From contig JASLKP010000001.1 of NCBI GenBank assembly GCA_030747485.1, positions 137,971-201,970 of the forward strand: 64,000 bases of DNA, in the 5' to 3' direction. A program made the translations under genes and the position numbers. The notes below the pieces were generated by a model. The model worked only from the letters and a program-made list of their open reading frames with translations, was not told the DNA's origin and ran no database searches. This document shows positions 1 through 64,000 of this stretch, one piece after another (the first letter of the stretch is position 1; every line of letters begins with the position of its first letter). Origin of the DNA: Candidatus Thalassarchaeaceae archaeon. Its GTDB lineage: Archaea; Thermoplasmatota; Poseidoniia; Poseidoniales; Thalassarchaeaceae.

Positions 1-9106: not shown

Positions 9107-10360
9107 TCACCCCTTGACGCCTCCAGCGCTGAGTCCCTGAATCAGGAACTTCTGGAATACGATGAAAAGTATGGCGACTGGAAGACTGACCAACAGGCTT
9201 GCTGCGGCGAAGTCACCCCACGCTTGACCGGTTGAGGAAATGAGGCTAGCAAGACCAACAGGTAGTGTGTACATGTCGTTTGAAGTGTTGAATGTCAATG
9301 CCAAGAGGTACTCATTCCATGCTGCTAAGAAACTGAATAAAGCGGTCACGGCGACGGCAGGAATCGAGAGAGGGAGGACAACCTTTTGGAAGACCTGCGC
9401 TTGATTGCATCCATCCAATAAAGCGGCTTCTTCTAACTCCCTTGGAACGGTGTCAAAGAAGCCTTTCAGCATCCATACACACAGCGGTAATGCTGTGACA
9501 GAATAGGCAAGGATTAACCCGAGGCTTGTATTCAATAATCCAAGTGTTTTCATCACGAGGAAATATGGAACGAGAATAATGATTCCAGGGAACATCTGAA
9601 CCAGAAGGAAAGCAAACATGGCTGAATCACGCCCACGGAATCGGAAGCGACTGAATGCATAGGCTGCTGGAACCGCTAAAGAAAGTCCCATCACTGTTGT
9701 TCCAAGACTCACGATGATTGAATTGCGTAACCAAATCCAAAAACTAGAATCTGGATCTAGAATCTTGGAAAAATGCTCACCGGTCCATTCAGATGGTCGA
9801 ATATCGCCACCAAGCATGTTGCCAGGAGTCAGTGCGACATTGAGAATCCACAGCACAGGGATGAGGACAACGAAGACAGCATGCATCAGTAGGATGTGAG
9901 AACCGATGGCACCCAAGCGAGGTGCGAGCACCTTGTTACGACTCAATCCCAATTCTGCTCCACGAATCGTAATACGACCTTTGGCCCAAGCCGAGACATT
10001 CGGTGAAGAAAGCCACCAAATTGCTAGGGTTGCTGGTCCAATCATCCATCCAGCAAGCCAGAAATCAATGGCCATCTGTGGCCCTGCACCAAATCGAAGT
10101 ACACCGATGATGAGGGTCAATCCTGCCTTGAAAATCGAGGTATCCCTCTTCCAAACAGCCTTACCATCGGGCAACACCCACCACAGAATACTGAGGGTGA
10201 CTGTTCCAAGAAGGGCGAGTTGCAGTGAGAGCGTGTCTTCTCGGAGCCAATCGATAACCATCAAGAGAAGGTTGGTAAGGATCGATATCGACAGCCATAA
10301 GCGAAGTGTAAGCACTTCAATCGGTACGTACCAGCGACGTGCAAGTCCGAGTTTACTCAT
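9107..10360 (-). CDS. Carbohydrate ABC transporter permease (MalG-like) with an N-terminal membrane extension of about 150 aa
   Basis: The C-terminal 270 aa have the CUT1 permease layout, including an EAA-loop-like segment (ELEEAALLDGCNQAQVFQKVVLP). Extra hydrophobic helices precede it. The start overlaps the upstream gene by 4 nt. Confidence 0.85.
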   Translation of the reverse strand: MSKLGLARRWYVPIEVLTLRLWLSISILTNLLLMVIDWLREDTLSLQLALLGTVTLSILWWVLPDGKAVWKRDTSIFKAGLTLIIGVLRFGAGPQMAIDFWLAGWMIGPATLAIWWLSSPNVSAWAKGRITIRGAELGLSRNKVLAPRLGAIGSHILLMHAVFVVLIPVLWILNVALTPGNMLGGDIRPSEWTGEHFSKILDPDSSFWIWLRNSIIVSLGTTVMGLSLAVPAAYAFSRFRFRGRDSAMFAFLLVQMFPGIIILVPYFLVMKTLGLLNTSLGLILAYSVTALPLCVWMLKGFFDTVPRELEEAALLDGCNQAQVFQKVVLPLSIPAVAVTALFSFLAAWNEYLLALTFNTSNDMYTLPVGLASLISSTGQAWGDFAAASLLVSLPVAILFIVFQKFLIQGLSAGGVKG

Positions 10361-12960
10361 GCGCTAGCCTCCGTTGCATTTGTTCGTTTCATGTAAACCC
10401 AAGAGAAGGCCACAAGCATGAGGAAGATGACGACAGACCAAGCAGCAGCAACGCCGTAGGCACCATCACGGAAGGCGACATCGTAAACGTATGTAATCAG
10501 AATATCTGTTTCTCCGGGTTCTCCAAAACGCAAGTCAGGGCCACCATCTGTCATGAGATAGATGACATTGAACATGTTGAATGTCCAAATGAATCCCAGC
10601 AGCGATAGAGGTACGATTGCACTCTTGAGATTCGGTAAAGTCAGATGTCGGAATTGATGCCATGAATTGACGCCGTCGACCTCGGCGGCCTCATACATTT
10701 CACGCGGTAGTGCCTGAATTGCACCACTGAGTGACATCATCATAAACGGTACACCAAGCCATATATTGACGAGAATTACAAGCATCTTTGCACCACTGGC
10801 ATCGGAGAGTAAATCAAGATCGGTGCCCAACAAATCGTTGACCATCCCTTCGGGCTGAAGGATTCCTTTCCACACAAGCACAGAGATGTATGAAGGTATG
10901 GCCCACGGCAACAGGAGGGCGGTCCTGTAAGCCGTTCTCCCCTTGATGTGAGGATTATCAAGAATCAATGCCAAGGCGAGTCCCAAGGCCACGTGGGCAA
11001 TCACATTGCAAATCGTCCAAACAAGTGTGAATATTGTGACTCGAATAAAACCAGATGATTGGAGCACAGCAACGAAATTAGCGAAACCGACCCATGCCTG
11101 TTCACCGAGGTGAGTCTGATCCGCATCTGTAAACGACAACCAAATTCCGTATATTACAGGATAAAATGTCAATATTGCCAGAGATAGAAGCGCTGGTGCG
11201 ATGTAAAAATGTGCCAATTTTCCACGATGTTTTCCCTCACGCGCATCGCGCCATCGAAGGTATGACAATAAGGCAATCAGAGAAAGTGCGATGGAACCGA
11301 TTGCAAACAAGACAGGGGAGGTATCTGGTGATGGTGGGAGCACATCTGCAACGGTAGTGGTGAAATTGAATTCTGCAATTAAAACAGGCAGCGCGTCACC
11401 ACCATAATCAGCGTACACCTGAATCAGGTGAAGTACATCAGGGTACATTCCCGTTAGACTACAACTCCAGTTTCCTGCTGTTGTAGGTACCATCGCCACA
11501 CCATTTTCAGAGCGAGGGATTGGGCTTCCATCTGCCCAGCAATCATCATACCATTCACCAGATTCAGGGGTGAATTCACCCACTCCGGAATACAGAATAG
11601 AATGTTGTATGTCATCGACTTTCACGATATATGTCATCGCAGATACATCGGTATCCACTTCAATGGTTATCGTACGATATCCTGGCTCAAGAGGGAAGGG
11701 CTCAGAAGTTGATTGTCCAGAAATCAACACATCCATTTCCTCATCGGCACCCGAGAGGGCATCTTCTGCTGATGCAATATTTGCATGTACTTGCTCAAAT
11801 GCAGTGGAAAGAGGACCATACACCAACGACATCTCTCTTGTTGTTGGTGCTGGTGTTGCAACTTCAGCCTGTGCTAGGAAACCTGCAAGAACTGGATCTG
11901 CTTGTACTTCCACATCGTTGGCTGTATCTACAGCAGTTGGCATGGTTGTGGTTTCCAAAGCAAATGCCTTCTGAACAGTTGGAGAGGATAGATGGAGAGC
12001 CAATTGTGTAGCAGCAATTTTTTGGGTACTCTGTTTAGAAATCGACCAACCCTTGTAGGTCACAAGTGGAGATGAACGTAGACCTGTGTCCTCTACTATG
12101 GGCAACAGTGTTTGGCCTACATCCAGTCGACTAGCCTCGTATGTCGCCCAATTCCATGGTCCATCGACAATCATTGCAGCTTGAGATTGAATGAATTGAG
12201 ATTCCATTGTTTCAATTTGTGTACCCGTTGAGACTACTTCGTGTTCTTGTTCAAGTGAGATGACCCAATCTAGAGCGGCTGCACTTCCATTAGAGTCCAA
12301 AGTGGGTTCACCTGACTCATTGAACAATGAACCACCAAATCCAGTTTGCCAAGGGAACCACCAGTAAGCAACCTTGACTGGGATCGCCAAGCCGTGTACA
12401 CCACCTGTCGTTAGACTCTGAGCTGCTGAAAGGAAGTCATCTGTTGTCCAATTTTCATTGGGATAAGAGATGCCTTGTGCATCGAATAGCGCACGGTTGT
12501 AAAGCAAGGATAAGCAATCTTGACTGGCAGGGACGCCATACAGTGCATCACCATAGCGCATTGCTTGGAGAGCCTGATGATCGAATATGTCTCGTTCAGC
12601 AGGTGTAAGGTGAGGTCGTAGGTCTTCTAGCAATGGGAACCCATCGACTCGTACTTCGCCAATCTTCCCCAATTGGTCACTAGAAAGACGGACCAAGTCG
12701 GGAGCCTCACCTCCTTGAGCCGCTGTGAGAAATAATTGATCAGCATCTCCAAATGGAATCGCAGTTACCTCGACAGAAATATGCGGGTGGCTTTGTTCAA
12801 AATCAGCGATTGCAGATAAGAATGTGGCTTCTTCCTTGCTCTCTGCAGCAAATGAATGCCATGCCTCAATGGTAATATCAACATCACCTGATGCGGTAAC
12901 ATGACTCATTGGAAATACAAGCAAGAGTGCAATCAATGCAGCCAAGCAAGTCTTGCGCAT
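10357..12960 (-). CDS. Fusion protein: family-1 extracellular solute-binding protein, an Ig-like spacer and a MalF-like ABC permease
   Basis: The signal peptide MRKTCLAALIALLLVFPMSHVTA is followed by about 400 aa of SBP-like sequence (ITIEAWHSFA...FEQSHPHISVEVTAIPFGD...GEAPDLV). Next come a spacer of about 130 aa and a TM helix. The C-terminal part is a CUT1 permease core (AHFYIAPALL...EAAEVDGVNSWHQFRHLTLP). Confidence 0.85.
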   Translation of the reverse strand: MRKTCLAALIALLLVFPMSHVTASGDVDITIEAWHSFAAESKEEATFLSAIADFEQSHPHISVEVTAIPFGDADQLFLTAAQGGEAPDLVRLSSDQLGKIGEVRVDGFPLLEDLRPHLTPAERDIFDHQALQAMRYGDALYGVPASQDCLSLLYNRALFDAQGISYPNENWTTDDFLSAAQSLTTGGVHGLAIPVKVAYWWFPWQTGFGGSLFNESGEPTLDSNGSAAALDWVISLEQEHEVVSTGTQIETMESQFIQSQAAMIVDGPWNWATYEASRLDVGQTLLPIVEDTGLRSSPLVTYKGWSISKQSTQKIAATQLALHLSSPTVQKAFALETTTMPTAVDTANDVEVQADPVLAGFLAQAEVATPAPTTREMSLVYGPLSTAFEQVHANIASAEDALSGADEEMDVLISGQSTSEPFPLEPGYRTITIEVDTDVSAMTYIVKVDDIQHSILYSGVGEFTPESGEWYDDCWADGSPIPRSENGVAMVPTTAGNWSCSLTGMYPDVLHLIQVYADYGGDALPVLIAEFNFTTTVADVLPPSPDTSPVLFAIGSIALSLIALLSYLRWRDAREGKHRGKLAHFYIAPALLSLAILTFYPVIYGIWLSFTDADQTHLGEQAWVGFANFVAVLQSSGFIRVTIFTLVWTICNVIAHVALGLALALILDNPHIKGRTAYRTALLLPWAIPSYISVLVWKGILQPEGMVNDLLGTDLDLLSDASGAKMLVILVNIWLGVPFMMMSLSGAIQALPREMYEAAEVDGVNSWHQFRHLTLPNLKSAIVPLSLLGFIWTFNMFNVIYLMTDGGPDLRFGEPGETDILITYVYDVAFRDGAYGVAAAWSVVIFLMLVAFSWVYMKRTNATEASA

Positions 12961-12991
12961 CAGTGCTGACGTGACTGCATGAGGCTTTGAC

Positions 12992-13018
12992 TCATTCCCC
13001 GCCTACGGCGGGGAATGA
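12992..13018. repeat. GC-rich hairpin TCATTCCCCGCC-TAC-GGCGGGGAATGA (GTA-triloop family, opposite orientation)
   Basis: Perfect 12-bp stem read directly from the sequence. It coincides with the last eight sense codons plus the stop codon of the HAD ORF (..SFPAVGGE*). Confidence 0.75.
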
Positions 13019-13678
13019 CTCATTTGGAAAGATGTGGGGCCAAAGCAAACGACAATCCTGTTCAGTGACGTGAACAACACCTGCATCTTTGAAGCCATCA
13101 ATCGCACTTTGTTTCAAGCCATTGAATCCAATAAAATGGCTGCCGGGAATTCGCATTGATAAATCGGTCACATTATCTCCAATACTCACGACTTCTGATG
13201 CATCGACATTGTTTATTCGGGCGAATTTTTCTACCATCTTAGACTTGTGATGAGCTGGTACTCGTACCACCCCATCATCTAACAAAAATCCATCATCATC
13301 ATATTGGAAACCATTGGAAATCCAATCATCAACTTTCAGTAACTGTGCAATCGATCCAATCAACAAATCCACACCTGCACTAACGATGGCCACCATGATT
13401 CCTCGTGCTTTCAATGCATCAATCAATTCTCTAGCACCTGGCATGAGTTTGACGCCCTGAAAACAACGCATTAATTCATCACGATGGATGACCGGTTGAA
13501 CGGATTTCCATTTACCGATATCATCGGCCATGAACTCTTCATCAGTGAGTTCACCTCGAATGAAGCGATCTAACATTTCTCCACTATCTGTGCCGAAGTG
13601 TTTGTGAATAATTTGCCATGAAGCTACTGTATCGATTAATACACCATCACAATCGAAGCAGACGGCCTTAATTTTCAT
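12992..13678 (-). CDS. HAD-superfamily hydrolase (phosphoserine-phosphatase-like subfamily IB)
   Basis: HAD motif I is CFDCDGVLIDT at the N-terminus. Motif IV-like is VVSIGDNVTDLSM. The ORF is 228 aa. Confidence 0.8.
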   Translation of the reverse strand: MKIKAVCFDCDGVLIDTVASWQIIHKHFGTDSGEMLDRFIRGELTDEEFMADDIGKWKSVQPVIHRDELMRCFQGVKLMPGARELIDALKARGIMVAIVSAGVDLLIGSIAQLLKVDDWISNGFQYDDDGFLLDDGVVRVPAHHKSKMVEKFARINNVDASEVVSIGDNVTDLSMRIPGSHFIGFNGLKQSAIDGFKDAGVVHVTEQDCRLLWPHIFPNESFPAVGGE

Positions 13679-13743
13679 GAAATCACATCCACGCTACGCC
13701 ATAGCAGCGTCATGTAAGAATAAATGGGTAGAGGGAGCCGGGA

Positions 13744-13820
13744 CCCCCTCCTCACTAAAGTGAGGAGGGGGGCTCAGGGGGGCACCCCGTAGGGCGCCCC
13801 ACCTGCCACCTTCGGGTGGC
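13744..13820 (-). terminator. Array of three stem-loops immediately downstream of the giant ORF (putative termination/insulation region)
   Basis: The three structures are: 13744-13771, CCCCCTCCTCAC-TAAA-GTGAGGAGGGGG (12-bp stem); 13780-13800, GGGCACCCC-GTA-GGGCGCCCC (an imperfect family copy); and 13805-13820, GCCACC-TTCG-GGTGGC. The giant ORF stop is at 13840-13842. A terminator function is inferred, not shown. Confidence 0.45.
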
Positions 13821-13839
13821 CCCTGTGGTTCTCTTAGGC

Positions 13840-16800
13840 TCAGTACACTGGACTGATGGCCGGCGGGTTAAACGTTGCACCGTAGGTCATCAGGATGTAT
13901 GCACTGCCACCAGCTGGAGCGTACTGCAAGGTAATCGTTGCAGAGTCAATGCGCTCATCATCATTGGCAGGATCAGTCATGCGTACTTGGATGAAATCAC
14001 TAGCGCCAAATCCTGCAGAACAGTCTTGAGCACAGTTGATTGAATCCTTGTAAGTCACCAATGCATCGGGGCTGTTTGATGGAATACGGCCGTAGACACC
14101 ATCTGGGTTCGCCAGACTTGTCGTGTAACTTTGCATTTCACCTTCACCGTCCATCCATTCAACCTTGACGAACACTGCCTGAGCAGCCAACTCTTCACCG
14201 TCTAGGACGGCGATTCGCCAATACCAGAGACTTTCATCGCTGGTATGTTGGAATCGAGCTTCTTCATCGAAGGTCATTCGTGGTGTTGCCTTTCCTGTTG
14301 AGTCCTGTGCTAGGCTCTGTGCCCACACGTAGATGACACCAGAAAGTACCACAGTAATCGCAACGAGTAGAATCGTAGCGATCACAGGGCTAACTGCTTC
14401 ATCATCATCCGATAGAGCGGTGAACTCGGCCTCGTCATCATCCTGACGCGAACGCATCAAGAGAGCACCGACGAAGGCACCAACTAGGCTGACTGCAACC
14501 AAGCCTGGAGCGAAGCTCGAGACACTGAGTGCAGGTCGTAGCATTACCATTGATGGCAGACCATTGCCTGTGTCATCAGTGGTGACGTTGTTGTTACCCC
14601 AGTTCAACTCTTCAAGTGCTGATCGGCGGATTGAACTGTCAATGTAATCACCAGTGTGTGGGTTAATCGTGCGTACTTCAATGAACGCGCGAACATACTC
14701 AGACGGGTTATTGACAGTGACGTGTCCACGGATAGTCTTGGATTCGCCAATGCCAGGTACGTCGCCATTGTCCCAGCTCAGAGTGATCTGGTCCTGCATT
14801 AGTGTTGGGTTGTCATCGACGTAGAAGCGAACTTGTACATCGTGAGCATAGTTGTACTCTGCAGGGTCATCACCTAGGTTGGTAATGTCGATGTCAACTG
14901 GTACGCGGGTGCCCGGTAGGACAGCCTCGATGTTGAGCCAGTTGAAGTCGCCACCATCAGTGAACTGGTAGTCTGCTCGTGCTTCAGGCGTGTTGATTAC
15001 ACGGATGTAAATCGTCTCACGCACTGTGCGCTGTTCGTAGACACCGGATGGGCTCTGCGCATAGTCGATGTGACTTGGCGCGGTTGCCGTATCGTTCAAC
15101 CATAGGTAGACCGTACAGTATACACCACTAGGTGGCTGAATCTGGTGAACACCACCATCAGCTACACCATCTCCATCTGCGTCTTGCAAGAAGTCGATTT
15201 CAGATGTAGGTGCATCAGTTGCAGCGTCATCAATGAGATCCAACTCTAGCGTATCTGCTGCGTTATCAACAGTGATAGAGAAGTAGTTCTCATATGGACA
15301 TAGCTGAGTTTCCTCAACACTCCATGACAACTGCTCTAGTGGGTGGTCGTTGTCAGCCATTAGGCGACTTAGATCAAACGTTAGGTTTGTTGCATCTTCG
15401 TCGTCTTCCATGACATCCCAGAACCAATCCAACTGTAGTGATCCATTGCTGGTCTCAACATAGTCGCCTGCAACAGCATCGAAGGTTTCGATGACTGGTG
15501 CGTCGTTGACTGGGTTCACGATGAAGTTCACAGTAACATCTGCTGCTTCACTGTTCATGTTTGCTCCATCTGACAGACTCATGACGATGTCACAGTTACC
15601 ACCAGCCTCATTGGCGGTGTTCTCTGCAATCTCAATGACGTTCATTGTCACAGTAGTACTGAATGGTGTACAATCCAAGCCCTCATCCGCCATCCATGTG
15701 TATGTCTGTGGGATTGCTTCATTGTTCCAATCAGATTGGGTCTGCTCGTTTGCCATGTCTACAACATATGATAGAGACGCGTTTGACGTATCACCAAGTC
15801 CCTTTGTGATGAGACCATTGAAGTTCTCATCGTGGACGTTGAGGTTACCTGCACCGTCGTCGTAGAACACAGGCATACAATCGAAGCGTGCTGTGTTACA
15901 GATGATAGGTGGGTCATTGACGTTCCAAATACCGACGTTCATGGTCTGCATTGCCGTCATACCGTGACTGTCGATGACAGTCAAGACAAGTCGGTGACCA
16001 CCGAACTGATCCTGTAGTGTATCGATTGACAACGATGCGTCGTTCAATCCACCAGCAGTACCCGCGTTACCGTTCAGTGTGTACGAGTACGGTGTCGCGT
16101 AGGTGTGTGTGTTACCTGGATAGTCGGTTACGAACCAACTCAGTGAATCCGAGGTGTCTTGATGATCTGACGCCTTGTCATTCAGTGTGATGGTATGCGA
16201 ACCACTGTCCTCATCATATTCGACATCTACTAGGTTCTCAATCACTGGCTTCGCACGCAGGATGTCAATGGTGACATCTTGGTTCGTAGTCATGATTAGT
16301 GGTGCGTAGTCGCCCCAGTCGTAGTAGTCGCCTTCTGCGTTGTTGGTCTTCACCATAATCTGGTAGATGTGGGCGTTGCCCGGTGTGTTCGAACCAGTGT
16401 ATGTTCGGAAGATCAACAGATGGTCATCCAGAGTACCGTCAGCGAGGTCTCCTCCAACGAGGTTGAAGTTGCCCATCTCAGTGAAGGTTTGTCCACTGGT
16501 TGTTGACGGATCATAGGATTGCTCAGGGAACACTCCCGCAACTTGACCTGCCGAGCCGAAGCCAGGCACGCCATCCCACTGGGTCAGAGCGATCCAGCGG
16601 ACGTTGTGGGTTGGTGAACCAACGCAGTCCCATGGAATACGGAATTCACTCACTGGTGTCGATAGGTATGGGTTGCCCATGAACAGGTAAGCGTCTAGGC
16701 TTGTGCAACTCGAAGTTGTGTCGACCCAGTTACCTGTTGGCATGACCTTGCGGATACCCCAGTTGTTGAGGTCCTCCATCCATAGCATGTAATCTGCCTC

Positions 16801-19800
16801 GAATGGCAAAGTATGCGTGACGTGCCAGTTGTCACCTTGGTTTGATCCACCTGCACCTGTGTCCAAGTAAGCCATACCATCGGTCAGACTGAAGGTCGGA
16901 CCAATCAATGCGACATACATGAAGTTAGCATCCCATGTAACGTGCATGTTTGCTTGGGTTGTAGCGTTAACAGCCACTGCACCAGGCATCATGTCGTCAG
17001 CAGAGTTTAGCAAGTTGCTACCATACCAATCGTAGTAGATACCGTCGATAGTAATCGAGCGACCTGCGCTTGCTCGCCATGATGGGCTCACGTATTCTGC
17101 GCGTCCACCGGGTACGTTAACCAGTTCTCCAGTAGCAAGGTTGGTTGCCTGCGCAATACTGCGGATGTACAAACCAACATCTGATGCTGGACCACCGTTG
17201 TGTGTCACTGTTAGATCCAAGAGGTTACCCTCGTGGACAATTGCATCAGAATCGATTACCAACTTGGTTGGACCTGCACCGATTGCACCATTGTTGAGGA
17301 CACCGTTACCGATGCTCGTGATGGTGGAGTATGCTCCTGCATTAATCTGGGTAGTTGGACCACCGCAAGTGACTGCATTTGCACAACCAGCTGTAGAGGA
17401 CCATGGTACTGGCATGATTACGCCAGGTGCTACCTCGAAGGAACCAGTCATGTTCTCGATGGTACCAGATGCACCATTGACGACCTTCAATACGGTGTCA
17501 GCATCTGCAACACCACCATTCCAGCGCATCATCTCGTGACCATCGGCTAGAACACCAATGCTTCCAGAGACTGACAAGCCAGTCATGTCGAGTACATCAT
17601 TGCCACCAGCACTGGAGACATCGAGTGCGATACCATAGGTATCGTTTGCCTGTAGGATTGCTCCTGCAGTGACGACGTCTACATCAGTTAGTTCGACAGC
17701 AATTGCATCACCAGTGATCAGTGAGTTACCTGCGAGGGTAAGGTCACCGCCATCCTGTGTTAGACCGAGACCGTAGCCAGTGACAGTTACGCCGTTTAGC
17801 GTGATGTCATCGCCACCGCCCATGATGTCAATGCCCGTTGTCTGCAAGTTGCTTGTGCAGGCGGTCACTTCCACCGTACCGGTTACAGTTGTTGCTGATG
17901 AACTGTAGTACGAGAAGTTACCAGCGTTGTTGAACTGGTGAACGAAGCTCGAACCGAGGTTCATTGTACCACTGTCCCAAGACTCTGCTTGACCAGCATC
18001 AGATGTGGTCGTGTGCGGAGTGTTGGAACTACCGTATGCGCGAGATGTCCAGCGCACTGAATCGCCAATACATACACCTGTGAGGTGTGATGGGCTGAAA
18101 GTGCTCTGTTGCATGTCGACGTTGTGGATACGTGCTGCACGACCACCCATTGCAGTGTATGACGAACCATTGTCCGTTACATCGCAACCGTTGGTGTTCA
18201 ATCCGTTCATGACTGTCGAGATGACGTTGTTTGCCATGAAGACCTCATCAAGGCCACAACCATTCACGTAGATACCAACCGCACTTGTCGGTAGGCGACC
18301 ATACGAGAAGTCGATCGTGTTCGCGTTGATGTGAACTTCTTGTCCACTTCGTACACCACTCAGTGCAATACCACCGTCAGCGTCAGTACAACTGTTACCT
18401 TCGATTGTACCAAAGCCGTTTAGGGCGTAGATACAAGCGTTGGATGCACTCTTGATACCTGTGATGTCGTTGTTGGTAATTGTCCACTCACGAGTACCAC
18501 GTAGGTAAATTGGGTTGTCAGCATGTAGTGTGTTGCCGTCAATCTCAATGTCGTGCACAGTACCGTCCTGATTGTATACAGCGTACCGTGGACTCATACC
18601 CTCGATGGTATTGCCATTGAATTGTGCATTTGTTGCATCTGCATTCAGATAGTACCACATACATAGGTTCACACAATCTACGAAGGTGTTACCGTTCACT
18701 TGCATGTTGTTAGTACCGTTACCATTGTAGGTGGATGATGTTGCATAGAAGTTGTTCGGTACGAATACACCTACACCACAATCAACCATCACGTTGTTCT
18801 CAATGACGACGTCGTCATAACCAGATGACTGGATACACATGTCATCATAGAAAATCGATGTTGACTTCTCAGATGAACGATAGTGGACAATCATGTTGTC
18901 GGTCACTTCAAGATCACCATTGTTCAGATAATATCCTGAGCCAGTTGCAATTGCATTCAGACCCAACAAATCACTGTTGGTGATGTGAATCTGTCCATAT
19001 GCATAGGTACCGGAGTAACCAATACGGAAGCTGCTTGGACCACTGGTGCTCTCGTCACCCATTGCAATGATTGTCACGTTGTCCATGTACAAGTGTCCAT
19101 CATAAGGATAGACTGGGTACATCGTCGTCATCTGGTTGTAAGTTCCAGTTGTAAAGATGACTGAATTGTTGAACGATACACCCTTACTTCCAATGTCGAA
19201 GTAGTTGTATGGCGAATCCATTTGGATAACCTGGTTGGTCATATCATATTCTGTGCTAGAACCTTGATCTCCAACGTAGTAACCATACTCATCAACTCCG
19301 TCAACTGTGCGGTCATCTCGGTAATTGAGACCCGTACAGGCACCCATTACATTGTAACTTGCACTGGCGGAACCGTAACAGATACGTGAATCAATACTTT
19401 GAGTCAGCGTGGCTGATGCAGTGTTACCTGATGTATCAGCGACTGTGATACCATTCATTGCGTAACGGATGTCAATGGTACTGCCTGAGTTGTACGCAAT
19501 CTTCGCAATCGTCACCAATTGGTAACCTGCGAGGTTTGCAGTACTCTGTCCAGATGAATCAACTGTCCAAGTCACGAATGTCAAGTCATTGACTTCACCG
19601 GTTGCATCAGTTGTACCACTATCAATCACCTTGTTGTCTCCATCAAGAATCTTGACTGGGGCGCTTGCAACACCTGAGCCGTCCGCAGAGATGTCCACGT
19701 CTAGCGAGCGTAGTCGCGTAAACTTGGATGCGTCATCTGCAGTGACTGTGTTGGCGTCAACAGTACCTTCTAGGAAGTCCATGGTTGCACCATTGGACAA

Positions 19801-22800
19801 TTTAACATCGTCCGTGTTACCATTGAAATCAGTGTTCGAGATGAACACATTACCGCTACCTGCGTGGTTGACACCTACGCCATTGTTGTCAATGGTCATC
19901 GCATCGAATTCCCAGTCATGAGTACTGGATGCTAGTACCTTGATTCCGCAGTAACCTGCATTGGTAATCGAACCGCTAGCGTCCATGTTCAGTGCCTTAG
20001 ATAGTACAAGACCATCGTTGGTCTGTGAATCTAGAGCCATGTTGGTCAAACCGAGTTTACCACCAGCTGCGTTAGTCATACGAACACCATAGCGACCACC
20101 ATCAACTTGCAGAGAGTCAACTGTTGCAGATGTTGAACCATCTATCAGTAGACCCTGATCTGTTGGGCTGGTTACAGTCACTGTACCGATGTCAGCCGCT
20201 GCACGTGCACCACCAATTTGGATACCCGTGTCTGCGCCTGTAATCACACCGTTGTCGATTTGAGCAGTACCGAATTCACGAGCATAGTCTGCAGCCAATA
20301 GGCTGGAGACCGAGTTGCCTGTGCGGACGGTTAGGTCCAAGCGGTCTGCGTAGTAGTCAGCACCGTAGTGTACCATATCGATGTACATGACCACTTGCTC
20401 GAGGTCTGCTGCACTTGTATCGACAATTGGGAACGCTACCCGAGCACCTGCTGGGTTAGGTGTAACTGCGCTGTATGCGTAGTCTTGACACACGTTGTAG
20501 TTGCCCCATAGACCGTTGAAGCCTTCTGGAGGTGCCCACTGACCAGCGTAATAGAACGATGGCCAGTAACTTCCCCAGAAGTGGTATGGGTAGTAATTCG
20601 TGTTCGCCGTTAGATCGTCAGCTGCCTCATAGCGGAAGCCGAAATCAGAAGGATATGCATCACGACCGTAGTAACCGTTAGGTCCCTGGGTGTAACCACC
20701 GTAGTTGATCAGATAGTAGTAGTAACCGTAGCGGTAGGAACCACCTGGGTTGTACTCATACCCGTAAAGGTTGCAATCCCAGACAGGAGCACCACCGACA
20801 CCACCGCTGTAGGTGAGGCCGTTTGCTGTTGCATCAGATGTACTCCAAGGGTAGTAACCTTCGACGCTTGCGTCAGTTACGTTGGTTAGAGAGCCACCAG
20901 TTGTCTTGGTTGCAATACGATATCGGTCAGTGGTTAGGAAGTACTTGGCGTAGTACGAACCGAAATATGGATCCGAGTTACCGCCACCATACACTTGGTT
21001 TACACCAACTTGCACGTAATTGTTCTCCTTAGCGAATGACGTGATGTCGATTGCGTGGGTCTTCCAACCTGCGCTCTCACCAGATAAGATGGTGGAACGA
21101 TAGATGGTTGGCAAACTCATGCCGCCTTCTACATCCATACCGACCGTGTTGTCAGTCAGTGTGAAGCCATCGATTGAAGGTGCTGCGTTGTGCACTTCAA
21201 TACCCGTTGCCGCATTCTTGACAAGGACGTTGGATAGGCTGCTACCAGCTGTGTTCTCTAGGTGAATACCTACACCAGAGTTCACGTTCTGTACGACTGC
21301 GTTGTTGATGATTAGTGTACCACCATCAACATCGACGGTTGCTGTGGATGCTGCAGCGTTCGGACTGCCGTAAGCAGTTGAACCGTTGCGCATCTCCAGT
21401 GTACCACCATCGCCGACAGAAAGACCACCGTTCATGTCACGGATGGAACCAGCATCAATGGTCAACTGACCACCGTTGTCGATATCCATGTTCCATGGGT
21501 ATGTGCTCTGCTGTGCCTTGATGTGTCCGTAGTCACCATCGTGCTCTGAAATTAGCAACTCTGCACCATTACGTAGAGTGATGGTTGGGTTGCTGCTTGC
21601 AGTTCGGTTGATGCGCAGTGATGTACCCTGTAGGTGTACACTGCAGCCATCAAGCACCATGTCAGATGACAAGGTAATGATTTGGCGAGTGTAGGTGTAG
21701 TAACCGCCTACGTTAGATGCCGAATCATTGTTGCTGAAGAAAGTACAATCCTTTGTAGCGCCACCGAAGTCCATTGGGAACGCTTCAAGCTTCAGGTAAA
21801 TCGATGCACCAACCTCTAGAGGTAGATCACCGGCGTAACCTGCACCAATGTTGGTTGCGAAGCCAGCAGTATACCATGGGTCAGTTGGTGTTGTCACGTT
21901 CTGACCTGCACCACCACTAGCGTAGATGCTGTGGTCTGTGTACGAGGTGGAATGAGCGGTGTTACCGTTATTGTCCATCTCGTAAAGGTCTGTGATGAGC
22001 CAAACAGTCGCTGCACCACCAGAATCTGTCTTGCCTGTTCCAACGTTGAAGATCTCTGTACCTGAACCATCGACTAGAGCGGTGGTTACAGCGTGGTTAG
22101 CCTGGAAGGCGTCACCGGAATTTCCGCTGCGGTAAACAGATACTGTTGCAGATCCACCGAAGTAAACTGCTGCACTGCTGGAAGCCGCTTCAACCCAACA
22201 GACCGAGGTGTCGGCCTGATTGTTGGAGTCGAGACAATCGTTACCCTGGAAGTTAACATCAATCAAGCGGATGTCACCGTTGGTGCCAGCGCTTGCGAGG
22301 TTATTGCCCCAGTTTGTCTGTCCTGTTACGACCATGTCTGCGATTGTTAGAACCGAGTTCCTCGCGTACGCGAAGTTGTTATTCGTCGAATCACCGGACA
22401 TTGTACCATCAGAAATAGTGACAACGTTGCTACTGCTTGTCGATGCACAGTTTGCAGATACCCAAGTATCGCTTGAACCGTCACCAAGTGAGACACCATC
22501 CATTGCGATGTTCCATCCACAGCCGTTGATTGTCATGCCAGCAGCAGATACTGTGCTACCAGACATTCTGTCTGTGGAAGGTGCTGAGCCAGATAGGCTT
22601 AGTGCACCACCGAGATCGATGTTATCCATATTGCTTGGCTGTGTGCGTGACATCGTTAGGCCACCATCAGCTACCATACCATCCATGGTCCAACCGGTAT
22701 CACCGATTGCTGGACTGCTCGCGCCCGCGGGCGCGATGTAGTATCCGTTAGAGTCACCAGTACTGTCAAGGTCCTCTAGGTGAAGACTGTCAGTAGCGTG

Positions 22801-25800
22801 TGTGGTCATTGCAGCGACGTAGTTGTTCATGTCTACATTGAAGGCATAGATACTCGTTCCACTGCTGGATGAACCAGTCTGTGCAACTGCAGTACCACTC
22901 TGTTGACCAGAGAAGCCACTTGCATCAACTGTGATGTTAGACATCCAAAGGGAGTCTGCAGCACCGAAGATACCGTTTACACCAGCATCTGTGATGTCAA
23001 CGTTCTCCATGACTACTGTTGAACCAGATCCTGTGTTAACAGCACCTTGTCCAGCGTAACCGTGTGTGTTACAATCAGTTGCTGAACCACCAATCCAAGT
23101 TAACGATGAGTCATCAGGTAAATCGACACAGGAGTCAGCACTGTTAGAGACGCTGACACCAGATAGGTCGAATCCTGTACCTTGACCGCTACCGTGACTG
23201 ATTGCCGTATCCACGTTGTTGAATGTAACATCACTGAATGTGAAGTTACCAACGTTGCCATTGTAGTGAGGTGATGCGCCGTGGCGACTACCTGCACTGA
23301 TTGCGATGGATAGGTTCTCAAAGTTGGTGTGGGTAAACGTGTGACGATCTTCTGTGTCTACACAACCATTGGTGAAGGCAAGACCCTTCGCATAGTTGGT
23401 ACCCATGTTCTTAATCATCACTGGGTGTGTTGCGTTACCATTCACAGTGAGCGAATTACATGCACCTGTGAAGACAATACCCTTGCCCTCAGCAATCTGA
23501 ACTTCGACACCAGCCTCAATTGTGAGATCTGCAGAGACCTGCAGATAGTCACCATTGGCTGGGTTGACACGGATTGGGCTCTGCTCTGCGTCCCAAATCG
23601 TGGGGTCAGTAATGTCCTGAGTCACGTCCATACCTGCGCCATCGAATGGAATCATCTTTGAACGGATGCTGCATTCGATTGCAGAGTTGTAGAAGCAGTA
23701 GTATGCTCCATAGTAACCCCAGTATGGTGCGAGGTCAATGTTGTTGACATACGAAGCAGTGCTTGGCAATGATGGCATGGTGGTTCCCCATCCATAGTAC
23801 ATCATCTGTGCACTGTTCGTTGTGCTGCTTTGACTGAACTGCATTGCACCGTGGCGGATTGCGTGGATCTTGTGACCCTGAGTGCCGTTGAATGTGCTAC
23901 CGAAGTAATCGAACTCAAAGCCCTCTGGTAGGTCTACAACAGTACTGCAATCTCCGCGGTTCTGGGTAAAGTATCGTGTACAGTAGTATGTGTACGGGTA
24001 ACCGTTACCACTGCCGACCATTTCCTCATCGTAGTTGAATAGAGGAGACATGCCTGCTGCGTAAGTCTCTACACCATAGTCAGCGCCATCTGTGGCGATA
24101 CGGTAGTTGTTCGTGAATTGGTTCACGCCCGCTACATATCCTGGACCTCGACTTCGTAACATTTCACCACTAGTACCCGCTGGGTTCTGGAAGCCAATGT
24201 ACTCGTAGTCGTAGTACGGGTTACTGCTCGTGTCATATGTGAATTCAATCTCGTTTGTTACATCGTACAAGCGAACCTGATAGCTCACTGTGTAACCTTG
24301 GCTGAATCCAGCATTCATTTCATTCCACTCAAGCACGAAGATCTTCGTTGGTGTGGCGATATCATAGGAAAACGCCGTGGTGTTGTTCCAGTTACCATTC
24401 AGATCCTTTGCGTGCATTGTGTACTCAACTGTGTTGCCACGGTCAGTACCAGGGATTGAAGCAGTCCACGTACATTCATTCATTTCACAGTTAGCGCGAG
24501 TTTGTCCGACTGGAGAGAATGAACGTGTGGTCCAAGCACTCCATGTGCCTGCGTCAGCATCTAATGTGCGGTACTGCATGTGTGGTCCTTCAAGGACACC
24601 GTTAGCATCAGTACCCGAACTTGTATTCAGACCCATTGCTGGGTCGCCAACATCCGAAATCGTGAATGTCAACGAACGCGATGTGTCAACGTATGTGTCC
24701 ATTAGGCCACCGTGATTGAACTCTGGTGGGAAGGTATCAGGCGTAGGCTTGATTGAACTTACCTTTGAAGCAATTTGCCAACCGTTGTTGACCTTGCCGT
24801 CCCATCCTGGGTTGCACCATCCGTTCCATGCGTAGTTGTACTGGTAATAGTAGTACGTTGCATAGCAAGGATTACTGTAAGCTGCACCGCTGTATGTTGA
24901 GCGTACAAACATAATCGGGTGGTTGTTTGTGTTGATGCAGAACAAGTTGCGGTTGTTACTGTTCAAGCTGTAAGATGCGTTCCATGAGAAGGAACCGAAA
25001 TACCCGGTGATATCACCAGGAATTGCAACCTTAACGTAACCATCATCAGTTGTACCGTAATCAAACGTGTTGTAAATATCGCCGCCAGAGTTAGGCTGTT
25101 CGATACCATTGCCGTTTGCTACATCGTATCCCATGACACCCCATGAGGAGCCGTCGTGATACCAAATGACGTCGTGACCGACACCATTCTTGGCATGCAT
25201 TGAGATACCTGGCAAGTTAACCTTCTCTAGGTTAGCCTGAGCATATGCGGAAGTCACTAAGCGAGTTGTTCCCGGATAGTAGCGAAGATCGAGTACTGCA
25301 TTTGTACTGAAGCAGGATAGTGATCCTGTGCCACAGTTAGATGTGTCGTATTCCATGTGATATTCGCGGCTAGGCTCGTAGTAGGTCATCTGCCAATCGT
25401 AGTAGCGCACTGCGCTGTAAAACGAGTAGGAGTTCCATCCACTAGCCTTGACTTGCCACTTGTTGTCGCCATCTGCAGCGTTATCGATTGCTTCGATGCT
25501 GTAGCCATATGGCGAAATTGCAGCTGCGTTGATGTTGTTTGGCATACCGGTTCCACCAGCAGGTAGAGTACCAGTTGTTCCGCTTACACCGCCGTTAGGT
25601 GGTGCTGGAGTATCGCGGAAGGCCCAGAAATAGTCAACATCAGTTGTCCCTGTTGCCGGAGCAGTCTGTGCAGGGATTGTAGCCTTGAAGAAACATGCAG
25701 CGCTAGCAGCACAGGTTCCAATTGTGGAGGAGGTGACTCCCGTCCAAGAACCGCCATCAACACGGTACCACAGGTGAGGTGCACCTGCGCTTGTTGTGTC

Positions 25801-27579
25801 AATACCACTAGCATCTGTGAGTTCCAAGTACATTGTACGCGCGCCCGCGAGATACGTGGTCTTTCCATCGAAAGCCGCGTGTTCCGCGAGAGGTGCTGTT
25901 GTATCAGAACCACCAGTGTATGTAATTTCCAAATGCGGCTTGTTTGCATTGTTGTTACATCCATAGTAGGTGTAGGTGTTCTGTGTGCACCAATACCAAT
26001 ATGGCGCGTTCGCAGTGTTGCGTACTGCCAAGCCGAGAATATTACCGCTGGTACCAGCGCCATTTCCATCGACTGCATCCTGTACGTCAGATACACCGTT
26101 TGAATTCATCGAAATCGAACGAACTGCACCACGGCTACCCGAGTAGTAGATACCTGGGTCGCTGAGTGTTGTTGTTGCGGACGAATCTGCACTGTTCTTT
26201 GCATATCGAGCGATGTACATACCATAACTGTAGGTGTAACTTGATGGATCAATCATTGTGCTACTCTGTGAAGAGCCACTCTTCATGACCGCGACCTCGA
26301 AGCTGCGGGAACCTGAGCGATATCGGCTCACGTGGTTCTCGTAGTCTACGCTGCTAACAGTTGCACCACTTGGCATGATATTGGCCAAGTTGAATCGGTG
26401 AACAGCATAGCGGTTGTAATACGAGTAACTCGATGAACTCAAGCAAGCAGTTGTGTAACTGTTTGCACCCTGGCAAGTTGCTGCGTTGTAGTTGGTGGAG
26501 TATGCTCTCTCGTAGGAGAAGCTGGTCCAACCGTAGTTTACTGCGTAGCGGTATGCATACCATGTGGTTGCTGACAACACATCGAGTGTTGGGTCAATCA
26601 TAATTGGGTAAGTTCGGTTCTCATCTGTCAACCATGCCGCATCAATTGCGGTAGTTAGCTGAACGTGCTCACCAATCTGCATGATGAGGTACTGACCAAT
26701 TGCTGGCTCTCCCTCAATGTTTGAATCGATTACGAGAGGTGCCGGAACAGTTGCTAGCAAGTCGCCAGTCTCAATGTTCCTAATTGTGAACGAATCGTTG
26801 GTCTTGAAGACCTCGCCATCGCGCAATGGGCTCTCTCCGTTAAAGATCGAATAACCGTGAGGAAGAAGCATTTCTTCCTGCAAACCGAACCAACCATCAA
26901 ATCCTTCTGTAAAGAAGGGCATGTCACGTACGACGAGGTTTTGCTTGACCTGAGTGCTCGTTACCTGATAGTCAAGGGCAATTCCCTCTCCTAGTGGGTA
27001 TCGTAGCACGTTGCCACCAGTCTGTGCGAAATCGGCCGTTGGGTCGAGTCCGTACATCATTGGCGCATTCAAATCGCGCTCCATCATCACTACCGTGGGA
27101 TTAATTCCAGTCAGAATCGGATCGATGTTTCCATCGACCTGAAGCGTGACACCACGGTTTACGTCCATGCTAAATTCGGTTGTGAAGGAGTTCTCCGTCA
27201 CAGCCCAACCCATCGAGGTGGTCTCGATGTTGAGGTCGATCTCCTGCCACACTCCCCCGTCATCGAGGTAGTGGATGGGATCGGTGGCCACAATTGCGAC
27301 CATACCCTCATCAGTTACGTACGTCTTGGAGGTTGCGGTACGACTACCGACGAGTTCATTCTCATCGGGATAGCCGATTTCGGTGTAATCCACCGTTTCC
27401 AAATCCTCCACGCTTAGAGCAAACGGATCATCCACACTGGCCTCAGCATCATCAGCCGCAGTGGCTGAAATTGCGTCAGTCGCAGGAGGAACCGTTTGGC
27501 CCCAGCTCATTCCTATCATCAATAGCGTAAGCAGCAACCAAGTGCCGCCCATTGCCTTATTCTTTCCTTTTGTCACCAT
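13840..27579 (-). CDS. Giant (about 4,580 aa) secreted cell-surface protein/adhesin with beta-helix repeats, cadherin/VCBS-like and CARDB-like segments, a TM anchor and a C-terminal archaeal pilin-like module
   Basis: One uninterrupted ORF runs over 13.7 kb (the track gives 13840..27735). The likely start is the ATG at 27579 (MVTKGKNKAMGGTWLLLTLLMIGMSWGQ, a signal peptide), preceded by GGGGT 8 nt upstream. PbH1-like repeats include NNVMVDCGVGVF, NGNTFVDC, NGNTIEG and TNNDITG. VNDAPVI/NDPPII motifs and CARDB-like DITNLGDDPAEY are present. The composition is very Thr/Ser/Gly/Asn/Tyr/Asp-rich. Confidence 0.9.
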   Translation of the reverse strand: MVTKGKNKAMGGTWLLLTLLMIGMSWGQTVPPATDAISATAADDAEASVDDPFALSVEDLETVDYTEIGYPDENELVGSRTATSKTYVTDEGMVAIVATDPIHYLDDGGVWQEIDLNIETTSMGWAVTENSFTTEFSMDVNRGVTLQVDGNIDPILTGINPTVVMMERDLNAPMMYGLDPTADFAQTGGNVLRYPLGEGIALDYQVTSTQVKQNLVVRDMPFFTEGFDGWFGLQEEMLLPHGYSIFNGESPLRDGEVFKTNDSFTIRNIETGDLLATVPAPLVIDSNIEGEPAIGQYLIMQIGEHVQLTTAIDAAWLTDENRTYPIMIDPTLDVLSATTWYAYRYAVNYGWTSFSYERAYSTNYNAATCQGANSYTTACLSSSSYSYYNRYAVHRFNLANIMPSGATVSSVDYENHVSRYRSGSRSFEVAVMKSGSSQSSTMIDPSSYTYSYGMYIARYAKNSADSSATTTLSDPGIYYSGSRGAVRSISMNSNGVSDVQDAVDGNGAGTSGNILGLAVRNTANAPYWYWCTQNTYTYYGCNNNANKPHLEITYTGGSDTTAPLAEHAAFDGKTTYLAGARTMYLELTDASGIDTTSAGAPHLWYRVDGGSWTGVTSSTIGTCAASAACFFKATIPAQTAPATGTTDVDYFWAFRDTPAPPNGGVSGTTGTLPAGGTGMPNNINAAAISPYGYSIEAIDNAADGDNKWQVKASGWNSYSFYSAVRYYDWQMTYYEPSREYHMEYDTSNCGTGSLSCFSTNAVLDLRYYPGTTRLVTSAYAQANLEKVNLPGISMHAKNGVGHDVIWYHDGSSWGVMGYDVANGNGIEQPNSGGDIYNTFDYGTTDDGYVKVAIPGDITGYFGSFSWNASYSLNSNNRNLFCINTNNHPIMFVRSTYSGAAYSNPCYATYYYYQYNYAWNGWCNPGWDGKVNNGWQIASKVSSIKPTPDTFPPEFNHGGLMDTYVDTSRSLTFTISDVGDPAMGLNTSSGTDANGVLEGPHMQYRTLDADAGTWSAWTTRSFSPVGQTRANCEMNECTWTASIPGTDRGNTVEYTMHAKDLNGNWNNTTAFSYDIATPTKIFVLEWNEMNAGFSQGYTVSYQVRLYDVTNEIEFTYDTSSNPYYDYEYIGFQNPAGTSGEMLRSRGPGYVAGVNQFTNNYRIATDGADYGVETYAAGMSPLFNYDEEMVGSGNGYPYTYYCTRYFTQNRGDCSTVVDLPEGFEFDYFGSTFNGTQGHKIHAIRHGAMQFSQSSTTNSAQMMYYGWGTTMPSLPSTASYVNNIDLAPYWGYYGAYYCFYNSAIECSIRSKMIPFDGAGMDVTQDITDPTIWDAEQSPIRVNPANGDYLQVSADLTIEAGVEVQIAEGKGIVFTGACNSLTVNGNATHPVMIKNMGTNYAKGLAFTNGCVDTEDRHTFTHTNFENLSIAISAGSRHGASPHYNGNVGNFTFSDVTFNNVDTAISHGSGQGTGFDLSGVSVSNSADSCVDLPDDSSLTWIGGSATDCNTHGYAGQGAVNTGSGSTVVMENVDITDAGVNGIFGAADSLWMSNITVDASGFSGQQSGTAVAQTGSSSSGTSIYAFNVDMNNYVAAMTTHATDSLHLEDLDSTGDSNGYYIAPAGASSPAIGDTGWTMDGMVADGGLTMSRTQPSNMDNIDLGGALSLSGSAPSTDRMSGSTVSAAGMTINGCGWNIAMDGVSLGDGSSDTWVSANCASTSSSNVVTISDGTMSGDSTNNNFAYARNSVLTIADMVVTGQTNWGNNLASAGTNGDIRLIDVNFQGNDCLDSNNQADTSVCWVEAASSSAAVYFGGSATVSVYRSGNSGDAFQANHAVTTALVDGSGTEIFNVGTGKTDSGGAATVWLITDLYEMDNNGNTAHSTSYTDHSIYASGGAGQNVTTPTDPWYTAGFATNIGAGYAGDLPLEVGASIYLKLEAFPMDFGGATKDCTFFSNNDSASNVGGYYTYTRQIITLSSDMVLDGCSVHLQGTSLRINRTASSNPTITLRNGAELLISEHDGDYGHIKAQQSTYPWNMDIDNGGQLTIDAGSIRDMNGGLSVGDGGTLEMRNGSTAYGSPNAAASTATVDVDGGTLIINNAVVQNVNSGVGIHLENTAGSSLSNVLVKNAATGIEVHNAAPSIDGFTLTDNTVGMDVEGGMSLPTIYRSTILSGESAGWKTHAIDITSFAKENNYVQVGVNQVYGGGNSDPYFGSYYAKYFLTTDRYRIATKTTGGSLTNVTDASVEGYYPWSTSDATANGLTYSGGVGGAPVWDCNLYGYEYNPGGSYRYGYYYYLINYGGYTQGPNGYYGRDAYPSDFGFRYEAADDLTANTNYYPYHFWGSYWPSFYYAGQWAPPEGFNGLWGNYNVCQDYAYSAVTPNPAGARVAFPIVDTSAADLEQVVMYIDMVHYGADYYADRLDLTVRTGNSVSSLLAADYAREFGTAQIDNGVITGADTGIQIGGARAAADIGTVTVTSPTDQGLLIDGSTSATVDSLQVDGGRYGVRMTNAAGGKLGLTNMALDSQTNDGLVLSKALNMDASGSITNAGYCGIKVLASSTHDWEFDAMTIDNNGVGVNHAGSGNVFISNTDFNGNTDDVKLSNGATMDFLEGTVDANTVTADDASKFTRLRSLDVDISADGSGVASAPVKILDGDNKVIDSGTTDATGEVNDLTFVTWTVDSSGQSTANLAGYQLVTIAKIAYNSGSTIDIRYAMNGITVADTSGNTASATLTQSIDSRICYGSASASYNVMGACTGLNYRDDRTVDGVDEYGYYVGDQGSSTEYDMTNQVIQMDSPYNYFDIGSKGVSFNNSVIFTTGTYNQMTTMYPVYPYDGHLYMDNVTIIAMGDESTSGPSSFRIGYSGTYAYGQIHITNSDLLGLNAIATGSGYYLNNGDLEVTDNMIVHYRSSEKSTSIFYDDMCIQSSGYDDVVIENNVMVDCGVGVFVPNNFYATSSTYNGNGTNNMQVNGNTFVDCVNLCMWYYLNADATNAQFNGNTIEGMSPRYAVYNQDGTVHDIEIDGNTLHADNPIYLRGTREWTITNNDITGIKSASNACIYALNGFGTIEGNSCTDADGGIALSGVRSGQEVHINANTIDFSYGRLPTSAVGIYVNGCGLDEVFMANNVISTVMNGLNTNGCDVTDNGSSYTAMGGRAARIHNVDMQQSTFSPSHLTGVCIGDSVRWTSRAYGSSNTPHTTTSDAGQAESWDSGTMNLGSSFVHQFNNAGNFSYYSSSATTVTGTVEVTACTSNLQTTGIDIMGGGDDITLNGVTVTGYGLGLTQDGGDLTLAGNSLITGDAIAVELTDVDVVTAGAILQANDTYGIALDVSSAGGNDVLDMTGLSVSGSIGVLADGHEMMRWNGGVADADTVLKVVNGASGTIENMTGSFEVAPGVIMPVPWSSTAGCANAVTCGGPTTQINAGAYSTITSIGNGVLNNGAIGAGPTKLVIDSDAIVHEGNLLDLTVTHNGGPASDVGLYIRSIAQATNLATGELVNVPGGRAEYVSPSWRASAGRSITIDGIYYDWYGSNLLNSADDMMPGAVAVNATTQANMHVTWDANFMYVALIGPTFSLTDGMAYLDTGAGGSNQGDNWHVTHTLPFEADYMLWMEDLNNWGIRKVMPTGNWVDTTSSCTSLDAYLFMGNPYLSTPVSEFRIPWDCVGSPTHNVRWIALTQWDGVPGFGSAGQVAGVFPEQSYDPSTTSGQTFTEMGNFNLVGGDLADGTLDDHLLIFRTYTGSNTPGNAHIYQIMVKTNNAEGDYYDWGDYAPLIMTTNQDVTIDILRAKPVIENLVDVEYDEDSGSHTITLNDKASDHQDTSDSLSWFVTDYPGNTHTYATPYSYTLNGNAGTAGGLNDASLSIDTLQDQFGGHRLVLTVIDSHGMTAMQTMNVGIWNVNDPPIICNTARFDCMPVFYDDGAGNLNVHDENFNGLITKGLGDTSNASLSYVVDMANEQTQSDWNNEAIPQTYTWMADEGLDCTPFSTTVTMNVIEIAENTANEAGGNCDIVMSLSDGANMNSEAADVTVNFIVNPVNDAPVIETFDAVAGDYVETSNGSLQLDWFWDVMEDDEDATNLTFDLSRLMADNDHPLEQLSWSVEETQLCPYENYFSITVDNAADTLELDLIDDAATDAPTSEIDFLQDADGDGVADGGVHQIQPPSGVYCTVYLWLNDTATAPSHIDYAQSPSGVYEQRTVRETIYIRVINTPEARADYQFTDGGDFNWLNIEAVLPGTRVPVDIDITNLGDDPAEYNYAHDVQVRFYVDDNPTLMQDQITLSWDNGDVPGIGESKTIRGHVTVNNPSEYVRAFIEVRTINPHTGDYIDSSIRRSALEELNWGNNNVTTDDTGNGLPSMVMLRPALSVSSFAPGLVAVSLVGAFVGALLMRSRQDDDEAEFTALSDDDEAVSPVIATILLVAITVVLSGVIYVWAQSLAQDSTGKATPRMTFDEEARFQHTSDESLWYWRIAVLDGEELAAQAVFVKVEWMDGEGEMQSYTTSLANPDGVYGRIPSNSPDALVTYKDSINCAQDCSAGFGASDFIQVRMTDPANDDERIDSATITLQYAPAGGSAYILMTYGATFNPPAISPVY

Positions 27580-27915
27580 ATACATACCCCAGTCTGTTGT
27601 ATGAACAGGCGTTCCCACGCTTTGTCGCTCATATAACCGTATGGGTGCAAACCGTTTGAATCGCCCATTCAGTTCGGTAAACTGCGCCGCATTTGATGAG
27701 GCATGAAATCGGGAAAAAATTACTAGTACAAACAATTTGTAACAAAATTTTCAAGAGGAAAAAAAAGGGAATTATTGGAGTGAAATTTCGAAATATCTCA
27801 GTGTATTTGACAGTGAAATCTGAATTAAGAACGCACTACAGAGCGGCTTTTTCCAAAGACCAGGGCATTTGATGATCATTTATGAGAGATTTTTGAACGG
27901 CAGGAAGTTGAAACG

Positions 27916-27951
27916 AAAAAAGGGGCCGGAACCCCGTAGGGGTTCCGGCCC
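27916..27951 (-). terminator. Intrinsic-terminator-like element: 13-bp GC hairpin (GGGCCGGAACCCC-GTA-GGGGTTCCGGCCC) followed on the minus strand by T6
   Basis: Perfect stem at 27923-27951. The A6 run at 27916-27921 on the plus strand is a T6 run downstream of the hairpin on the minus strand. The element lies 49 nt after the stop of the 28000..31251 gene, and a second small hairpin (CTGCC-TCAAG-GGCAG) sits at 27957-27971. Confidence 0.6.
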
Positions 27952-27999
27952 GGTCGCTGCCTCAAGGGCAGGTCTTGTCATCTTTCGTCGCAGATGAGA

Positions 28000-30900
28000 T
28001 CAGTAATCCCATTCTTTGTCTTCGCCTTCGCCGCCACCGCCACGGGTGAGGATGAAAGCACCACCAATAACGGCCAAGACTACCAGTGCAATGATTGCAT
28101 ACATTGCCTGTTGTGGAGCATCACTGCTACCTGCGTCGCCACCATCGTCAGTGATGATTGTGTCTGGAATGTCCAAACCTTCTGAAGCATCCATAACTAA
28201 GACTGCTTCCGAAGTGGCTACATTTCCAACGTCGTCAACACCAGTTACACCGAAGTACAACTTAGCATTACATGCACCTTGACACATGGTCTGCTCAGTC
28301 ACTGTAAGTGAGGTTGTGGTGTCCTCTGTTTCGGCGCAGGTTGTAGTCGGGTCGGTCTCGTACGCACTTACTAGTCCATCCCAGTCGGAAGCTCCGAACT
28401 CAAATGCACCCCAACAAATAATCCACCTCTCAACATCTCCTGTGTCGGTTGCTGTCCATGTGAATGACATTGCATCGTTTGCGGTGTTTGGAGTACCTGC
28501 TACATCGGCTACAACTGGTGCAGGTGATACCATACCATCAGCTGTCACTGTAGACGATGCTACAGGTGTGCCGAAGAGTGTGTTTCCACTGCTGTCTGTG
28601 TTGCCATTCTCAACGCGTACAACGACATTGTATGTCGTTGCATCTGAACCAGTTAGTGTCCATGATGTTGTTGTGATTGCCTGTCCTGTGACGTGTGTGC
28701 CATCAGCAACTGCATCGCAACCACTACCATCATCTACACAGTGGTAGATGTGGATGAAATCTGTGTTTGCGTTTGCGGAACCCGAGTCAGATAGTCCCCA
28801 TGTGAAATCGACACGTGCATCTGGTGCTAGGGTTGCTGTTAGGCCAGTGATACCAGTTGCTGGTGGGTCACCACCAGTACTTGATGTCTCAAAGATCGCG
28901 TATGAACCGCTCTCCATGTTTGGCATGTTACCTGAACGGCTGAGAGTCATTGTGACTCCACCGTTTGTAGCTGCTTCGACAGTTGTGCCTAGAGCAGTCC
29001 ATGTTGTACCGTCTCGGGTGAACCATAGGTCGTAATCAGTTCCAGGTGTTCCTGCAGCGTATGTTACTACCAAGGATTCTGCACCAACTTCAGCAGGGCT
29101 GAATAGGTTGGTAGACGTTAATGTAAATGCAACTGCACAAGCGAAGGAGCCTGGATTGTTTCCAAGCACTTCGTCGTCACAATCCGTAAGGGTCATGTCA
29201 GCAGCAGATAGGTTTGCTTGTACGACTGGTGCGTAAACAAGCGAGTAAGACATGGCAGCGCCGGTCACGCTGAGATCTACATCGTACTTGTTCCAAACCG
29301 TCAATGTCATGCTGTCTGAACTGCTTGCACCGTGTTCATCAGTCACTGTTGCAGTGATTGTTCGTGCACCGATCCAAGTCATGTCAGTGACATCTGAGCA
29401 AATTTCGGAACCAGGTCCCTCAATGCACTGAATTGGTGTCACTTGACCCATTGCATTGGAACGGGTCCACGAATACGTTAGGGAATCTTGTGATTCTGTG
29501 TCAAGCCCTCGCGCGCGCATAGTAATCTCGTCACCAACAATCGCTGGTGGGTCTGCAAAATTGCCATCTCGAGAAATTGCATCTAGTGTGACGAAGATCG
29601 TTGGGTTGTCGTTAATGACATCGAAGTAGGTACCTCGCATATTGTTACCGCCATTCATGTCAGTCCAGCAGTCACGGTTATTGCCGCTGCCACAATCATC
29701 AGCACCATCTCCATTTGTTAGGGATGGGTCAATCAGAGAGACTGTTGCAGTTACTGTGTAACGACCAGGCTGTAGGTTGACCGTGATACAAGCCGTACCT
29801 TCAGGTAAGGCTGGAGGTTGGTCACCAAGTGTGGTGTGGGTGTAACTGTCTTCGTTGTCAGTTAGACAATCGACCGCATAACCTCCCATCAAATCAACAG
29901 CGTTTCCATCATCGTCAGTGACTGTGAATTGAACTTCCCAGTCATATGAGTTGTCAGGTGAACTACCACCAGGAACGACGTTTGCCTTGAGGACTGTGTC
30001 GCCTGTGTTGAGGGTTCCTTCTGCTGCTTCGTTATCGCCGCCGGTGAGAGAGGTTAGGGCGATATCATGGAAGACTGAGAAGTAACCGCTAAGTGAAGCA
30101 TCATTGTTACCTGTTCGGTCGTCGTAATCCATTGTTACTTCATCCCAAATTACAGCTTGAGAGGTTCCTGCTTCCGGATCGCCCGGATCTTGGGATTCCT
30201 CTACGTGTGCTTCGTATGAACGGAAGTTAATCAGGTGAGTTTCAACACCGAATTGTTCGACTCCAGATGCTGCTCCTGCATCACCCTTGATGACACCGTG
30301 GAAGGTGTACACGCTACCAAATGTCGGAACTGCGCGCTGTTCTTGGCACGGATTGTCATTGGCTGGACATGGGCTTGCTGGGTCTGTTTGCTCTGCGTTG
30401 GATGAATTGAACCAAATGTCAACTGTAGTTGCGTCGCCAAGAATGACGGCGCAAGTTGCAGTCTGACAAGCAGTTGTGCCAACAGTCAAACTTGTTTCCA
30501 TAGGTAGGTATGAACCCGTGAATTCAACATCGATTGTAGTTTCTCGTGGACTCCACGCTTCTGAACCACTGACGTTCGCACTCATTGCGAAGTTGTGCGG
30601 GCCTTCTCCTTGTTTGGCACCTTGTTGTGCTGAACACTCGCCACCAGGGCCATCGGTCCAGCAGAGATCAACTTGGATGTCGCGATAATGCTGTACGACG
30701 ACATTGTAAGTCATGTCGTTGTTTGTTAGATCATCGTCGTGCGAACTTGTAAGCACTTCAACGCTAACTGTAATAGTGTACTCACCAGGAATGGTTGGTG
30801 ACCATGATAGGTCGCCACCCGATGCTGATTGTACATTGTATGAACCGCCACCCAAGAAGTCACCGGGTGCTAAGTCGTTGAAACTGCATCCAGTTACGGT

Positions 30901-31251
30901 GGTTGTGCCGGGGCATACGGCATCATCGAGGTTGTCGATGATTAATGTCGTTGGTGCGGCCGATGCGGCGACGGTTACGTGGATGTTGAACTCAGTCTGG
31001 CTATTGTCACCATCATTCAGAATGATGGGGCGGAACTTAACGACGTCACCGACGTCGATCCCGTTCCGGGTGTTGCCTGCCTGGTCCACGAACGTCTCTC
31101 GCGGCTCTAAGACATCATGCAGTACGAGTTCGTATGCGGCTCGTCCGCTTGTGTCCATTTCTTTCGAATCCTTCAACTCGACCATGTCAATGCCAGCAAA
31201 GACGCTGGACATCATTAACACGGCGAGAACAATAGGTACTATTCGCTTCAT
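28000..31251 (-). CDS. Large (1,083 aa) secreted, C-terminally anchored surface protein with Ig-like/PKD-like repeats
   Basis: The signal peptide is MKRIVPIVLAVLMMSSVFAG. A PKD-like segment reads ITATVTDEHGASSSDSMTLTVWN. The C-terminal TM helix is AMYAIIALVVLAVIGGAFIL with a charged tail. GAGGGAGGA lies 9 nt upstream of the ATG. Confidence 0.8.
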   Translation of the reverse strand: MKRIVPIVLAVLMMSSVFAGIDMVELKDSKEMDTSGRAAYELVLHDVLEPRETFVDQAGNTRNGIDVGDVVKFRPIILNDGDNSQTEFNIHVTVAASAAPTTLIIDNLDDAVCPGTTTVTGCSFNDLAPGDFLGGGSYNVQSASGGDLSWSPTIPGEYTITVSVEVLTSSHDDDLTNNDMTYNVVVQHYRDIQVDLCWTDGPGGECSAQQGAKQGEGPHNFAMSANVSGSEAWSPRETTIDVEFTGSYLPMETSLTVGTTACQTATCAVILGDATTVDIWFNSSNAEQTDPASPCPANDNPCQEQRAVPTFGSVYTFHGVIKGDAGAASGVEQFGVETHLINFRSYEAHVEESQDPGDPEAGTSQAVIWDEVTMDYDDRTGNNDASLSGYFSVFHDIALTSLTGGDNEAAEGTLNTGDTVLKANVVPGGSSPDNSYDWEVQFTVTDDDGNAVDLMGGYAVDCLTDNEDSYTHTTLGDQPPALPEGTACITVNLQPGRYTVTATVSLIDPSLTNGDGADDCGSGNNRDCWTDMNGGNNMRGTYFDVINDNPTIFVTLDAISRDGNFADPPAIVGDEITMRARGLDTESQDSLTYSWTRSNAMGQVTPIQCIEGPGSEICSDVTDMTWIGARTITATVTDEHGASSSDSMTLTVWNKYDVDLSVTGAAMSYSLVYAPVVQANLSAADMTLTDCDDEVLGNNPGSFACAVAFTLTSTNLFSPAEVGAESLVVTYAAGTPGTDYDLWFTRDGTTWTALGTTVEAATNGGVTMTLSRSGNMPNMESGSYAIFETSSTGGDPPATGITGLTATLAPDARVDFTWGLSDSGSANANTDFIHIYHCVDDGSGCDAVADGTHVTGQAITTTSWTLTGSDATTYNVVVRVENGNTDSSGNTLFGTPVASSTVTADGMVSPAPVVADVAGTPNTANDAMSFTWTATDTGDVERWIICWGAFEFGASDWDGLVSAYETDPTTTCAETEDTTTSLTVTEQTMCQGACNAKLYFGVTGVDDVGNVATSEAVLVMDASEGLDIPDTIITDDGGDAGSSDAPQQAMYAIIALVVLAVIGGAFILTRGGGGEGEDKEWDY

Positions 31252-31383
31252 TTACTAGTCCTCCCTCACAGTGGGTGCTTCGCGACAACTAAATCGCCTA
31301 TTTATACTGATGGGCAGAGACTGTTAGATTTATGCGTTTGAACATTGATTCTTTATATATGTCTAGAACAATCAATTTGTAAC

Positions 31384-34300
31384 TTATTCTACGTCACGCA
31401 GTGCTTCTGCTGGTTTGATGGAGGCAGCCTTCAGTACGGGCCAGACTGTTGCAAGCAATGTCAAAGCATATGCACCCACGACAATCATTGAGATTTCTGC
31501 CCAGGGCATGAGGAAGGATGCGCCCTCTTCACGAAGGAAGCGATCGTACAGAGCATAGTGGAAGCCGATGCCGACGACCGCACCATTCAGAATCCCTAGG
31601 AACGAGACCCATGACAATTCGATGAGGAAAGAAGACACAACCATGCTTCGTTGGAATCCTAAGGCTCGCAAGATACCGATTTGATGTTGACGCTCACTTA
31701 CGTTTCGAACCGTAACGACTGCTAAACCGGCAATGCCCACTGCTAAACCAAGTGCAAGGAAAGCTTGCAAGAGATTGAACATGCTCATGAAGAAGGATTG
31801 GGTTTTGGCGAAGACAACCTCGATGACGATAACACTCACGCCATCTTCAATCATACCTCGTTCAATTTCGTTGGCAATGGCCTCTTGGGTGTCGGCAGGA
31901 GTACCATCAGGTACACTGAACCAAACGACATTTGTCTCTGCATCGAATCGTTCCTCTGCAAGAGATGAAGACATGTAGATTCCAGACATAAACAGGGAAG
32001 ATTCAGAGGTCATAATTCCAGCGACGTATACCGTTCGATTGACACCATTGTTGAATGGATCACTGATGACGATTGCATCACCCACTCTCAAATTCAATGT
32101 GGGAGCAGTATCCACACCACCAATCTCTGAGGGCGATAATGAGTGGTCGACGATGATGAGGCTTTCATCGGACATCACCCGATTCCAAACATCATCAGGT
32201 GTACCGATTTCTTCAGCCCAATATTGTAAAGAAAGACCACCGTGATTGGAGAAATTTTCATCGAAACCTCGTATACTAACCAATAACGATTCACTTTCTC
32301 CATCGACCCTTTCTGCTTGTACTGCACCACTGGAAATGAATGATATTGAATCGAAATCCTCAACTGAATAGTTGCCTAAATCCCAATGAATGAGGTCATC
32401 ATCAAGGTCACTACCAATGGCAATAATCTCGTAATCGCCTCCCGCTTCTTCACCAAGTTCAGTGATGTAATTTCCAAATAATGCACTATATCCTGACAAT
32501 ACTACGACTGCGAACACAACGATGGAAAACATCCCCATTGTCAATGCAGTACGGAAAGGTGTTGCGAGAGGATAAGCGAGTGAAGTGGGCAACACCGAAG
32601 CGATTCGACGTGAAACAGGGGCCAATAATCGACTTACAAACCGTGCGGCAACAGGCGCTAGACTAGTCAATAACAGGACGCCAGCTGCCACAAGGAACAA
32701 TCCAAGAATGATGAATGAATAGGGGCCTTGCTCCCAATCAGAACTTATTGGATCACCGTTCCAGCCCCAGAAAATCATCGAGATACCCAAGATTGTTGGT
32801 ACGAGGCGAGGTAACAATACAGGTCGATGCAATCTCACACTTCTGAATTGAATATCCTCTGGCAGAATCAGGCCAAGGACCCAGAATAGTGGTGGTGTTG
32901 CTGCGAACATCAACAAAAAGCCACCCAATAACCACCAAGCGTGACGGGTACCATCTATGGGTGAACCTGCAAGGAAGGCTAAACCAAAGCAAGCAAGGGC
33001 TGAAAATCCAAGGAAGAGAGTGATCAAAATTGACCACCAAGGCAAACCGCCCTTGAATCGTGTCGGGATACTCCGTATGGCTGCAACGACATTCAATCGG
33101 CTAATCCAAAGAGATGTGAACCAGAGTGTGGACCAAGTGACCAAGAAGCCAGTGGCAAAGCCAGCAAGAAGGCTTTGGAGGGTCCAATCAAAGGTCACTG
33201 CGAGTGAAAATGCATCGCTAAATGCTACATCCATAAATTGCATGAGGACCCAAGCGACACCAATGCCTAAGATGGAACCACAGGCACTTGAAATGAGCCC
33301 CAATAACGCACCTTCCTGAACGAATAAAGTTCGTAAATCGCTTCTCTGCATCCCGATTGCACGCGCCATTCCCATCTCCGGCTTTCGCTCATCTGCGAGC
33401 ATTACGAAGATGTTGATGACAAGCAAAATACCCGCGAAAATCACGAATGTTCCGAAAATCAAGAACAACATTGAGAATGATTCACTGATGATTTCTTTGT
33501 TTTCAATCATGATTAACTTGATTTCATCAACACGTAAATTCGCAGACTGTAAATCGGCTTGTTCATCAGACCAAACAAGGACTGCGGCTTCCATCTGGGT
33601 GAAATTTGACGTATTCAATAAGGTCTGTCCACCAATCAATACGAAGGTGCGATCACCTGAATCGCTGGCTGCAAGTTTCTCTGCATCAGCCATTGATACA
33701 ACACCGAACGTAATCGCATCAAAGGAGGGCTGTCCGGGAGGTGAAGGCACACTCAGATTTGCATCGTCAACAATCAGTACTTCGCCATCGAGCAGTCCAC
33801 GAATTGCAGGAAGGTAACCACGCAATAAGATGGATTCCTCGACTTCCAAATCGAGTGTTTGCCCTGCCCATGAAGATACGTGGATATGCCCCTCAGAAGG
33901 TGATGGGAGACCCATTGTATATTCTCCTGAAAGGGCAATCACAGTCAGTGGAACACGATTCAGTGCATCGATTTTGATTTCTGAAGGGATGCGCCCAGAC
34001 AATGTGTTTTCATCAGAAATAGCAACACCATTTCCAGTCGTTACAATCAGGCGATTTGATTCAAGACTGAGACTCGCATCGATTGAAGATACAGTTGTCG
34101 GAATGGTTTGTGAAAGAGGATTGAACGAAGTCCCATTCCAAGACCAAAGTCCTTCATTTTCAATCCACAGAGCATTCTCATGAGATGCCCACAGTGTCCC
34201 ATTGGGTAATCCCAAACTCCATGCAGAAAGCAGAATGTTGTTGTCTAACAATTGTAGTGTCTGGCCATCATCAATCCAAGACGAATGACCATGTGAAAAT

Positions 34301-36015
34301 AGATGGCGTCGCTCAATAGCATCATTCGCACAATGTAAAGATGCATCAAACGCTATTGAAACAGGGATTGAACAACTGTAGCTACCTAGTAGCCTACTGA
34401 TTCTAATGTGTATTTCATCGCTATCTGTAGACAAATCAACATCCATTGCCGAACCATCATTTAGGATTGTATTCGTAGTCCATTCAGAGAATGTATCATC
34501 TGTCGAGTGCAGTAGAGTATCACCATCTCGAATTTCAATTGCAAAGATGGATTGATCAATTGCATCTAAACTGATGATATCGCGACCTACGAGGTGATCT
34601 TGGTCGAGTTCGCCTTCTGCGAGTTTGACTTCACGTACACCGTTTCCATGGGCAACTAAACCCCATTGGGAATCTAAAATGAGGATGTCCCGGACGGATT
34701 CGTCCTCCGCATCTTCAGGAGTCCATTTCCACCATTCTCCAGATGCATCCTGCAATGATAATCCAGCAGCAGTAGCATACCAGTCCCAGCCAGAAGATTG
34801 CTCAACTGAGGCAATGGATGATGATTTCAGACCTGACAAGTTAATTGATTCTTGGGCGATGTTGTACAAGGGCACCTGTAACATCTCAATGATGCTTGCA
34901 TCGATGTTGGTTTCATTGATGATTGCTGTAACATTGGCAACTTCACCCACTTCTAATTGACCCAGCCCCGAGGTTCGAGCGATGGCAATAGTGCCTTGCT
35001 GTGCATCGGATTCAACTGTCAGCCCAGCATCTTCTGCAATCAAAATTCCATTAAGTGTAGTTGTGATTTCTGACTGCAGGTTGTCATTGCCATCCCCTTT
35101 GACTGCGATGCCGATGTGATTGATGATATCCTGCTTCCCAGTGATTGACTGCGCTGCATGTAACGATGTGAAAATGAGAGGTTGGTTACTAGTCATATGT
35201 CCTGTAGATACATCTGTAATGATGGATTGGACTGTCAAATTGGTCGAATCTCGAATAATACCTTCCTCAAGATCAACATCCAACCAATGCACTTCCAGAA
35301 CATCACCTACACCTGCAGAGGCCGATTCAGCTAACTCTTGATTGATGACGACATTCCCCTCTAGGATGTCAGCATAACGAACACCATTGGCACCACCTAT
35401 TGGCGCAAAAATACCATCTGATGAACGATTTTCATCAAATGCATACCACACGACGGCAGGGTCACCCAAACTCTCAGCATCATTGAGGACTGATGCATAT
35501 AGTGAGAGACCTGGACGAACACCAATCACATCGTCTCTAGAACTCAGTTCATCGGATAGAGCATTCGCACGCGTTTGATTCCACTCCGTCCACAATCCAG
35601 TGACTGGATTTTCCCCCCGAATGTAGTAATCTGTATCTCCAAGTGGAGCAAGAAATTGCTGATCCATGGTTGAATCAAGGCTATCGCCAATCACTAACGA
35701 TGAGGATACAATGGCTGAACCAACCAGCAATCCAACGATGACCAAAGCGGAATTCCGTTTGCGTCGAGTGAGATTATTTCGAGCCATTGTTGCTAGGATT
35801 CGATGACGACTAGAGACAAGCCATTGGATACCAGTCCAAGCGACGAATCCGCCAATTGCTGAAAGTCCAATCGAGGTAAGAATGCGTCCCATTGACCAAT
35901 CATTTTCGTCAGACTGCGCGCCGAATGAAAAATATGCGACGATGGTAAGACAAGCAAGTCCTGAGCCCGCAGTAGCCGCTTTTCGTGGCCAAGACCAGGG
36001 ACCAGTCAGAGACAT
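31384..36015 (-). CDS. Giant (1,543 aa) MacB/FtsX-family ABC transporter permease with two FtsX modules and a first extracytoplasmic domain of about 735 aa
   Basis: TM1 has the canonical context ARNNLTRRKRNSALVIVGLLVGSAIV. The two FtsX cores are ...ADERKPEMGMARAIGMQRSDLRTLFVQEGALLG... and ...VSERQHQIGILRALGFQRSMVVSSFLIE.... A GGGGGT sequence lies 6 nt upstream of the ATG, directly after the ATPase stop. Confidence 0.85.
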   Translation of the reverse strand: MSLTGPWSWPRKAATAGSGLACLTIVAYFSFGAQSDENDWSMGRILTSIGLSAIGGFVAWTGIQWLVSSRHRILATMARNNLTRRKRNSALVIVGLLVGSAIVSSSLVIGDSLDSTMDQQFLAPLGDTDYYIRGENPVTGLWTEWNQTRANALSDELSSRDDVIGVRPGLSLYASVLNDAESLGDPAVVWYAFDENRSSDGIFAPIGGANGVRYADILEGNVVINQELAESASAGVGDVLEVHWLDVDLEEGIIRDSTNLTVQSIITDVSTGHMTSNQPLIFTSLHAAQSITGKQDIINHIGIAVKGDGNDNLQSEITTTLNGILIAEDAGLTVESDAQQGTIAIARTSGLGQLEVGEVANVTAIINETNIDASIIEMLQVPLYNIAQESINLSGLKSSSIASVEQSSGWDWYATAAGLSLQDASGEWWKWTPEDAEDESVRDILILDSQWGLVAHGNGVREVKLAEGELDQDHLVGRDIISLDAIDQSIFAIEIRDGDTLLHSTDDTFSEWTTNTILNDGSAMDVDLSTDSDEIHIRISRLLGSYSCSIPVSIAFDASLHCANDAIERRHLFSHGHSSWIDDGQTLQLLDNNILLSAWSLGLPNGTLWASHENALWIENEGLWSWNGTSFNPLSQTIPTTVSSIDASLSLESNRLIVTTGNGVAISDENTLSGRIPSEIKIDALNRVPLTVIALSGEYTMGLPSPSEGHIHVSSWAGQTLDLEVEESILLRGYLPAIRGLLDGEVLIVDDANLSVPSPPGQPSFDAITFGVVSMADAEKLAASDSGDRTFVLIGGQTLLNTSNFTQMEAAVLVWSDEQADLQSANLRVDEIKLIMIENKEIISESFSMLFLIFGTFVIFAGILLVINIFVMLADERKPEMGMARAIGMQRSDLRTLFVQEGALLGLISSACGSILGIGVAWVLMQFMDVAFSDAFSLAVTFDWTLQSLLAGFATGFLVTWSTLWFTSLWISRLNVVAAIRSIPTRFKGGLPWWSILITLFLGFSALACFGLAFLAGSPIDGTRHAWWLLGGFLLMFAATPPLFWVLGLILPEDIQFRSVRLHRPVLLPRLVPTILGISMIFWGWNGDPISSDWEQGPYSFIILGLFLVAAGVLLLTSLAPVAARFVSRLLAPVSRRIASVLPTSLAYPLATPFRTALTMGMFSIVVFAVVVLSGYSALFGNYITELGEEAGGDYEIIAIGSDLDDDLIHWDLGNYSVEDFDSISFISSGAVQAERVDGESESLLVSIRGFDENFSNHGGLSLQYWAEEIGTPDDVWNRVMSDESLIIVDHSLSPSEIGGVDTAPTLNLRVGDAIVISDPFNNGVNRTVYVAGIMTSESSLFMSGIYMSSSLAEERFDAETNVVWFSVPDGTPADTQEAIANEIERGMIEDGVSVIVIEVVFAKTQSFFMSMFNLLQAFLALGLAVGIAGLAVVTVRNVSERQHQIGILRALGFQRSMVVSSFLIELSWVSFLGILNGAVVGIGFHYALYDRFLREEGASFLMPWAEISMIVVGAYALTLLATVWPVLKAASIKPAEALRDVE

Positions 36016-36027
36016 TGTAGGACCCCC

Positions 36028-36723
36028 TTATTCCTCTTCATTCCGATTGTCTTCGACGATTCGTCCATCACGCATGACAAGAACACGCGTACACCTAGAA
36101 GCCACTTCAGCATCATGAGTGACGAGTACCATCGTCACGCCGCGTTCTCGATTTAATTTCTGTAGCAAATCTAGAATCTCATTTTGAGTCTTACTATCTA
36201 AGTTACCTGTCGCTTCGTCAGCAAGGATGACTGCGGGGCTGTGAACAAAGGAACGAGCGATGGTAACACGCTGCTGTTGACCACCGGAAAGTTCCGCTGG
36301 CAAATGACCTGCACGATCCTCTAAACCCACTGCTTCAAGGGCTTCAAGTGCTGATTTACGTGCATCTTTGGGGGACTGCCCCGCCATCAATAATGGCAAT
36401 TCGACATTTTCGACTGCTGTCAAGACAGGTAACAGATTGAATGATTGGAAAATAAAGCCTAACCTCTCCCCTCGAATATGGGTCAAATCCCAATCATTCA
36501 TTCCAGACAAGGCTTGACCATTGACAAGGACCTCTCCCGATGTGATTTCATCCAAGCCAGACAGGCAATTCAACAGAGTTGTTTTTCCACAACCACTGGG
36601 CCCCATGACAGCGACCATCTCTCCTTCGGAGAGAACAACACTGACTTTGCGCAGAGCTTCAACACGATTCGTGCCTGTTTCGTAGACTTTCCATAAGTCT
36701 CGGGCTTCGAGTACGGCGGGCAT
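36028..36723 (-). CDS. ABC transporter ATP-binding protein (MacB/LolD-type)
   Basis: Begins MPAVLEARDLWKVY. Carries Walker A GPSGCGKTT, the signature LSGGQQQRVTIARS and Walker B ILADEATGNLD. The start is placed at the ATG at 36723, because the track's upstream extension to 36804 has no support. Confidence 0.9.
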   Translation of the reverse strand: MPAVLEARDLWKVYETGTNRVEALRKVSVVLSEGEMVAVMGPSGCGKTTLLNCLSGLDEITSGEVLVNGQALSGMNDWDLTHIRGERLGFIFQSFNLLPVLTAVENVELPLLMAGQSPKDARKSALEALEAVGLEDRAGHLPAELSGGQQQRVTIARSFVHSPAVILADEATGNLDSKTQNEILDLLQKLNRERGVTMVLVTHDAEVASRCTRVLVMRDGRIVEDNRNEEE

Positions 36724-36789
36724 AGCAACTAGTGAGCGGCGCAGGGATATAACAGCCCGGACGCGTAGGGCCGCTGGAGGAGATGAGGT

Positions 36790-37017
36790 GTGGACACATA
36801 TCAAATAACCCTATTCGGGCCACTGCGGGAACGTTTTGGTGCGAATAAGTTAAATTATTCGCATCCAAGTAGCAATACAGTACGTTCTCTTCTTGAATCG
36901 TTAGACATTGAGCCAGATTTGGTCAAAGTTGCATTGGATGGTGTAATCTCAGAACTAGATCAAGAATTGGGAAATACATCCGAAATTGCGATTCTACCTC
37001 CCGTATCTGGTGGTTGA
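36790..37017 (+). CDS. MoaD/ThiS-family ubiquitin-like small protein (SAMP-like), ending in Gly-Gly
   Basis: 75-aa ORF with a GTG start. The C-terminus ...EIAILPPVSGG* is typical of MoaD/SAMP beta-grasp sulfur carriers and modifiers. Confidence 0.7.
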   Translation: MDTYQITLFGPLRERFGANKLNYSHPSSNTVRSLLESLDIEPDLVKVALDGVISELDQELGNTSEIAILPPVSGG

Positions 37018-37093
37018 ACATTCGGTATTTCACAGGAGGTTCTAGCCGTAACGTTGAATGGCGTGACCCTCACGTCGCCCGTTTGGTGAACAA

Positions 37094-37372
37094 ATGCCTC
37101 TTGGAACCCCAGAAATAACCATCTTACTCGTCATCTTCTTCCTTCTTTTCGGTGCAGAACGACTTCCGAAGTTAGCACGGGCACTCGGACAAGCCAAAGG
37201 GGAGTTCAACGAGGGACTCAAAGATTTGAAGGAAGCCGGCACAGATACTGAAGATGATTTGGAACGTGGTGGTCGCACTGAATCTGTTGCAATTGCAGAG
37301 AAGGCTGAAGATGCAGGTGTCGAAATCGAAGGGAAAACACCAGACGAAGTTGCCAATGAAAGTGATGAATAA
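37094..37372 (+). CDS. tatA: Twin-arginine translocase subunit TatA/E
   Basis: Begins MPLGTPEITILLVIFFLLFGAERLPKLARALGQAKGEF, the canonical TatA TM helix, hinge and amphipathic helix. An acidic tail follows. Confidence 0.85.
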   Translation: MPLGTPEITILLVIFFLLFGAERLPKLARALGQAKGEFNEGLKDLKEAGTDTEDDLERGGRTESVAIAEKAEDAGVEIEGKTPDEVANESDE

Positions 37373-37405
37373 TTCAATTGGGTTTTTCAATTTTCCAATT
37401 GAAAA

Positions 37406-37894
37406 CTATTGTCGTCTTAATCGCATCTTTGAGCCGCAATCTGGACAAGTTCCATGATTATCTTTATTGGAAGATATTGCCCCTGGAAACACTCTCTTAC
37501 AACCACGGCATTCCAAGTGATGCTTGCGTACTTCAGTCACCCCATCCTGAATGACGCCACGCCAAGGATGGTCAATGTAAGAACAGATATTTTGCAATCG
37601 ATAATCATCGGTCACCAATGGAAGTTGTTTGTCTAGGGCCAATGCTAACACATCTAGATCCACGTTTGACAATCCAGAGATGTCGCCTGTTGCACTGGCA
37701 GCATCCTTTGCCTGTGCCAATGCATCAGCAGATACAGATTCAAAACAAGGGCCCTGTGACTCAAATAATTGTGCCCGAACAGGGTCATGTGTCTCAATTT
37801 CAGACATTTGACTGTGGGCACAAAAACCACCCACAAGGGCATCCAATGGCCATTCAAGAAGGGCCGCAGTATCCAATACTCCCGCTCCGGTCAT
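37406..37894 (-). CDS. nob1: Nob1-like endonuclease (PIN domain plus C-terminal zinc ribbon)
   Basis: 162 aa. The N-terminal part is PIN-like (VLDTAALL...LVTDDYRLQN). The C-terminal part is C-x2-C...C-x2-C (CRGCKRVF...CPDCGSKM). Confidence 0.7.
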   Translation of the reverse strand: MTGAGVLDTAALLEWPLDALVGGFCAHSQMSEIETHDPVRAQLFESQGPCFESVSADALAQAKDAASATGDISGLSNVDLDVLALALDKQLPLVTDDYRLQNICSYIDHPWRGVIQDGVTEVRKHHLECRGCKRVFPGAISSNKDNHGTCPDCGSKMRLRRQ

Positions 37895-38027
37895 GCATCA
37901 AGGCCATCGCGCCCCCGCATAGCCATGTCGGTTCGTACGATTGTTGCGACGAAGATGGGAAAGGGTCATCCCTTGGACAATGCGCCTCGGTTGTATGGGC
38001 CTACTACCTGGAGCATTCTGGGATAAG

Positions 38028-38633
38028 ATGAATCAGTTCGTAAATTGGGCTGATTCGCTTGGCCTGACGGGGTTAGGCATTCTTTCATTCACAGAAGCGA
38101 TTGCACAACCAATCCCACCGGAAGCTCTCACCCTTCCAATGTTCATCTCTGCGCAAGGAACTCCGCACATGATTTTCATGATTTGGCTTGTCGCGACCCT
38201 GTCAAGCGTTGCAGGAGCAGTGGTGGCTTGGTGGCTTGGAAAGAAATTGGGGCGTAACTTGGCAGATCGATTCATCGACCAACACCATGTCAACAGACTT
38301 GACGTGTTAACCAGACGATATGGCGAAACAGGTGTATTCATCGCAGCACTATCTCCAATCCCATACAAGGTCCTCGGATGGGTTGCTGGAATGGGCGATA
38401 TGAATCGTCAGAAATTCATTGCAGCCGGACTTCTTGGCCGAGGCCTGCGCTTTGGAATCGAAGCGGTGGCGATTGGTATCTGGGGTAAAGAATTACTTTC
38501 AGCACTTGAAAATCCATGGACATGGTTGATTGTGACATTGCTTGCAATTGGTGTACTAATACCCGGGAAAATATGGTGGGATAGTCTGCTTGATGATGAG
38601 GTTTTCAGTCCGCCTCAAGATGAAGAGGAATAA
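38028..38633 (+). CDS. DedA/VTT (SNARE-associated, YqaA-like) family membrane protein
   Basis: LGILSFTEAIAQPIPPEALTLPM is followed by several TM helices and the segment FIAALSPIPYKVLGWVAGM. The start is set at the ATG at 38028 (MNQFVNW), because the upstream extension in the track is unsupported. Confidence 0.7.
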   Translation: MNQFVNWADSLGLTGLGILSFTEAIAQPIPPEALTLPMFISAQGTPHMIFMIWLVATLSSVAGAVVAWWLGKKLGRNLADRFIDQHHVNRLDVLTRRYGETGVFIAALSPIPYKVLGWVAGMGDMNRQKFIAAGLLGRGLRFGIEAVAIGIWGKELLSALENPWTWLIVTLLAIGVLIPGKIWWDSLLDDEVFSPPQDEEE

Positions 38634-38673
38634 CCGCACGCTTCATCAACTGGATTCACAGGCGACAGTCTGC

Positions 38674-38748
38674 GCTCGCGTGGTGTAGCTCGGCCCATCA
38701 TGGTGGGTTTTCATCCCGCTGACTCGGGTTCGAATCCCGACGCGAGCA
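38674..38748 (+). tRNA. tRNA-Glu (anticodon UUC)
   Basis: I folded it by hand. The acceptor stem is GCTCGCG/CGCGAGC, and the D-arm is GTGT...TCAT, as in archaeal tRNA-Glu. The anticodon stem is GTGGG/CCCGC with loop TTTTCAT. The T-arm is TCGGG-TTCGAAT-CCCGA, and the discriminator is A. A T-rich tract follows. Confidence 0.9.
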
Positions 38749-38819
38749 CCTAAAAGGGACACTGGGGGCATGTTTTGTTTTCAAATCGGTCGCGATGTTT
38801 GAAAGCAAGATAGAGTTAA

Positions 38820-39596
38820 TCAATTCCGATCTCTATACGATGCTAGCATTCCACTCAGCACGACTCCCAGTGCAATTCCGACGTAAATCCCCTGTGTATG
38901 GGCACCTTCTCCAGCAAGATCTCTGAAAGCAAATGCGAAGGCGACTGTAATGGGAGTTCCTAAGAAAATGAATCGTAGTAACCAACGCACAGGTGTCGGT
39001 GCTTTGCCAATTGGCCGCAATGTCAGAGATCCTTTCTTCAGTAATATTTCCCAATCCAATTGACTCTCGACTTGTCGGAGTCTCTCGATTACAACTGGAC
39101 GAATCTTGGGGGCACCTTTCGAATTTAGCCCACGTCCAGTGACAATCCGAATTCGGCCGACCCACTCGCGTGATTCAATGATTCGTTCCACGACATTTTG
39201 TGCCAACGTGACATCTAAATCGTGTAAATCAACAGTTAATGTCCCCCGGTCAACCCGAACATGACTGGTAGTTGTCCAAGGGCGTTCATTCCACCATGGA
39301 AGATTTGAGGCACTATCCTCTATGGGCATCAACGACATCTGTAATCGAGCAACAGGATCCACAGATATGACTTCATCAGACAAACGACGGTTTCGTTCAA
39401 CATACCGAACAGAGGTATAGGATAGAATCACCACAATCGCAGTTGAACCCGCCATTGCGCCAGTACGCAATGATGCACTCAAGTTGTCGACGTTCATTCC
39501 AGTGGCAAAGATATGCAAGAAGAATGTCATCGTACCAACCATGATGCCGAGGACTCCCGACAACACGAACAGGTCTTTGACCCGTAATTCGACCAT
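38820..39596 (-). CDS. Membrane protein with a central Smr (small MutS-related) domain
   Basis: N-terminal TM helices are followed by an Smr-like core (TVDLHDLDVTLAQNVVERII...IRIVTGRGLNSKG...VIERL) and C-terminal TM helices. The start is set at the ATG at 39596. Confidence 0.65.
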   Translation of the reverse strand: MVELRVKDLFVLSGVLGIMVGTMTFFLHIFATGMNVDNLSASLRTGAMAGSTAIVVILSYTSVRYVERNRRLSDEVISVDPVARLQMSLMPIEDSASNLPWWNERPWTTTSHVRVDRGTLTVDLHDLDVTLAQNVVERIIESREWVGRIRIVTGRGLNSKGAPKIRPVVIERLRQVESQLDWEILLKKGSLTLRPIGKAPTPVRWLLRFIFLGTPITVAFAFAFRDLAGEGAHTQGIYVGIALGVVLSGMLASYRDRN

Positions 39597-39638
39597 GTGT
39601 CCTACGAAGACCTTCACGCTATCAATGGGACGGACAAA

Positions 39639-40469
39639 ATGAGTGACCGAAGTACATTAGTGCATGAGCCATTACACGCGGTCATGGACGAAGTCATGCG
39701 TAATGGCCTGACTGACCGAACACGTGAACAAAAAATTGGGCGATGGGTCGCAGTAATCTGCGGATTTTACTTGATTTCCTGCTTCCTTGTACCTGCAATG
39801 ATGCCAACAGGTAGTGTACCCGAATTGTCAGGAAGAGCCAACATGCTCGACTATGCGACTGATGATGATTGGGGCAACAAGAATCATTCAGATAATGGTG
39901 AAATTGGACACGATCAAGGTGCTCACGGCGGGACATTCTCATGGATGGAATTGAATCCATATTTCGGCTTCATCTATGCTTTCGGCGATTTGAATTGCCA
40001 TCAAAAACACGAACGTTCGTGGACTGTGAATGAGAATCAAATGCCCGTTTGCGCACGTGATGTAGGCATCTTTCTTGGATTGACACTTGGTGCATGGTGG
40101 TTCTCTAGAAGAGGATACAATCGGTGGACATTGCGTGACACATTCTTGACATTGCTACCCGATGAACGAATTGAATCATTGTATCTGGTTGACAGGCGGA
40201 TGAAAGCCATGCTACTGATTGGTTTTGCGATGTGTTTACCCGTCATCTTGGACGGGGGAATTCAAGCAATAACATCGTATGAATCGAACAATCCACTACG
40301 GTTGACAACAGGTGTACCATTTGGATTCATCATCTCATGGTTACTCACCTCCAGTCTCGCATCGAGACCCGCAAAATTCGACGGTGATGCAAGTCGCGTC
40401 ATACTACCAGCAGGTGCGCATCTGATGGCCCCCCTAAAGCCGATTGACGTGGCCGGAGAAAGCGAATGA
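39639..40469 (+). CDS. DUF2085-like integral membrane protein
   Basis: The Cys/His motif FGDLNCHQKHERSW...MPVCARDVGIFLG, flanked by TM helices, matches the DUF2085 pattern as I remember it. The start is set at the ATG at 39639. Confidence 0.55.
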   Translation: MSDRSTLVHEPLHAVMDEVMRNGLTDRTREQKIGRWVAVICGFYLISCFLVPAMMPTGSVPELSGRANMLDYATDDDWGNKNHSDNGEIGHDQGAHGGTFSWMELNPYFGFIYAFGDLNCHQKHERSWTVNENQMPVCARDVGIFLGLTLGAWWFSRRGYNRWTLRDTFLTLLPDERIESLYLVDRRMKAMLLIGFAMCLPVILDGGIQAITSYESNNPLRLTTGVPFGFIISWLLTSSLASRPAKFDGDASRVILPAGAHLMAPLKPIDVAGESE

Positions 40470-40473
40470 TTCG

Positions 40474-41865
40474 TTAGGCACCTGAATGCCACCAATCGAG
40501 TAAACCTTGTCGAGTATCTGGTGGTGCAACTCCATCTTTACCTGAGCCTAACAATGCAAGTCGGGCCAAGCATGCATCCATTTGTTCTGCACGCTGTGGA
40601 GTTGGACGTGAGCCCGTAATTGCATTCAGTGCGTGTTTCCACGAAGTGGTTGAGTGGGATCGCCTCCATTCTGAAAGGGCGTCCTTCAACGGCCATAGTG
40701 CGATTCCAATGCGTCCAAATGCCTGCCAATCAGGACGTAATTCGGAACGTGAGGCCTCACTTCCAACAAGTGGACGGTGGACACGCACCCATCCTGATTG
40801 CTCGTGGAAAATTTTCACCATACGCCGAGTATGTCTTTCTGTAACCATTCGAACTGGACCTAGCCATCCACGCAATTCGTGAATCTCAACACCAGGCAGG
40901 AGTGAAAGAGTACCTACGATGGCAAGAACTGGGTGGCTGAGTGGGTCTAGAGGCGCATCGAGACGAGAGGGGGCATCTGATGCCTGTATGGCATCGACGT
41001 ACATCTTTGTTGAATCCCGAACCACTTCCCATGGCATTCGGGAGTCAAGCCAATCCAGATTGCTTCGTGCTGGTCGTGATTCGACAACATCGAGTGTTGT
41101 TTGACCACGTTGTGAGACCAAGGCCCGCCCTAGCATATGGAGCTCAACCTCTTCTGTTGAGACATTCATCGGAATGGGGCGCTCATGTAGGAATCGACGG
41201 ATTTCATGCTGCAATTTCTTCTTCAAATCATCCTTGGTCCCATCATTGATGATCGGGCCGATAACACGACCTTGATCAAACGGTTCTGGCATGGGTACAT
41301 CGCCACCAAGTAACGCATGGTATCCTGCTCGAATTTGAACTTGATATTCATCTGTTTCAAAGTATTCTTGCTTGTCCAAAGTAGACAATCGGAGAGTGCC
41401 ATGTTCAATACGTCGTAATGCGGCACCTGGGTCACAATCAACCCATACACAAAGATCTGGAATCATAGCAGCTGCGTTCATTCTGGCCACTTCTTCAATA
41501 CCCAAATCACCCACTACACCCTGATAAACGAGTGAAGAGTGGACATTTCGTTCACTCACTACAACGCGGCCTTTTGATAACCTTGGACGAATCCAAGTAT
41601 GAGAATGATCCATTCGATCGGCTGCAAAATAAACGGCTTCTCTAGTCGGACCAGCTTCACCAGTTCGAACGGCCTCTACTGCAAGTAATCCCAATTCTGC
41701 ATCGCGTCGAGGTTCTGCAGTTACATCAACCCCCGAGAAGGTGAATTCCTGTTCCAATATTTCTGCAATCATTTTGGTAGCAAGGCCTTTTCCAGAACCA
41801 TCGCCACCTTCTACTGTGATGAGATACAAATGGCCACCACCCTCAATCCTCATCGGATTCGACAT
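40474..41865 (-). CDS. Thymidylate-kinase-like P-loop kinase fused to an uncharacterised C-terminal domain of about 270 aa
   Basis: The P-loop is VEGGDGSGKG. Tmk-like FAADRMDHS and ERNVHSSLVYQG motifs are present. The C-terminal half has no motif I recognise. The start at 41865 or 41853 overlaps the upstream gene's end. Confidence 0.65.
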   Translation of the reverse strand: MSNPMRIEGGGHLYLITVEGGDGSGKGLATKMIAEILEQEFTFSGVDVTAEPRRDAELGLLAVEAVRTGEAGPTREAVYFAADRMDHSHTWIRPRLSKGRVVVSERNVHSSLVYQGVVGDLGIEEVARMNAAAMIPDLCVWVDCDPGAALRRIEHGTLRLSTLDKQEYFETDEYQVQIRAGYHALLGGDVPMPEPFDQGRVIGPIINDGTKDDLKKKLQHEIRRFLHERPIPMNVSTEEVELHMLGRALVSQRGQTTLDVVESRPARSNLDWLDSRMPWEVVRDSTKMYVDAIQASDAPSRLDAPLDPLSHPVLAIVGTLSLLPGVEIHELRGWLGPVRMVTERHTRRMVKIFHEQSGWVRVHRPLVGSEASRSELRPDWQAFGRIGIALWPLKDALSEWRRSHSTTSWKHALNAITGSRPTPQRAEQMDACLARLALLGSGKDGVAPPDTRQGLLDWWHSGA

Positions 41866-42631
41866 CAGCGAATTGGTGCTTGGTTCCCGATAACATCCCC
41901 ATGCCAGCAAGGATGAGTAATGGTCCGATGAAGATACCTCCTCGACTGAAGAGGGCAAATCCGCACAAGTACTGACATCTTCGATAGTGTTGACCACGTT
42001 TAATTTCGGCGGCTCCAATCAATCCAAGAAGAGCAGAAATGACGGTGAATCCAGAGATGATTGAAGCGAGTAATACCGCATCATCCAGATGACTATTTCG
42101 TCGCCAATCCTCCTCGATTATGCCGTCACCAGGAGACAATGTGAGAAGTAAATCAGCCTGATCCCCGGGATTGAATGTGATGTGTAATGTATGATTTCCA
42201 GGATAGGTTGCTTGGAGAATTAACGATTCAGATGGGATGTCAATCAAACTGAAACGACCATCTCGATTGGTTGAAGTTTCATGGAGTGTGGATTGACCAT
42301 TCAATTCCAAAATGGTGATTTGGACATTTTCAACGGGCTCACCACCAGTCAAATTCGCCTCATCTAATGCTGACAAAACTTGTCCATTCACAGATTCCTG
42401 TTCGTCACTTGTAAATAGAGCACTATTCAGAACGTCCTCTGGACTTGCAGAGAATAACAAAATGCCAAACCATAGACCCAATAATGAACCGACAATGATC
42501 AATCCCATCGATACACTGCGGACCCATTCTAAATCCTCATTTTCAGCCATTTCACGAAAAGATCTCTCGGCCCTAGATACCTCATCATCGGAGTCTATGC
42601 TGACGACCAAATCATCTTCATCAATCGCCAT
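41843..42631 (-). CDS. Membrane protein with a carboxypeptidase-regulatory-like (CarboxypepD_reg-type) beta-sandwich between TM helices
   Basis: One TM helix is followed by NVQITILELNGQSTLHETSTNRDGRFSLIDIP, a typical CarboxypepD_reg pattern, and then by two or three more TM helices. The call rests on this single weak motif. Confidence 0.5.
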   Translation of the reverse strand: MAIDEDDLVVSIDSDDEVSRAERSFREMAENEDLEWVRSVSMGLIIVGSLLGLWFGILLFSASPEDVLNSALFTSDEQESVNGQVLSALDEANLTGGEPVENVQITILELNGQSTLHETSTNRDGRFSLIDIPSESLILQATYPGNHTLHITFNPGDQADLLLTLSPGDGIIEEDWRRNSHLDDAVLLASIISGFTVISALLGLIGAAEIKRGQHYRRCQYLCGFALFSRGGIFIGPLLILAGMGMLSGTKHQFADVESDED

Positions 42632-43658
42632 CTGAATTCCCCCCATTCCTTGGGTTCCGCTCGACGTCCTTCAAGTTCATGGCTTGATGAGCCGATTGTT
42701 GGGCAATCAGAATGATGACTGCGATAATCATCAAGCCAAGCCATATTGAAATTGTGAGATGATCATTAGAGTGACTCAATGGAAGTTCTTCGTTTGATGA
42801 TTGATTAGTTGTTTCATCATCAACTGGCGGAGGTTCTACCGAAGGGACGGTGAGAGAAATTCGGTGCATTACGGGCCATTTCTTTCCAGTCACCCACAAT
42901 GATTGAGATTCAACATCCCAAGCAATTCCATTTAGAACCTCAGCACCAGTTGCATTTTCTGGCAACAATCCTGAAGCGTCTATTTGCATCACCACGACTC
43001 CATTTCCTGGGTCGATGACAACGATTTCATCAGTTTGATAGACATTGGCATAAATGAGGCCCTCGATACATTCCAATTCGTTCAAATTGTCAAGCGAGGT
43101 ACCATTTAGTGTAACGTTGATGTTGCCCATGATCTCAAACGTTGTATCATTTCTAAATGTCAGTTCATCACTGCCATTAGACATCACTAATTGATTCCCA
43201 ACGTGACACAATCCCCAACCCTCTCCATCATAGGAATGATTGCCCACCAATTCGAATGTATCAAACAAGTAGCGATATGCATGTCCAGAAGTCCAGGTCA
43301 ACATCACGACTTCATCGCCAACAAAGGCGATACCTTCTCCAAATTCAGTTTCATTCAAATTGATGCTGCGCAATACTTCACCATTATCTGGATTGATTTC
43401 TCGCAGGGTCGATTCACCTCGTAAGCCAGTCGATTCAAACAATCGGCCCTGGTGGAACGTCAACCCCTGAGTGTAAGCACCGGAATCATGTGGTATTGTT
43501 TCCTCAATGACGACAATCAATTGTTCGGGATGGACAACATTTTGCTCAGATTCCTCAGAAATGCTCATTTCAGGTAAAATTGAGAGGATTATGAGCAGAG
43601 ATAACCCCCATGCTGCGCCCCGATTCAACGCAGGAGCACTGATGCAGGGGGGAACCAT
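42621..43658 (-). CDS. Glutaminyl-peptide cyclotransferase (beta-propeller plant/bacterial type), secreted with a C-terminal TM anchor
   Basis: YTQGLTFHQGRLFESTGLRGESTLREINPDNGEVL...GEGIAFVGDEVVMLTW matches the Glu_cyclase_2 family pattern. It has an N-terminal signal and a C-terminal helix, ISIWLGLMIIAVIILIA. Confidence 0.75.
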   Translation of the reverse strand: MVPPCISAPALNRGAAWGLSLLIILSILPEMSISEESEQNVVHPEQLIVVIEETIPHDSGAYTQGLTFHQGRLFESTGLRGESTLREINPDNGEVLRSINLNETEFGEGIAFVGDEVVMLTWTSGHAYRYLFDTFELVGNHSYDGEGWGLCHVGNQLVMSNGSDELTFRNDTTFEIMGNINVTLNGTSLDNLNELECIEGLIYANVYQTDEIVVIDPGNGVVVMQIDASGLLPENATGAEVLNGIAWDVESQSLWVTGKKWPVMHRISLTVPSVEPPPVDDETTNQSSNEELPLSHSNDHLTISIWLGLMIIAVIILIAQQSAHQAMNLKDVERNPRNGGNSDGD

Positions 43659-43743
43659 GTACGAACAATGCTCCACCGTGAGTTAAATACCTCTTCGGAC
43701 CCAAGACTGCTCGGAACACATAGTGTTCCAGCAGGGTGGCCCC

Positions 43744-46700
43744 ATGCAAGCATACGAACAATCCCGATTGCGAATGCAAAGCCTGATGCTCACAATGGTG
43801 ATGATTCTAGGATTATTAGCACCAATGGTAGCCGCAGATGATGGGCAAAACGAGAACCAACCCACCGCTGTTGATCCGATTGTATATTCATTGGATGATT
43901 TCAATCCAGAAACGATGGGGAAAGCATATCTCATCGGGGAAGAACAATCATTGTACAGTGCAACTCGACACCTGAAACAACAATGGCAAGCCGATGATTA
44001 TCCACAACTCAGATTGCCATTTGAAGAGACCAGTGGACGCACAGCAGGACGCGCTTGTGAGAATGCGTGGACGACTGGGCAAGTGGGCGTCATCTCAACA
44101 ACAGGTGGCCAAATAACTGTGAGTGCAGCACATGTCACTACGAACTCTGTCATCTTGGTAGAGAGTGGGCAAACGGTATCATCAACCACACTGAACAATA
44201 TCGGTTCAACTTGGGAAACAACGATTTTCCCGACAACCACGAATTATTTTGGGACCCCACCTGACGTCGACAATAATTGTCAAGTTGAAATTGTCATCTA
44301 TGCAATCGACGGTGCATGGAATACCGGTGGATATTTCATGCCAAGTATGGCCGGTTCTCGTGAAGTGTTCTATGTCGATATCGATGACCTGTCTTGGCGC
44401 AATACCATTCTAGCACACGAATTCCAGCACCTTCTTCACAATGCCAGAGATCCATTTGAGTACATCTGGATTGACGAAGGGAATGCAGACATGGCCGTAT
44501 TCCTCTGTTTTGGACCATCTGACACCATCATCGGTCATGCCAATGCTTGGACACAAAATGCGAGTGCTTCTGTCCGTTGGTGGAATCAGAGGTTTGGTGA
44601 TTATGGTGCTGGATTAACATTCATGCTATTCCTTGCAGACAACCTTGGAGGTGGCTCTGCAATTCGTCAACTGGTTGCCGATTCACGCACTGGTGGCAAT
44701 GGCATCGTCCATCTTGCTCAAACACTTGGCCCAGGATCCACACCGATCGGACAAACGATGTCTGACATCTTTGCCAACTATTCAGCATCCATGTTACTGG
44801 ACCATGGAACTCAAGCTGAGTTCGGATTGGATAATATCGACATGTATGAAACATGCAATAGTAACACATTTTGCAGACTACAATTGTCTGGTTCAAATCT
44901 TAATTGGGCAGGAATGTGGCAAAGCGGTACTCAGGATATCGAAGGATGGGGTGTTCACGCATTCAGATTCAAGGATGGCACTGGTGCGCCGCTCAACATC
45001 ATGGTTCAACCAACAGAACTTGGATTTGAAGGTGCATTGCTCAAGCACGATGCAAATGCAGGAACATGGTCAATGGAAAGAATGCGATTCGACCCCATAA
45101 CAGGAATTGGGACGGGTCTCATTCCAAGTTTTGGAAATATTACTGACGATGTCTATCTATTAACATGGTATGAAAGTCAAGTCGATGACTGCGATTACAC
45201 TAGTCCGAACTGCAACTTCCCAGGTGGGACAACCTATCCGATTGCATCCTTGGATGTCTTTGCAGGCCTGATTACAGAACCTGCAACGATTACCATTCCG
45301 CCCCAGTCCACAATTACCGATGATCGTGACGGAGATACATTTGACGACACAGTGGAAGTCACATTTGAAGTCAATTCGACTGCATTCTATGAAGTACTTG
45401 ATGTAGAAATTGATGCCTACGTAAACAACTCACTGCATGATTCAATGAGCCTTTCTGTGGAAGCAGGGAATGGCATTGCGACATCTAACGTAGTTTGGTA
45501 TACACCGCCATGGGATGGGGACTGGACACTAATATTCAGGATGCGTAATCAAATTGGCGAACTCATCGATGAAACACTCACACTTCCAATCACACTCAAC
45601 AATATGATGCCAGAATCAGTTGGTAGTGCAGCATCAAACAATACACAAACATGGTTGGGATTGCAATTCTTTGGAGCCGGATACGACCTTTGGGGACTTG
45701 GCCTCACGAACAAGTCATTCACTCACAATGAAACACCAACAGGATACCTTTGGGACTTTGATGATGGAACTACTTCAGGCCTCAAAGACCCACTTCACGT
45801 ATGGCAGATTCCGGGGGAGTACAACGTATCCCTGCAAGTGATTGACCAAGGCGGAAGTTACAGTAATGCTGAGCATTGGCTCATTAATGTCTCAGACACC
45901 CAAACCCCCACCCCTTGGATTCACGTAGGGTCACCTCCTGTAGCGATTACCGACCCCTATGCATTGCTAACATCGCAACAAGTGATGTTCTCTGCTGCAC
46001 AAACAATTGACAATGTCCCACTAAATGAATTGCTCTTTACATGGGATTATGGGGATGGGACCTCTGAAAGTGGGAAGGGACTGTACACCGTTTCCCACGA
46101 TTGGGGCATTGGATCATCCAATGGCACCCCGTATACGTTGACACTCACTGTAAATGACGGGACACATGAAGCGAATGTATCTGTTACAATCCTCATTATG
46201 AATCGTGTTCCACGTCAAATTTGGTTCGATGATTTAGAGACTCATACGCTCACTCCATTGCTTCTTCCAAATGTGTTTACCGATGATGATGGAACAATTG
46301 TTTCGACTGAATGGTGGTTCGATGAAGATGTCAACCTGAACGGAGGTATTGTGACCATGGGGTCACCATTCAACATCAACATCAGTACTGATTCAAACCC
46401 CACACCTGCTTGGTCAACTCCTGGCATGAAGAGCGTCACTGTTTTCGCTACCGATGATGCTGGCGATACATCATTTATCACACTGCAAATTAATGTCCTC
46501 AATCAACTACCTGTAGCCATATACCCTCGCCCAGATGATGGGACGACAGCTACAGTGTACACATTCATGTCATCATCATTTGACCCGGATGGAAATTCAG
46601 GGAATCTGACACACAATTGGTCAATCACAGGCATTGAACAACCGATTACGAATAACGTCGTCACACATGTCTTTGAAGACCCTGGGCAATATACAATCAC

Positions 46701-47895
46701 ATTGATTGTGACCGATGAGCGAGGAGAAGTATCATTGCCGAAAAGTTACATCATCCACATCGAAAACCCCTTGCCTATACCTGTGATGACTGTGAGAGAA
46801 GCATGGTTGAATGATGAACCACTACTCGTTCCAGGACCAGATACCTCACAATATCAATGGCGACGTGGATTTACTGATAGTGGTGACATCTTTGTGGCAC
46901 CAGGTACAGTTCTACACTTCTCATCGAATGGTTCACGAGATGGTGATATCGCATTCCAAGGAATGGACAACCCAGATCAAAATGCCGCGGACTGGAATGG
47001 GATTGTAGACACCACATGGAATTGGGGGGATGCATCACCACCCACTCATGATACCGATGCATGGCACATCTTTGAACAACCTGGACTGTACACAGTCACC
47101 CTCATTGTGAGAGATGGTTACGGTACAGGAGATACCAATTTCACGACAATTAACGTCTGGGTATCAAGTGCACCAGTCATTACATCAGAATCCATTACAG
47201 ATGTTGATTTCGTCATTACAATGGAAATCAATGTATTTGTTGGGACTGCGGAAGATGCCGATTTGATTTCTGGAATCGATGCGTGGCGAGATGATGATCT
47301 CAATGTTGATTCAGATGGTGATCAAATTACAGACAACGATCGTGACACTGTTCTCAATTCGGATTTGACATTCTGGTGGGATTTAGATGATAGTGTGGAC
47401 AGTGACGAAAACGGGAACCTGCACGATGATTGGGTGACTAGCGATGTACGAGATGGACACGGTATTGACGCAAAATGGAATGAATCAGGTGTGGTCACGA
47501 TTCTGCTAAAGGTGTGTGACAATACAGGTGTTTGCACAATGCAGGCATACGAAGTGAGTGTACGCCCCCCTGATGAAGACCAAGATGGTGGAATCAGTGA
47601 CCTTTCAATCTCAGATCTATTGCCTTCATCTGATTCCGGTAGCCTATACATCATGATTCTCATTGTCCTTGTATTGACACTTGGATGGCTCGTGATGCGT
47701 CAACCGGATGAGGTTGAAGTCGAAGCTGAGGAAGCAGCTAGTACGTATGATGTTGCAGAAGTTCACACTGAAGGTGGCATCTTAGGAATGGATCAGCATA
47801 CACCTCCACCAAAACCCAAGCATCTGACGAAAGATGATCGGCGCAGTAAGGCATCTGGTTATGTTCGTCCAGTGACCAGCAGGCGTCGCAGGTAG
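43744..47895 (+). CDS. Large secreted gluzincin-type zinc metalloprotease with multiple PKD domains and a C-terminal TM anchor
   Basis: HEFQHLLH...YIWIDEGNA fits HExxH plus a downstream WxxEG Glu, as in MA-clan gluzincins. Repeated PKD signatures include WDFDDGTTSGLKDPLHVWQIPGEYNVSLQVIDQGG, WDYGDGTSE and WNWGDASP. The TM helix is LYIMILIVLVLTLGWLV with a basic tail. Confidence 0.75.
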   Translation: MQAYEQSRLRMQSLMLTMVMILGLLAPMVAADDGQNENQPTAVDPIVYSLDDFNPETMGKAYLIGEEQSLYSATRHLKQQWQADDYPQLRLPFEETSGRTAGRACENAWTTGQVGVISTTGGQITVSAAHVTTNSVILVESGQTVSSTTLNNIGSTWETTIFPTTTNYFGTPPDVDNNCQVEIVIYAIDGAWNTGGYFMPSMAGSREVFYVDIDDLSWRNTILAHEFQHLLHNARDPFEYIWIDEGNADMAVFLCFGPSDTIIGHANAWTQNASASVRWWNQRFGDYGAGLTFMLFLADNLGGGSAIRQLVADSRTGGNGIVHLAQTLGPGSTPIGQTMSDIFANYSASMLLDHGTQAEFGLDNIDMYETCNSNTFCRLQLSGSNLNWAGMWQSGTQDIEGWGVHAFRFKDGTGAPLNIMVQPTELGFEGALLKHDANAGTWSMERMRFDPITGIGTGLIPSFGNITDDVYLLTWYESQVDDCDYTSPNCNFPGGTTYPIASLDVFAGLITEPATITIPPQSTITDDRDGDTFDDTVEVTFEVNSTAFYEVLDVEIDAYVNNSLHDSMSLSVEAGNGIATSNVVWYTPPWDGDWTLIFRMRNQIGELIDETLTLPITLNNMMPESVGSAASNNTQTWLGLQFFGAGYDLWGLGLTNKSFTHNETPTGYLWDFDDGTTSGLKDPLHVWQIPGEYNVSLQVIDQGGSYSNAEHWLINVSDTQTPTPWIHVGSPPVAITDPYALLTSQQVMFSAAQTIDNVPLNELLFTWDYGDGTSESGKGLYTVSHDWGIGSSNGTPYTLTLTVNDGTHEANVSVTILIMNRVPRQIWFDDLETHTLTPLLLPNVFTDDDGTIVSTEWWFDEDVNLNGGIVTMGSPFNINISTDSNPTPAWSTPGMKSVTVFATDDAGDTSFITLQINVLNQLPVAIYPRPDDGTTATVYTFMSSSFDPDGNSGNLTHNWSITGIEQPITNNVVTHVFEDPGQYTITLIVTDERGEVSLPKSYIIHIENPLPIPVMTVREAWLNDEPLLVPGPDTSQYQWRRGFTDSGDIFVAPGTVLHFSSNGSRDGDIAFQGMDNPDQNAADWNGIVDTTWNWGDASPPTHDTDAWHIFEQPGLYTVTLIVRDGYGTGDTNFTTINVWVSSAPVITSESITDVDFVITMEINVFVGTAEDADLISGIDAWRDDDLNVDSDGDQITDNDRDTVLNSDLTFWWDLDDSVDSDENGNLHDDWVTSDVRDGHGIDAKWNESGVVTILLKVCDNTGVCTMQAYEVSVRPPDEDQDGGISDLSISDLLPSSDSGSLYIMILIVLVLTLGWLVMRQPDEVEVEAEEAASTYDVAEVHTEGGILGMDQHTPPPKPKHLTKDDRRSKASGYVRPVTSRRRR

Positions 47896-47903
47896 GCGAT
47901 TAG

Positions 47904-48881
47904 ATGAACGCAATTGTGCGACGGAAACGTGTCGTTGTGGCAGTCACAATGTTGTTGTTACTCCCGATGTTGACTGTGTTTTCTCAATCGATTGGATTGG
48001 ACATTGTACCACAGGCTAGTGCTGCTTCTGATTGTAAATTGGATGGAGATGTTGCTCCAGCATGGAATGTAACTGTAGAGAAAGAAGTGCTTTCTGGCGG
48101 TGGATATTGGGGGCACGAAGATTGGGGAGATGATGATGAATTTAATCGACAAAATAATCTTCAAAGTTTACAAGATTCATTCCATACATCGATTTTGATG
48201 GAAAATGATTCTGCAGTAGGACTCAGAATGAATATGACTACGGGATACAAATACACATTCTGTGTGAATTTCCAACCAGTCTCAGGAGAACCAAATCAAA
48301 ATGTGCCAATTGCAGATGTCTACCTCATTCAAGAATATGACCACACAATGTACGTCACAGATTTTGATACAAGACACAACGACATGGAAGGGTTCCGTGA
48401 AGACATTGCTCATTCAGCGCCTTGGATTCAAAATGCATTATTGTGGCATCCATTCCGTGACGTTCATGCCTATGAGGGTGTGGATGAAGTCGAGTTCGCC
48501 GTCGCTCTGGATCACGAAGAAGCATCATGGGATTTATGGTCAAACGAGAAATCTCCTCGGACGATGTACCTGTACATTGATGCATGGAATAACATCAGAG
48601 ATTACGACACTGGTGCACCTAACCGTAATTTTACTGTGGATGTAACCGTCATGATTGAAGAACGATTTTCACTTCCAAATTGGACAGTAGCAATTGTTTG
48701 TTGCGGGAGTTTAATGGGGATTTTAGCCGCTCCATTCCTTGTCCATGTGAAATACATGAAGGCAGGGGCGCCTGAAAATGAAACTTCGACGTTGATGAGG
48801 CACTTGGAAACTGAGGCCGAGCAAGGTGTTGCACAAATCGCACCATCTGGCCTAAATTCTGAGCCACCGCCACAAACATGA
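47904..48881 (+). CDS. Hypothetical extracytoplasmic protein with an N-terminal signal and a C-terminal TM anchor
   Basis: 325-aa ORF. The N-terminus is MNAIVRRKRVVVAVTMLLLLPML and the C-terminal helix is WTVAIVCCGSLMGILAAPFLV. I recognise no motif. Confidence 0.55.
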   Translation: MNAIVRRKRVVVAVTMLLLLPMLTVFSQSIGLDIVPQASAASDCKLDGDVAPAWNVTVEKEVLSGGGYWGHEDWGDDDEFNRQNNLQSLQDSFHTSILMENDSAVGLRMNMTTGYKYTFCVNFQPVSGEPNQNVPIADVYLIQEYDHTMYVTDFDTRHNDMEGFREDIAHSAPWIQNALLWHPFRDVHAYEGVDEVEFAVALDHEEASWDLWSNEKSPRTMYLYIDAWNNIRDYDTGAPNRNFTVDVTVMIEERFSLPNWTVAIVCCGSLMGILAAPFLVHVKYMKAGAPENETSTLMRHLETEAEQGVAQIAPSGLNSEPPPQT

Positions 48882-48883
48882 AA

Positions 48884-49681
48884 TCACTCATATTCGAGTA
48901 ATCGCCATGCTGTCTTCAAGTCGTTGATGTTAACCAATCCACGCTGGAAAAGTGAGTAGTCACGTTCCAATGTAGTAAACACAAGTGGTTGACCGAGTAA
49001 GGGTGCGTGAAGTCTTGTCCAGTCCCCCCCTGGACCCAATCCCATGAGGGCAGCAGATACATCTGAATCATTCAATTCGCTAGCGGCCTCAAACACACTG
49101 AGACTTGAGGCATGAGTAACATCAACATAGCAACATTTCACGATTGTACCATCAGTAGAATGAGCATTGACATGCTCGCAAATTTCATCAACGGAAGTGG
49201 GTGCAGGAAGATGGCTAGATGCGATGATTTGAGTTTCATTTCCACATGCATCAACCAACTCTTTTCGCTGTTTGGACTTCATACTTATTTCCAAATCAAT
49301 CCAAGATACTTCGCTCTTTACAGCTGCCGCTAAAACTGTGACACGCTTCGATTCTGAGGCATGGAAATATCCACCCTCATCCTTGGATCTACAGGTGAAG
49401 ATAACAGGTATTTTGATTCCATCTTTGAGCGATACGATAGAAGACTCAATGTCAACTTGATCAAAATCCTTATTCTCAATAATGGGGGGTTGCTTCTCAA
49501 TTTCCTCATCGCCTTTGCTATTGGTGGAGACAATCGGGTCGACTTCGATTCGATTGACATAGAGGTTGTCAAACCTAACTTCGACTAAATCAGCGCCAGC
49601 TGCTGTCGCCCGACTAGCGTCCCGAATCATTTCCTCTATGGAGTGCCCGCGCAAGGTCACGCAGATTTGAGGAAGGGTCAT
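48884..49681 (-). CDS. aroD: Type I 3-dehydroquinate dehydratase
   Basis: ICVTLRGHSIEEMIRDA...AGADLVEVRFDNL is typical of AroD type I. An acidic insertion of about 40 aa follows this motif. Confidence 0.75.
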   Translation of the reverse strand: MTLPQICVTLRGHSIEEMIRDASRATAAGADLVEVRFDNLYVNRIEVDPIVSTNSKGDEEIEKQPPIIENKDFDQVDIESSIVSLKDGIKIPVIFTCRSKDEGGYFHASESKRVTVLAAAVKSEVSWIDLEISMKSKQRKELVDACGNETQIIASSHLPAPTSVDEICEHVNAHSTDGTIVKCCYVDVTHASSLSVFEAASELNDSDVSAALMGLGPGGDWTRLHAPLLGQPLVFTTLERDYSLFQRGLVNINDLKTAWRLLEYE

Positions 49682-49908
49682 CGAGGGCCGCGACCGACAA
49701 CACCTGTTTAATCGTATTGCGAGGGGTTAGACGGACATCGTGAATCCATGAGCCCTCGCCAATTGAAAATTATTATTCAATTATTTAGATTGAAATGGCT
49801 AGATAGTGTACGTTTTCAGAGACCCCGATTTACTGCATTTATCGACGCTTTTCAGCCAGTTCAAACGAATCATTCAATAACCCCAAGCGTTCACATTGAA
49901 ACAAGTGC

Positions 49909-51970
<2,062 letters not shown>

Positions 51971-51986
51971 TGATTGAGGTGAAAAA

Positions 51987-54764
51987 ATGAGTGAAGAAGA
52001 ATCCACATCAAATCCCACCGATAATCAGGTGCGCCATACAATCGATGACGAAATGCGAACATCGTATGGTAATTATGCCATGCAGGTCATTCTTGGCCGT
52101 GCCCTCCCCGATGTTCGAGATGGGCTGAAGCCAGTCCACCGACGAGTATTGTTTGGAATGCACGAAGCAGGTCATACTGCAGACAGGTCTTACTCCAAAT
52201 CAGCACGTTCAGTCGGTGAAGTCATGGGTAAATATCACCCTCACGGTGATGCTTCAATTTATGATACAATGGTGCGAATGGCGCAAGATTTCAGCCTCAG
52301 ATATCCATTGGTAGATGGGCAAGGAAATTTCGGTAGTATCGATGGTGACCCGCCTGCAGCCATGCGATATACTGAGAGTCGACTCGACCGGCTCGCAGGA
52401 CATATGCTTGAAGACATCAAGAAAAATACCGTTGACTTCCAACCGAATTTTGATGATTCAGAACAGGAACCTGAAGTCCTCCCTGCAAGACTACCCAACT
52501 TATTGTTGAATGGCAGCGATGGAATTGCAGTTGGGATGGCCACAAAAATCCCACCACATAATCTCAATGAAGTTGTAGATGCAATTAATCTCCATGTTGA
52601 ACGGATTCTAGAAGAAGGTGATGAAAATAAGAATCCCGATAGTGCACCAAATGTCAATGTCAGTGAATATATGGAACACATAAAGGGTCCAGATTTCCCC
52701 ACTGGTGCAACGATTCACGGAATTGACGGTATCATTGACATGTATGAAACTGGACACGGCAGATTCCATGTCCGCTCACAATGTGAAGTGTACGACGATT
52801 CAAATGGTAAGCGGATTATCATCACCGAAATTCCATGGCAAGTAAAGAAAGCCGCAATGCTAGAGAGTATTGCCGAAATGGTGAGTAAAGAAACGGTCAA
52901 GGGTATCCGTGATATTCGTGATGAATCGAGTAAAGATGTGCGAGTTGTTATCGAAATAAAGCAAAATGCAGATCCACATGCAGTGCTAAATCAATTGTTC
53001 AAATCTAGTAGACTCCAGGAATCATATTCTGCTAACATGATGGGGATTATCAATCATGAACCCGTATTACTGACACTCTCCAATATCATCCATACATACG
53101 TTCGACACCGCGAAAATGTCATTCAACGAAGAACACAATTTAATCTCGCTAAAGCAGAAGCTAGAGCACACATCCTAGAAGGATTGGTCAGAATGTCATC
53201 TCGTGTAGATGATGTTGTAACTGCCGGTAAAGGAAGCGATAGTAGGGAGCAATTTGAACAAATTCTCAGAGGTGAAATTAAATTTGAAAAATTGGCCAAA
53301 TTTGACTTCAGTGAACCACAAGCCAAGGCCATTGCAGAACGCAGACTATACCAATTAAGTCGCTTGGATACGAAAAAGGTCGAAGATGAACATAACGAAC
53401 TACAAATTTCGATTACTGAATACAAATCCATTTTGAGTAGCCGAAGGCGTCAGCTTGAAATCCTCATCGAAGAACTAAATGAAATGGTGGAAAAACATGG
53501 AGATGCACGTCGAACAGGCATTGACCCAATGCCTCTCTCAATGGATCGAGAAGATTTGGTTGAAGAGAGAGCGATTGTCATATCATTGTCTGAAGACAAT
53601 TACATTCGCCACCTACCTGTTGAGGTATTTAGAGTTCAGAACCGTGGAGGAAAGGGACTGAAAGGTGTAGCAACAAAGGATGAAGACTTCCCCAAATCAA
53701 TTCTAACATGCTTTAGTAAAGACAGATTACTCATCTTCACAGATCAAGGTCGCGTCTATGGACTCAAGGCATGGGAAACACCGCAAGGAAGCAGACACAG
53801 TAGAGGCAGTCACATCCGCAACCTATTGGAAGGACTTCGTGAAGATGAGAAGGTCGTCACAATCCTACCTATCTCAAAAGAAGTCCAAGAAAGTCCCGAG
53901 GGGCATTATCTCATATTTGCTACACACGAAGGTGTCGTAAAGAGATCCAAACTTGCCGATTATACTCGTATTAATCGAAATGGGAAATATGCTCTGAAAT
54001 TCAAGACTGAGACAGATACATTAGTTGCAGTTCGTGAAGCGACAGATGATGACCACGTTGTACTCGTATCCAAAAATGGAAGAGCATGTCGATTCATGCC
54101 TAGTGAAACAAAGGAGAATGCTGATGGCACAATTGGATTCACAGTGAAGGTACAAGGTCGAGTCACAGCAGGTGTCCGTGGAATGCGCCTCAAAGATGGC
54201 GATGCAGTTGTCGGCATGATTGCTACTTCCAATGAAGAAACTCATGTCCTCACCCTTTCCAAATTCGGTATGGCCAAGCGCAGTCGCCTCGGCGATGGTG
54301 CAATGCACGATGTTCTCGATGAAAATGGAGAGAATGTGTGGGATGACCGAGCTGGGAAAAACAAGCAAGAAAGAGACGGGTATCGCAAAACCAGTCGAGG
54401 AGCAGGTGGCGTGACTACAATGAAACTTGATGATGAACACGGCGATGAAATTGTTCGAGTACACACTATTCCCGATCTTGATGACCAATTGTTCCTACTC
54501 ACAGGTACTGGAATGATGATACGAGTTCGAGCCAATCAAACCAAAGAAACGACTGGGAAGGCTACGAAGGGGACTCGTGTAATGGAATTGAGAGACAAAG
54601 ACAAGGGTGGCTTTGTGGACGAGATTATTTTCTCAGCACGATTACCTGCAGTTCTTGTCGATGAAGAAGATGATTTTGATGCCATGGATACCAATCAAGA
54701 TGGTGTAATCGATCGTGAAGAGTTTGAAGCCGCGCAACAAAATGCGACTGATGATGAAGAGTGA
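51987..54764 (+). CDS. gyrA: DNA gyrase subunit A (with an acidic EF-hand-like C-terminal tail)
   Basis: Carries [33 protein letters not shown] and the catalytic AMRYTE motif, followed by GyrA C-terminal beta-pinwheel repeats. GAGGTGA lies 6 nt upstream of the ATG. Confidence 0.95.
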
Positions 54765-54779
54765 TTGGTTAGCGAAATG

Positions 54780-54866
54780 TGGCGCGGCGTGGGAGATTTG
54801 AACTCCCGAGGGTAGAACCCACTGGATTAGCAATCCAGCGCGATGGCCAGGCTATGCGAACGCCGC
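54780..54866 (-). tRNA. tRNA-Ser (anticodon GCU), CCA encoded
   Basis: I folded the reverse complement by hand. The acceptor stem is GCGGCGT/ACGCCGC and the anticodon arm is CTGGA-TTGCTAA-TCCAG. The long variable arm is TGGGTTCTACCCTC and the T-arm is GGGAG-TTCAAAT-CTCCC. The discriminator is G, followed by CCA. Confidence 0.9.
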
Positions 54867-54906
54867 AGGATTTCGGCCACCAGAGATTATGATTTAAGAC
54901 AAATGG

Positions 54907-57900
54907 TTAGTCAAAGAACTCGTCAAAGTCATCTGCGAAATCATCCAAACCCATTTCTTCACGGCGGCGGCGTTGAATGGCTGCCTTTCGACGTGCCTTT
55001 CTCTTCTGGTCACGATATTTATTGATGAGCATCGGGACCAACAAGAGATTCATCAACAATACGCCAAAGGATACCATTGCTGCAAGTTGAAACTGTTCTG
55101 AATCGATGTCATCCAACAACTTCCCATACCATGGCGATGGGCCAATCAATGGTAATTCTGGTGGAGGTGGCGGAGGCGGAGGAGGGGGCTCCTGATGATA
55201 ATCCCAGTATTGATCTTCAATGATGACACCCTGTGCATTTCCACTTCGTACCAGATAATCGCTATTTCCAACAACATCGAATGGAATGAGTACATAGTAG
55301 TAATATCGTGACAAATGAATATCTTGATTCATGCCACCTTCGGTTTGATTAAACCAACTCATCTCACCTGGCTCACCGGTTAGACCAGTGGCAAGTGGTT
55401 CCATGTATCGAACACTGGTCACCGTTAGTTCGGCTCTATACATATTCCATGTGAGTGGACCTTGATCATCAATTTCTGGCCAAGTCCATGACAAATGGAC
55501 GGAGTGCAGTTGTGAGTTTGTGTTGTTATTGAATGTAATTTCAGAATCAAAATTGAGGACCTGTGACGTTGGAGGAAGGGCATCGACGCAAATTTCCTCG
55601 ACATCCATACGTTCTGTAATTTCATTCCAAGTTCCACGAGTCACATTCCCATGATGCCAATCCGTCACACCAGCGCGAGATGTTGAAAGAACAAGGTAAG
55701 ACAAACAAGTTCCTTGTTCCCAATAAGTTGGATCATCCCAAGATGTCGCACCCGGTGACAAATCGACTAACTCATACCCCATTGTGGCAGAATTGAATTG
55801 AGATTGGGACGTAAATGGATAAGCGAATAGTAAGTCAGTCTTACGATACAATCTCCACCCACCAAAGTATGGATTGTCAACATCACCGCCATTATCCCAA
55901 GCGACTGTAACTTGTCCGTCCTTCTTGAGGACAACATCGAGATTGTCAGGATTAACAACAATTGGTGGTAATTCGCCAATAATCATGAATGAACCTCCGA
56001 TGTCGCTAGAGATTGAGATAAATCCAGAACCATTGCTCTGCATTTCATAGGCATCACCGGTTTCAGAAAATTCAGTTAAATCAGTTGTATTCCAATCTGG
56101 AATTCGGAGAATTTCAATCGTACTCAAATTGATTGTATCAGGGAGCATCGCATCAATGTCTAGCCAAGCATCTAGTGTATCAACGTCGAAATCGCCACTC
56201 AATAATGGCAGCATTGAAAGATTAAACATCATCAAGGGCGCCTTATCCTTATTGAAGGCCGCAGGATACAATCGATTTGGTTGTGGTAATTGTGGTTCGT
56301 CCCAATGATATTCCATTGCATAAGTCGACACACCCAAACCCTCCAGAATATATGGAGCCTGCTCAAATTCAACTCTGTTCAAAATCCTCACTGGTTGAGT
56401 TGCAATCTCAACGTTACCAAATGCATCTTCTACGAATAGAGTCAATGTCCATTCACCCATTGGCAATGTAATGTTGGCAACTTGACCATACCCCAAAATA
56501 TCCAGATAATTCAATTTCCAAGTGAAATTCAATGGCATCGGAGAAAGTGGGTCTGTTCCAGCGACTGCTAGAATGGTTTCACCGGTTTCATATACTGCAT
56601 TGGCCAATGGATTGGCAACCACAGGTGCTGTCGTACCGTAATTGATGGTGATTGATTGTTCAAACCAATTGTCGGCAGGGAGGATATCGATGCCCCCATC
56701 AATGGGTGTGATGCTGACATTCATGACAAAATTACCAATGACATCAATATCAAAATCACAGCGAGATTCTTCTTCTGGTTGTAAGGTCACCTCACAGGTA
56801 TAGGGGCCTGCCGCAATATTACCACCAACGAGTTCATTCAGAAGCAATTCAACTCGGCTTGTTGTAGCCATGTACCCAATATTTCCTGGCACAATACGAA
56901 TCGAATCATCGCCGTATGGATATCGAACTAAAAATTCTCCATTATCCTCCACATAAGTGACTGGTCCGCGTGCAGGGACGACTTCGCGAATCCAAACATC
57001 AACGCTATCATTGAATACCATTGTGAATGATATTCGATCATTGTGAGGATTTGGATCGATGAAGGCATCACCAATTCCTGCTCGGATGAGATATTCACCT
57101 GGTTCAGGTGCTGTGATATTGGGGAGTGGGATGTATTGTGAACTAAACGTTCCAGAATAACCACTCACCATATGGGAATCACTTGCAACCACAATATCAG
57201 GTACTCGAACAAAGGCAGAAAAACAAATCGTTCCGTTGGCAAAATCTGTGAACAGGCGCTGACTATGAGGTGCACCATCTCCTGTGAAATTAAACCAATA
57301 AGAATACAATTCAGTGCCATTGAGAGTGGCAACGATTTCTACTGTATGTTCTGAATCAAATGCGGAACCAATTACATCAATATCTGCCAGGATTTCACCT
57401 GAATCATTTCCTACAGTAACGCTAACCTCGTATGGTGCACGATGAATTGTAAAGGACGAATCCATGTGAGTATAGGTGTGATTGATGATGGGACCATTCA
57501 TGTCATAATTTCCAGTGTAAAACATATCCCACTCTACACAATCATTTGCCTCTGCAACCAATGAGTCAATGAGGTGCATCGACCAATCAGTTGTGAATGA
57601 TTGATCAGGCATCCAAGAACGCCCTTGGACATCTAACGATGCCTCAATGGGAGTGGCGCTATTGAAAACATGCTGCGTGTCGACATTATGACCATTGACT
57701 ACCAAGTCCCGCAGTGGTTGATCGAAGGAAAATGTGTAAACGAGTTTGTCATCACTCGTATCGATGTCACCAGGAATCAATGTGAATATGATAGTATGAA
57801 CTCCTGGATTGGCAGGGTAGAAGTAGATATTGCTGAACTCAACATTAACCGATTCAAGTGGACCCAACGGTGGAATATTGGTTAGAGCCCATTCAGTGGC

Positions 57901-58230
57901 ACTTCCACTCGGACAACTTTGTTGGGATGTTCTGTCACCTTCACAAATTTCTACTTTGATTTGACGAGTATCTGTTCCAGTCATCAAATCGTTATTGATG
58001 GTGACTTTTGGGAAAATCATCTCATTGAAGTCATAATGGGCACCAGCCATCGGAATCACGCCCGAATCAATGGAAATATCTTCGGTTGCAGGTGATGCCG
58101 AAACTGTCCCTAATAGCCCTAACATCGAACTCAAAATGAGTAAAATCACAAGAGATGGTGCACTGATTAAACCAACTCGATTTGTGCGAATTGGACGCGC
58201 CCGTAGGGCGCGGCGAGAGGGACCCATCAA
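54907..58230 (-). CDS. Large (1,107 aa) secreted surface protein with a poly-proline stalk, a C-terminal TM anchor and a basic/acidic tail
   Basis: The N-terminus is MMGPSRRALRARPIRTNRVGLISAPSLVILLILSSMLGLLGTVSA. The C-terminus reads ...QEPPPPPPPPPPELP...AAMVSFGVLLMNLLLVPMLI-NKYRDQKRKARRK. The body is a long beta-rich ectodomain with many N-x-S/T sequons. Confidence 0.8.
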   Translation of the reverse strand: MMGPSRRALRARPIRTNRVGLISAPSLVILLILSSMLGLLGTVSASPATEDISIDSGVIPMAGAHYDFNEMIFPKVTINNDLMTGTDTRQIKVEICEGDRTSQQSCPSGSATEWALTNIPPLGPLESVNVEFSNIYFYPANPGVHTIIFTLIPGDIDTSDDKLVYTFSFDQPLRDLVVNGHNVDTQHVFNSATPIEASLDVQGRSWMPDQSFTTDWSMHLIDSLVAEANDCVEWDMFYTGNYDMNGPIINHTYTHMDSSFTIHRAPYEVSVTVGNDSGEILADIDVIGSAFDSEHTVEIVATLNGTELYSYWFNFTGDGAPHSQRLFTDFANGTICFSAFVRVPDIVVASDSHMVSGYSGTFSSQYIPLPNITAPEPGEYLIRAGIGDAFIDPNPHNDRISFTMVFNDSVDVWIREVVPARGPVTYVEDNGEFLVRYPYGDDSIRIVPGNIGYMATTSRVELLLNELVGGNIAAGPYTCEVTLQPEEESRCDFDIDVIGNFVMNVSITPIDGGIDILPADNWFEQSITINYGTTAPVVANPLANAVYETGETILAVAGTDPLSPMPLNFTWKLNYLDILGYGQVANITLPMGEWTLTLFVEDAFGNVEIATQPVRILNRVEFEQAPYILEGLGVSTYAMEYHWDEPQLPQPNRLYPAAFNKDKAPLMMFNLSMLPLLSGDFDVDTLDAWLDIDAMLPDTINLSTIEILRIPDWNTTDLTEFSETGDAYEMQSNGSGFISISSDIGGSFMIIGELPPIVVNPDNLDVVLKKDGQVTVAWDNGGDVDNPYFGGWRLYRKTDLLFAYPFTSQSQFNSATMGYELVDLSPGATSWDDPTYWEQGTCLSYLVLSTSRAGVTDWHHGNVTRGTWNEITERMDVEEICVDALPPTSQVLNFDSEITFNNNTNSQLHSVHLSWTWPEIDDQGPLTWNMYRAELTVTSVRYMEPLATGLTGEPGEMSWFNQTEGGMNQDIHLSRYYYYVLIPFDVVGNSDYLVRSGNAQGVIIEDQYWDYHQEPPPPPPPPPPELPLIGPSPWYGKLLDDIDSEQFQLAAMVSFGVLLMNLLLVPMLINKYRDQKRKARRKAAIQRRRREEMGLDDFADDFDEFFD
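58196..58212. repeat. GC-rich hairpin CGCGCCC-GTA-GGGCGCG (GTA-triloop family) inside the 5' end of the 54907..58230 ORF
   Basis: Perfect 7-bp stem read directly from the sequence. On the minus strand it encodes the RRALRAR part of the signal-peptide n-region. Confidence 0.7.
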
Positions 58231-58323
58231 AACGACGACGACAAACAGTCCGTAAATACCCCTCGGCGAAAAGGGAGGGTATCGCGCATATTATCCAATT
58301 ATGCGAATCAGGCCACAGTATTG

Positions 58324-59436
58324 ATGGATACCCAGTATTTGCGCTCATTCATGGCGGGGTTACTCGGAGCCAACAACTCGCCTGGAAAATGGCGTAGAGA
58401 AAAGTCAGATGAAGGTCTGACTGCCGTGATTGAATTCCTCTCAGCTTTCGTTCTATTTCTTGTAATTGTCAGTGCTTTCCTTGCATTGAGTCAACTGAAA
58501 CTTGGTAGCAATGTTGCAGATACCGATCGCCTCGACCAAATGGCCATTGATGGGTTGGAAAGATTGACTGATTCAAAGGGCCACATCGTCCTTCGAGAAG
58601 ATGGGGTTCGAAACCTCTCAAGCGCGACCGATGATTGGCATTTATTCAACGCGAGTACATTGCTTATTGGAGACCACCTCCCAGGACTTGGAGATGGGCA
58701 CGGACATATCGATGTAAATCGAGTCACAGCATTGTCAAATATCACTGAGGATCGACTCATCCACGGACTTGGCCTGAAAGTGTGGATGAGTTTGAATTTG
58801 ACTATCACCGTTGTGGAAAGTTCCGATGCTGAAAGAATTGGCGACGTGCTATTCGCTGATGGTTCATCCCGTAGTGAAGCAACCCGCGGATCTACTGCCA
58901 GTCGTCAGATGTACATGGGAGATGAACAAGTGCGTATTACTCTAGAAGTCCATGATGCAGGGAGAATCCCATCTGGAATGCGCATCACCGAGATGATGGT
59001 TGACCCAGAATTAGGTCCACCAGAATGGGTAGAAATTGAAAACCCAGGTGGATTTGCTGTCAACCTTTCAGGCTGGAGTCTTGCTCACCCTGGCGCATTC
59101 ACACTGATTGGTGATGGAGCCCTCTCAGGTGGGTCGAGAATCATTTGTACTGGTAACCCATCATTACAATACAATCCAACAAATGTACAGATGATCGATT
59201 TGAGTGCATCAGGCGTATTGGGAACTGGCGCCATCGATGCATTGTCAGTAAATGGGGACACCATTGACTTGAGTTGGACTGAACCTGGGACCGTCGATAC
59301 TCAAATTGTCATGCGTGTGACATGGGATAGTTCATGGGCGATTGAAAGTAATGCTTCTCTGACCTATGATTTGGTCGGATCTCCGCTAAGTGTCGACAGT
59401 TGGACATCAATGCCTGTTGGCACACCCGGCTGGTAA
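58324..59436 (+). CDS. Membrane-anchored protein with a prepilin-like N-terminal hydrophobic segment and a C-terminal lamin-tail domain (LTD)
   Basis: The N-terminus reads ...RREKSDEGLTAVIEFLSAFVLFLVIVSAFLAL: a charged region, a Gly, then a hydrophobic helix containing Glu. The LTD signature is ITEMMVDPELGPPEWVEIENPGGFAVNLSGWSL. The exact start is uncertain (TTG 58321, ATG 58324 or ATG 58351). Confidence 0.7.
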   Translation: MDTQYLRSFMAGLLGANNSPGKWRREKSDEGLTAVIEFLSAFVLFLVIVSAFLALSQLKLGSNVADTDRLDQMAIDGLERLTDSKGHIVLREDGVRNLSSATDDWHLFNASTLLIGDHLPGLGDGHGHIDVNRVTALSNITEDRLIHGLGLKVWMSLNLTITVVESSDAERIGDVLFADGSSRSEATRGSTASRQMYMGDEQVRITLEVHDAGRIPSGMRITEMMVDPELGPPEWVEIENPGGFAVNLSGWSLAHPGAFTLIGDGALSGGSRIICTGNPSLQYNPTNVQMIDLSASGVLGTGAIDALSVNGDTIDLSWTEPGTVDTQIVMRVTWDSSWAIESNASLTYDLVGSPLSVDSWTSMPVGTPGW

Positions 59437-59519
59437 AATTCACCGAACATGTGAATCGATTCGGTACTGTTCCAACCATCGGCTTATCTAAGGGCTGTCG
59501 AATCGGAGGGTCGTCCACC

Positions 59520-60281
59520 ATGATGCCTACGCCCCAATACGAACGCGACCGTTGTGTCACCGGCATCACCGGTCTCGACGAAATATTACGCGGAGGTATT
59601 CCCTATGGGTCCACCGTTTTGGTCGCAGGTACATGCGGATCAGGGAAGACTACACTCTGCATGGAGTTCTTGGTCAATGGCGCACGATCGGGCGAGGCCT
59701 GTGCACACTTCTCAGCCACGGAACCATCTGTCAAATTACTCGAAAACGTCAGACAATTCGATTTCTTCGATATGCGACTCGTCGATCAAGGACTCATCAA
59801 CGTCTTCGACATGGATGTATTGTTTTCATGGCTTGGAATGACCAAATCGACATTTGAATTGTCTGACATCGATGCAATGGTGAAATCAATCACAGATATT
59901 GTCAACACGATTGGAGTGACACGATTGGTAATCGATTCAGTCACAACGCTTTGTTACAAGATTCCGAGTGAACAACTCATTCGGGATTTCTTGTTCAAAC
60001 TTGGTAAGGCCCTATCCACCCTTGGCTGCACGGCTTTACTTGTCTCAGAGATTACATCATCTGGAGCCAAGGCATATTGGTCCTCTTTTGGCGTTGAGGA
60101 AGCGATTCTTGACGGTATTGTCGTCCTTGGAGATGTTGAAAGAATGGGACATTTGCTCAGATTTATTCAAGTTGTCAAGATGCGTGGGACGCAACACTCA
60201 CGTGCGAAATACGCATTTGAGTTGACACCAAAGGGTGTGATGCTCACGCCGATGCTAAAGTGGGGTGCAGTGAATGATTGA
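59520..60281 (+). CDS. Single-domain KaiC/RecA-superfamily ATPase (intact Walker A and B)
   Basis: TGITGLDEILRGGIPYGSTVLVAGTCGSGKTTLCMEFL carries Walker A, and RLVIDSVTTL is Walker B. The C-terminal motif is IQVVKMRGTQHS. The start is set at the ATG at 59520, because the track extension from 59400 overlaps the upstream gene. Confidence 0.85.
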   Translation: MMPTPQYERDRCVTGITGLDEILRGGIPYGSTVLVAGTCGSGKTTLCMEFLVNGARSGEACAHFSATEPSVKLLENVRQFDFFDMRLVDQGLINVFDMDVLFSWLGMTKSTFELSDIDAMVKSITDIVNTIGVTRLVIDSVTTLCYKIPSEQLIRDFLFKLGKALSTLGCTALLVSEITSSGAKAYWSSFGVEEAILDGIVVLGDVERMGHLLRFIQVVKMRGTQHSRAKYAFELTPKGVMLTPMLKWGAVND

Positions 60282-60861
60282 ATTGGACGGTAGCATCGCT
60301 CAACAACTTGCTGAGGAAGTTTCACCATCATCTGCCATCCAAGTTCGAGTGGGGACGAGTAACTCGTTCTTGGTCATCGCATCAATTCTACAACCGCTCC
60401 TGCAAGGATTTGGCATGCGGGGTGTGTATATTTGTGCATCAAAACCGGCTATGGAAATCATCCAGACCCTTGAGGAAATAGGCATCGATCCAGGACAAAT
60501 TCAATTCATTGACACAGTATCTAGTGGATTTATCGGTGGGACTGAAACCCCATATACAAACATCCAATATGTGGATAGCCCAATCATGCTAGAATCGATT
60601 ATGCTGCAGACGCTTTATCACCTTCAAGCCAATACTGAAACTGGGAGTTTTGTCATGCTAGACTCAGTCAATGCGCTCTCAATTTACAATGAAAAGAGAA
60701 TGCTGGCTGAATATCTCCACACGTTTGTGAACACCTTCCGCGCACGCGAGGTGCTAACGGCAATTGTGAATGTACCAGATCAAACTCCACCTGGTGTACT
60801 AGCCAACCTAGATTTGTACTGTACAGATTTAATTGACAGAGGACAGGTAGTCATCCATTGA
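60274..60861 (+). CDS. RecA-fold-like protein lacking a P-loop (degenerate KaiC-like paralogue)
   Basis: 195 aa. It overlaps the preceding gene by 8 nt (ATGATTGA). A Walker-B-like segment, SFVMLDSVNAL, is retained, but there is no GxxGxGK[ST]. The assignment rests only on pattern and context. Confidence 0.5.
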   Translation: MIELDGSIAQQLAEEVSPSSAIQVRVGTSNSFLVIASILQPLLQGFGMRGVYICASKPAMEIIQTLEEIGIDPGQIQFIDTVSSGFIGGTETPYTNIQYVDSPIMLESIMLQTLYHLQANTETGSFVMLDSVNALSIYNEKRMLAEYLHTFVNTFRAREVLTAIVNVPDQTPPGVLANLDLYCTDLIDRGQVVIH

Positions 60862-60873
60862 GGAGGTTAAGAT

Positions 60874-61695
60874 ATGACAACAACAGTTCAATTCGATGCT
60901 GACGATGAAGACTTCTATGGCGACATGGGAAGTATTGGTTCAGCTAAATTCGATGCCATTCTTACAGGGACACCCATGAATAAGGGGAGTATTCCACGTG
61001 GATTTACGATGCTAGCAATCGGAAATCAAGGAGCAGGTATGGATTTGTTTGGTAAACAATTTACATCTGTAGCCGAAGACCCTGAAAATACGTTACTCGT
61101 CTCCACCGTAGAGAGCCAAGCCGAGATTCTCTCGTTGTACAAACGCTATGATTGGCCCACCGACATCATGGTTAGAACAGTTGGTGAAGAATACAACAAA
61201 CAGGTTCTCGAACGTGAACTACGTGCGAGCAAATATCGATTAGAAGGATTCTCAATGGCTGACATCCAGCGATTGGCGCAAACTCGATTCGTAGACAATG
61301 ATGTTCACGACTACCTGACTGATTTAACCAGCCAAGTCACGGGATTACCCCCCTACTTCCGAGCCACAATCGACAATCTAGACTTCTTCTTCGCTCGAAA
61401 TGATCCCTCGCGTGTCATTTCGATGCTGCGAATGATGCAAGCACACACTCAACTCAACCGCGGCATGATGGTTCTCAATGTCTCAAGTGACATGGTGGAC
61501 AAATCAATTGAACGGGAATTGTATTCTATTTGCGATATCGTGTTAGAGTTTGAAGTTGGTATGCTTGGAACGGATTTCGAAACGAGAATGGTGATTCGAA
61601 AATTCCGAAATGGACCAGAAAATCTCCGTGCCATCAGCTTCCGCGTAACAAAAGAAGAAGCCATCACTCCAGAGACAGTGGACCGTATCGCTTGA
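60874..61695 (+). CDS. KaiC-like protein with a degenerate Walker A (predicted pseudo-ATPase)
   Basis: GSIPRGFTMLAIGNQGAGMDLFGKQF aligns to the KaiC consensus GGIPxGxxxLxxGxxGxGKTxFxxQF, but with GK[ST] replaced by GMD. The C-terminal MVIRKFRNGPENL corresponds to the KMRG motif. GGAGGT lies 7 nt upstream of the ATG. Confidence 0.7.
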   Translation: MTTTVQFDADDEDFYGDMGSIGSAKFDAILTGTPMNKGSIPRGFTMLAIGNQGAGMDLFGKQFTSVAEDPENTLLVSTVESQAEILSLYKRYDWPTDIMVRTVGEEYNKQVLERELRASKYRLEGFSMADIQRLAQTRFVDNDVHDYLTDLTSQVTGLPPYFRATIDNLDFFFARNDPSRVISMLRMMQAHTQLNRGMMVLNVSSDMVDKSIERELYSICDIVLEFEVGMLGTDFETRMVIRKFRNGPENLRAISFRVTKEEAITPETVDRIA

Positions 61696-61697
61696 TT

Positions 61698-62714
61698 TCA
61701 AGCGAGCAAACTAAACTGCTCAAGTGCCCATGTGATTGGGTCACCAAGAAGTATAAACGGCAAAATAGCTGGAAATACAAAGAGAAGGAATGGATATTTT
61801 GCAGTCACCCATGCCTTTTCACAACCTTCTGCTGCCAATTCATCAATCACAGCAGCAACATCAGTTTCCGCTCGACTTCCACGGAGAGGACGCATTCGCC
61901 TCATCACACCACGAGTCCCATCGGGCCGATCAACCATTTCTTCCAAAAGCCAAACATGGTTGTTAGGAATCTCTGCAAGTGGCATACGAAAAGCATGCCA
62001 TGACATCTCAAGAGGGAATGCGTCTCCTGCTTTGAGGTTGCGAATGAACATGATGAAAGGAAGAACAAGGAATGCTAACCCCGCCCAAATCATCAGAGAT
62101 AATGCTGGAGGCATTGCAGTGAAATGTACATCCACCAGTAATGGAACAGGTGCACCATTCCATGAAGGAATCAATAGTGCTGCAAGCATCATTGCTTTGG
62201 CATCTGCACCCCCGTGTAACATTCGAAATCGCCAAGCCATTTCGAAGAATAGCAAAACAACACCGATTAACAACATCTGACCCCACAAGAGGGCCATGCG
62301 TTCGGCTTCAGGATCCAACAATAACCCGGCATCGACACTGAAGTAATCGACGAGTACTGGGCCATGAACAAACGCACCCATCCCCAATCCCACAGCACTG
62401 GCAAGATACCAGATTGTTACGGCAATGTCGATACGTGAACCACGGAGTAAATCCCCTAAATCAGGACGTCCGATGAGTGCAGTTGAGGCAAACGACAATG
62501 CTGCCGAGGCAGTCAACCAAACCATCCAATCAGCCTCAAGGACAAGCAATTCCAAACACAACAAGAAGATGGTTGGTTTTGCCCATGACCACCACCAATC
62601 ATTGGAGACTCGGCGGGTCTTGTGATCTAGCCATGCTGCGCCACCGAAACACAGGATGAGGACAGCGATTCTGGTCCATCCAATGAGTTCGAGAGGTGTG
62701 GTCCCGTCCAGCAT
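61698..62714 (-). CDS. A24-family aspartic prepilin/preflagellin peptidase (FlaK/PibD-like)
   Basis: Polytopic membrane protein. The first catalytic Asp context is AWLDHKTRRVSND and the second is LHGGADAKAMMLAALL, which fits the GxGD/GGADxK motif. A FlaK-like extra soluble segment lies near the C-terminus. Confidence 0.8.
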   Translation of the reverse strand: MLDGTTPLELIGWTRIAVLILCFGGAAWLDHKTRRVSNDWWWSWAKPTIFLLCLELLVLEADWMVWLTASAALSFASTALIGRPDLGDLLRGSRIDIAVTIWYLASAVGLGMGAFVHGPVLVDYFSVDAGLLLDPEAERMALLWGQMLLIGVVLLFFEMAWRFRMLHGGADAKAMMLAALLIPSWNGAPVPLLVDVHFTAMPPALSLMIWAGLAFLVLPFIMFIRNLKAGDAFPLEMSWHAFRMPLAEIPNNHVWLLEEMVDRPDGTRGVMRRMRPLRGSRAETDVAAVIDELAAEGCEKAWVTAKYPFLLFVFPAILPFILLGDPITWALEQFSLLA

Positions 62715-62796
62715 GTTATCAAGGCGTGTACAGGAAATCGCCTTAAAGCAAGCCCTGCCCCCGAACGCTGAGAACTCATGTTCAGGGTGTGTTTAG

Positions 62797-63072
62797 ATGA
62801 CTGCGGAGATAGAAGCACGAATAGAACAGATTGCTTCGGTAATCGAACAATTAGATGATCCAAAGGTACCCCGGAATATCCGAAAAGGTGCCAAGGATAC
62901 GGTGGAAAACTGGTTGAAGAATAAGAACAAACAACTCGATGTCCGAATCTCAATCACTCAAGCCAATTTGGAAGAACTTTACGAAGATCCAAACATTCCA
63001 ATGGAATTCGGTACATTGATTCTACAAATCAATACCGCACTTGAGCAGATGCTTACTGAGTTGCTTTCCTGA
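62797..63072 (+). CDS. UPF0147-family small archaeal protein
   Basis: 91 aa, with DDPKVPRNIRKGAKDTVENW...LYEDPNIPMEFGTLILQINTALE. This matches the UPF0147 pattern (sVPRNiR ... DPNmP) as I recall it. Confidence 0.65.
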   Translation: MTAEIEARIEQIASVIEQLDDPKVPRNIRKGAKDTVENWLKNKNKQLDVRISITQANLEELYEDPNIPMEFGTLILQINTALEQMLTELLS

Positions 63073-63826
63073 TTGCCCACGGCATACCCGTATTGGCTAA
63101 ACCCATGCCTTCGCCTCGTGCGGTCAACCCAATCAAACCGACCTCAATTGAAGGTTCAAACATGGAAATACCGTGTTCTAATGATTCTTGTAGATTACCA
63201 TCAAAGATAGCTACACGATGACAGAGCATCTTCCGAGTAATCTCTTCACCGATTCCCGTTGCTGCAACCACCATGTATTCATCGGCCCAAAATCCCGGCC
63301 CCCACAATGGTGTATCGCCCACGCGACCGCGCGGGCGCCCGGTACAGCCGCCTGTAGACGATGCAACGGCCATCAAACCAGTAGAATCGATGGCAACAGC
63401 ACCAACTGTATCTGTGCTTGACGGACGTTCACTACCCTCAACAACTGCATTTGGGAATTTTTGTTTGTCTGCCCATTTTCTGGCACCATCTCCAACCAAA
63501 ATATTGACCTCTTCATCCAATAGGGCTGCAGCCACATAAACAGGGTTAGGTGTGTTCTCAATGCACATCACTGCGCCAAGACGCCCATCTGATGTGGCCA
63601 CACCAGCATCCAATTGAACTGAACCATCATCGCGCTTTCGCCCACCAGTACCCGCATTCAAGGCAGGATCATTTTCCATCAATTCAACACAGGCTAGAAC
63701 CGCTTCAAGTGCTGAGCCACCACCGATTAGAATCGCCCAACCGGCGTCGGCAGCAGTATCGACTCCGGGCTGATCTTCAGCACCATGTCCAGCACCACCA
63801 TGACAAACAATCATCGGCTGAATCAT
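63053..63826 (-). CDS. Isoaspartyl peptidase / L-asparaginase (Ntn-hydrolase, plant-type asparaginase family)
   Basis: Carries MIQPMIVCHGGAGHG and the autoprocessing/nucleophile context TDTVGAVAIDSTG. The start is set at the second ATG (63826), just after the upstream gene's TGA at 63828-63830. Confidence 0.85.
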   Translation of the reverse strand: MIQPMIVCHGGAGHGAEDQPGVDTAADAGWAILIGGGSALEAVLACVELMENDPALNAGTGGRKRDDGSVQLDAGVATSDGRLGAVMCIENTPNPVYVAAALLDEEVNILVGDGARKWADKQKFPNAVVEGSERPSSTDTVGAVAIDSTGLMAVASSTGGCTGRPRGRVGDTPLWGPGFWADEYMVVAATGIGEEITRKMLCHRVAIFDGNLQESLEHGISMFEPSIEVGLIGLTARGEGMGLANTGMPWAIRKATQ

Positions 63827-63827
63827 C

Positions 63828-64000
63828 TCATTCTTCCTCCACATTTGGAGTCAATTTCAATCCAATTTGTGCAATCGCTGCTATGACCATGATGATTCCA
63901 CATATTCTGAATACTGTGTGATATGTCCAAAAACCAGTTCCATCCACAGTTTCAGCCCACACAAATCCTGCGAATACTGGACCGATGACTCTAGACAGTG
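63828..64000 (-). CDS. C-terminal fragment of a membrane protein (possibly an MFS-type transporter); the ORF enters from the right edge
   Basis: My own translation of the minus strand reads ..LSRVIGPVFAGFVWAETVDGTGFWTYHTVFRICGIIMVIAAIAQIGLKLTPNVEEE*. The function is only guessed from its hydrophobic character. Confidence 0.35.
   Translation of the reverse strand, partial: LSRVIGPVFAGFVWAETVDGTGFWTYHTVFRICGIIMVIAAIAQIGLKLTPNVEEE

What the first reader, a model, noticed from the sequence alone, without database searches (positions are those of the whole stretch)
13840..14457. Archaeal type IV pilin-like module fused in frame behind the membrane anchor of the giant adhesin
The last 205 codons read MRSRQDDDEAEFTALSDDDEAVSPVIATILLVAITVVLSGVIYVWAQSL..., followed by a globular part of about 155 aa. 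AVSPVI-x-ILLVAITVVL is the hallmark N-terminus of archaeal pilin-like proteins (Pfam Pilin_N/DUF1628: a class III signal plus a hydrophobic helix). It normally occurs at the extreme N-terminus of free-standing 150-250-aa proteins. Here it follows, with no stop codon, a hydrophobic helix plus basic stop-transfer (FAPGLVAVSLVGAFVGALLMRSRQ). That segment looks like the natural end of the adhesin, because every other surface protein in the window ends that way. The topology is self-consistent: ectodomain outside, TM1, acidic cytoplasmic loop, pilin helix going back out, pilin globular domain outside. This places the A|V cleavage site at the cytoplasmic face, where A24 peptidases act, and an A24 peptidase is encoded at 61698..62714. 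There are three readings. (i) It is a true fusion that tethers a giant adhesin to a pilin-like subunit, either released by the peptidase or incorporated into a fibre. (ii) There are two products, the second made by internal initiation at ATG 14457. (iii) A stop codon was lost recently between two genes. I know of no described example of the first architecture.
Basis: partly seen in the sequence, partly recalled or inferred. Interest (0 to 1): 0.8.

Follow-up and report, generated by a model that had tools for sequence, protein, structure and literature searches.

The report
Giant archaeal surface protein ending in a pilin
A 4,600-residue surface protein of a marine planktonic archaeon (Marine Group II) ends in a membrane hairpin followed by a complete type IV pilin with its peptidase cleavage site, and this fusion is conserved across the whole order, so the pilin signal sits about 4,400 residues from where such signals normally occur.

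Summary
One uninterrupted ORF (13840..27735, minus strand) runs from a Sec-type signal peptide through about 4,350 ectodomain residues into a conserved tail:
- SFAP motif, TM1 and a basic pair;
- a 20-residue acidic loop ending DDEA|VSPVI;
- a pilin alpha-1 helix;
- a 155-residue beta-sandwich head.

The tail scores above threshold for Pilin_N (PF07790) and TIGR02537.

The fusion is not a recent stop-codon loss or an assembly error. More than 85 independent homologous sequences keep the junction in frame. Full-length orthologues down to 34% identity (4,372-4,640 aa) are colinear end to end. Ala at -1 is invariant. The alpha-1 helix is far more conserved than TM1. No Met in the loop is positionally conserved, so a conserved internal start is unsupported.

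Three further findings:
- A second protein family with an unrelated ectodomain carries the same hairpin.
- Smaller paralogues join the last ectodomain domain directly to the pilin head, with no hairpin.
- Apparent free-standing copies of this head are assembly chimeras or gene-call artefacts.

Best model, inferred and not shown: the FlaK-like A24 peptidase cleaves at the cytoplasmic face. This would yield a TM1-anchored giant protein and a mature minor pilin that stays docked to its base. I found no description of this architecture in the literature.

The parts
13840..27735 (-). Whole ORF of the giant surface protein (4,631 codons from the first TTG). The likely start is ATG 27579 (or 27585 / 27555), giving MVTKGKNKAMGGTWLLLTLLMIGMSWG|Q, a Sec-type signal peptide.
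   Evidence: Orthologue alignments begin at residues 2-6 of the MVTKG start. The protein is colinear with L004 at 66.6% identity.
14518..27500 (-). Ectodomain of about 4,350 aa. It is acidic (485 D+E against 166 K+R) and rich in Gly, Thr, Ser and Asn. It has no recognisable Pfam, NCBIfam or PDB sequence match. The last ~400 aa form a conserved membrane-proximal cassette that is shared even with P0193, whose N-terminal part differs.
14506..14517 (-). SFAP motif (S4407-P4410) capping TM1 on the outer face. The pattern is xF[A/L/V]P[S/G/T].
   Evidence: SFAP[SGT] occurs in 83 of 85 junctions. All 19 internal-pilin representatives have it, including the second family. In a six-frame scan of 289 kb it is found only in front of the pilin module, 8 of 8 occurrences.
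14455..14505 (-). TM1 (GLVAVSLVGAFVGALLM), a stop-transfer helix running from outside to inside.
   Evidence: Predicted as helix 107-130 of the 326-aa model. It is only moderately conserved: mean top-residue frequency 0.72.
14395..14454 (-). Predicted cytoplasmic loop RSRQDDDEAEFTALSDDDEA: a basic pair followed by an acidic stretch, ending at the -1 Ala (A4447, 14397-14395).
   Evidence: Loop length is 19-20 aa in 66 of 85 homologues, with about 10 acidic residues. Position -1 is Ala in 85/85, -3 is D/E in 85/85, -4 is Asp in 82/85.
14392..14397 (-). Predicted prepilin-peptidase (class III signal) cleavage site, A4447|V4448.
   Evidence: Start of the Pilin_N and TIGR02537 matches. Free-standing MGII pilins have the same context...NEEA|VSPVIATIL. 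Family 2 has A or G at -1. Cleavage itself is inferred, not shown.
14308..14394 (-). Pilin alpha-1 helix VSPVIATILLVAITVVLSGVIYVWAQSLA (inside to outside).
   Evidence: Mean top-residue frequency 0.97 and entropy 0.13 bits over 95 sequences, against 0.72 and 1.02 for TM1. Predicted as helix 3-32 in the model of the mature module.
13843..14307 (-). Pilin head, a 155-aa beta-sandwich at the extreme C-terminus. The stop codon is 13840-13842.
   Evidence: The AF2 model of the mature module has pLDDT 88.9 overall and above 90 across most of the head. The best Foldseek matches are the H. salinarum archaellin 9eq7, the Natrinema PilA1 pilus 9myg and FlaF 4p94, with probability 0.99-1.0 but E ~1e-3 and TM 0.33-0.45. 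Invariant residues: Y101, G102, D117, D133, Y158.
61698..62714 (-). Candidate FlaK-type A24 prepilin peptidase, with WLD30HKTRRVSN and HGGAD171AK motifs. It is 47 kb from the pilin module and so not linked to it.

Best explanation
The gene encodes a conserved Poseidoniales (Marine Group II) giant surface protein. Its C-terminal ~225 residues are a membrane-hairpin cassette: SFAP motif, TM1, a basic pair, a ~20-aa acidic cytoplasmic loop, a class III (prepilin) cleavage site, a type IV pilin alpha-1 helix, and an Ig-like pilin head.

Shown by sequence:
- The fusion is real and ancient.
- The pilin part is a bona fide Pilin_N module. Its alpha-1 helix is nearly identical to that of free-standing MGII pilins.
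- The head is an evolutionary partner of the membrane-proximal ectodomain.

Inferred:
- The Sec system exports the ectodomain and TM1 stops transfer.
- The pilin helix re-inserts from inside to outside and carries the head back to the outer face, next to the base of the ectodomain.
- The FlaK-like A24 peptidase then cuts DDEA|VSPVI at the cytoplasmic face.

The gene would then be a two-product polyprotein. One product is a TM1-anchored giant protein with a short acidic tail. The other is a mature minor pilin whose free N-terminal helix can engage the type IV pilus machinery or filament while its head stays docked to the base of the giant protein. This would couple the giant protein to the pilus system at 1:1 stoichiometry.

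The confidence of 0.55 applies to the full model including cleavage. The architecture alone, as a real and conserved fusion, I rate at about 0.95.
For: Pilin membership:
- Pilin_N and TIGR02537 score above their cutoffs.
- The only sequence hit in the PDB is a Pilin_N filament subunit.
- The model shows an alpha-helix plus a beta-sandwich. Archaellin, pilin and FlaF structures are the top fold matches.

Conserved fusion:
- The junction is intact in more than 85 homologues.
- In L004, from another species' MAG, the ORF is open for at least 3,471 aa upstream of the motif and is 66.6% identical and colinear with the window protein.
- The gene is intact at 4,372 aa on a 3.0-Mb contig at 57x coverage.
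- Full-length representatives of 4,372-5,559 aa carry the module at the extreme C-terminus. Four of them (P0189, P0183, P0179, P0190) are colinear end to end at 34-46% identity.

Cleavage-site constraint:
- Ala at -1 in 85/85; D/E at -3 in 85/85.
- Family 2 has A or G at -1, the two residues allowed at prepilin sites (the rule itself is from established knowledge).
- The context matches free-standing MGII pilins, NEEA|VSPVIATIL.

The helix behaves as more than an anchor: alpha-1 top-residue frequency is 0.97 against 0.72 for TM1.

Head and ectodomain act as a unit:
- Hairpin-less paralogues P0194, P0195, P0197 and P0203 join the last ectodomain domain directly to the head.
- The head was never found as a genuine free-standing pilin.

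Machinery:
- A FlaK-like peptidase is in the window.
- A T2SSF platform gene and two small genes with N-terminal hydrophobic, pilin-like helices lie ~9 kb upstream of the orthologue in L014.
Against: - No experimental or proteomic evidence of cleavage exists.
- No known A24 substrate has a transmembrane helix, let alone a 4,400-aa domain, upstream of the site. The loop is strongly acidic, unlike classical basic leaders.
- After cleavage the giant protein would still be held by TM1, so the benefit of covalent fusion is unclear.
- The hairpin-less paralogues show that the head can function with no pilin helix at all. That fits a purely structural or anchoring role equally well.
- The fold matches are weak (E ~1e-3, TM below 0.5), and FlaF and FlaG, membrane-anchored archaellum components rather than filament subunits, are among them.
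- No T4P ATPase or platform gene is in this window. The peptidase is 47 kb away.
- The low-confidence AF2 region (residues 1-100) gives no support for docking of the head onto the ectodomain.
Confidence: 0.55

Rival explanations
1. Uncleaved two-helix anchor. The pilin-derived helix and head have been co-opted as a permanent membrane hairpin anchor and envelope-binding foot, in the manner of FlaF/FlaG. The class III site is a relic or serves another interaction. Nothing is released or polymerised.
For: - FlaF (4p94) and FlaG (5tuh) soluble domains are among the best fold matches.
- The head occurs without any pilin helix in paralogues P0194, P0195, P0197 and P0203, which have an ordinary C-terminal TM anchor.
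- The head is never found as a genuine free-standing pilin.
- No T4P machinery is in the window.
Against: - A relic site would not keep Ala at -1 in 85/85 sequences, nor only A or G at -1 across two families.
- An anchor helix would not be held at 0.97 top-residue frequency while TM1 drifts at 0.72.
- It would not stay almost identical to the alpha-1 of free-standing pilins of the same lineage.
Confidence: 0.3
2. Double processing. SFAP-TM1-RR is an archaeosortase/exosortase-like tripartite sorting signal in an internal position. A sortase-like enzyme cuts at SFAP and lipid-anchors or releases the giant protein, and the A24 peptidase independently frees the pilin. TM1 plus the loop is a discarded spacer. 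This is compatible with the best explanation.
For: - A motif, a TM helix and a basic cluster are seen in every junction.
- Divergent members read PGFLPS and PGFVPS.
- An internal PGF tripartite signal created by gene fusion is processed by ArtA in Haloferax volcanii (review PMC6098224).
Against: - All CTERM sorting-domain HMMs score below their cutoffs on the family 1 segments: Heimdall-CTERM 14.6 bits against 24, PGF_CTERM 7.7 against 24.5. On a family 2 segment PEP_CTERM also falls short (12.4 against 16). Only the generic LPXTG_anchor model passes there (18.1 against 15.9), matching just the TM-plus-basic part.
- The motif was found only in front of the pilin module, 8 of 8 occurrences in 289 kb. 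It therefore does not look like a general sorting tag.
- No archaeosortase was seen in the window.
- No paper links archaeosortases to MGII.
Confidence: 0.1
3. Two products by internal translation initiation. The pilin would be made separately from ATG 14457, or from a loop Met in other species, in addition to or instead of the fusion.
For: - MRSRQDDDEAEFTALSDDDEA|VSPVI would be an acceptable 21-aa leader.
- 57 of 85 homologues have some Met in the loop.
- Gene callers often start there.
Against: - M4427 is not conserved: homologues read LVLQSRR, LAFSSRR and LLSRSRA. Met positions in the loop vary between -2 and -17, and 28 of 85 loops have none.
- There is no GGAGG-type ribosome-binding site like the one before genuine free-standing MGII pilin genes (sequence).
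- The two short gene calls that I checked on long contigs were caused by Ns or a scaffold gap. Others start at the edges of short contigs. Nanopore-type frameshifts fragment the giant gene elsewhere.
Confidence: 0.04
4. Artefact: a recent loss of a stop codon, or a sequencing or assembly error, joined two adjacent genes.
For: None beyond the unusual architecture. Some database entries do show a separate small 'pilin' gene.
Against: - The junction is in frame in more than 85 independent assemblies from many samples and technologies, at 34-75% identity.
- The separate entries are explained as contig-end truncations, Ns, a scaffold gap, or chimeras.
Confidence: 0.01

Closest known systems
Archaeal type IV pilins / class III signal-peptide proteins (Pfam PF07790 Pilin_N, TIGR02537; e.g. 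Haloferax PilA1-6, Natrinema PilA1, Sulfolobus UpsA/AapB)
   Same: The module has an A|VSPVI-type site with a small -1 residue, a ~29-aa hydrophobic alpha-1 helix and a beta-sandwich head of about 155 aa. The alpha-1 helix is nearly identical across paralogues of one lineage. The HMM matches are above threshold.
   Different: Known members carry the signal at the extreme N-terminus behind a leader of a few to ~30 residues. Here it starts about 4,395 residues into a 4,579-aa protein, behind a Sec-exported ectodomain, a transmembrane helix and an acidic loop.
Modular (bimodular) type IV pilins such as Streptococcus sanguinis PilB/PilC, and large N-terminal-pilin proteins also present in MGII (e.g. 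P0308 at 1,164 aa, P0301 at 874 aa)
   Same: A pilin module is covalently combined with large functional or adhesive modules. The S. sanguinis case is recalled from memory.
   Different: In those proteins the pilin module is N-terminal and the extra module is grafted onto its C-terminus, so the whole protein is one pilus subunit. Here the order is reversed and a membrane hairpin separates the two parts. Cleavage would therefore disconnect them.
Archaellum FlaF/FlaG
   Same: They have an archaellin-like N-terminal helix and a beta-sandwich soluble domain. As I recall, they are reported to remain membrane-anchored at the archaellum base, and FlaF to bind the S-layer. Both are among the fold matches. 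JGI names the orthologues 'FlaG/FlaF family flagellin'.
   Different: FlaF and FlaG are small free-standing proteins. As I recall, they are not thought to be processed at a conserved prepilin site. The window module keeps an invariant -1 Ala and a Pilin_N-type site.
Tip adhesin plus minor-pilin complexes of bacterial type IVa pili (PilY1/PilC with PilVWX-FimU)
   Same: The functional analogy is a large non-pilin adhesin physically coupled to a minor pilin, so that the pilus machinery presents it. This is from established knowledge.
   Different: There the adhesin and the minor pilins are separate gene products with no sequence relationship to this protein, and the system is bacterial. No membrane-hairpin precursor is involved.
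Internal archaeosortase signal of Haloferax volcanii HVO_0405 (ArtA substrate with a non-C-terminal PGF tripartite structure)
   Same: A motif-TM-basic tripartite element lies in the middle of a fusion protein and is followed by a further domain. It is a precedent that a membrane sorting or processing signal still works when it is internal (PMC6098224).
   Different: That case is a strain-specific fusion to a cytoplasmic NifU domain, processed by ArtA. Here the fusion is order-wide and the downstream part is an exported pilin. The SFAP element does not match the PGF-CTERM HMM.

Membership tests
Archaeal type IV pilin-like proteins (Pilin_N PF07790 / TIGR02537) | Profile match to the N-terminal pilin domain above the curated threshold | tested here: met
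   PF07790 scores 43.4 bits against a cutoff of 25.2. TIGR02537 scores 46.2 against 20. The match is still significant within the whole 4,579-aa protein.
Archaeal type IV pilin-like proteins (Pilin_N PF07790 / TIGR02537) | Small residue (Gly/Ala) at -1 followed by a ~20-30-aa hydrophobic helix | tested here: met
   The site reads A|VSPVIATILLVAITVVLSGVIYVWA. Ala at -1 in 85/85 homologues, and A or G in family 2.
Archaeal type IV pilin-like proteins (Pilin_N PF07790 / TIGR02537) | Signal at the extreme N-terminus behind a short leader | tested here: not met
   The site is at residue ~4,395 of 4,579, preceded by an ectodomain, TM1 and a 20-aa loop.
Archaeal type IV pilin-like proteins (Pilin_N PF07790 / TIGR02537) | Fold of an alpha-1 helix plus a beta-sandwich head, as in solved archaeal pilins and archaellins | tested here: inconclusive
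   The AF2 model has pLDDT 88.9, with a helix at 3-32 and nine strands. The top Foldseek hits are 9eq7, 9myg and 4p94 with probability 0.99-1.0, but E ~1e-3 and TM 0.33-0.45.
Archaeal type IV pilin-like proteins (Pilin_N PF07790 / TIGR02537) | Cleavage by an A24 prepilin peptidase | not testable with these tools
   This needs co-expression and processing assays or N-terminal proteomics.
Archaeal type IV pilin-like proteins (Pilin_N PF07790 / TIGR02537) | Assembly into a filament by a T4P ATPase and platform | not testable with these tools
   No ATPase or platform gene is in the window. A T2SSF gene lies ~9 kb upstream of the orthologue in L014.
A24 prepilin/preflagellin peptidases (FlaK/PibD type), for ORF 61698..62714 | Two catalytic Asp residues, the second in a GxGD-like motif, in a polytopic membrane protein | tested here: met
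   The motifs are WLD30HKTRRVSN and HGGAD171AK. Both Asp residues are invariant in 26 homologues. HGGADAK aligns to the GGGDGK of FlaK 3S0X.
A24 prepilin/preflagellin peptidases (FlaK/PibD type), for ORF 61698..62714 | Profile match above the curated threshold | tested here: inconclusive
   As a single sequence it scores Arc_PepC_II 26.7 bits (below the 29.9 cutoff) and FlaK 20.7 bits, with no PF01478 hit. The family profile against PDB FlaK gives E 8.4e-6. Homologues carry a precomputed PF06847 assignment.
Archaeosortase/exosortase-type sorting signals (PGF-CTERM, PEP-CTERM and similar), for the SFAP-TM1-RSR element | Tripartite signature: motif, TM helix, basic cluster | tested here: met
   The pattern xF[ALV]P[SGT], a 16-18-aa TM helix and R/K-x-R/K occurs in 85 junctions.
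Archaeosortase/exosortase-type sorting signals (PGF-CTERM, PEP-CTERM and similar), for the SFAP-TM1-RSR element | Match to a curated CTERM sorting-domain HMM | tested here: not met
   On the family 1 segments all models are below cutoff: Heimdall-CTERM 14.6 against 24, PGF_CTERM 7.7 against 24.5. The window's own segment has no hit. On a family 2 segment PEP_CTERM scores 12.4 against 16, and only the generic LPXTG_anchor model passes (18.1 against 15.9).
Archaeosortase/exosortase-type sorting signals (PGF-CTERM, PEP-CTERM and similar), for the SFAP-TM1-RSR element | Located at the extreme C-terminus and found on many proteins of the genome, with a cognate sortase | tested here: not met
   The element is followed by ~205 more residues. 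It was found only in front of the pilin module, 8 of 8 occurrences in 289 kb. The presence of a sortase was not tested.
Modular type IV pilins (pilin module plus grafted C-terminal module) | Pilin module N-terminal, extra module C-terminal, forming one continuous subunit | tested here: not met
   The order is reversed and a TM hairpin intervenes.

The most novel reading that the evidence does not exclude
A prepilin peptidase substrate whose 'leader peptide' is a complete 4,400-residue Sec-exported surface protein plus a transmembrane helix. That would be an internal class III signal defining a new precursor class, a membrane-hairpin polyprotein. [quoted passage not shown] The cassette (SFAP-TM1-loop-A|VSPVI-alpha-1) would be a portable module, since two unrelated ectodomain families already carry it.
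Probability: 0.4. Interest if true: 0.85.

Novelty: new variant of a known kind. Interest (0 to 1): 0.72.

Why it matters
Class III (prepilin) signals are treated as strictly N-terminal, in prediction tools and in the textbook picture of type IV pilus biogenesis. Here a complete, strongly constrained prepilin site sits behind a 4,400-residue ectodomain and a transmembrane helix. It is conserved across Poseidoniales and recurs in a second protein family.

If the site is cleaved, the substrate range of A24 peptidases widens to polytopic precursors. It would also reveal a way of tying giant surface proteins to pilus machinery in organisms that cannot yet be cultured but dominate surface-ocean archaeal communities. 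Attachment to particles and algae is thought to shape their ecology (PMC6461757).

If the site is not cleaved, this is a clear case of a pilin being exapted as a membrane anchor.

Either way there are practical consequences:
- Gene callers and databases currently hold many truncated 'flagellin-like' fragments of this tail.
- They also hold at least four chimeric entries.
- N-terminus-only pilin predictors will miss this class.

Tried and rejected
1. Free-standing paralogues of the head. P0100, P0092, P0118 and P0158 looked like free-standing pilins with this head, and briefly suggested concerted evolution between free and fused copies. I rejected this.
- L005 and L006 are ~1.5x-coverage contigs; L005 still carries adapter sequence.
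- Their 5' parts match the true free-standing pilin locus (M24 peptidase, then pilin). The 3' part of L005 matches the giant gene's tail plus the downstream HAD gene; L006 matches the tail from position 754 onward.
- The two parts overlap in the ~100-nt conserved alpha-1 coding stretch, so these are assembly chimeras.

2. Short 'pilin' gene calls that start inside the loop on long contigs (P0127, P0117). They are explained by Ns and a scaffold gap, not by stop codons. The fragmented giant genes in L001, L002 and L013 have many small adjacent calls typical of indel errors: L001 and L002 are pilon-polished contigs and L013 has 0.64x coverage.

3. The genome-contig scan with a single sequence returned only two loci. 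An alignment query would have reached further.

4. A domain search of the ectodomain for adhesin-type domains in Pfam, NCBIfam and PDB sequences found nothing except a sub-threshold tandem-95 repeat hit.

5. CTERM sorting-domain HMMs on the SFAP-TM1 segments gave only sub-threshold or generic matches.

6. Literature searches found no description of the architecture. I searched for MGII + pilin + adhesin, Poseidoniales + type IV pili, PF07790, MGII + giant protein, and archaeosortase + MGII. I also read the Makarova 2016 T4P census.

7. The fold search with the 326-aa model was dominated by generic 'TM helix plus Ig domain' hits such as Kir channels. The model of the mature module alone was more informative.


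Full report
**What is in the window.** The minus-strand ORF 13840..27735 is open for 4,631 codons. The probable start, MVTKGKNKAMGGTWLLLTLLMIGMSWG|Q at 27579, looks like a Sec signal peptide, and orthologue alignments begin at residues 2-6 of it. The last 225 codons read, in order:
- ...SVS-SFAP;
- GLVAVSLVGAFVGALLM (TM1);
- RSRQDDDEAEFTALSDDDEA (loop);
- VSPVIATILLVAITVVLSGVIYVWAQSLA (alpha-1);
- a 155-aa C-terminal domain.

The predicted cleavage point A4447|V4448 is at 14395|14394.

**Is it a pilin module?** Yes, by sequence.
- The tail matches Pfam Pilin_N at 43.4 bits (cutoff 25.2) and TIGR02537 at 46.2 bits (cutoff 20).
- Pilin_N is the only Pfam family found in the whole 4,579-aa protein.
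- The only PDB sequence hit is a Pilin_N filament subunit, 8fj5_A.
- An AlphaFold2 model of the mature module (184 aa, 69-sequence alignment) has mean pLDDT 88.9. It shows a 30-residue N-terminal helix and a nine-strand beta-sandwich.
- Its best Foldseek matches in the PDB are the Halobacterium salinarum archaellin (9eq7), the Natrinema PilA1 pilus (9myg) and the FlaF soluble domain (4p94). Probabilities are 0.99-1.0, but E-values are about 1e-3 and TM-scores 0.33-0.45. The fold is consistent with the superfamily but not proof of it.

**Is the fusion real?** Yes.
- A search with the 326-aa tail returned 116 proteins. Every hit long enough to reach the junction keeps it in frame.
- In 85 complete junctions the SFAP[S/G/T] motif occurs 83 times and TM1 is 16-18 residues.
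- The loop is 19-20 residues in 66 cases, with about 10 acidic residues.
- Position -1 is Ala in 85/85, -3 is D/E in 85/85, and -4 is Asp in 82/85.
- A MAG of another species (L004) has the reading frame open for at least 3,471 codons upstream of the motif. It is 66.6% identical and colinear with residues 861-4575 of the window protein.
- A 3.0-Mb contig at 57x coverage carries an intact 4,372-aa orthologue.
- An exhaustive profile search of 1.84 billion representative proteins found full-length proteins of 4,372-5,559 aa with the module at the extreme C-terminus. Four of them (P0189, P0183, P0179, P0190) are colinear with the window protein from end to end at 34-46% identity.
- The window itself comes from a Candidatus Thalassarchaeaceae (Marine Group II b) MAG. 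The peptidase ORF is 100% identical to QGF94_00585.

A recent stop-codon loss or an assembly error is therefore excluded.

**Separate 'pilin' genes in databases are artefacts.** Many hits are short proteins that begin in TM1 or in the loop.
- Two short calls checked on long contigs have a continuous upstream frame, interrupted only by Ns (L011) or by a 10-N scaffold gap exactly at SFAP (L012).
- In L001, L002 and L013 the giant gene is broken into many small adjacent calls typical of indel errors. L001 and L002 are pilon-polished contigs and L013 has 0.64x coverage.
- Four entries (P0100, P0092, P0118, P0158) carry a genuine short leader, M(N/Q/K)(K/N)(D/E)NRNEEA, in front of this head domain.
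- Of the two whose contigs I examined, L005 is made of two pieces. One is the 5' flank, leader and helix of the true free-standing MGII pilin locus (M24 peptidase, pilin, glycosyltransferases; L007-L010). The other is the tail of the giant gene with its downstream HAD gene. The pieces overlap in the ~100-nt conserved alpha-1 coding stretch.
- L006 has the same M24-peptidase 5' part and switches to giant-tail sequence in the same stretch.
- Both contigs have ~1.5x coverage, and L005 still carries Nextera adapter sequence. I treat all four entries as assembly chimeras.

So the head domain has no genuine free-standing copy in what I examined.

**Internal initiation.** M4427 is not conserved. Homologues read ...LVLQSRR...LAFSSRR and ...LLSRSRA. 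57 of 85 loops contain a Met, but at positions from -2 to -17, and 28 have none. Genuine free-standing MGII pilin genes have a GGAGGA ribosome-binding site upstream; the loop does not. A second product by internal initiation cannot be excluded for this species, but it is not a conserved feature.

**Evidence on mechanism.**
1. The alpha-1 helix is almost invariant: mean top-residue frequency 0.97 and entropy 0.13 bits over 95 sequences. TM1 is ordinary (0.72; 1.02) and the head variable (0.55; 1.81). The helix differs at only about three positions from that of free-standing MGII pilins, VSPVIATILMVAITVVLAGVLYVWASSLA. A plain membrane anchor would not be constrained like this. Recognition by a peptidase, an assembly platform or a filament core would do so.
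2. The -1 residue is Ala in all of family 1, and Ala or Gly in a second family. These are the residues tolerated at prepilin sites (established knowledge).
3. ORF 61698..62714 is a FlaK-type A24 peptidase homologue. It is sub-threshold as a single sequence. A 26-sequence profile hits the FlaK structure 3S0X at E 8.4e-6, aligning HGGADAK with GGGDGK, and D30 and D171 are invariant. It lies 47 kb from the giant gene, so the argument is presence in the genome, not linkage.
4. In L014 a T2SSF platform gene and two small genes with N-terminal hydrophobic, pilin-like helices lie about 9 kb upstream of the orthologue. This is weak linkage.

**Two unexpected relatives.**
- Family 2 comprises P0267, P0273 (1,816 aa), P0306 (2,360 aa), P0295 and P0307. 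It has an unrelated glycine-rich ectodomain (ALK_LTK_GRD), a different head and a basic rather than acidic loop. It nevertheless keeps ...(S/T)PSFAP(S/G)-TM-...KDDDA|VSPVIAIILMVAITIVLAGVLWLW at the C-terminus. The hairpin is therefore a portable cassette.
- Hairpin-less paralogues P0194 (707 aa), P0195, P0197 and P0203 contain both the membrane-proximal ectodomain domain and the pilin head. The ~70 residues from SFAP to the end of alpha-1 are replaced by a short linker, and an ordinary TM anchor sits at the far C-terminus. The two extracellular domains that flank the hairpin therefore belong together on the outer face of the membrane. This fits a head that stays docked to the base of the giant protein. 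It also shows that the head can work without being a filament subunit.

**The SFAP motif.** It is nearly invariant (0.91) in both families, and divergent members read PGFLPS or PGFVPS. A motif, a TM helix and a basic cluster recall archaeosortase or exosortase sorting signals. An internal PGF signal created by gene fusion is processed by ArtA in Haloferax volcanii (PMC6098224).

However, the CTERM HMMs score below threshold, apart from a generic LPXTG_anchor match on a family 2 segment. In a six-frame scan of 289 kb of related DNA the motif occurs only in front of the pilin module, 8 of 8 times. I keep sortase-like processing as a minor, non-exclusive hypothesis.

**Best explanation and rivals.**
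- Architecture, confidence about 0.95: a Sec-exported giant surface protein anchored by a helical hairpin whose second helix and following domain are a bona fide type IV pilin module.
- Best mechanism, 0.55: the A24 peptidase cleaves DDEA|VSPVI at the cytoplasmic face. This gives a TM1-anchored giant protein and a mature minor pilin that remains bound to its base and links it to the pilus machinery or filament.
- Main rival, 0.3: no cleavage, and the pilin has been exapted as a FlaF-like anchor or foot.
- Minor rivals: additional sortase-like processing (0.1, compatible with the best model); internal initiation (0.04); artefact (0.01).

What argues against the best model:
- there is no precedent for an A24 substrate with an upstream TM helix;
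- the loop is acidic;
- there is no obvious advantage in a covalent fusion that is then cut;
- hairpin-less paralogues exist.

**Known or new?** Automatic annotation already labels orthologues 'archaellin/type IV pilin N-terminal domain-containing protein' (NCBI MEC8576648.1, 4,578 aa) or 'FlaG/FlaF family flagellin' (JGI). I found no paper that describes a C-terminal or internal class III signal behind a giant ectodomain. This includes the MGII genomics paper I read (PMC6461757) and the census of archaeal T4P systems. I class it as a new variant of a known kind: known modules in an undescribed arrangement that is order-wide and recurs in a second family. 'Adhesin' remains an inference, because no adhesin domain was detected.

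Noticed in passing
L005 (1-1243) and L006 (1-1370); proteins P0100, P0092, P0118, P0158: These public metagenome contigs and clustered proteins fuse the 5' flank and leader of the free-standing MGII pilin gene to the tail of the giant gene (in L005 also the downstream HAD gene). The join lies in the ~100-nt conserved alpha-1 coding stretch. They are probably assembly chimeras, from ~1.5x-coverage contigs; L005 retains adapter sequence. They could mislead anyone looking for free-standing copies of this pilin.
   Followed up: yes
P0267, P0273, P0295, P0306, P0307; L015 10001-17083: A second family of large surface proteins has a glycine-rich ALK_LTK_GRD ectodomain and carries the same SFAP-TM-loop-A|VSPVIA pilin cassette at the C-terminus. 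Its loop is basic (RRKKKGRGKDDDA) and its head domain is different. Its taxonomy is unknown.
   Followed up: partly
P0194, P0195, P0197, P0203; L016/L017 10001-12124: Smaller paralogues (416-707 aa) join the membrane-proximal ectodomain domain directly to the pilin head with no hairpin. P0194 and P0197 then have Asp-rich calcium-binding-type repeats (DSDGDGVGDNSD) before the C-terminal anchor. The anchor is (A/G)LPSIG-TM-R in P0195, P0197 and P0203, and a plain TM helix plus a charged tail in P0194.
   Followed up: partly
window 58321-62714: This cluster holds a 371-aa protein with a class III-like N-terminus (DEG|LTAVIEFLSAFVLFLVIV) and a sub-threshold lamin-tail-domain match (32.6 bits against a cutoff of 34.3). 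Next come three consecutive KaiC/RecA-like ATPase genes (59400-61695), then the FlaK-like A24 peptidase on the opposite strand. It may be an accessory module of a pilus or archaellum-like system. No secretion ATPase or platform gene is in the window.
   Followed up: partly
L014 1-1028: On a 3.0-Mb Poseidoniales contig, a T2SSF (PilC/TadC/FlaJ-like) platform gene and two small genes with N-terminal hydrophobic, pilin-like helices lie about 9 kb upstream of the giant-pilin orthologue.
   Followed up: partly
window 13744-13771: A perfect 13-bp stem with a 2-nt loop (CCCCCTCCTCACT/AGTGAGGAGGGGG) lies in the G+C-rich spacer between the giant gene's stop codon and the HAD phosphatase gene. No T-run follows it. 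A second GC-rich palindrome is at 13789-13802.
   Followed up: no
window 5199-8366 (-): A 1,055-aa membrane-anchored protein combines a plastocyanin/cupredoxin domain, an AMPK1-type glycogen-binding module, an alpha-amylase catalytic domain, a Pro/Glu-rich spacer and a pacifastin-type protease-inhibitor domain. This is an unusual mixture. It sits next to glycogen/maltodextrin metabolism and sugar ABC-transporter genes.
   Followed up: no
window 31384-36015 (-) and 36028-36804 (-): A very large (1,543-aa) MacB/FtsX-type permease with two FtsX domains lies next to its ABC ATPase gene, immediately downstream of two large surface-protein genes (28000-31251 and the giant gene).
   Followed up: no
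L001, L002, L013: In these contigs the giant gene is broken into 8-10 adjacent small gene calls, as expected from indel errors. L001 and L002 are pilon-polished assemblies and L013 has 0.64x coverage. Protein databases therefore hold many spurious fragments of this family.
   Followed up: yes

What the first reader, a model, noticed from the sequence alone, without database searches (positions are those of the whole stretch)
58321..62714. Candidate undescribed module: prepilin-like LTD protein, one active and two degenerate KaiC/RecA-like proteins, and a convergent A24 prepilin peptidase
Four plus-strand genes are tightly coupled: a gap of 83 nt or an overlap at the first junction, an 8-nt overlap at the second, and a 12-nt gap containing GGAGGT at the third. 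The first protein has a charged N-terminus, Gly, then a hydrophobic helix with a Glu (KSDEG-LTAVIEFLSAFVLFLVIV). This recalls class III/prepilin signals, and its ectodomain ends in a lamin-tail domain. The next three proteins are RecA-superfamily paralogues. Only the first keeps Walker A (GTCGSGKT). The third has GAGMD in place of GxGK[ST], and the second has no P-loop at all. An A24 aspartic peptidase ends 2 nt after the operon on the other strand. The window contains no FlaI/PilB-type secretion ATPase, FlaJ/PilC platform or canonical pilin/archaellin genes, so this is not a standard archaellum or type IV pilus locus. KaiC-like ATPases are established as FlaH/ArlH in the archaellum motor and have been proposed as signalling hubs in archaea. 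A heteromeric KaiC-like ring with one catalytic and two regulatory subunits, coupled to a processed surface LTD protein, would be a new arrangement. It might control display or assembly of the surrounding giant surface proteins.
Basis: partly seen in the sequence, partly recalled or inferred. Interest (0 to 1): 0.75.

Follow-up and report, generated by a model that had tools for sequence, protein, structure and literature searches.

The report
Conserved KaiC-trio surface module in MGII archaea
This is a real gene module, found here only in the abundant ocean archaea Poseidoniales (Marine Group II), that links three clock-protein-like ATPase relatives (one active, two dead) to pilin-like and membrane-anchored surface proteins; it appears undescribed and its function is untested.

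Summary
Four coupled plus-strand genes encode an LTD protein, an intact KaiC-like ATPase (K1) and two degenerate relatives (K2, K3). A divergent A24 peptidase ends 2 nt downstream on the other strand.

The contig is from Ca. Thalassarchaeaceae (MGIIb). In 80 species-representative Poseidoniales loci:
- K1-K2-K3 are always contiguous, and the LTD gene is adjacent in 50/50 evaluable loci.
- A divergently transcribed ~1,000-aa surface protein is present in 24/28.
- A canonical archaeal pilin is adjacent in 28/57.
- The A24 peptidase is present in 14/46, in two different arrangements.
- No PilB/ArlI-type ATPase lies within 10 kb of any locus.

The LTD protein has an invariant E-x-(G/A)|(L/M)TAV(I/V)EF N-terminus. 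It resembles the cleavage context of the co-encoded pilins but matches no pilin profile or fold. K3 lacks the Walker A lysine in every orthologue.

The surface protein's cytoplasmic C-terminus and K3's N-terminus share a conserved acidic-FF motif.

My best reading is a lineage-specific surface complex of class-III-signal proteins, with a cytoplasmic KaiC-like hetero-oligomer acting as an ATP-dependent regulator, as ArlH does in the archaellum. This is a new variant of a known kind, and the mechanism is inferred, not shown.

The parts
54907..58227 (-). ~1,106-aa surface protein ('big'). It has a Sec-type signal peptide, 17 N-x-S/T sequons, a poly-Pro stalk, one C-terminal TM helix with conserved Asn and Pro, a basic stretch, and the conserved acidic-FF C-terminus (DDFADDFDEFFD).
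   Evidence: ORF. It has no Pfam, NCBIfam or PDB-sequence match. An orthologue is present in 24/28 evaluable loci and is always divergent from the LTD gene, including the rearranged loci L072, L081, L085 and L088. The C-terminal architecture and the (D/E)F..(D/E)FF(D/E) end are conserved in about 40 distinct orthologues at only 26-50% overall identity.
58228..58323 (.). Divergent intergenic region shared by the surface-protein gene and the LTD gene; presumed promoter region.
   Evidence: Sequence read. The divergent pairing of the two genes is kept in every arrangement seen. Promoter function was not tested.
58324..59436 (+). LTD protein. It has a variable cytoplasmic leader, an E-x-(G/A)|(L/M/I/V)TAV(I/V)EFLSAF class-III-signal-like hydrophobic helix, an alpha/beta domain of unknown fold, and a C-terminal lamin-tail (Ig-like) domain.
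   Evidence: - (A1): T33, A34, V35, E37, F38, L39, F42, L44, F45 and L46 are invariant.
- position -1 is G or A in 104/105 sequences, and position -3 is E or D in 104/105.
- The AF2 model has pLDDT 84.5, with helices 25-59 and 65-83 followed by beta-rich domains.
- Foldseek matches the lamin Ig fold with probability 1.0, and the Hfx. volcanii pilin 8fj5 only at E=0.14.
- Full-length relatives form only about 12 clusters at 50% identity among 1.84 billion representatives. All eight clusters checked that carry names are Poseidoniales or unclassified Euryarchaeota MAGs.
59520..60281 (+). K1: single-domain KaiC-like ATPase with intact Walker A (GTCGSGKT), a catalytic-position Glu (ATEPS) and Walker B (LVIDS).
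   Evidence: - Pfam KaiC 5.6e-56.
- PDB sequence matches: KaiC 6.6e-48, PH0284 1.8e-34, PH0186 5e-34.
- 78-96% identical across the order.
- Adjacent to K2 in 71/71 evaluable loci.
60274..60861 (+). K2: 195-aa degenerate RecA/KaiC-like protein. It has no P-loop, Lys replaces the catalytic Glu (ICASKPA), and a Walker-B-like FVMLDSVNAL is retained.
   Evidence: - Pfam KaiC 23.4 bits, below the gathering score.
- 15 of 20 orthologues hit KaiC at E<0.01, and 6 of 20 hit DUF7090.
- There is no PDB sequence hit, and profile-profile comparison with K1 and K3 is not significant.
- Motif order and spacing match K1.
- 62-87% identical across the order.
- Adjacent to K3 in 75/76 evaluable loci.
60874..61695 (+). 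K3: 273-aa KaiC-like pseudo-ATPase. GNQGAGMD replaces GxxGxGK(T/S), and the N-terminal extension carries the acidic-FF motif FDADDEDFYG.
   Evidence: - Pfam KaiC 29.8 bits, above the gathering score, plus DUF7125.
- The profile hits SSO2452 at 5e-12 and KaiC at about 1e-10.
- Profile-profile comparison with K1 gives probability 85%.
- The P-loop Lys is absent in all 96 orthologues.
- The N-terminal FDxxD(E/V)(E/D)(F/Y)(F/Y)G is conserved in about 69 distinct N-termini.
- 309 GTDB species representatives encode a relative.
61698..62714 (-). Divergent A24-type (GxGD) aspartyl prepilin peptidase with at least 6 TM segments and an archaeal type II C-terminal domain.
   Evidence: - Pfam Arc_PepC_II 26.7 bits, below the gathering score of 29.9. 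There is no Peptidase_A24 hit.
- NCBIfam FlaK 20.7 bits against a cut-off of 330.
- LHGGADAK is invariant, and the first Asp sits in the LDHKTRRVSN context.
- The gene is linked to the module in 14/46 evaluable loci, in two arrangements: convergent after K3, or directly upstream of the LTD gene on the same strand.
62797..63072 (+). UPF0147 small protein, a divergent partner of the A24 gene.
   Evidence: Pfam UPF0147 1.9e-16. It travels with the A24 gene in both arrangements. Its function is unknown, and its membership of the module is uncertain.
13840..14400 (-). Canonical archaeal type IV pilin domain (DDDEA|VSPVIATILLVAITVV...), fused in frame to the C-terminal TM anchor of the 4631-aa ORF. 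It is a probable second A24 substrate in this genome.
   Evidence: Pfam Pilin_N 43.4 bits. The translation shows no stop codon, and there is no SD before the internal ATG. It is only distantly related (about 30% identity) to the roughly 165-aa pilins encoded next to K1-K3 in sister lineages.

Best explanation
This is a cell-surface module seen here only in Poseidoniales, with a membrane/extracellular half and a cytoplasmic half.

Membrane and extracellular half:
- A Sec-exported, probably glycosylated surface protein of about 1,100 aa. It is held by a C-terminal TM helix and exposes a short cytoplasmic tail ending in a conserved acidic-FF peptide.
- The LTD protein. Its N-terminus behaves like a class III (type IV pilin-like) signal peptide: a variable leader, E-x-(G/A), then an invariant Glu-containing helix.
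- In many sister lineages, a canonical ~165-aa pilin as well.

Inferred steps:
1. The A24 peptidase removes the leaders of the LTD protein and the pilin at the cytoplasmic face.
2. The mature proteins then stay anchored or are assembled at the surface, next to the large surface protein.

Cytoplasmic half: three KaiC-family proteins made from one translationally coupled operon.
- K1 can bind and hydrolyse ATP.
- K2 and K3 are conserved pseudo-ATPases.

I infer that the three form a hetero-oligomer. It would dock to the membrane components through the acidic-FF motif, which is present both on the surface protein's tail and on K3's own N-terminus. It would then act as an ATP- or phosphorylation-dependent switch controlling assembly, anchoring or signalling of the surface complex. 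This is the role ArlH plays beside ArlI/ArlJ in the archaellum.

Any filament assembly would need an ArlI/ArlJ- or PilB/PilC-type machine encoded elsewhere in the genome.

Shown: gene content, conservation, synteny, motif states, topology.
Inferred: cleavage, hetero-oligomer, docking, regulatory role.
For: Synteny:
- K1-K2-K3 are contiguous in 71-75 of 71-76 evaluable loci.
- The LTD gene is adjacent in 50/50, the surface protein is present in 24/28, a pilin is adjacent in 28/57 and A24 is present in 14/46.
- These links survive at least five different gene arrangements.

Coupling: an 8-nt overlap and SD-containing short gaps join the genes.

Class III signal reading:
- E-x-(G/A) precedes an invariant TAV(I/V)EF helix in 104/105 homologues.
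- Pfam-verified pilins of the same module have the same context, (E/D)-x-A|VSPVIAT.
- The leader is unconserved and the helix invariant.
- AF2 predicts a long N-terminal helix followed by globular domains.

Peptidase: both catalytic Asp motifs are present.

KaiC trio:
- K1 is a bona fide KaiC-like ATPase under extreme constraint, 78-96% identical across the order.
- K3 has lost the P-loop Lys in every orthologue, yet keeps 50 invariant columns.
- K2 is 62-87% identical across the order with degenerate motifs.

Topology: K1-K3 are soluble, and each membrane protein has one TM helix.

Docking motif: the acidic-FF motif is conserved on both the surface-protein tail and the K3 N-terminus.

Precedent: KaiC-family ATPases are already known to sit in archaeal T4P and archaellum loci as predicted regulators (PMC4858521).
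Against: - No experiment or co-folding supports the hetero-oligomer or the tail docking.
- The acidic-FF resemblance could be convergent low-complexity sequence.
- The LTD N-terminus hits no Pilin_N, Flp or TadE profile. Its fold matches no pilin significantly: E=0.14 for the full model, and nothing for the N-terminal half.
- Position -2 is K or R in only 30/105 homologues, unlike classical archaeal class III sites.
- A24 is absent from the neighbourhood in most loci, and no A24 hit was seen in the Poseidoniaceae loci.
- K2's RecA-fold assignment rests on sub-threshold Pfam hits and motif spacing.
- In one clade (L043-L060) no surface-protein orthologue is found nearby.
Confidence: 0.45

Rival explanations
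1. This is an ordinary split type IV pilus or archaellum system. The module would be an accessory pilin set (LTD minor pilin or adhesin, a small major pilin, a partner surface protein) plus KaiC-type regulators. A canonical ArlI/ArlJ or PilB/PilC machine encoded elsewhere would do all the assembly. Nothing mechanistically new would be involved.
For: - Archaeal pilin sets are often encoded apart from the ATPase/TadC module, and KaiC-family genes are frequent in T4P and archaellum loci (PMC4858521).
- A canonical Pilin_N pilin is adjacent in 28/57 loci.
- JGI already labels K2 orthologues as FlaH.
Against: - The module appears order-wide: 309 species representatives encode a K3 relative. By contrast, half of the Thalassarchaeaceae genera are reported to lack the archaellum operon. 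Co-occurrence in the same genomes was not tested.
- No secretion ATPase lies within 10 kb in any of about 85 loci.
- A fixed trio with two pseudo-ATPases and a tail-motif surface protein is not part of any T4P model described in PMC4858521.
- K1 and K3 score far below the ArlH equivalog cut-off, at 34-37 bits against 215.
Confidence: 0.3
2. The LTD protein is a plain type II signal-anchor surface protein that is never cleaved, and the KaiC trio is a general signalling or clock-like unit. The peptidase sits nearby only because of local gene order and serves archaellins or pilins elsewhere.
For: - There is no pilin-profile or pilin-fold match for the LTD protein.
- A24 is absent from the locus in 32/46 evaluable genomes.
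- The invariant TM helix could reflect intramembrane contacts, for example with the conserved Asn/Pro TM helix of the surface protein, rather than peptidase recognition.
Against: - A24 is found next to the module in two unrelated arrangements, once directly upstream of the LTD gene on the same strand.
- A bona fide pilin is inserted into or beside the K operon in three arrangements.
- The small residue at -1 and the acidic residue at -3 are conserved in 104/105 homologues while the leader is free to vary.
Confidence: 0.15
3. This is an autonomous, non-canonical assembly or retraction engine. The K1/K2/K3 RecA-fold ring would replace the PilB/ArlI secretion ATPase. Through the TM helices and the cytoplasmic tail, it would drive insertion, extrusion or turnover of the pilin, the LTD protein and the surface protein. 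A DNA-uptake variant, with a DNA-binding LTD, belongs to the same family of ideas.
For: - Pilin, a pilin-like protein, peptidase and ATPase-fold proteins co-localise without any PilB/PilC gene in cis in about 85 loci.
- K1 is constrained to an unusual degree.
- From general knowledge: RecA-fold hexamers such as DnaB, RadA/Sms and KaiC are mechanically competent motors, and LTD domains occur in bacterial competence and nuclease-associated membrane proteins.
Against: - The module contains no polytopic platform or channel protein.
- Two of the three subunits cannot hydrolyse ATP.
- No precedent exists.
- The pilin is missing from the neighbourhood in the window's own clade and in the Poseidoniaceae loci.
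Confidence: 0.08
4. The K trio is a RadA/RadB-type recombination-mediator set, like the Rad55-Rad57 or Rad51 paralogue complexes. Its adjacency to surface-protein genes would be fortuitous.
For: - The proteins are RecA-superfamily folds, with weak hits to RadA, RadB and Rad51 paralogues.
- Heteromers with degenerate ATPase subunits are typical of Rad51 paralogues (general knowledge).
Against: - The best matches are KaiC and PH0284 by 25 to 40 orders of magnitude over RadA or RecA.
- The LTD gene is adjacent in 50/50 evaluable loci and follows the operon through rearrangements.
- No DNA-repair genes are conserved nearby.
Confidence: 0.03

Closest known systems
ArlH (FlaH), the KaiC-like protein of the archaellum motor
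   Same: Both are single-domain KaiC-family proteins. Both are encoded next to monotopic proteins with an N-terminal TM helix and a beta-sandwich ectodomain (ArlF/ArlG there, the LTD protein here). ArlH sits under the membrane and modulates a surface-filament machine through nucleotide binding and autophosphorylation (general knowledge). K3 and K1 give weak ArlH hits, and K2 orthologues are annotated as FlaH by JGI.
   Different: The scores are far below the ArlH equivalog cut-off, at 34-37 bits against 215. No arlI, arlJ or archaellin gene is nearby. There are three paralogues instead of one, and two of them are catalytically dead.
KaiC-family ATPases and their inactivated paralogues as predicted regulators of archaeal type IV pili and as signalling hubs
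   Same: KaiC-like genes are embedded in loci with class III signal peptide proteins and a prepilin peptidase. Inactivated ATPase paralogues co-occur with active ones. Sources are Makarova et al. 2016 (PMC4858521, read) and Makarova, Galperin and Koonin 2017 in mBio, which I cite from memory because the paper was not held.
   Different: Those loci normally include the VirB11-type ATPase and TadC. The fixed K1-K2-K3 trio, the LTD protein family and the surface protein with the tail motif are not among the ten T4P models described there. Poseidoniales are not mentioned in that paper.
Archaeal class III signal peptide proteins that are not filament subunits (for example the Sulfolobus bindosome sugar-binding proteins) and modular pilins carrying grafted domains
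   Same: These are large globular ectodomains attached to a pilin-like N-terminal helix with a small residue at -1. They are processed by a PibD/FlaK-type A24 peptidase (PMC4858521; general knowledge).
   Different: The LTD protein's helix motif, (L/M)TAV(I/V)EFLSAF with Glu at +6, fits no existing profile. Position -2 is usually not K or R. Cleavage is untested.
Cyanobacterial KaiC
   Same: K1 shares the RecA-like fold, Walker A and B, and a catalytic Glu region. KaiC is the best PDB sequence match, at 6.6e-48.
   Different: K1 has a single domain of 253 aa, where KaiC has a CI-CII tandem. Its NCBIfam KaiC score is 144 bits against a cut-off of 408. No KaiA or KaiB gene is in the neighbourhood.
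Rad51/RadA FxxA polymerisation motif and its mimicry by BRCA2 BRC repeats; Rad51-paralogue heteromers
   Same: This is an analogy only. A short aromatic motif N-terminal to a RecA-fold core (K3's (F/Y)(F/Y)G) is also carried by a partner protein (the surface protein's tail). Such heteromers contain degenerate ATPase subunits (general knowledge).
   Different: The motif sequence is different (acidic-FF, not FxxA). No DNA-repair context exists here, and binding is untested.

Membership tests
KaiC/RecA-superfamily ATPase (Pfam PF06745) | Profile score above the Pfam gathering threshold (26.6 bits) | tested here: met
   K1 scores 189.9 bits and K3 29.8 bits. K2 scores only 23.4 bits, so it is inconclusive; 15/20 K2 orthologues hit at E<0.01.
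KaiC/RecA-superfamily ATPase (Pfam PF06745) | Walker A GxxGxGK(T/S) with the catalytic Lys | tested here: not met
   Met for K1 only, where GTCGSGKT is invariant. K3 has GxGx(D/E) in all 96 orthologues. K2 has no P-loop. K2 and K3 are therefore pseudo-ATPases, not active members.
KaiC/RecA-superfamily ATPase (Pfam PF06745) | Walker B hhhhD and a catalytic Glu after strand beta2 | tested here: met
   K1 has ATEPS and LVIDS. K3 has STVES and ATIDN. K2 has ICASKPA (Glu lost) and FVMLDS (Asp kept). The motif spacing in K1 and K2 is 71 and 73 residues.
ArlH/FlaH (archaellum) | NCBIfam ArlH equivalog score of at least 215 bits | tested here: not met
   K1 scores 34.5 bits, K3 scores 37.1 bits and K2 gives no hit.
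ArlH/FlaH (archaellum) | Encoded in an arl operon next to arlI and arlJ | tested here: not met
   The window has no T2SSE, T2SSF or archaellin domains. No xTGSGKTT-type Walker A was found within 10 kb in about 85 loci. The neighbours are housekeeping genes.
Cyanobacterial KaiC clock protein | Tandem CI-CII domains, an equivalog score of at least 408 bits, and KaiB/KaiA partners | tested here: not met
   K1 is a single domain of 253 aa scoring 143.9 bits. No KaiA or KaiB gene is in any locus.
Archaeal type IV pilin / class III signal peptide protein | Match to the Pilin_N profile (PF07790) or a related profile (Flp, TadE) | tested here: not met
   The LTD N-terminus gives no hit even at E up to 10. 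The positive controls do hit: the L047 pilin scores 35 bits and the window's fused pilin 43 bits.
Archaeal type IV pilin / class III signal peptide protein | Short charged leader, a small residue (G/A) at -1, then about 20 hydrophobic residues | tested here: met
   G or A at -1 in 104/105 homologues, E or D at -3 in 104/105, and one TM-like segment at residues 35-53. Position -2 is K or R in only 30/105.
Archaeal type IV pilin / class III signal peptide protein | Pilin fold: an extended N-terminal helix packed on a beta-sheet domain | tested here: inconclusive
   AF2 predicts helices 25-59 and 65-83 followed by an alpha/beta domain. Foldseek finds the Hfx. volcanii pilin 8fj5 at E=0.14 only. 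The N-terminal-half model has no significant match.
Archaeal type IV pilin / class III signal peptide protein | Leader removed by an A24 peptidase | not testable with these tools
   This needs co-expression and N-terminal mass spectrometry.
A24 (GxGD) prepilin peptidase | Two catalytic Asp residues: one in the first TM region (D-x-[KR]-x-x-x-[VI]-[PS]-[ND]) and one in GxGD(A/V)K | tested here: met
   LDHKTRRVSN contains D30. LHGGADAK contains D171 and is invariant in 20 orthologues.
A24 (GxGD) prepilin peptidase | Profile match above threshold (Pfam Peptidase_A24, Arc_PepC_II, or NCBIfam FlaK) | tested here: not met
   Arc_PepC_II scores 26.7 bits against a gathering score of 29.9. There is no PF01478 hit. 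FlaK scores 20.7 bits against 330. This is a divergent member at best.
Complete type IV pilus / archaellum machinery | A secretion ATPase (PF00437) and a polytopic platform protein (PF00482) in the locus | tested here: not met
   Neither is present in the 64-kb window, in the remaining 1.2 kb of the contig, in 10 kb downstream in the sister genome L020, or in about 85 loci by Walker A scan. The rest of the genome was not searched.
Lamin-tail domain (PF00932) | Profile match and an Ig-like lamin fold | tested here: met
   The window protein scores 32.6 bits, just under the gathering score of 34.3. Most homologues carry a precomputed PF00932 hit. Foldseek matches lamin A/C Ig-fold structures with probability 0.96-1.0.

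The most novel reading that the evidence does not exclude
The K1/K2/K3 KaiC-fold hetero-oligomer would itself be the cytoplasmic engine of a non-canonical type IV pilin-based surface system that works without a PilB/ArlI ATPase or a PilC/ArlJ platform. It would engage the membrane components through acidic-FF peptides and the Glu- and Asn-containing TM helices. Through them it would drive assembly, turnover or signalling of a Poseidoniales-specific envelope structure, possibly the main cell-surface layer of these uncultured archaea.
Probability: 0.1. Interest if true: 0.9.

Novelty: new variant of a known kind. Interest (0 to 1): 0.6.

Why it matters
Poseidoniales (MGII) are the most abundant planktonic archaea in the surface ocean and have no cultured representative (PMC6461757). 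Their cell envelope and surface appendages are known only from gene lists.

This module appears order-wide and is under strong constraint. K1 is as conserved as a housekeeping enzyme, while the ectodomains evolve fast. It is therefore probably central to how these cells build or control their surface. That bears on particle attachment, virus and grazer recognition, and cell-cell contact.

For archaeal cell biology, the module offers a compact test case for the proposed role of KaiC-like ATPases and their dead paralogues as signalling or assembly hubs. Its predictions can be tested in a heterologous system:
- A cleavage site on the LTD protein.
- A three-subunit complex of K1, K2 and K3.
- A short docking peptide on the surface protein's tail.

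If the trio turned out to be the motor itself, it would be a new kind of pilin-handling machine.

Tried and rejected
- **Anti-phage defence:** a PADLOC scan of all six proteins gave only a trivial P-loop hit for K1. Rejected.
- **Surface protein identity:** there are no Pfam or NCBIfam families and no PDB sequence relative.
- **Pilin fold for the LTD protein:** the full model and a separate N-terminal-half model gave no significant pilin match. The best N-terminal-half hits were ribosomal uS3-like at E about 0.04, which I treat as noise.
- **Flp/TadE/Pilin_N profiles on the LTD N-terminus:** nothing, even at E up to 10.
- **K2 homology:** profile-profile comparisons (A3 against A4 and A2) and a PDB profile search were not significant. 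The RecA-like assignment rests on sub-threshold Pfam hits and motif order.
- **Relatives outside Poseidoniales:** the K3, LTD and K2 word-based searches were saturated by Poseidoniales. The exhaustive HMMER search with the LTD profile found only LTD-repeat giants and fragments beyond about 12 full-length clusters. For K1-K3, absence outside the order is not proven.
- **Literature:** no paper combines Poseidoniales with KaiC, and none mentions DUF7125, DUF7090 or DUF7504. The 2017 KaiC-hub paper is not held. The supplements of Rinke et al. give no per-genome archaellum table.
- **Archaellum or pilus operon just outside the window:** the contig ends 1.2 kb after the window, with UPF0147, asparaginase and MFS genes. 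The sister genome L020 shows MFS, LonB, a tRNA methyltransferase and a surface protein over the next 10 kb. Rejected for the local neighbourhood, but still open for the rest of the genome.

Full report
**1. Observation**

I read the junctions directly from the sequence:
- The LTD gene stops at 59436.
- K1 starts at ATG 59520, behind GGAGGG.
- K1 and K2 overlap by 8 nt.
- K2 and K3 are 12 nt apart, with GGAGGT in the gap.
- The K3 stop and the stop of the minus-strand peptidase gene are 2 nt apart.

Orthologue alignments show K1 conserved only from MxPxxxY(T/E)RDRC onward. The 83-nt gap is therefore the real first junction, not the TTG-59400 overlap.

Pfam gives the following:
- LTD domain: 32.6 bits, just below the gathering score.
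- K1: KaiC at 5.6e-56.
- K3: KaiC at 29.8 bits, above the 26.6 threshold.
- K2: KaiC at 23.4 bits, below it.
- Peptidase: only the archaeal A24 C-terminal type II domain, below threshold.

The rest of the window has no secretion ATPase, platform protein or archaellin. That domain is fused to the C-terminus of the 4631-aa ORF.

**2. Source and local context**

Exact-match look-ups place the window on a 97-kb JGI metagenome contig that ends 1.2 kb after the window. The genes downstream are UPF0147, an asparaginase and an MFS transporter. Named homologues are Candidatus Thalassarchaeaceae (MGIIb) and, further out, Poseidoniaceae (MGIIa).

In a sister genome with 82-96% identical module proteins (L020), the next 10 kb encode MFS, LonB, a tRNA methyltransferase and another surface protein. 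No archaellum or pilus operon lies immediately outside the window.

**3. Synteny**

A K3-profile scan of one genome per GTDB species found 309 loci encoding a relative. I analysed the best 80, all Poseidoniales apart from two evidently mis-binned contigs. I used tblastn with the window's proteins and a pilin-motif scan.

| Feature | Count in evaluable loci |
|---|---|
| K2 next to K3 | 75/76 |
| K1 next to K2 | 71/71 |
| LTD gene adjacent | 50/50 |
| ~1,000-aa surface protein present | 24/28 |
| Canonical ~165-aa pilin adjacent | 28/57 |
| A24 peptidase present | 14/46 |

The surface protein is always transcribed divergently from the LTD gene. The pilin is Pfam Pilin_N above threshold.

At least five arrangements exist:
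- (A) The window's clade: big<>LTD-K1-K2-K3, followed by a convergent A24 with UPF0147.
- (B) big<>LTD-K1-K2-K3-pilin.
- (C) UPF0147<>A24-LTD-K1-K2-K3-pilin.
- (D) pilin<>K1-K2-K3, then LTD<>big on the far side.
- (E) Poseidoniaceae: big<>LTD-K1-K2-K3, with neither pilin nor A24 within 10 kb.

The [big<>LTD] pair and the K operon stay together through all of these, and a pilin and a prepilin peptidase join them repeatedly in different positions. That is strong neighbourhood evidence for a functional unit tied to class III signal-peptide biology.

No PilB/ArlI-type Walker A occurs within 10 kb in any locus. The flanks are housekeeping genes: EPSP synthase, MoaA, the A-type ATPase operon, haem A synthase and gyrase.

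**4. The LTD protein**

An alignment of 31 homologues (38-95% identity) shows a leader that varies in length and sequence, followed by an invariant block: T33, A34, V35, E37, F38, L39, F42, L44, F45 and L46. Over 105 homologues, position -1 is G (64) or A (40) and position -3 is E (94) or D (10). Position -2 is free, and is R or K in only 30.

The Pfam-verified pilins of the same module are preceded by (E/D)-x-A|VSPVIAT. The LTD protein therefore shares a similar lineage-specific cleavage context.

AF2 (pLDDT 84.5) predicts a long N-terminal helix (25-59, continuing 65-83), an alpha/beta domain and a C-terminal Ig-like domain. The Ig-like domain matches lamin A/C structures with probability about 1.0.

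The pilin test is otherwise negative or inconclusive:
- There is no Pilin_N, Flp or TadE profile hit.
- Foldseek matches the Hfx. volcanii pilin only at E=0.14.
- A separate model of the N-terminal half (pLDDT 87.5) matches nothing significantly.

An exhaustive HMMER search of 1.84 billion representatives finds only about 12 full-length clusters. Everything else is a fragment or a multi-LTD giant protein. Where those clusters are named, they are Poseidoniales. The N-terminal two-thirds of the protein is thus a lineage-specific invention.

**5. The three KaiC-like proteins**

K1 is a textbook single-domain KaiC-like ATPase:
- Its PDB sequence matches are KaiC 6.6e-48, PH0284 1.8e-34 and PH0186 5e-34.
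- Walker A, the ATEPS glutamate and Walker B are all invariant.
- It is 78-96% identical across the order.

K3 is KaiC-like but catalytically dead:
- Its profile hits SSO2452 at 5e-12, and profile-profile comparison with K1 gives 85% probability.
- GxGx(D/E) replaces GxGK(S/T) in all 96 full-length orthologues.
- It still has 50 invariant columns.

K2 has the weakest assignment:
- It has no P-loop.
- Lys sits where the catalytic Glu should be.
- Walker-B-like FVxLDSVNAL is retained at K1-like spacing.
- 15/20 orthologues hit Pfam KaiC at E<0.01.
- Profile-profile and PDB searches are not significant.

None of the three reaches the ArlH or KaiC equivalog cut-offs. All three are soluble. The "one active, two degenerate" description stands. 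The heteromeric ring remains an inference from operon coupling and co-conservation.

**6. The peptidase**

The 338-aa protein has at least 6 TM segments and both GxGD-protease motifs. LDHKTRRVSN carries the first Asp, and LHGGADAK is invariant. It scores below threshold on every curated model. I treat it as a divergent A24 peptidase. It always travels with UPF0147.

**7. The surface protein and the acidic-FF motif**

The 1,106-aa protein has these features:
- a Sec-type signal peptide
- 17 N-glycosylation sequons
- a Pro-rich stalk
- a single C-terminal TM helix with conserved Asn and Pro
- a basic stretch
- a C-terminus ending in DDFADDFDEFFD

Overall identity across the order is only 26-50%. 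Even so, the tail architecture and the terminal (D/E)F..(D/E)FF(D/E) are kept in about 40 distinct orthologues.

K3 carries a conserved N-terminal extension, FDxxD(E/V)(E/D)(F/Y)(F/Y)G, just before its RecA core. In Poseidonia, for example, the surface protein ends in NEFDDFFE and K3 begins with ...EDEEFFG.

I read this as a shared short linear motif that could dock to the same pocket on a K subunit. The analogy is the Rad51/RadA FxxA polymerisation motif and its BRC mimic (general knowledge). This is inference only.

**8. Mechanism proposed**

Shown: composition, conservation, motif states and topology.

Inferred:
1. A24 cleaves the LTD protein, and the pilin where present, after E-x-(G/A).
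2. The mature proteins and the large surface protein form a surface assembly. The conserved Glu in the LTD helix and Asn in the surface protein's helix may contact each other in the membrane.
3. K1, K2 and K3 form a cytoplasmic hetero-oligomer recruited through acidic-FF peptides.
4. ATP turnover or autophosphorylation by K1 switches assembly or signalling, as ArlH does for the archaellum.

Any filament assembly would need an ATPase and platform encoded elsewhere. I could not search whole genomes, so the split-T4P rival and the autonomous-engine reading cannot be separated here.

Rinke et al. report an archaellum operon in all MGIIa genera but only half of the MGIIb genera, while this module looks order-wide. 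That hints at independence from the archaellum but does not prove it.

**9. Comparison with known systems and novelty**

KaiC-family genes in archaeal T4P and archaellum loci are already described as likely regulators (PMC4858521). The same holds for inactivated KaiC paralogues (Makarova 2017, cited from memory). ArlH is the characterised example.

Several features were not found in the literature I could search:
- the fixed trio with two pseudo-ATPases
- the lineage-specific LTD protein with a class-III-like signal
- the obligatory partner surface protein with a conserved cytoplasmic tail motif
- the absence of any assembly ATPase in cis
- the restriction to Poseidoniales

I rate this a new variant of a known kind, with interest 0.6. 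The module is real, ecologically important and gives testable predictions, but the function is inferred.

**10. Limits**
- The 80 analysed loci are the best-scoring of 309 and over-represent Thalassarchaeaceae.
- Absence of K1-K3 orthologues outside the order was not established.
- K2's fold was not modelled.
- The surface protein was not modelled.
- No multimer prediction was possible.

Noticed in passing
window 13840-27735 (-), especially 13840-14480: The 4631-aa ORF ends with a TM anchor, a 22-aa acidic loop (RSRQDDDEAEFTALSDDDEA) and then a complete canonical archaeal pilin (VSPVIATILLVAITVV..., Pilin_N 43 bits). The pilin is in frame, with no stop and no SD before the internal ATG. The topology fits a giant surface protein-prepilin polyprotein that an A24 peptidase could split at DDDEA|VSPV. 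Cleavage would leave the giant protein with a short acidic tail.
   Followed up: partly
window 61698-63072; L043-L060: The A24 peptidase gene and the UPF0147 gene form a divergent pair. The pair stays together whether it sits downstream of K3 or upstream of the LTD gene, which suggests UPF0147 is functionally tied to the peptidase.
   Followed up: partly
window 54907-54950 and 60874-60925; about 40 related loci: The cytoplasmic C-terminus of the 1,106-aa surface protein, (D/E)F..(D/E)FF(D/E), and the N-terminus of K3, FDxxDE(E/D)(F/Y)(F/Y)G, carry the same conserved acidic-FF motif across the order.
   Followed up: partly
window 28000-31251 (-): A 1083-aa protein with no Pfam match also ends with a TM helix followed by RGGGGEGEDKEWDY. 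This is another acidic/aromatic cytoplasmic tail on a large surface protein.
   Followed up: no
L028-L061 (downstream of K3); L072, L081, L083, L085, L088 (upstream of K1): A conserved ~165-aa Pilin_N pilin family is encoded immediately beside the K1-K3 operon in many Thalassarchaeaceae lineages. It is absent from that position in the window's own clade and in the Poseidoniaceae loci.
   Followed up: yes
window 51987-54764 (+); L006 12048-14411: GyrA carries a C-terminal EF-hand. In a Poseidoniaceae locus the A-type ATPase subunit I also carries EF-hands. These are unusual Ca-binding additions to housekeeping proteins.
   Followed up: no
window 10357-12960 (-): An extracellular solute-binding protein is fused to an ABC permease domain in a single 867-aa ORF, within a starch/maltodextrin utilisation cluster (amylase with cupredoxin and CBM domains, glucanotransferase, phosphorylase).
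   Followed up: no
L076 and L088: Two module-bearing contigs are filed under bacterial MAGs (Verrucomicrobiales, Yoonia). Their module proteins are close to those of the Poseidonia loci (K3 match 59-60% to the query, like its neighbours in the list), so they look like binning contamination.
   Followed up: no
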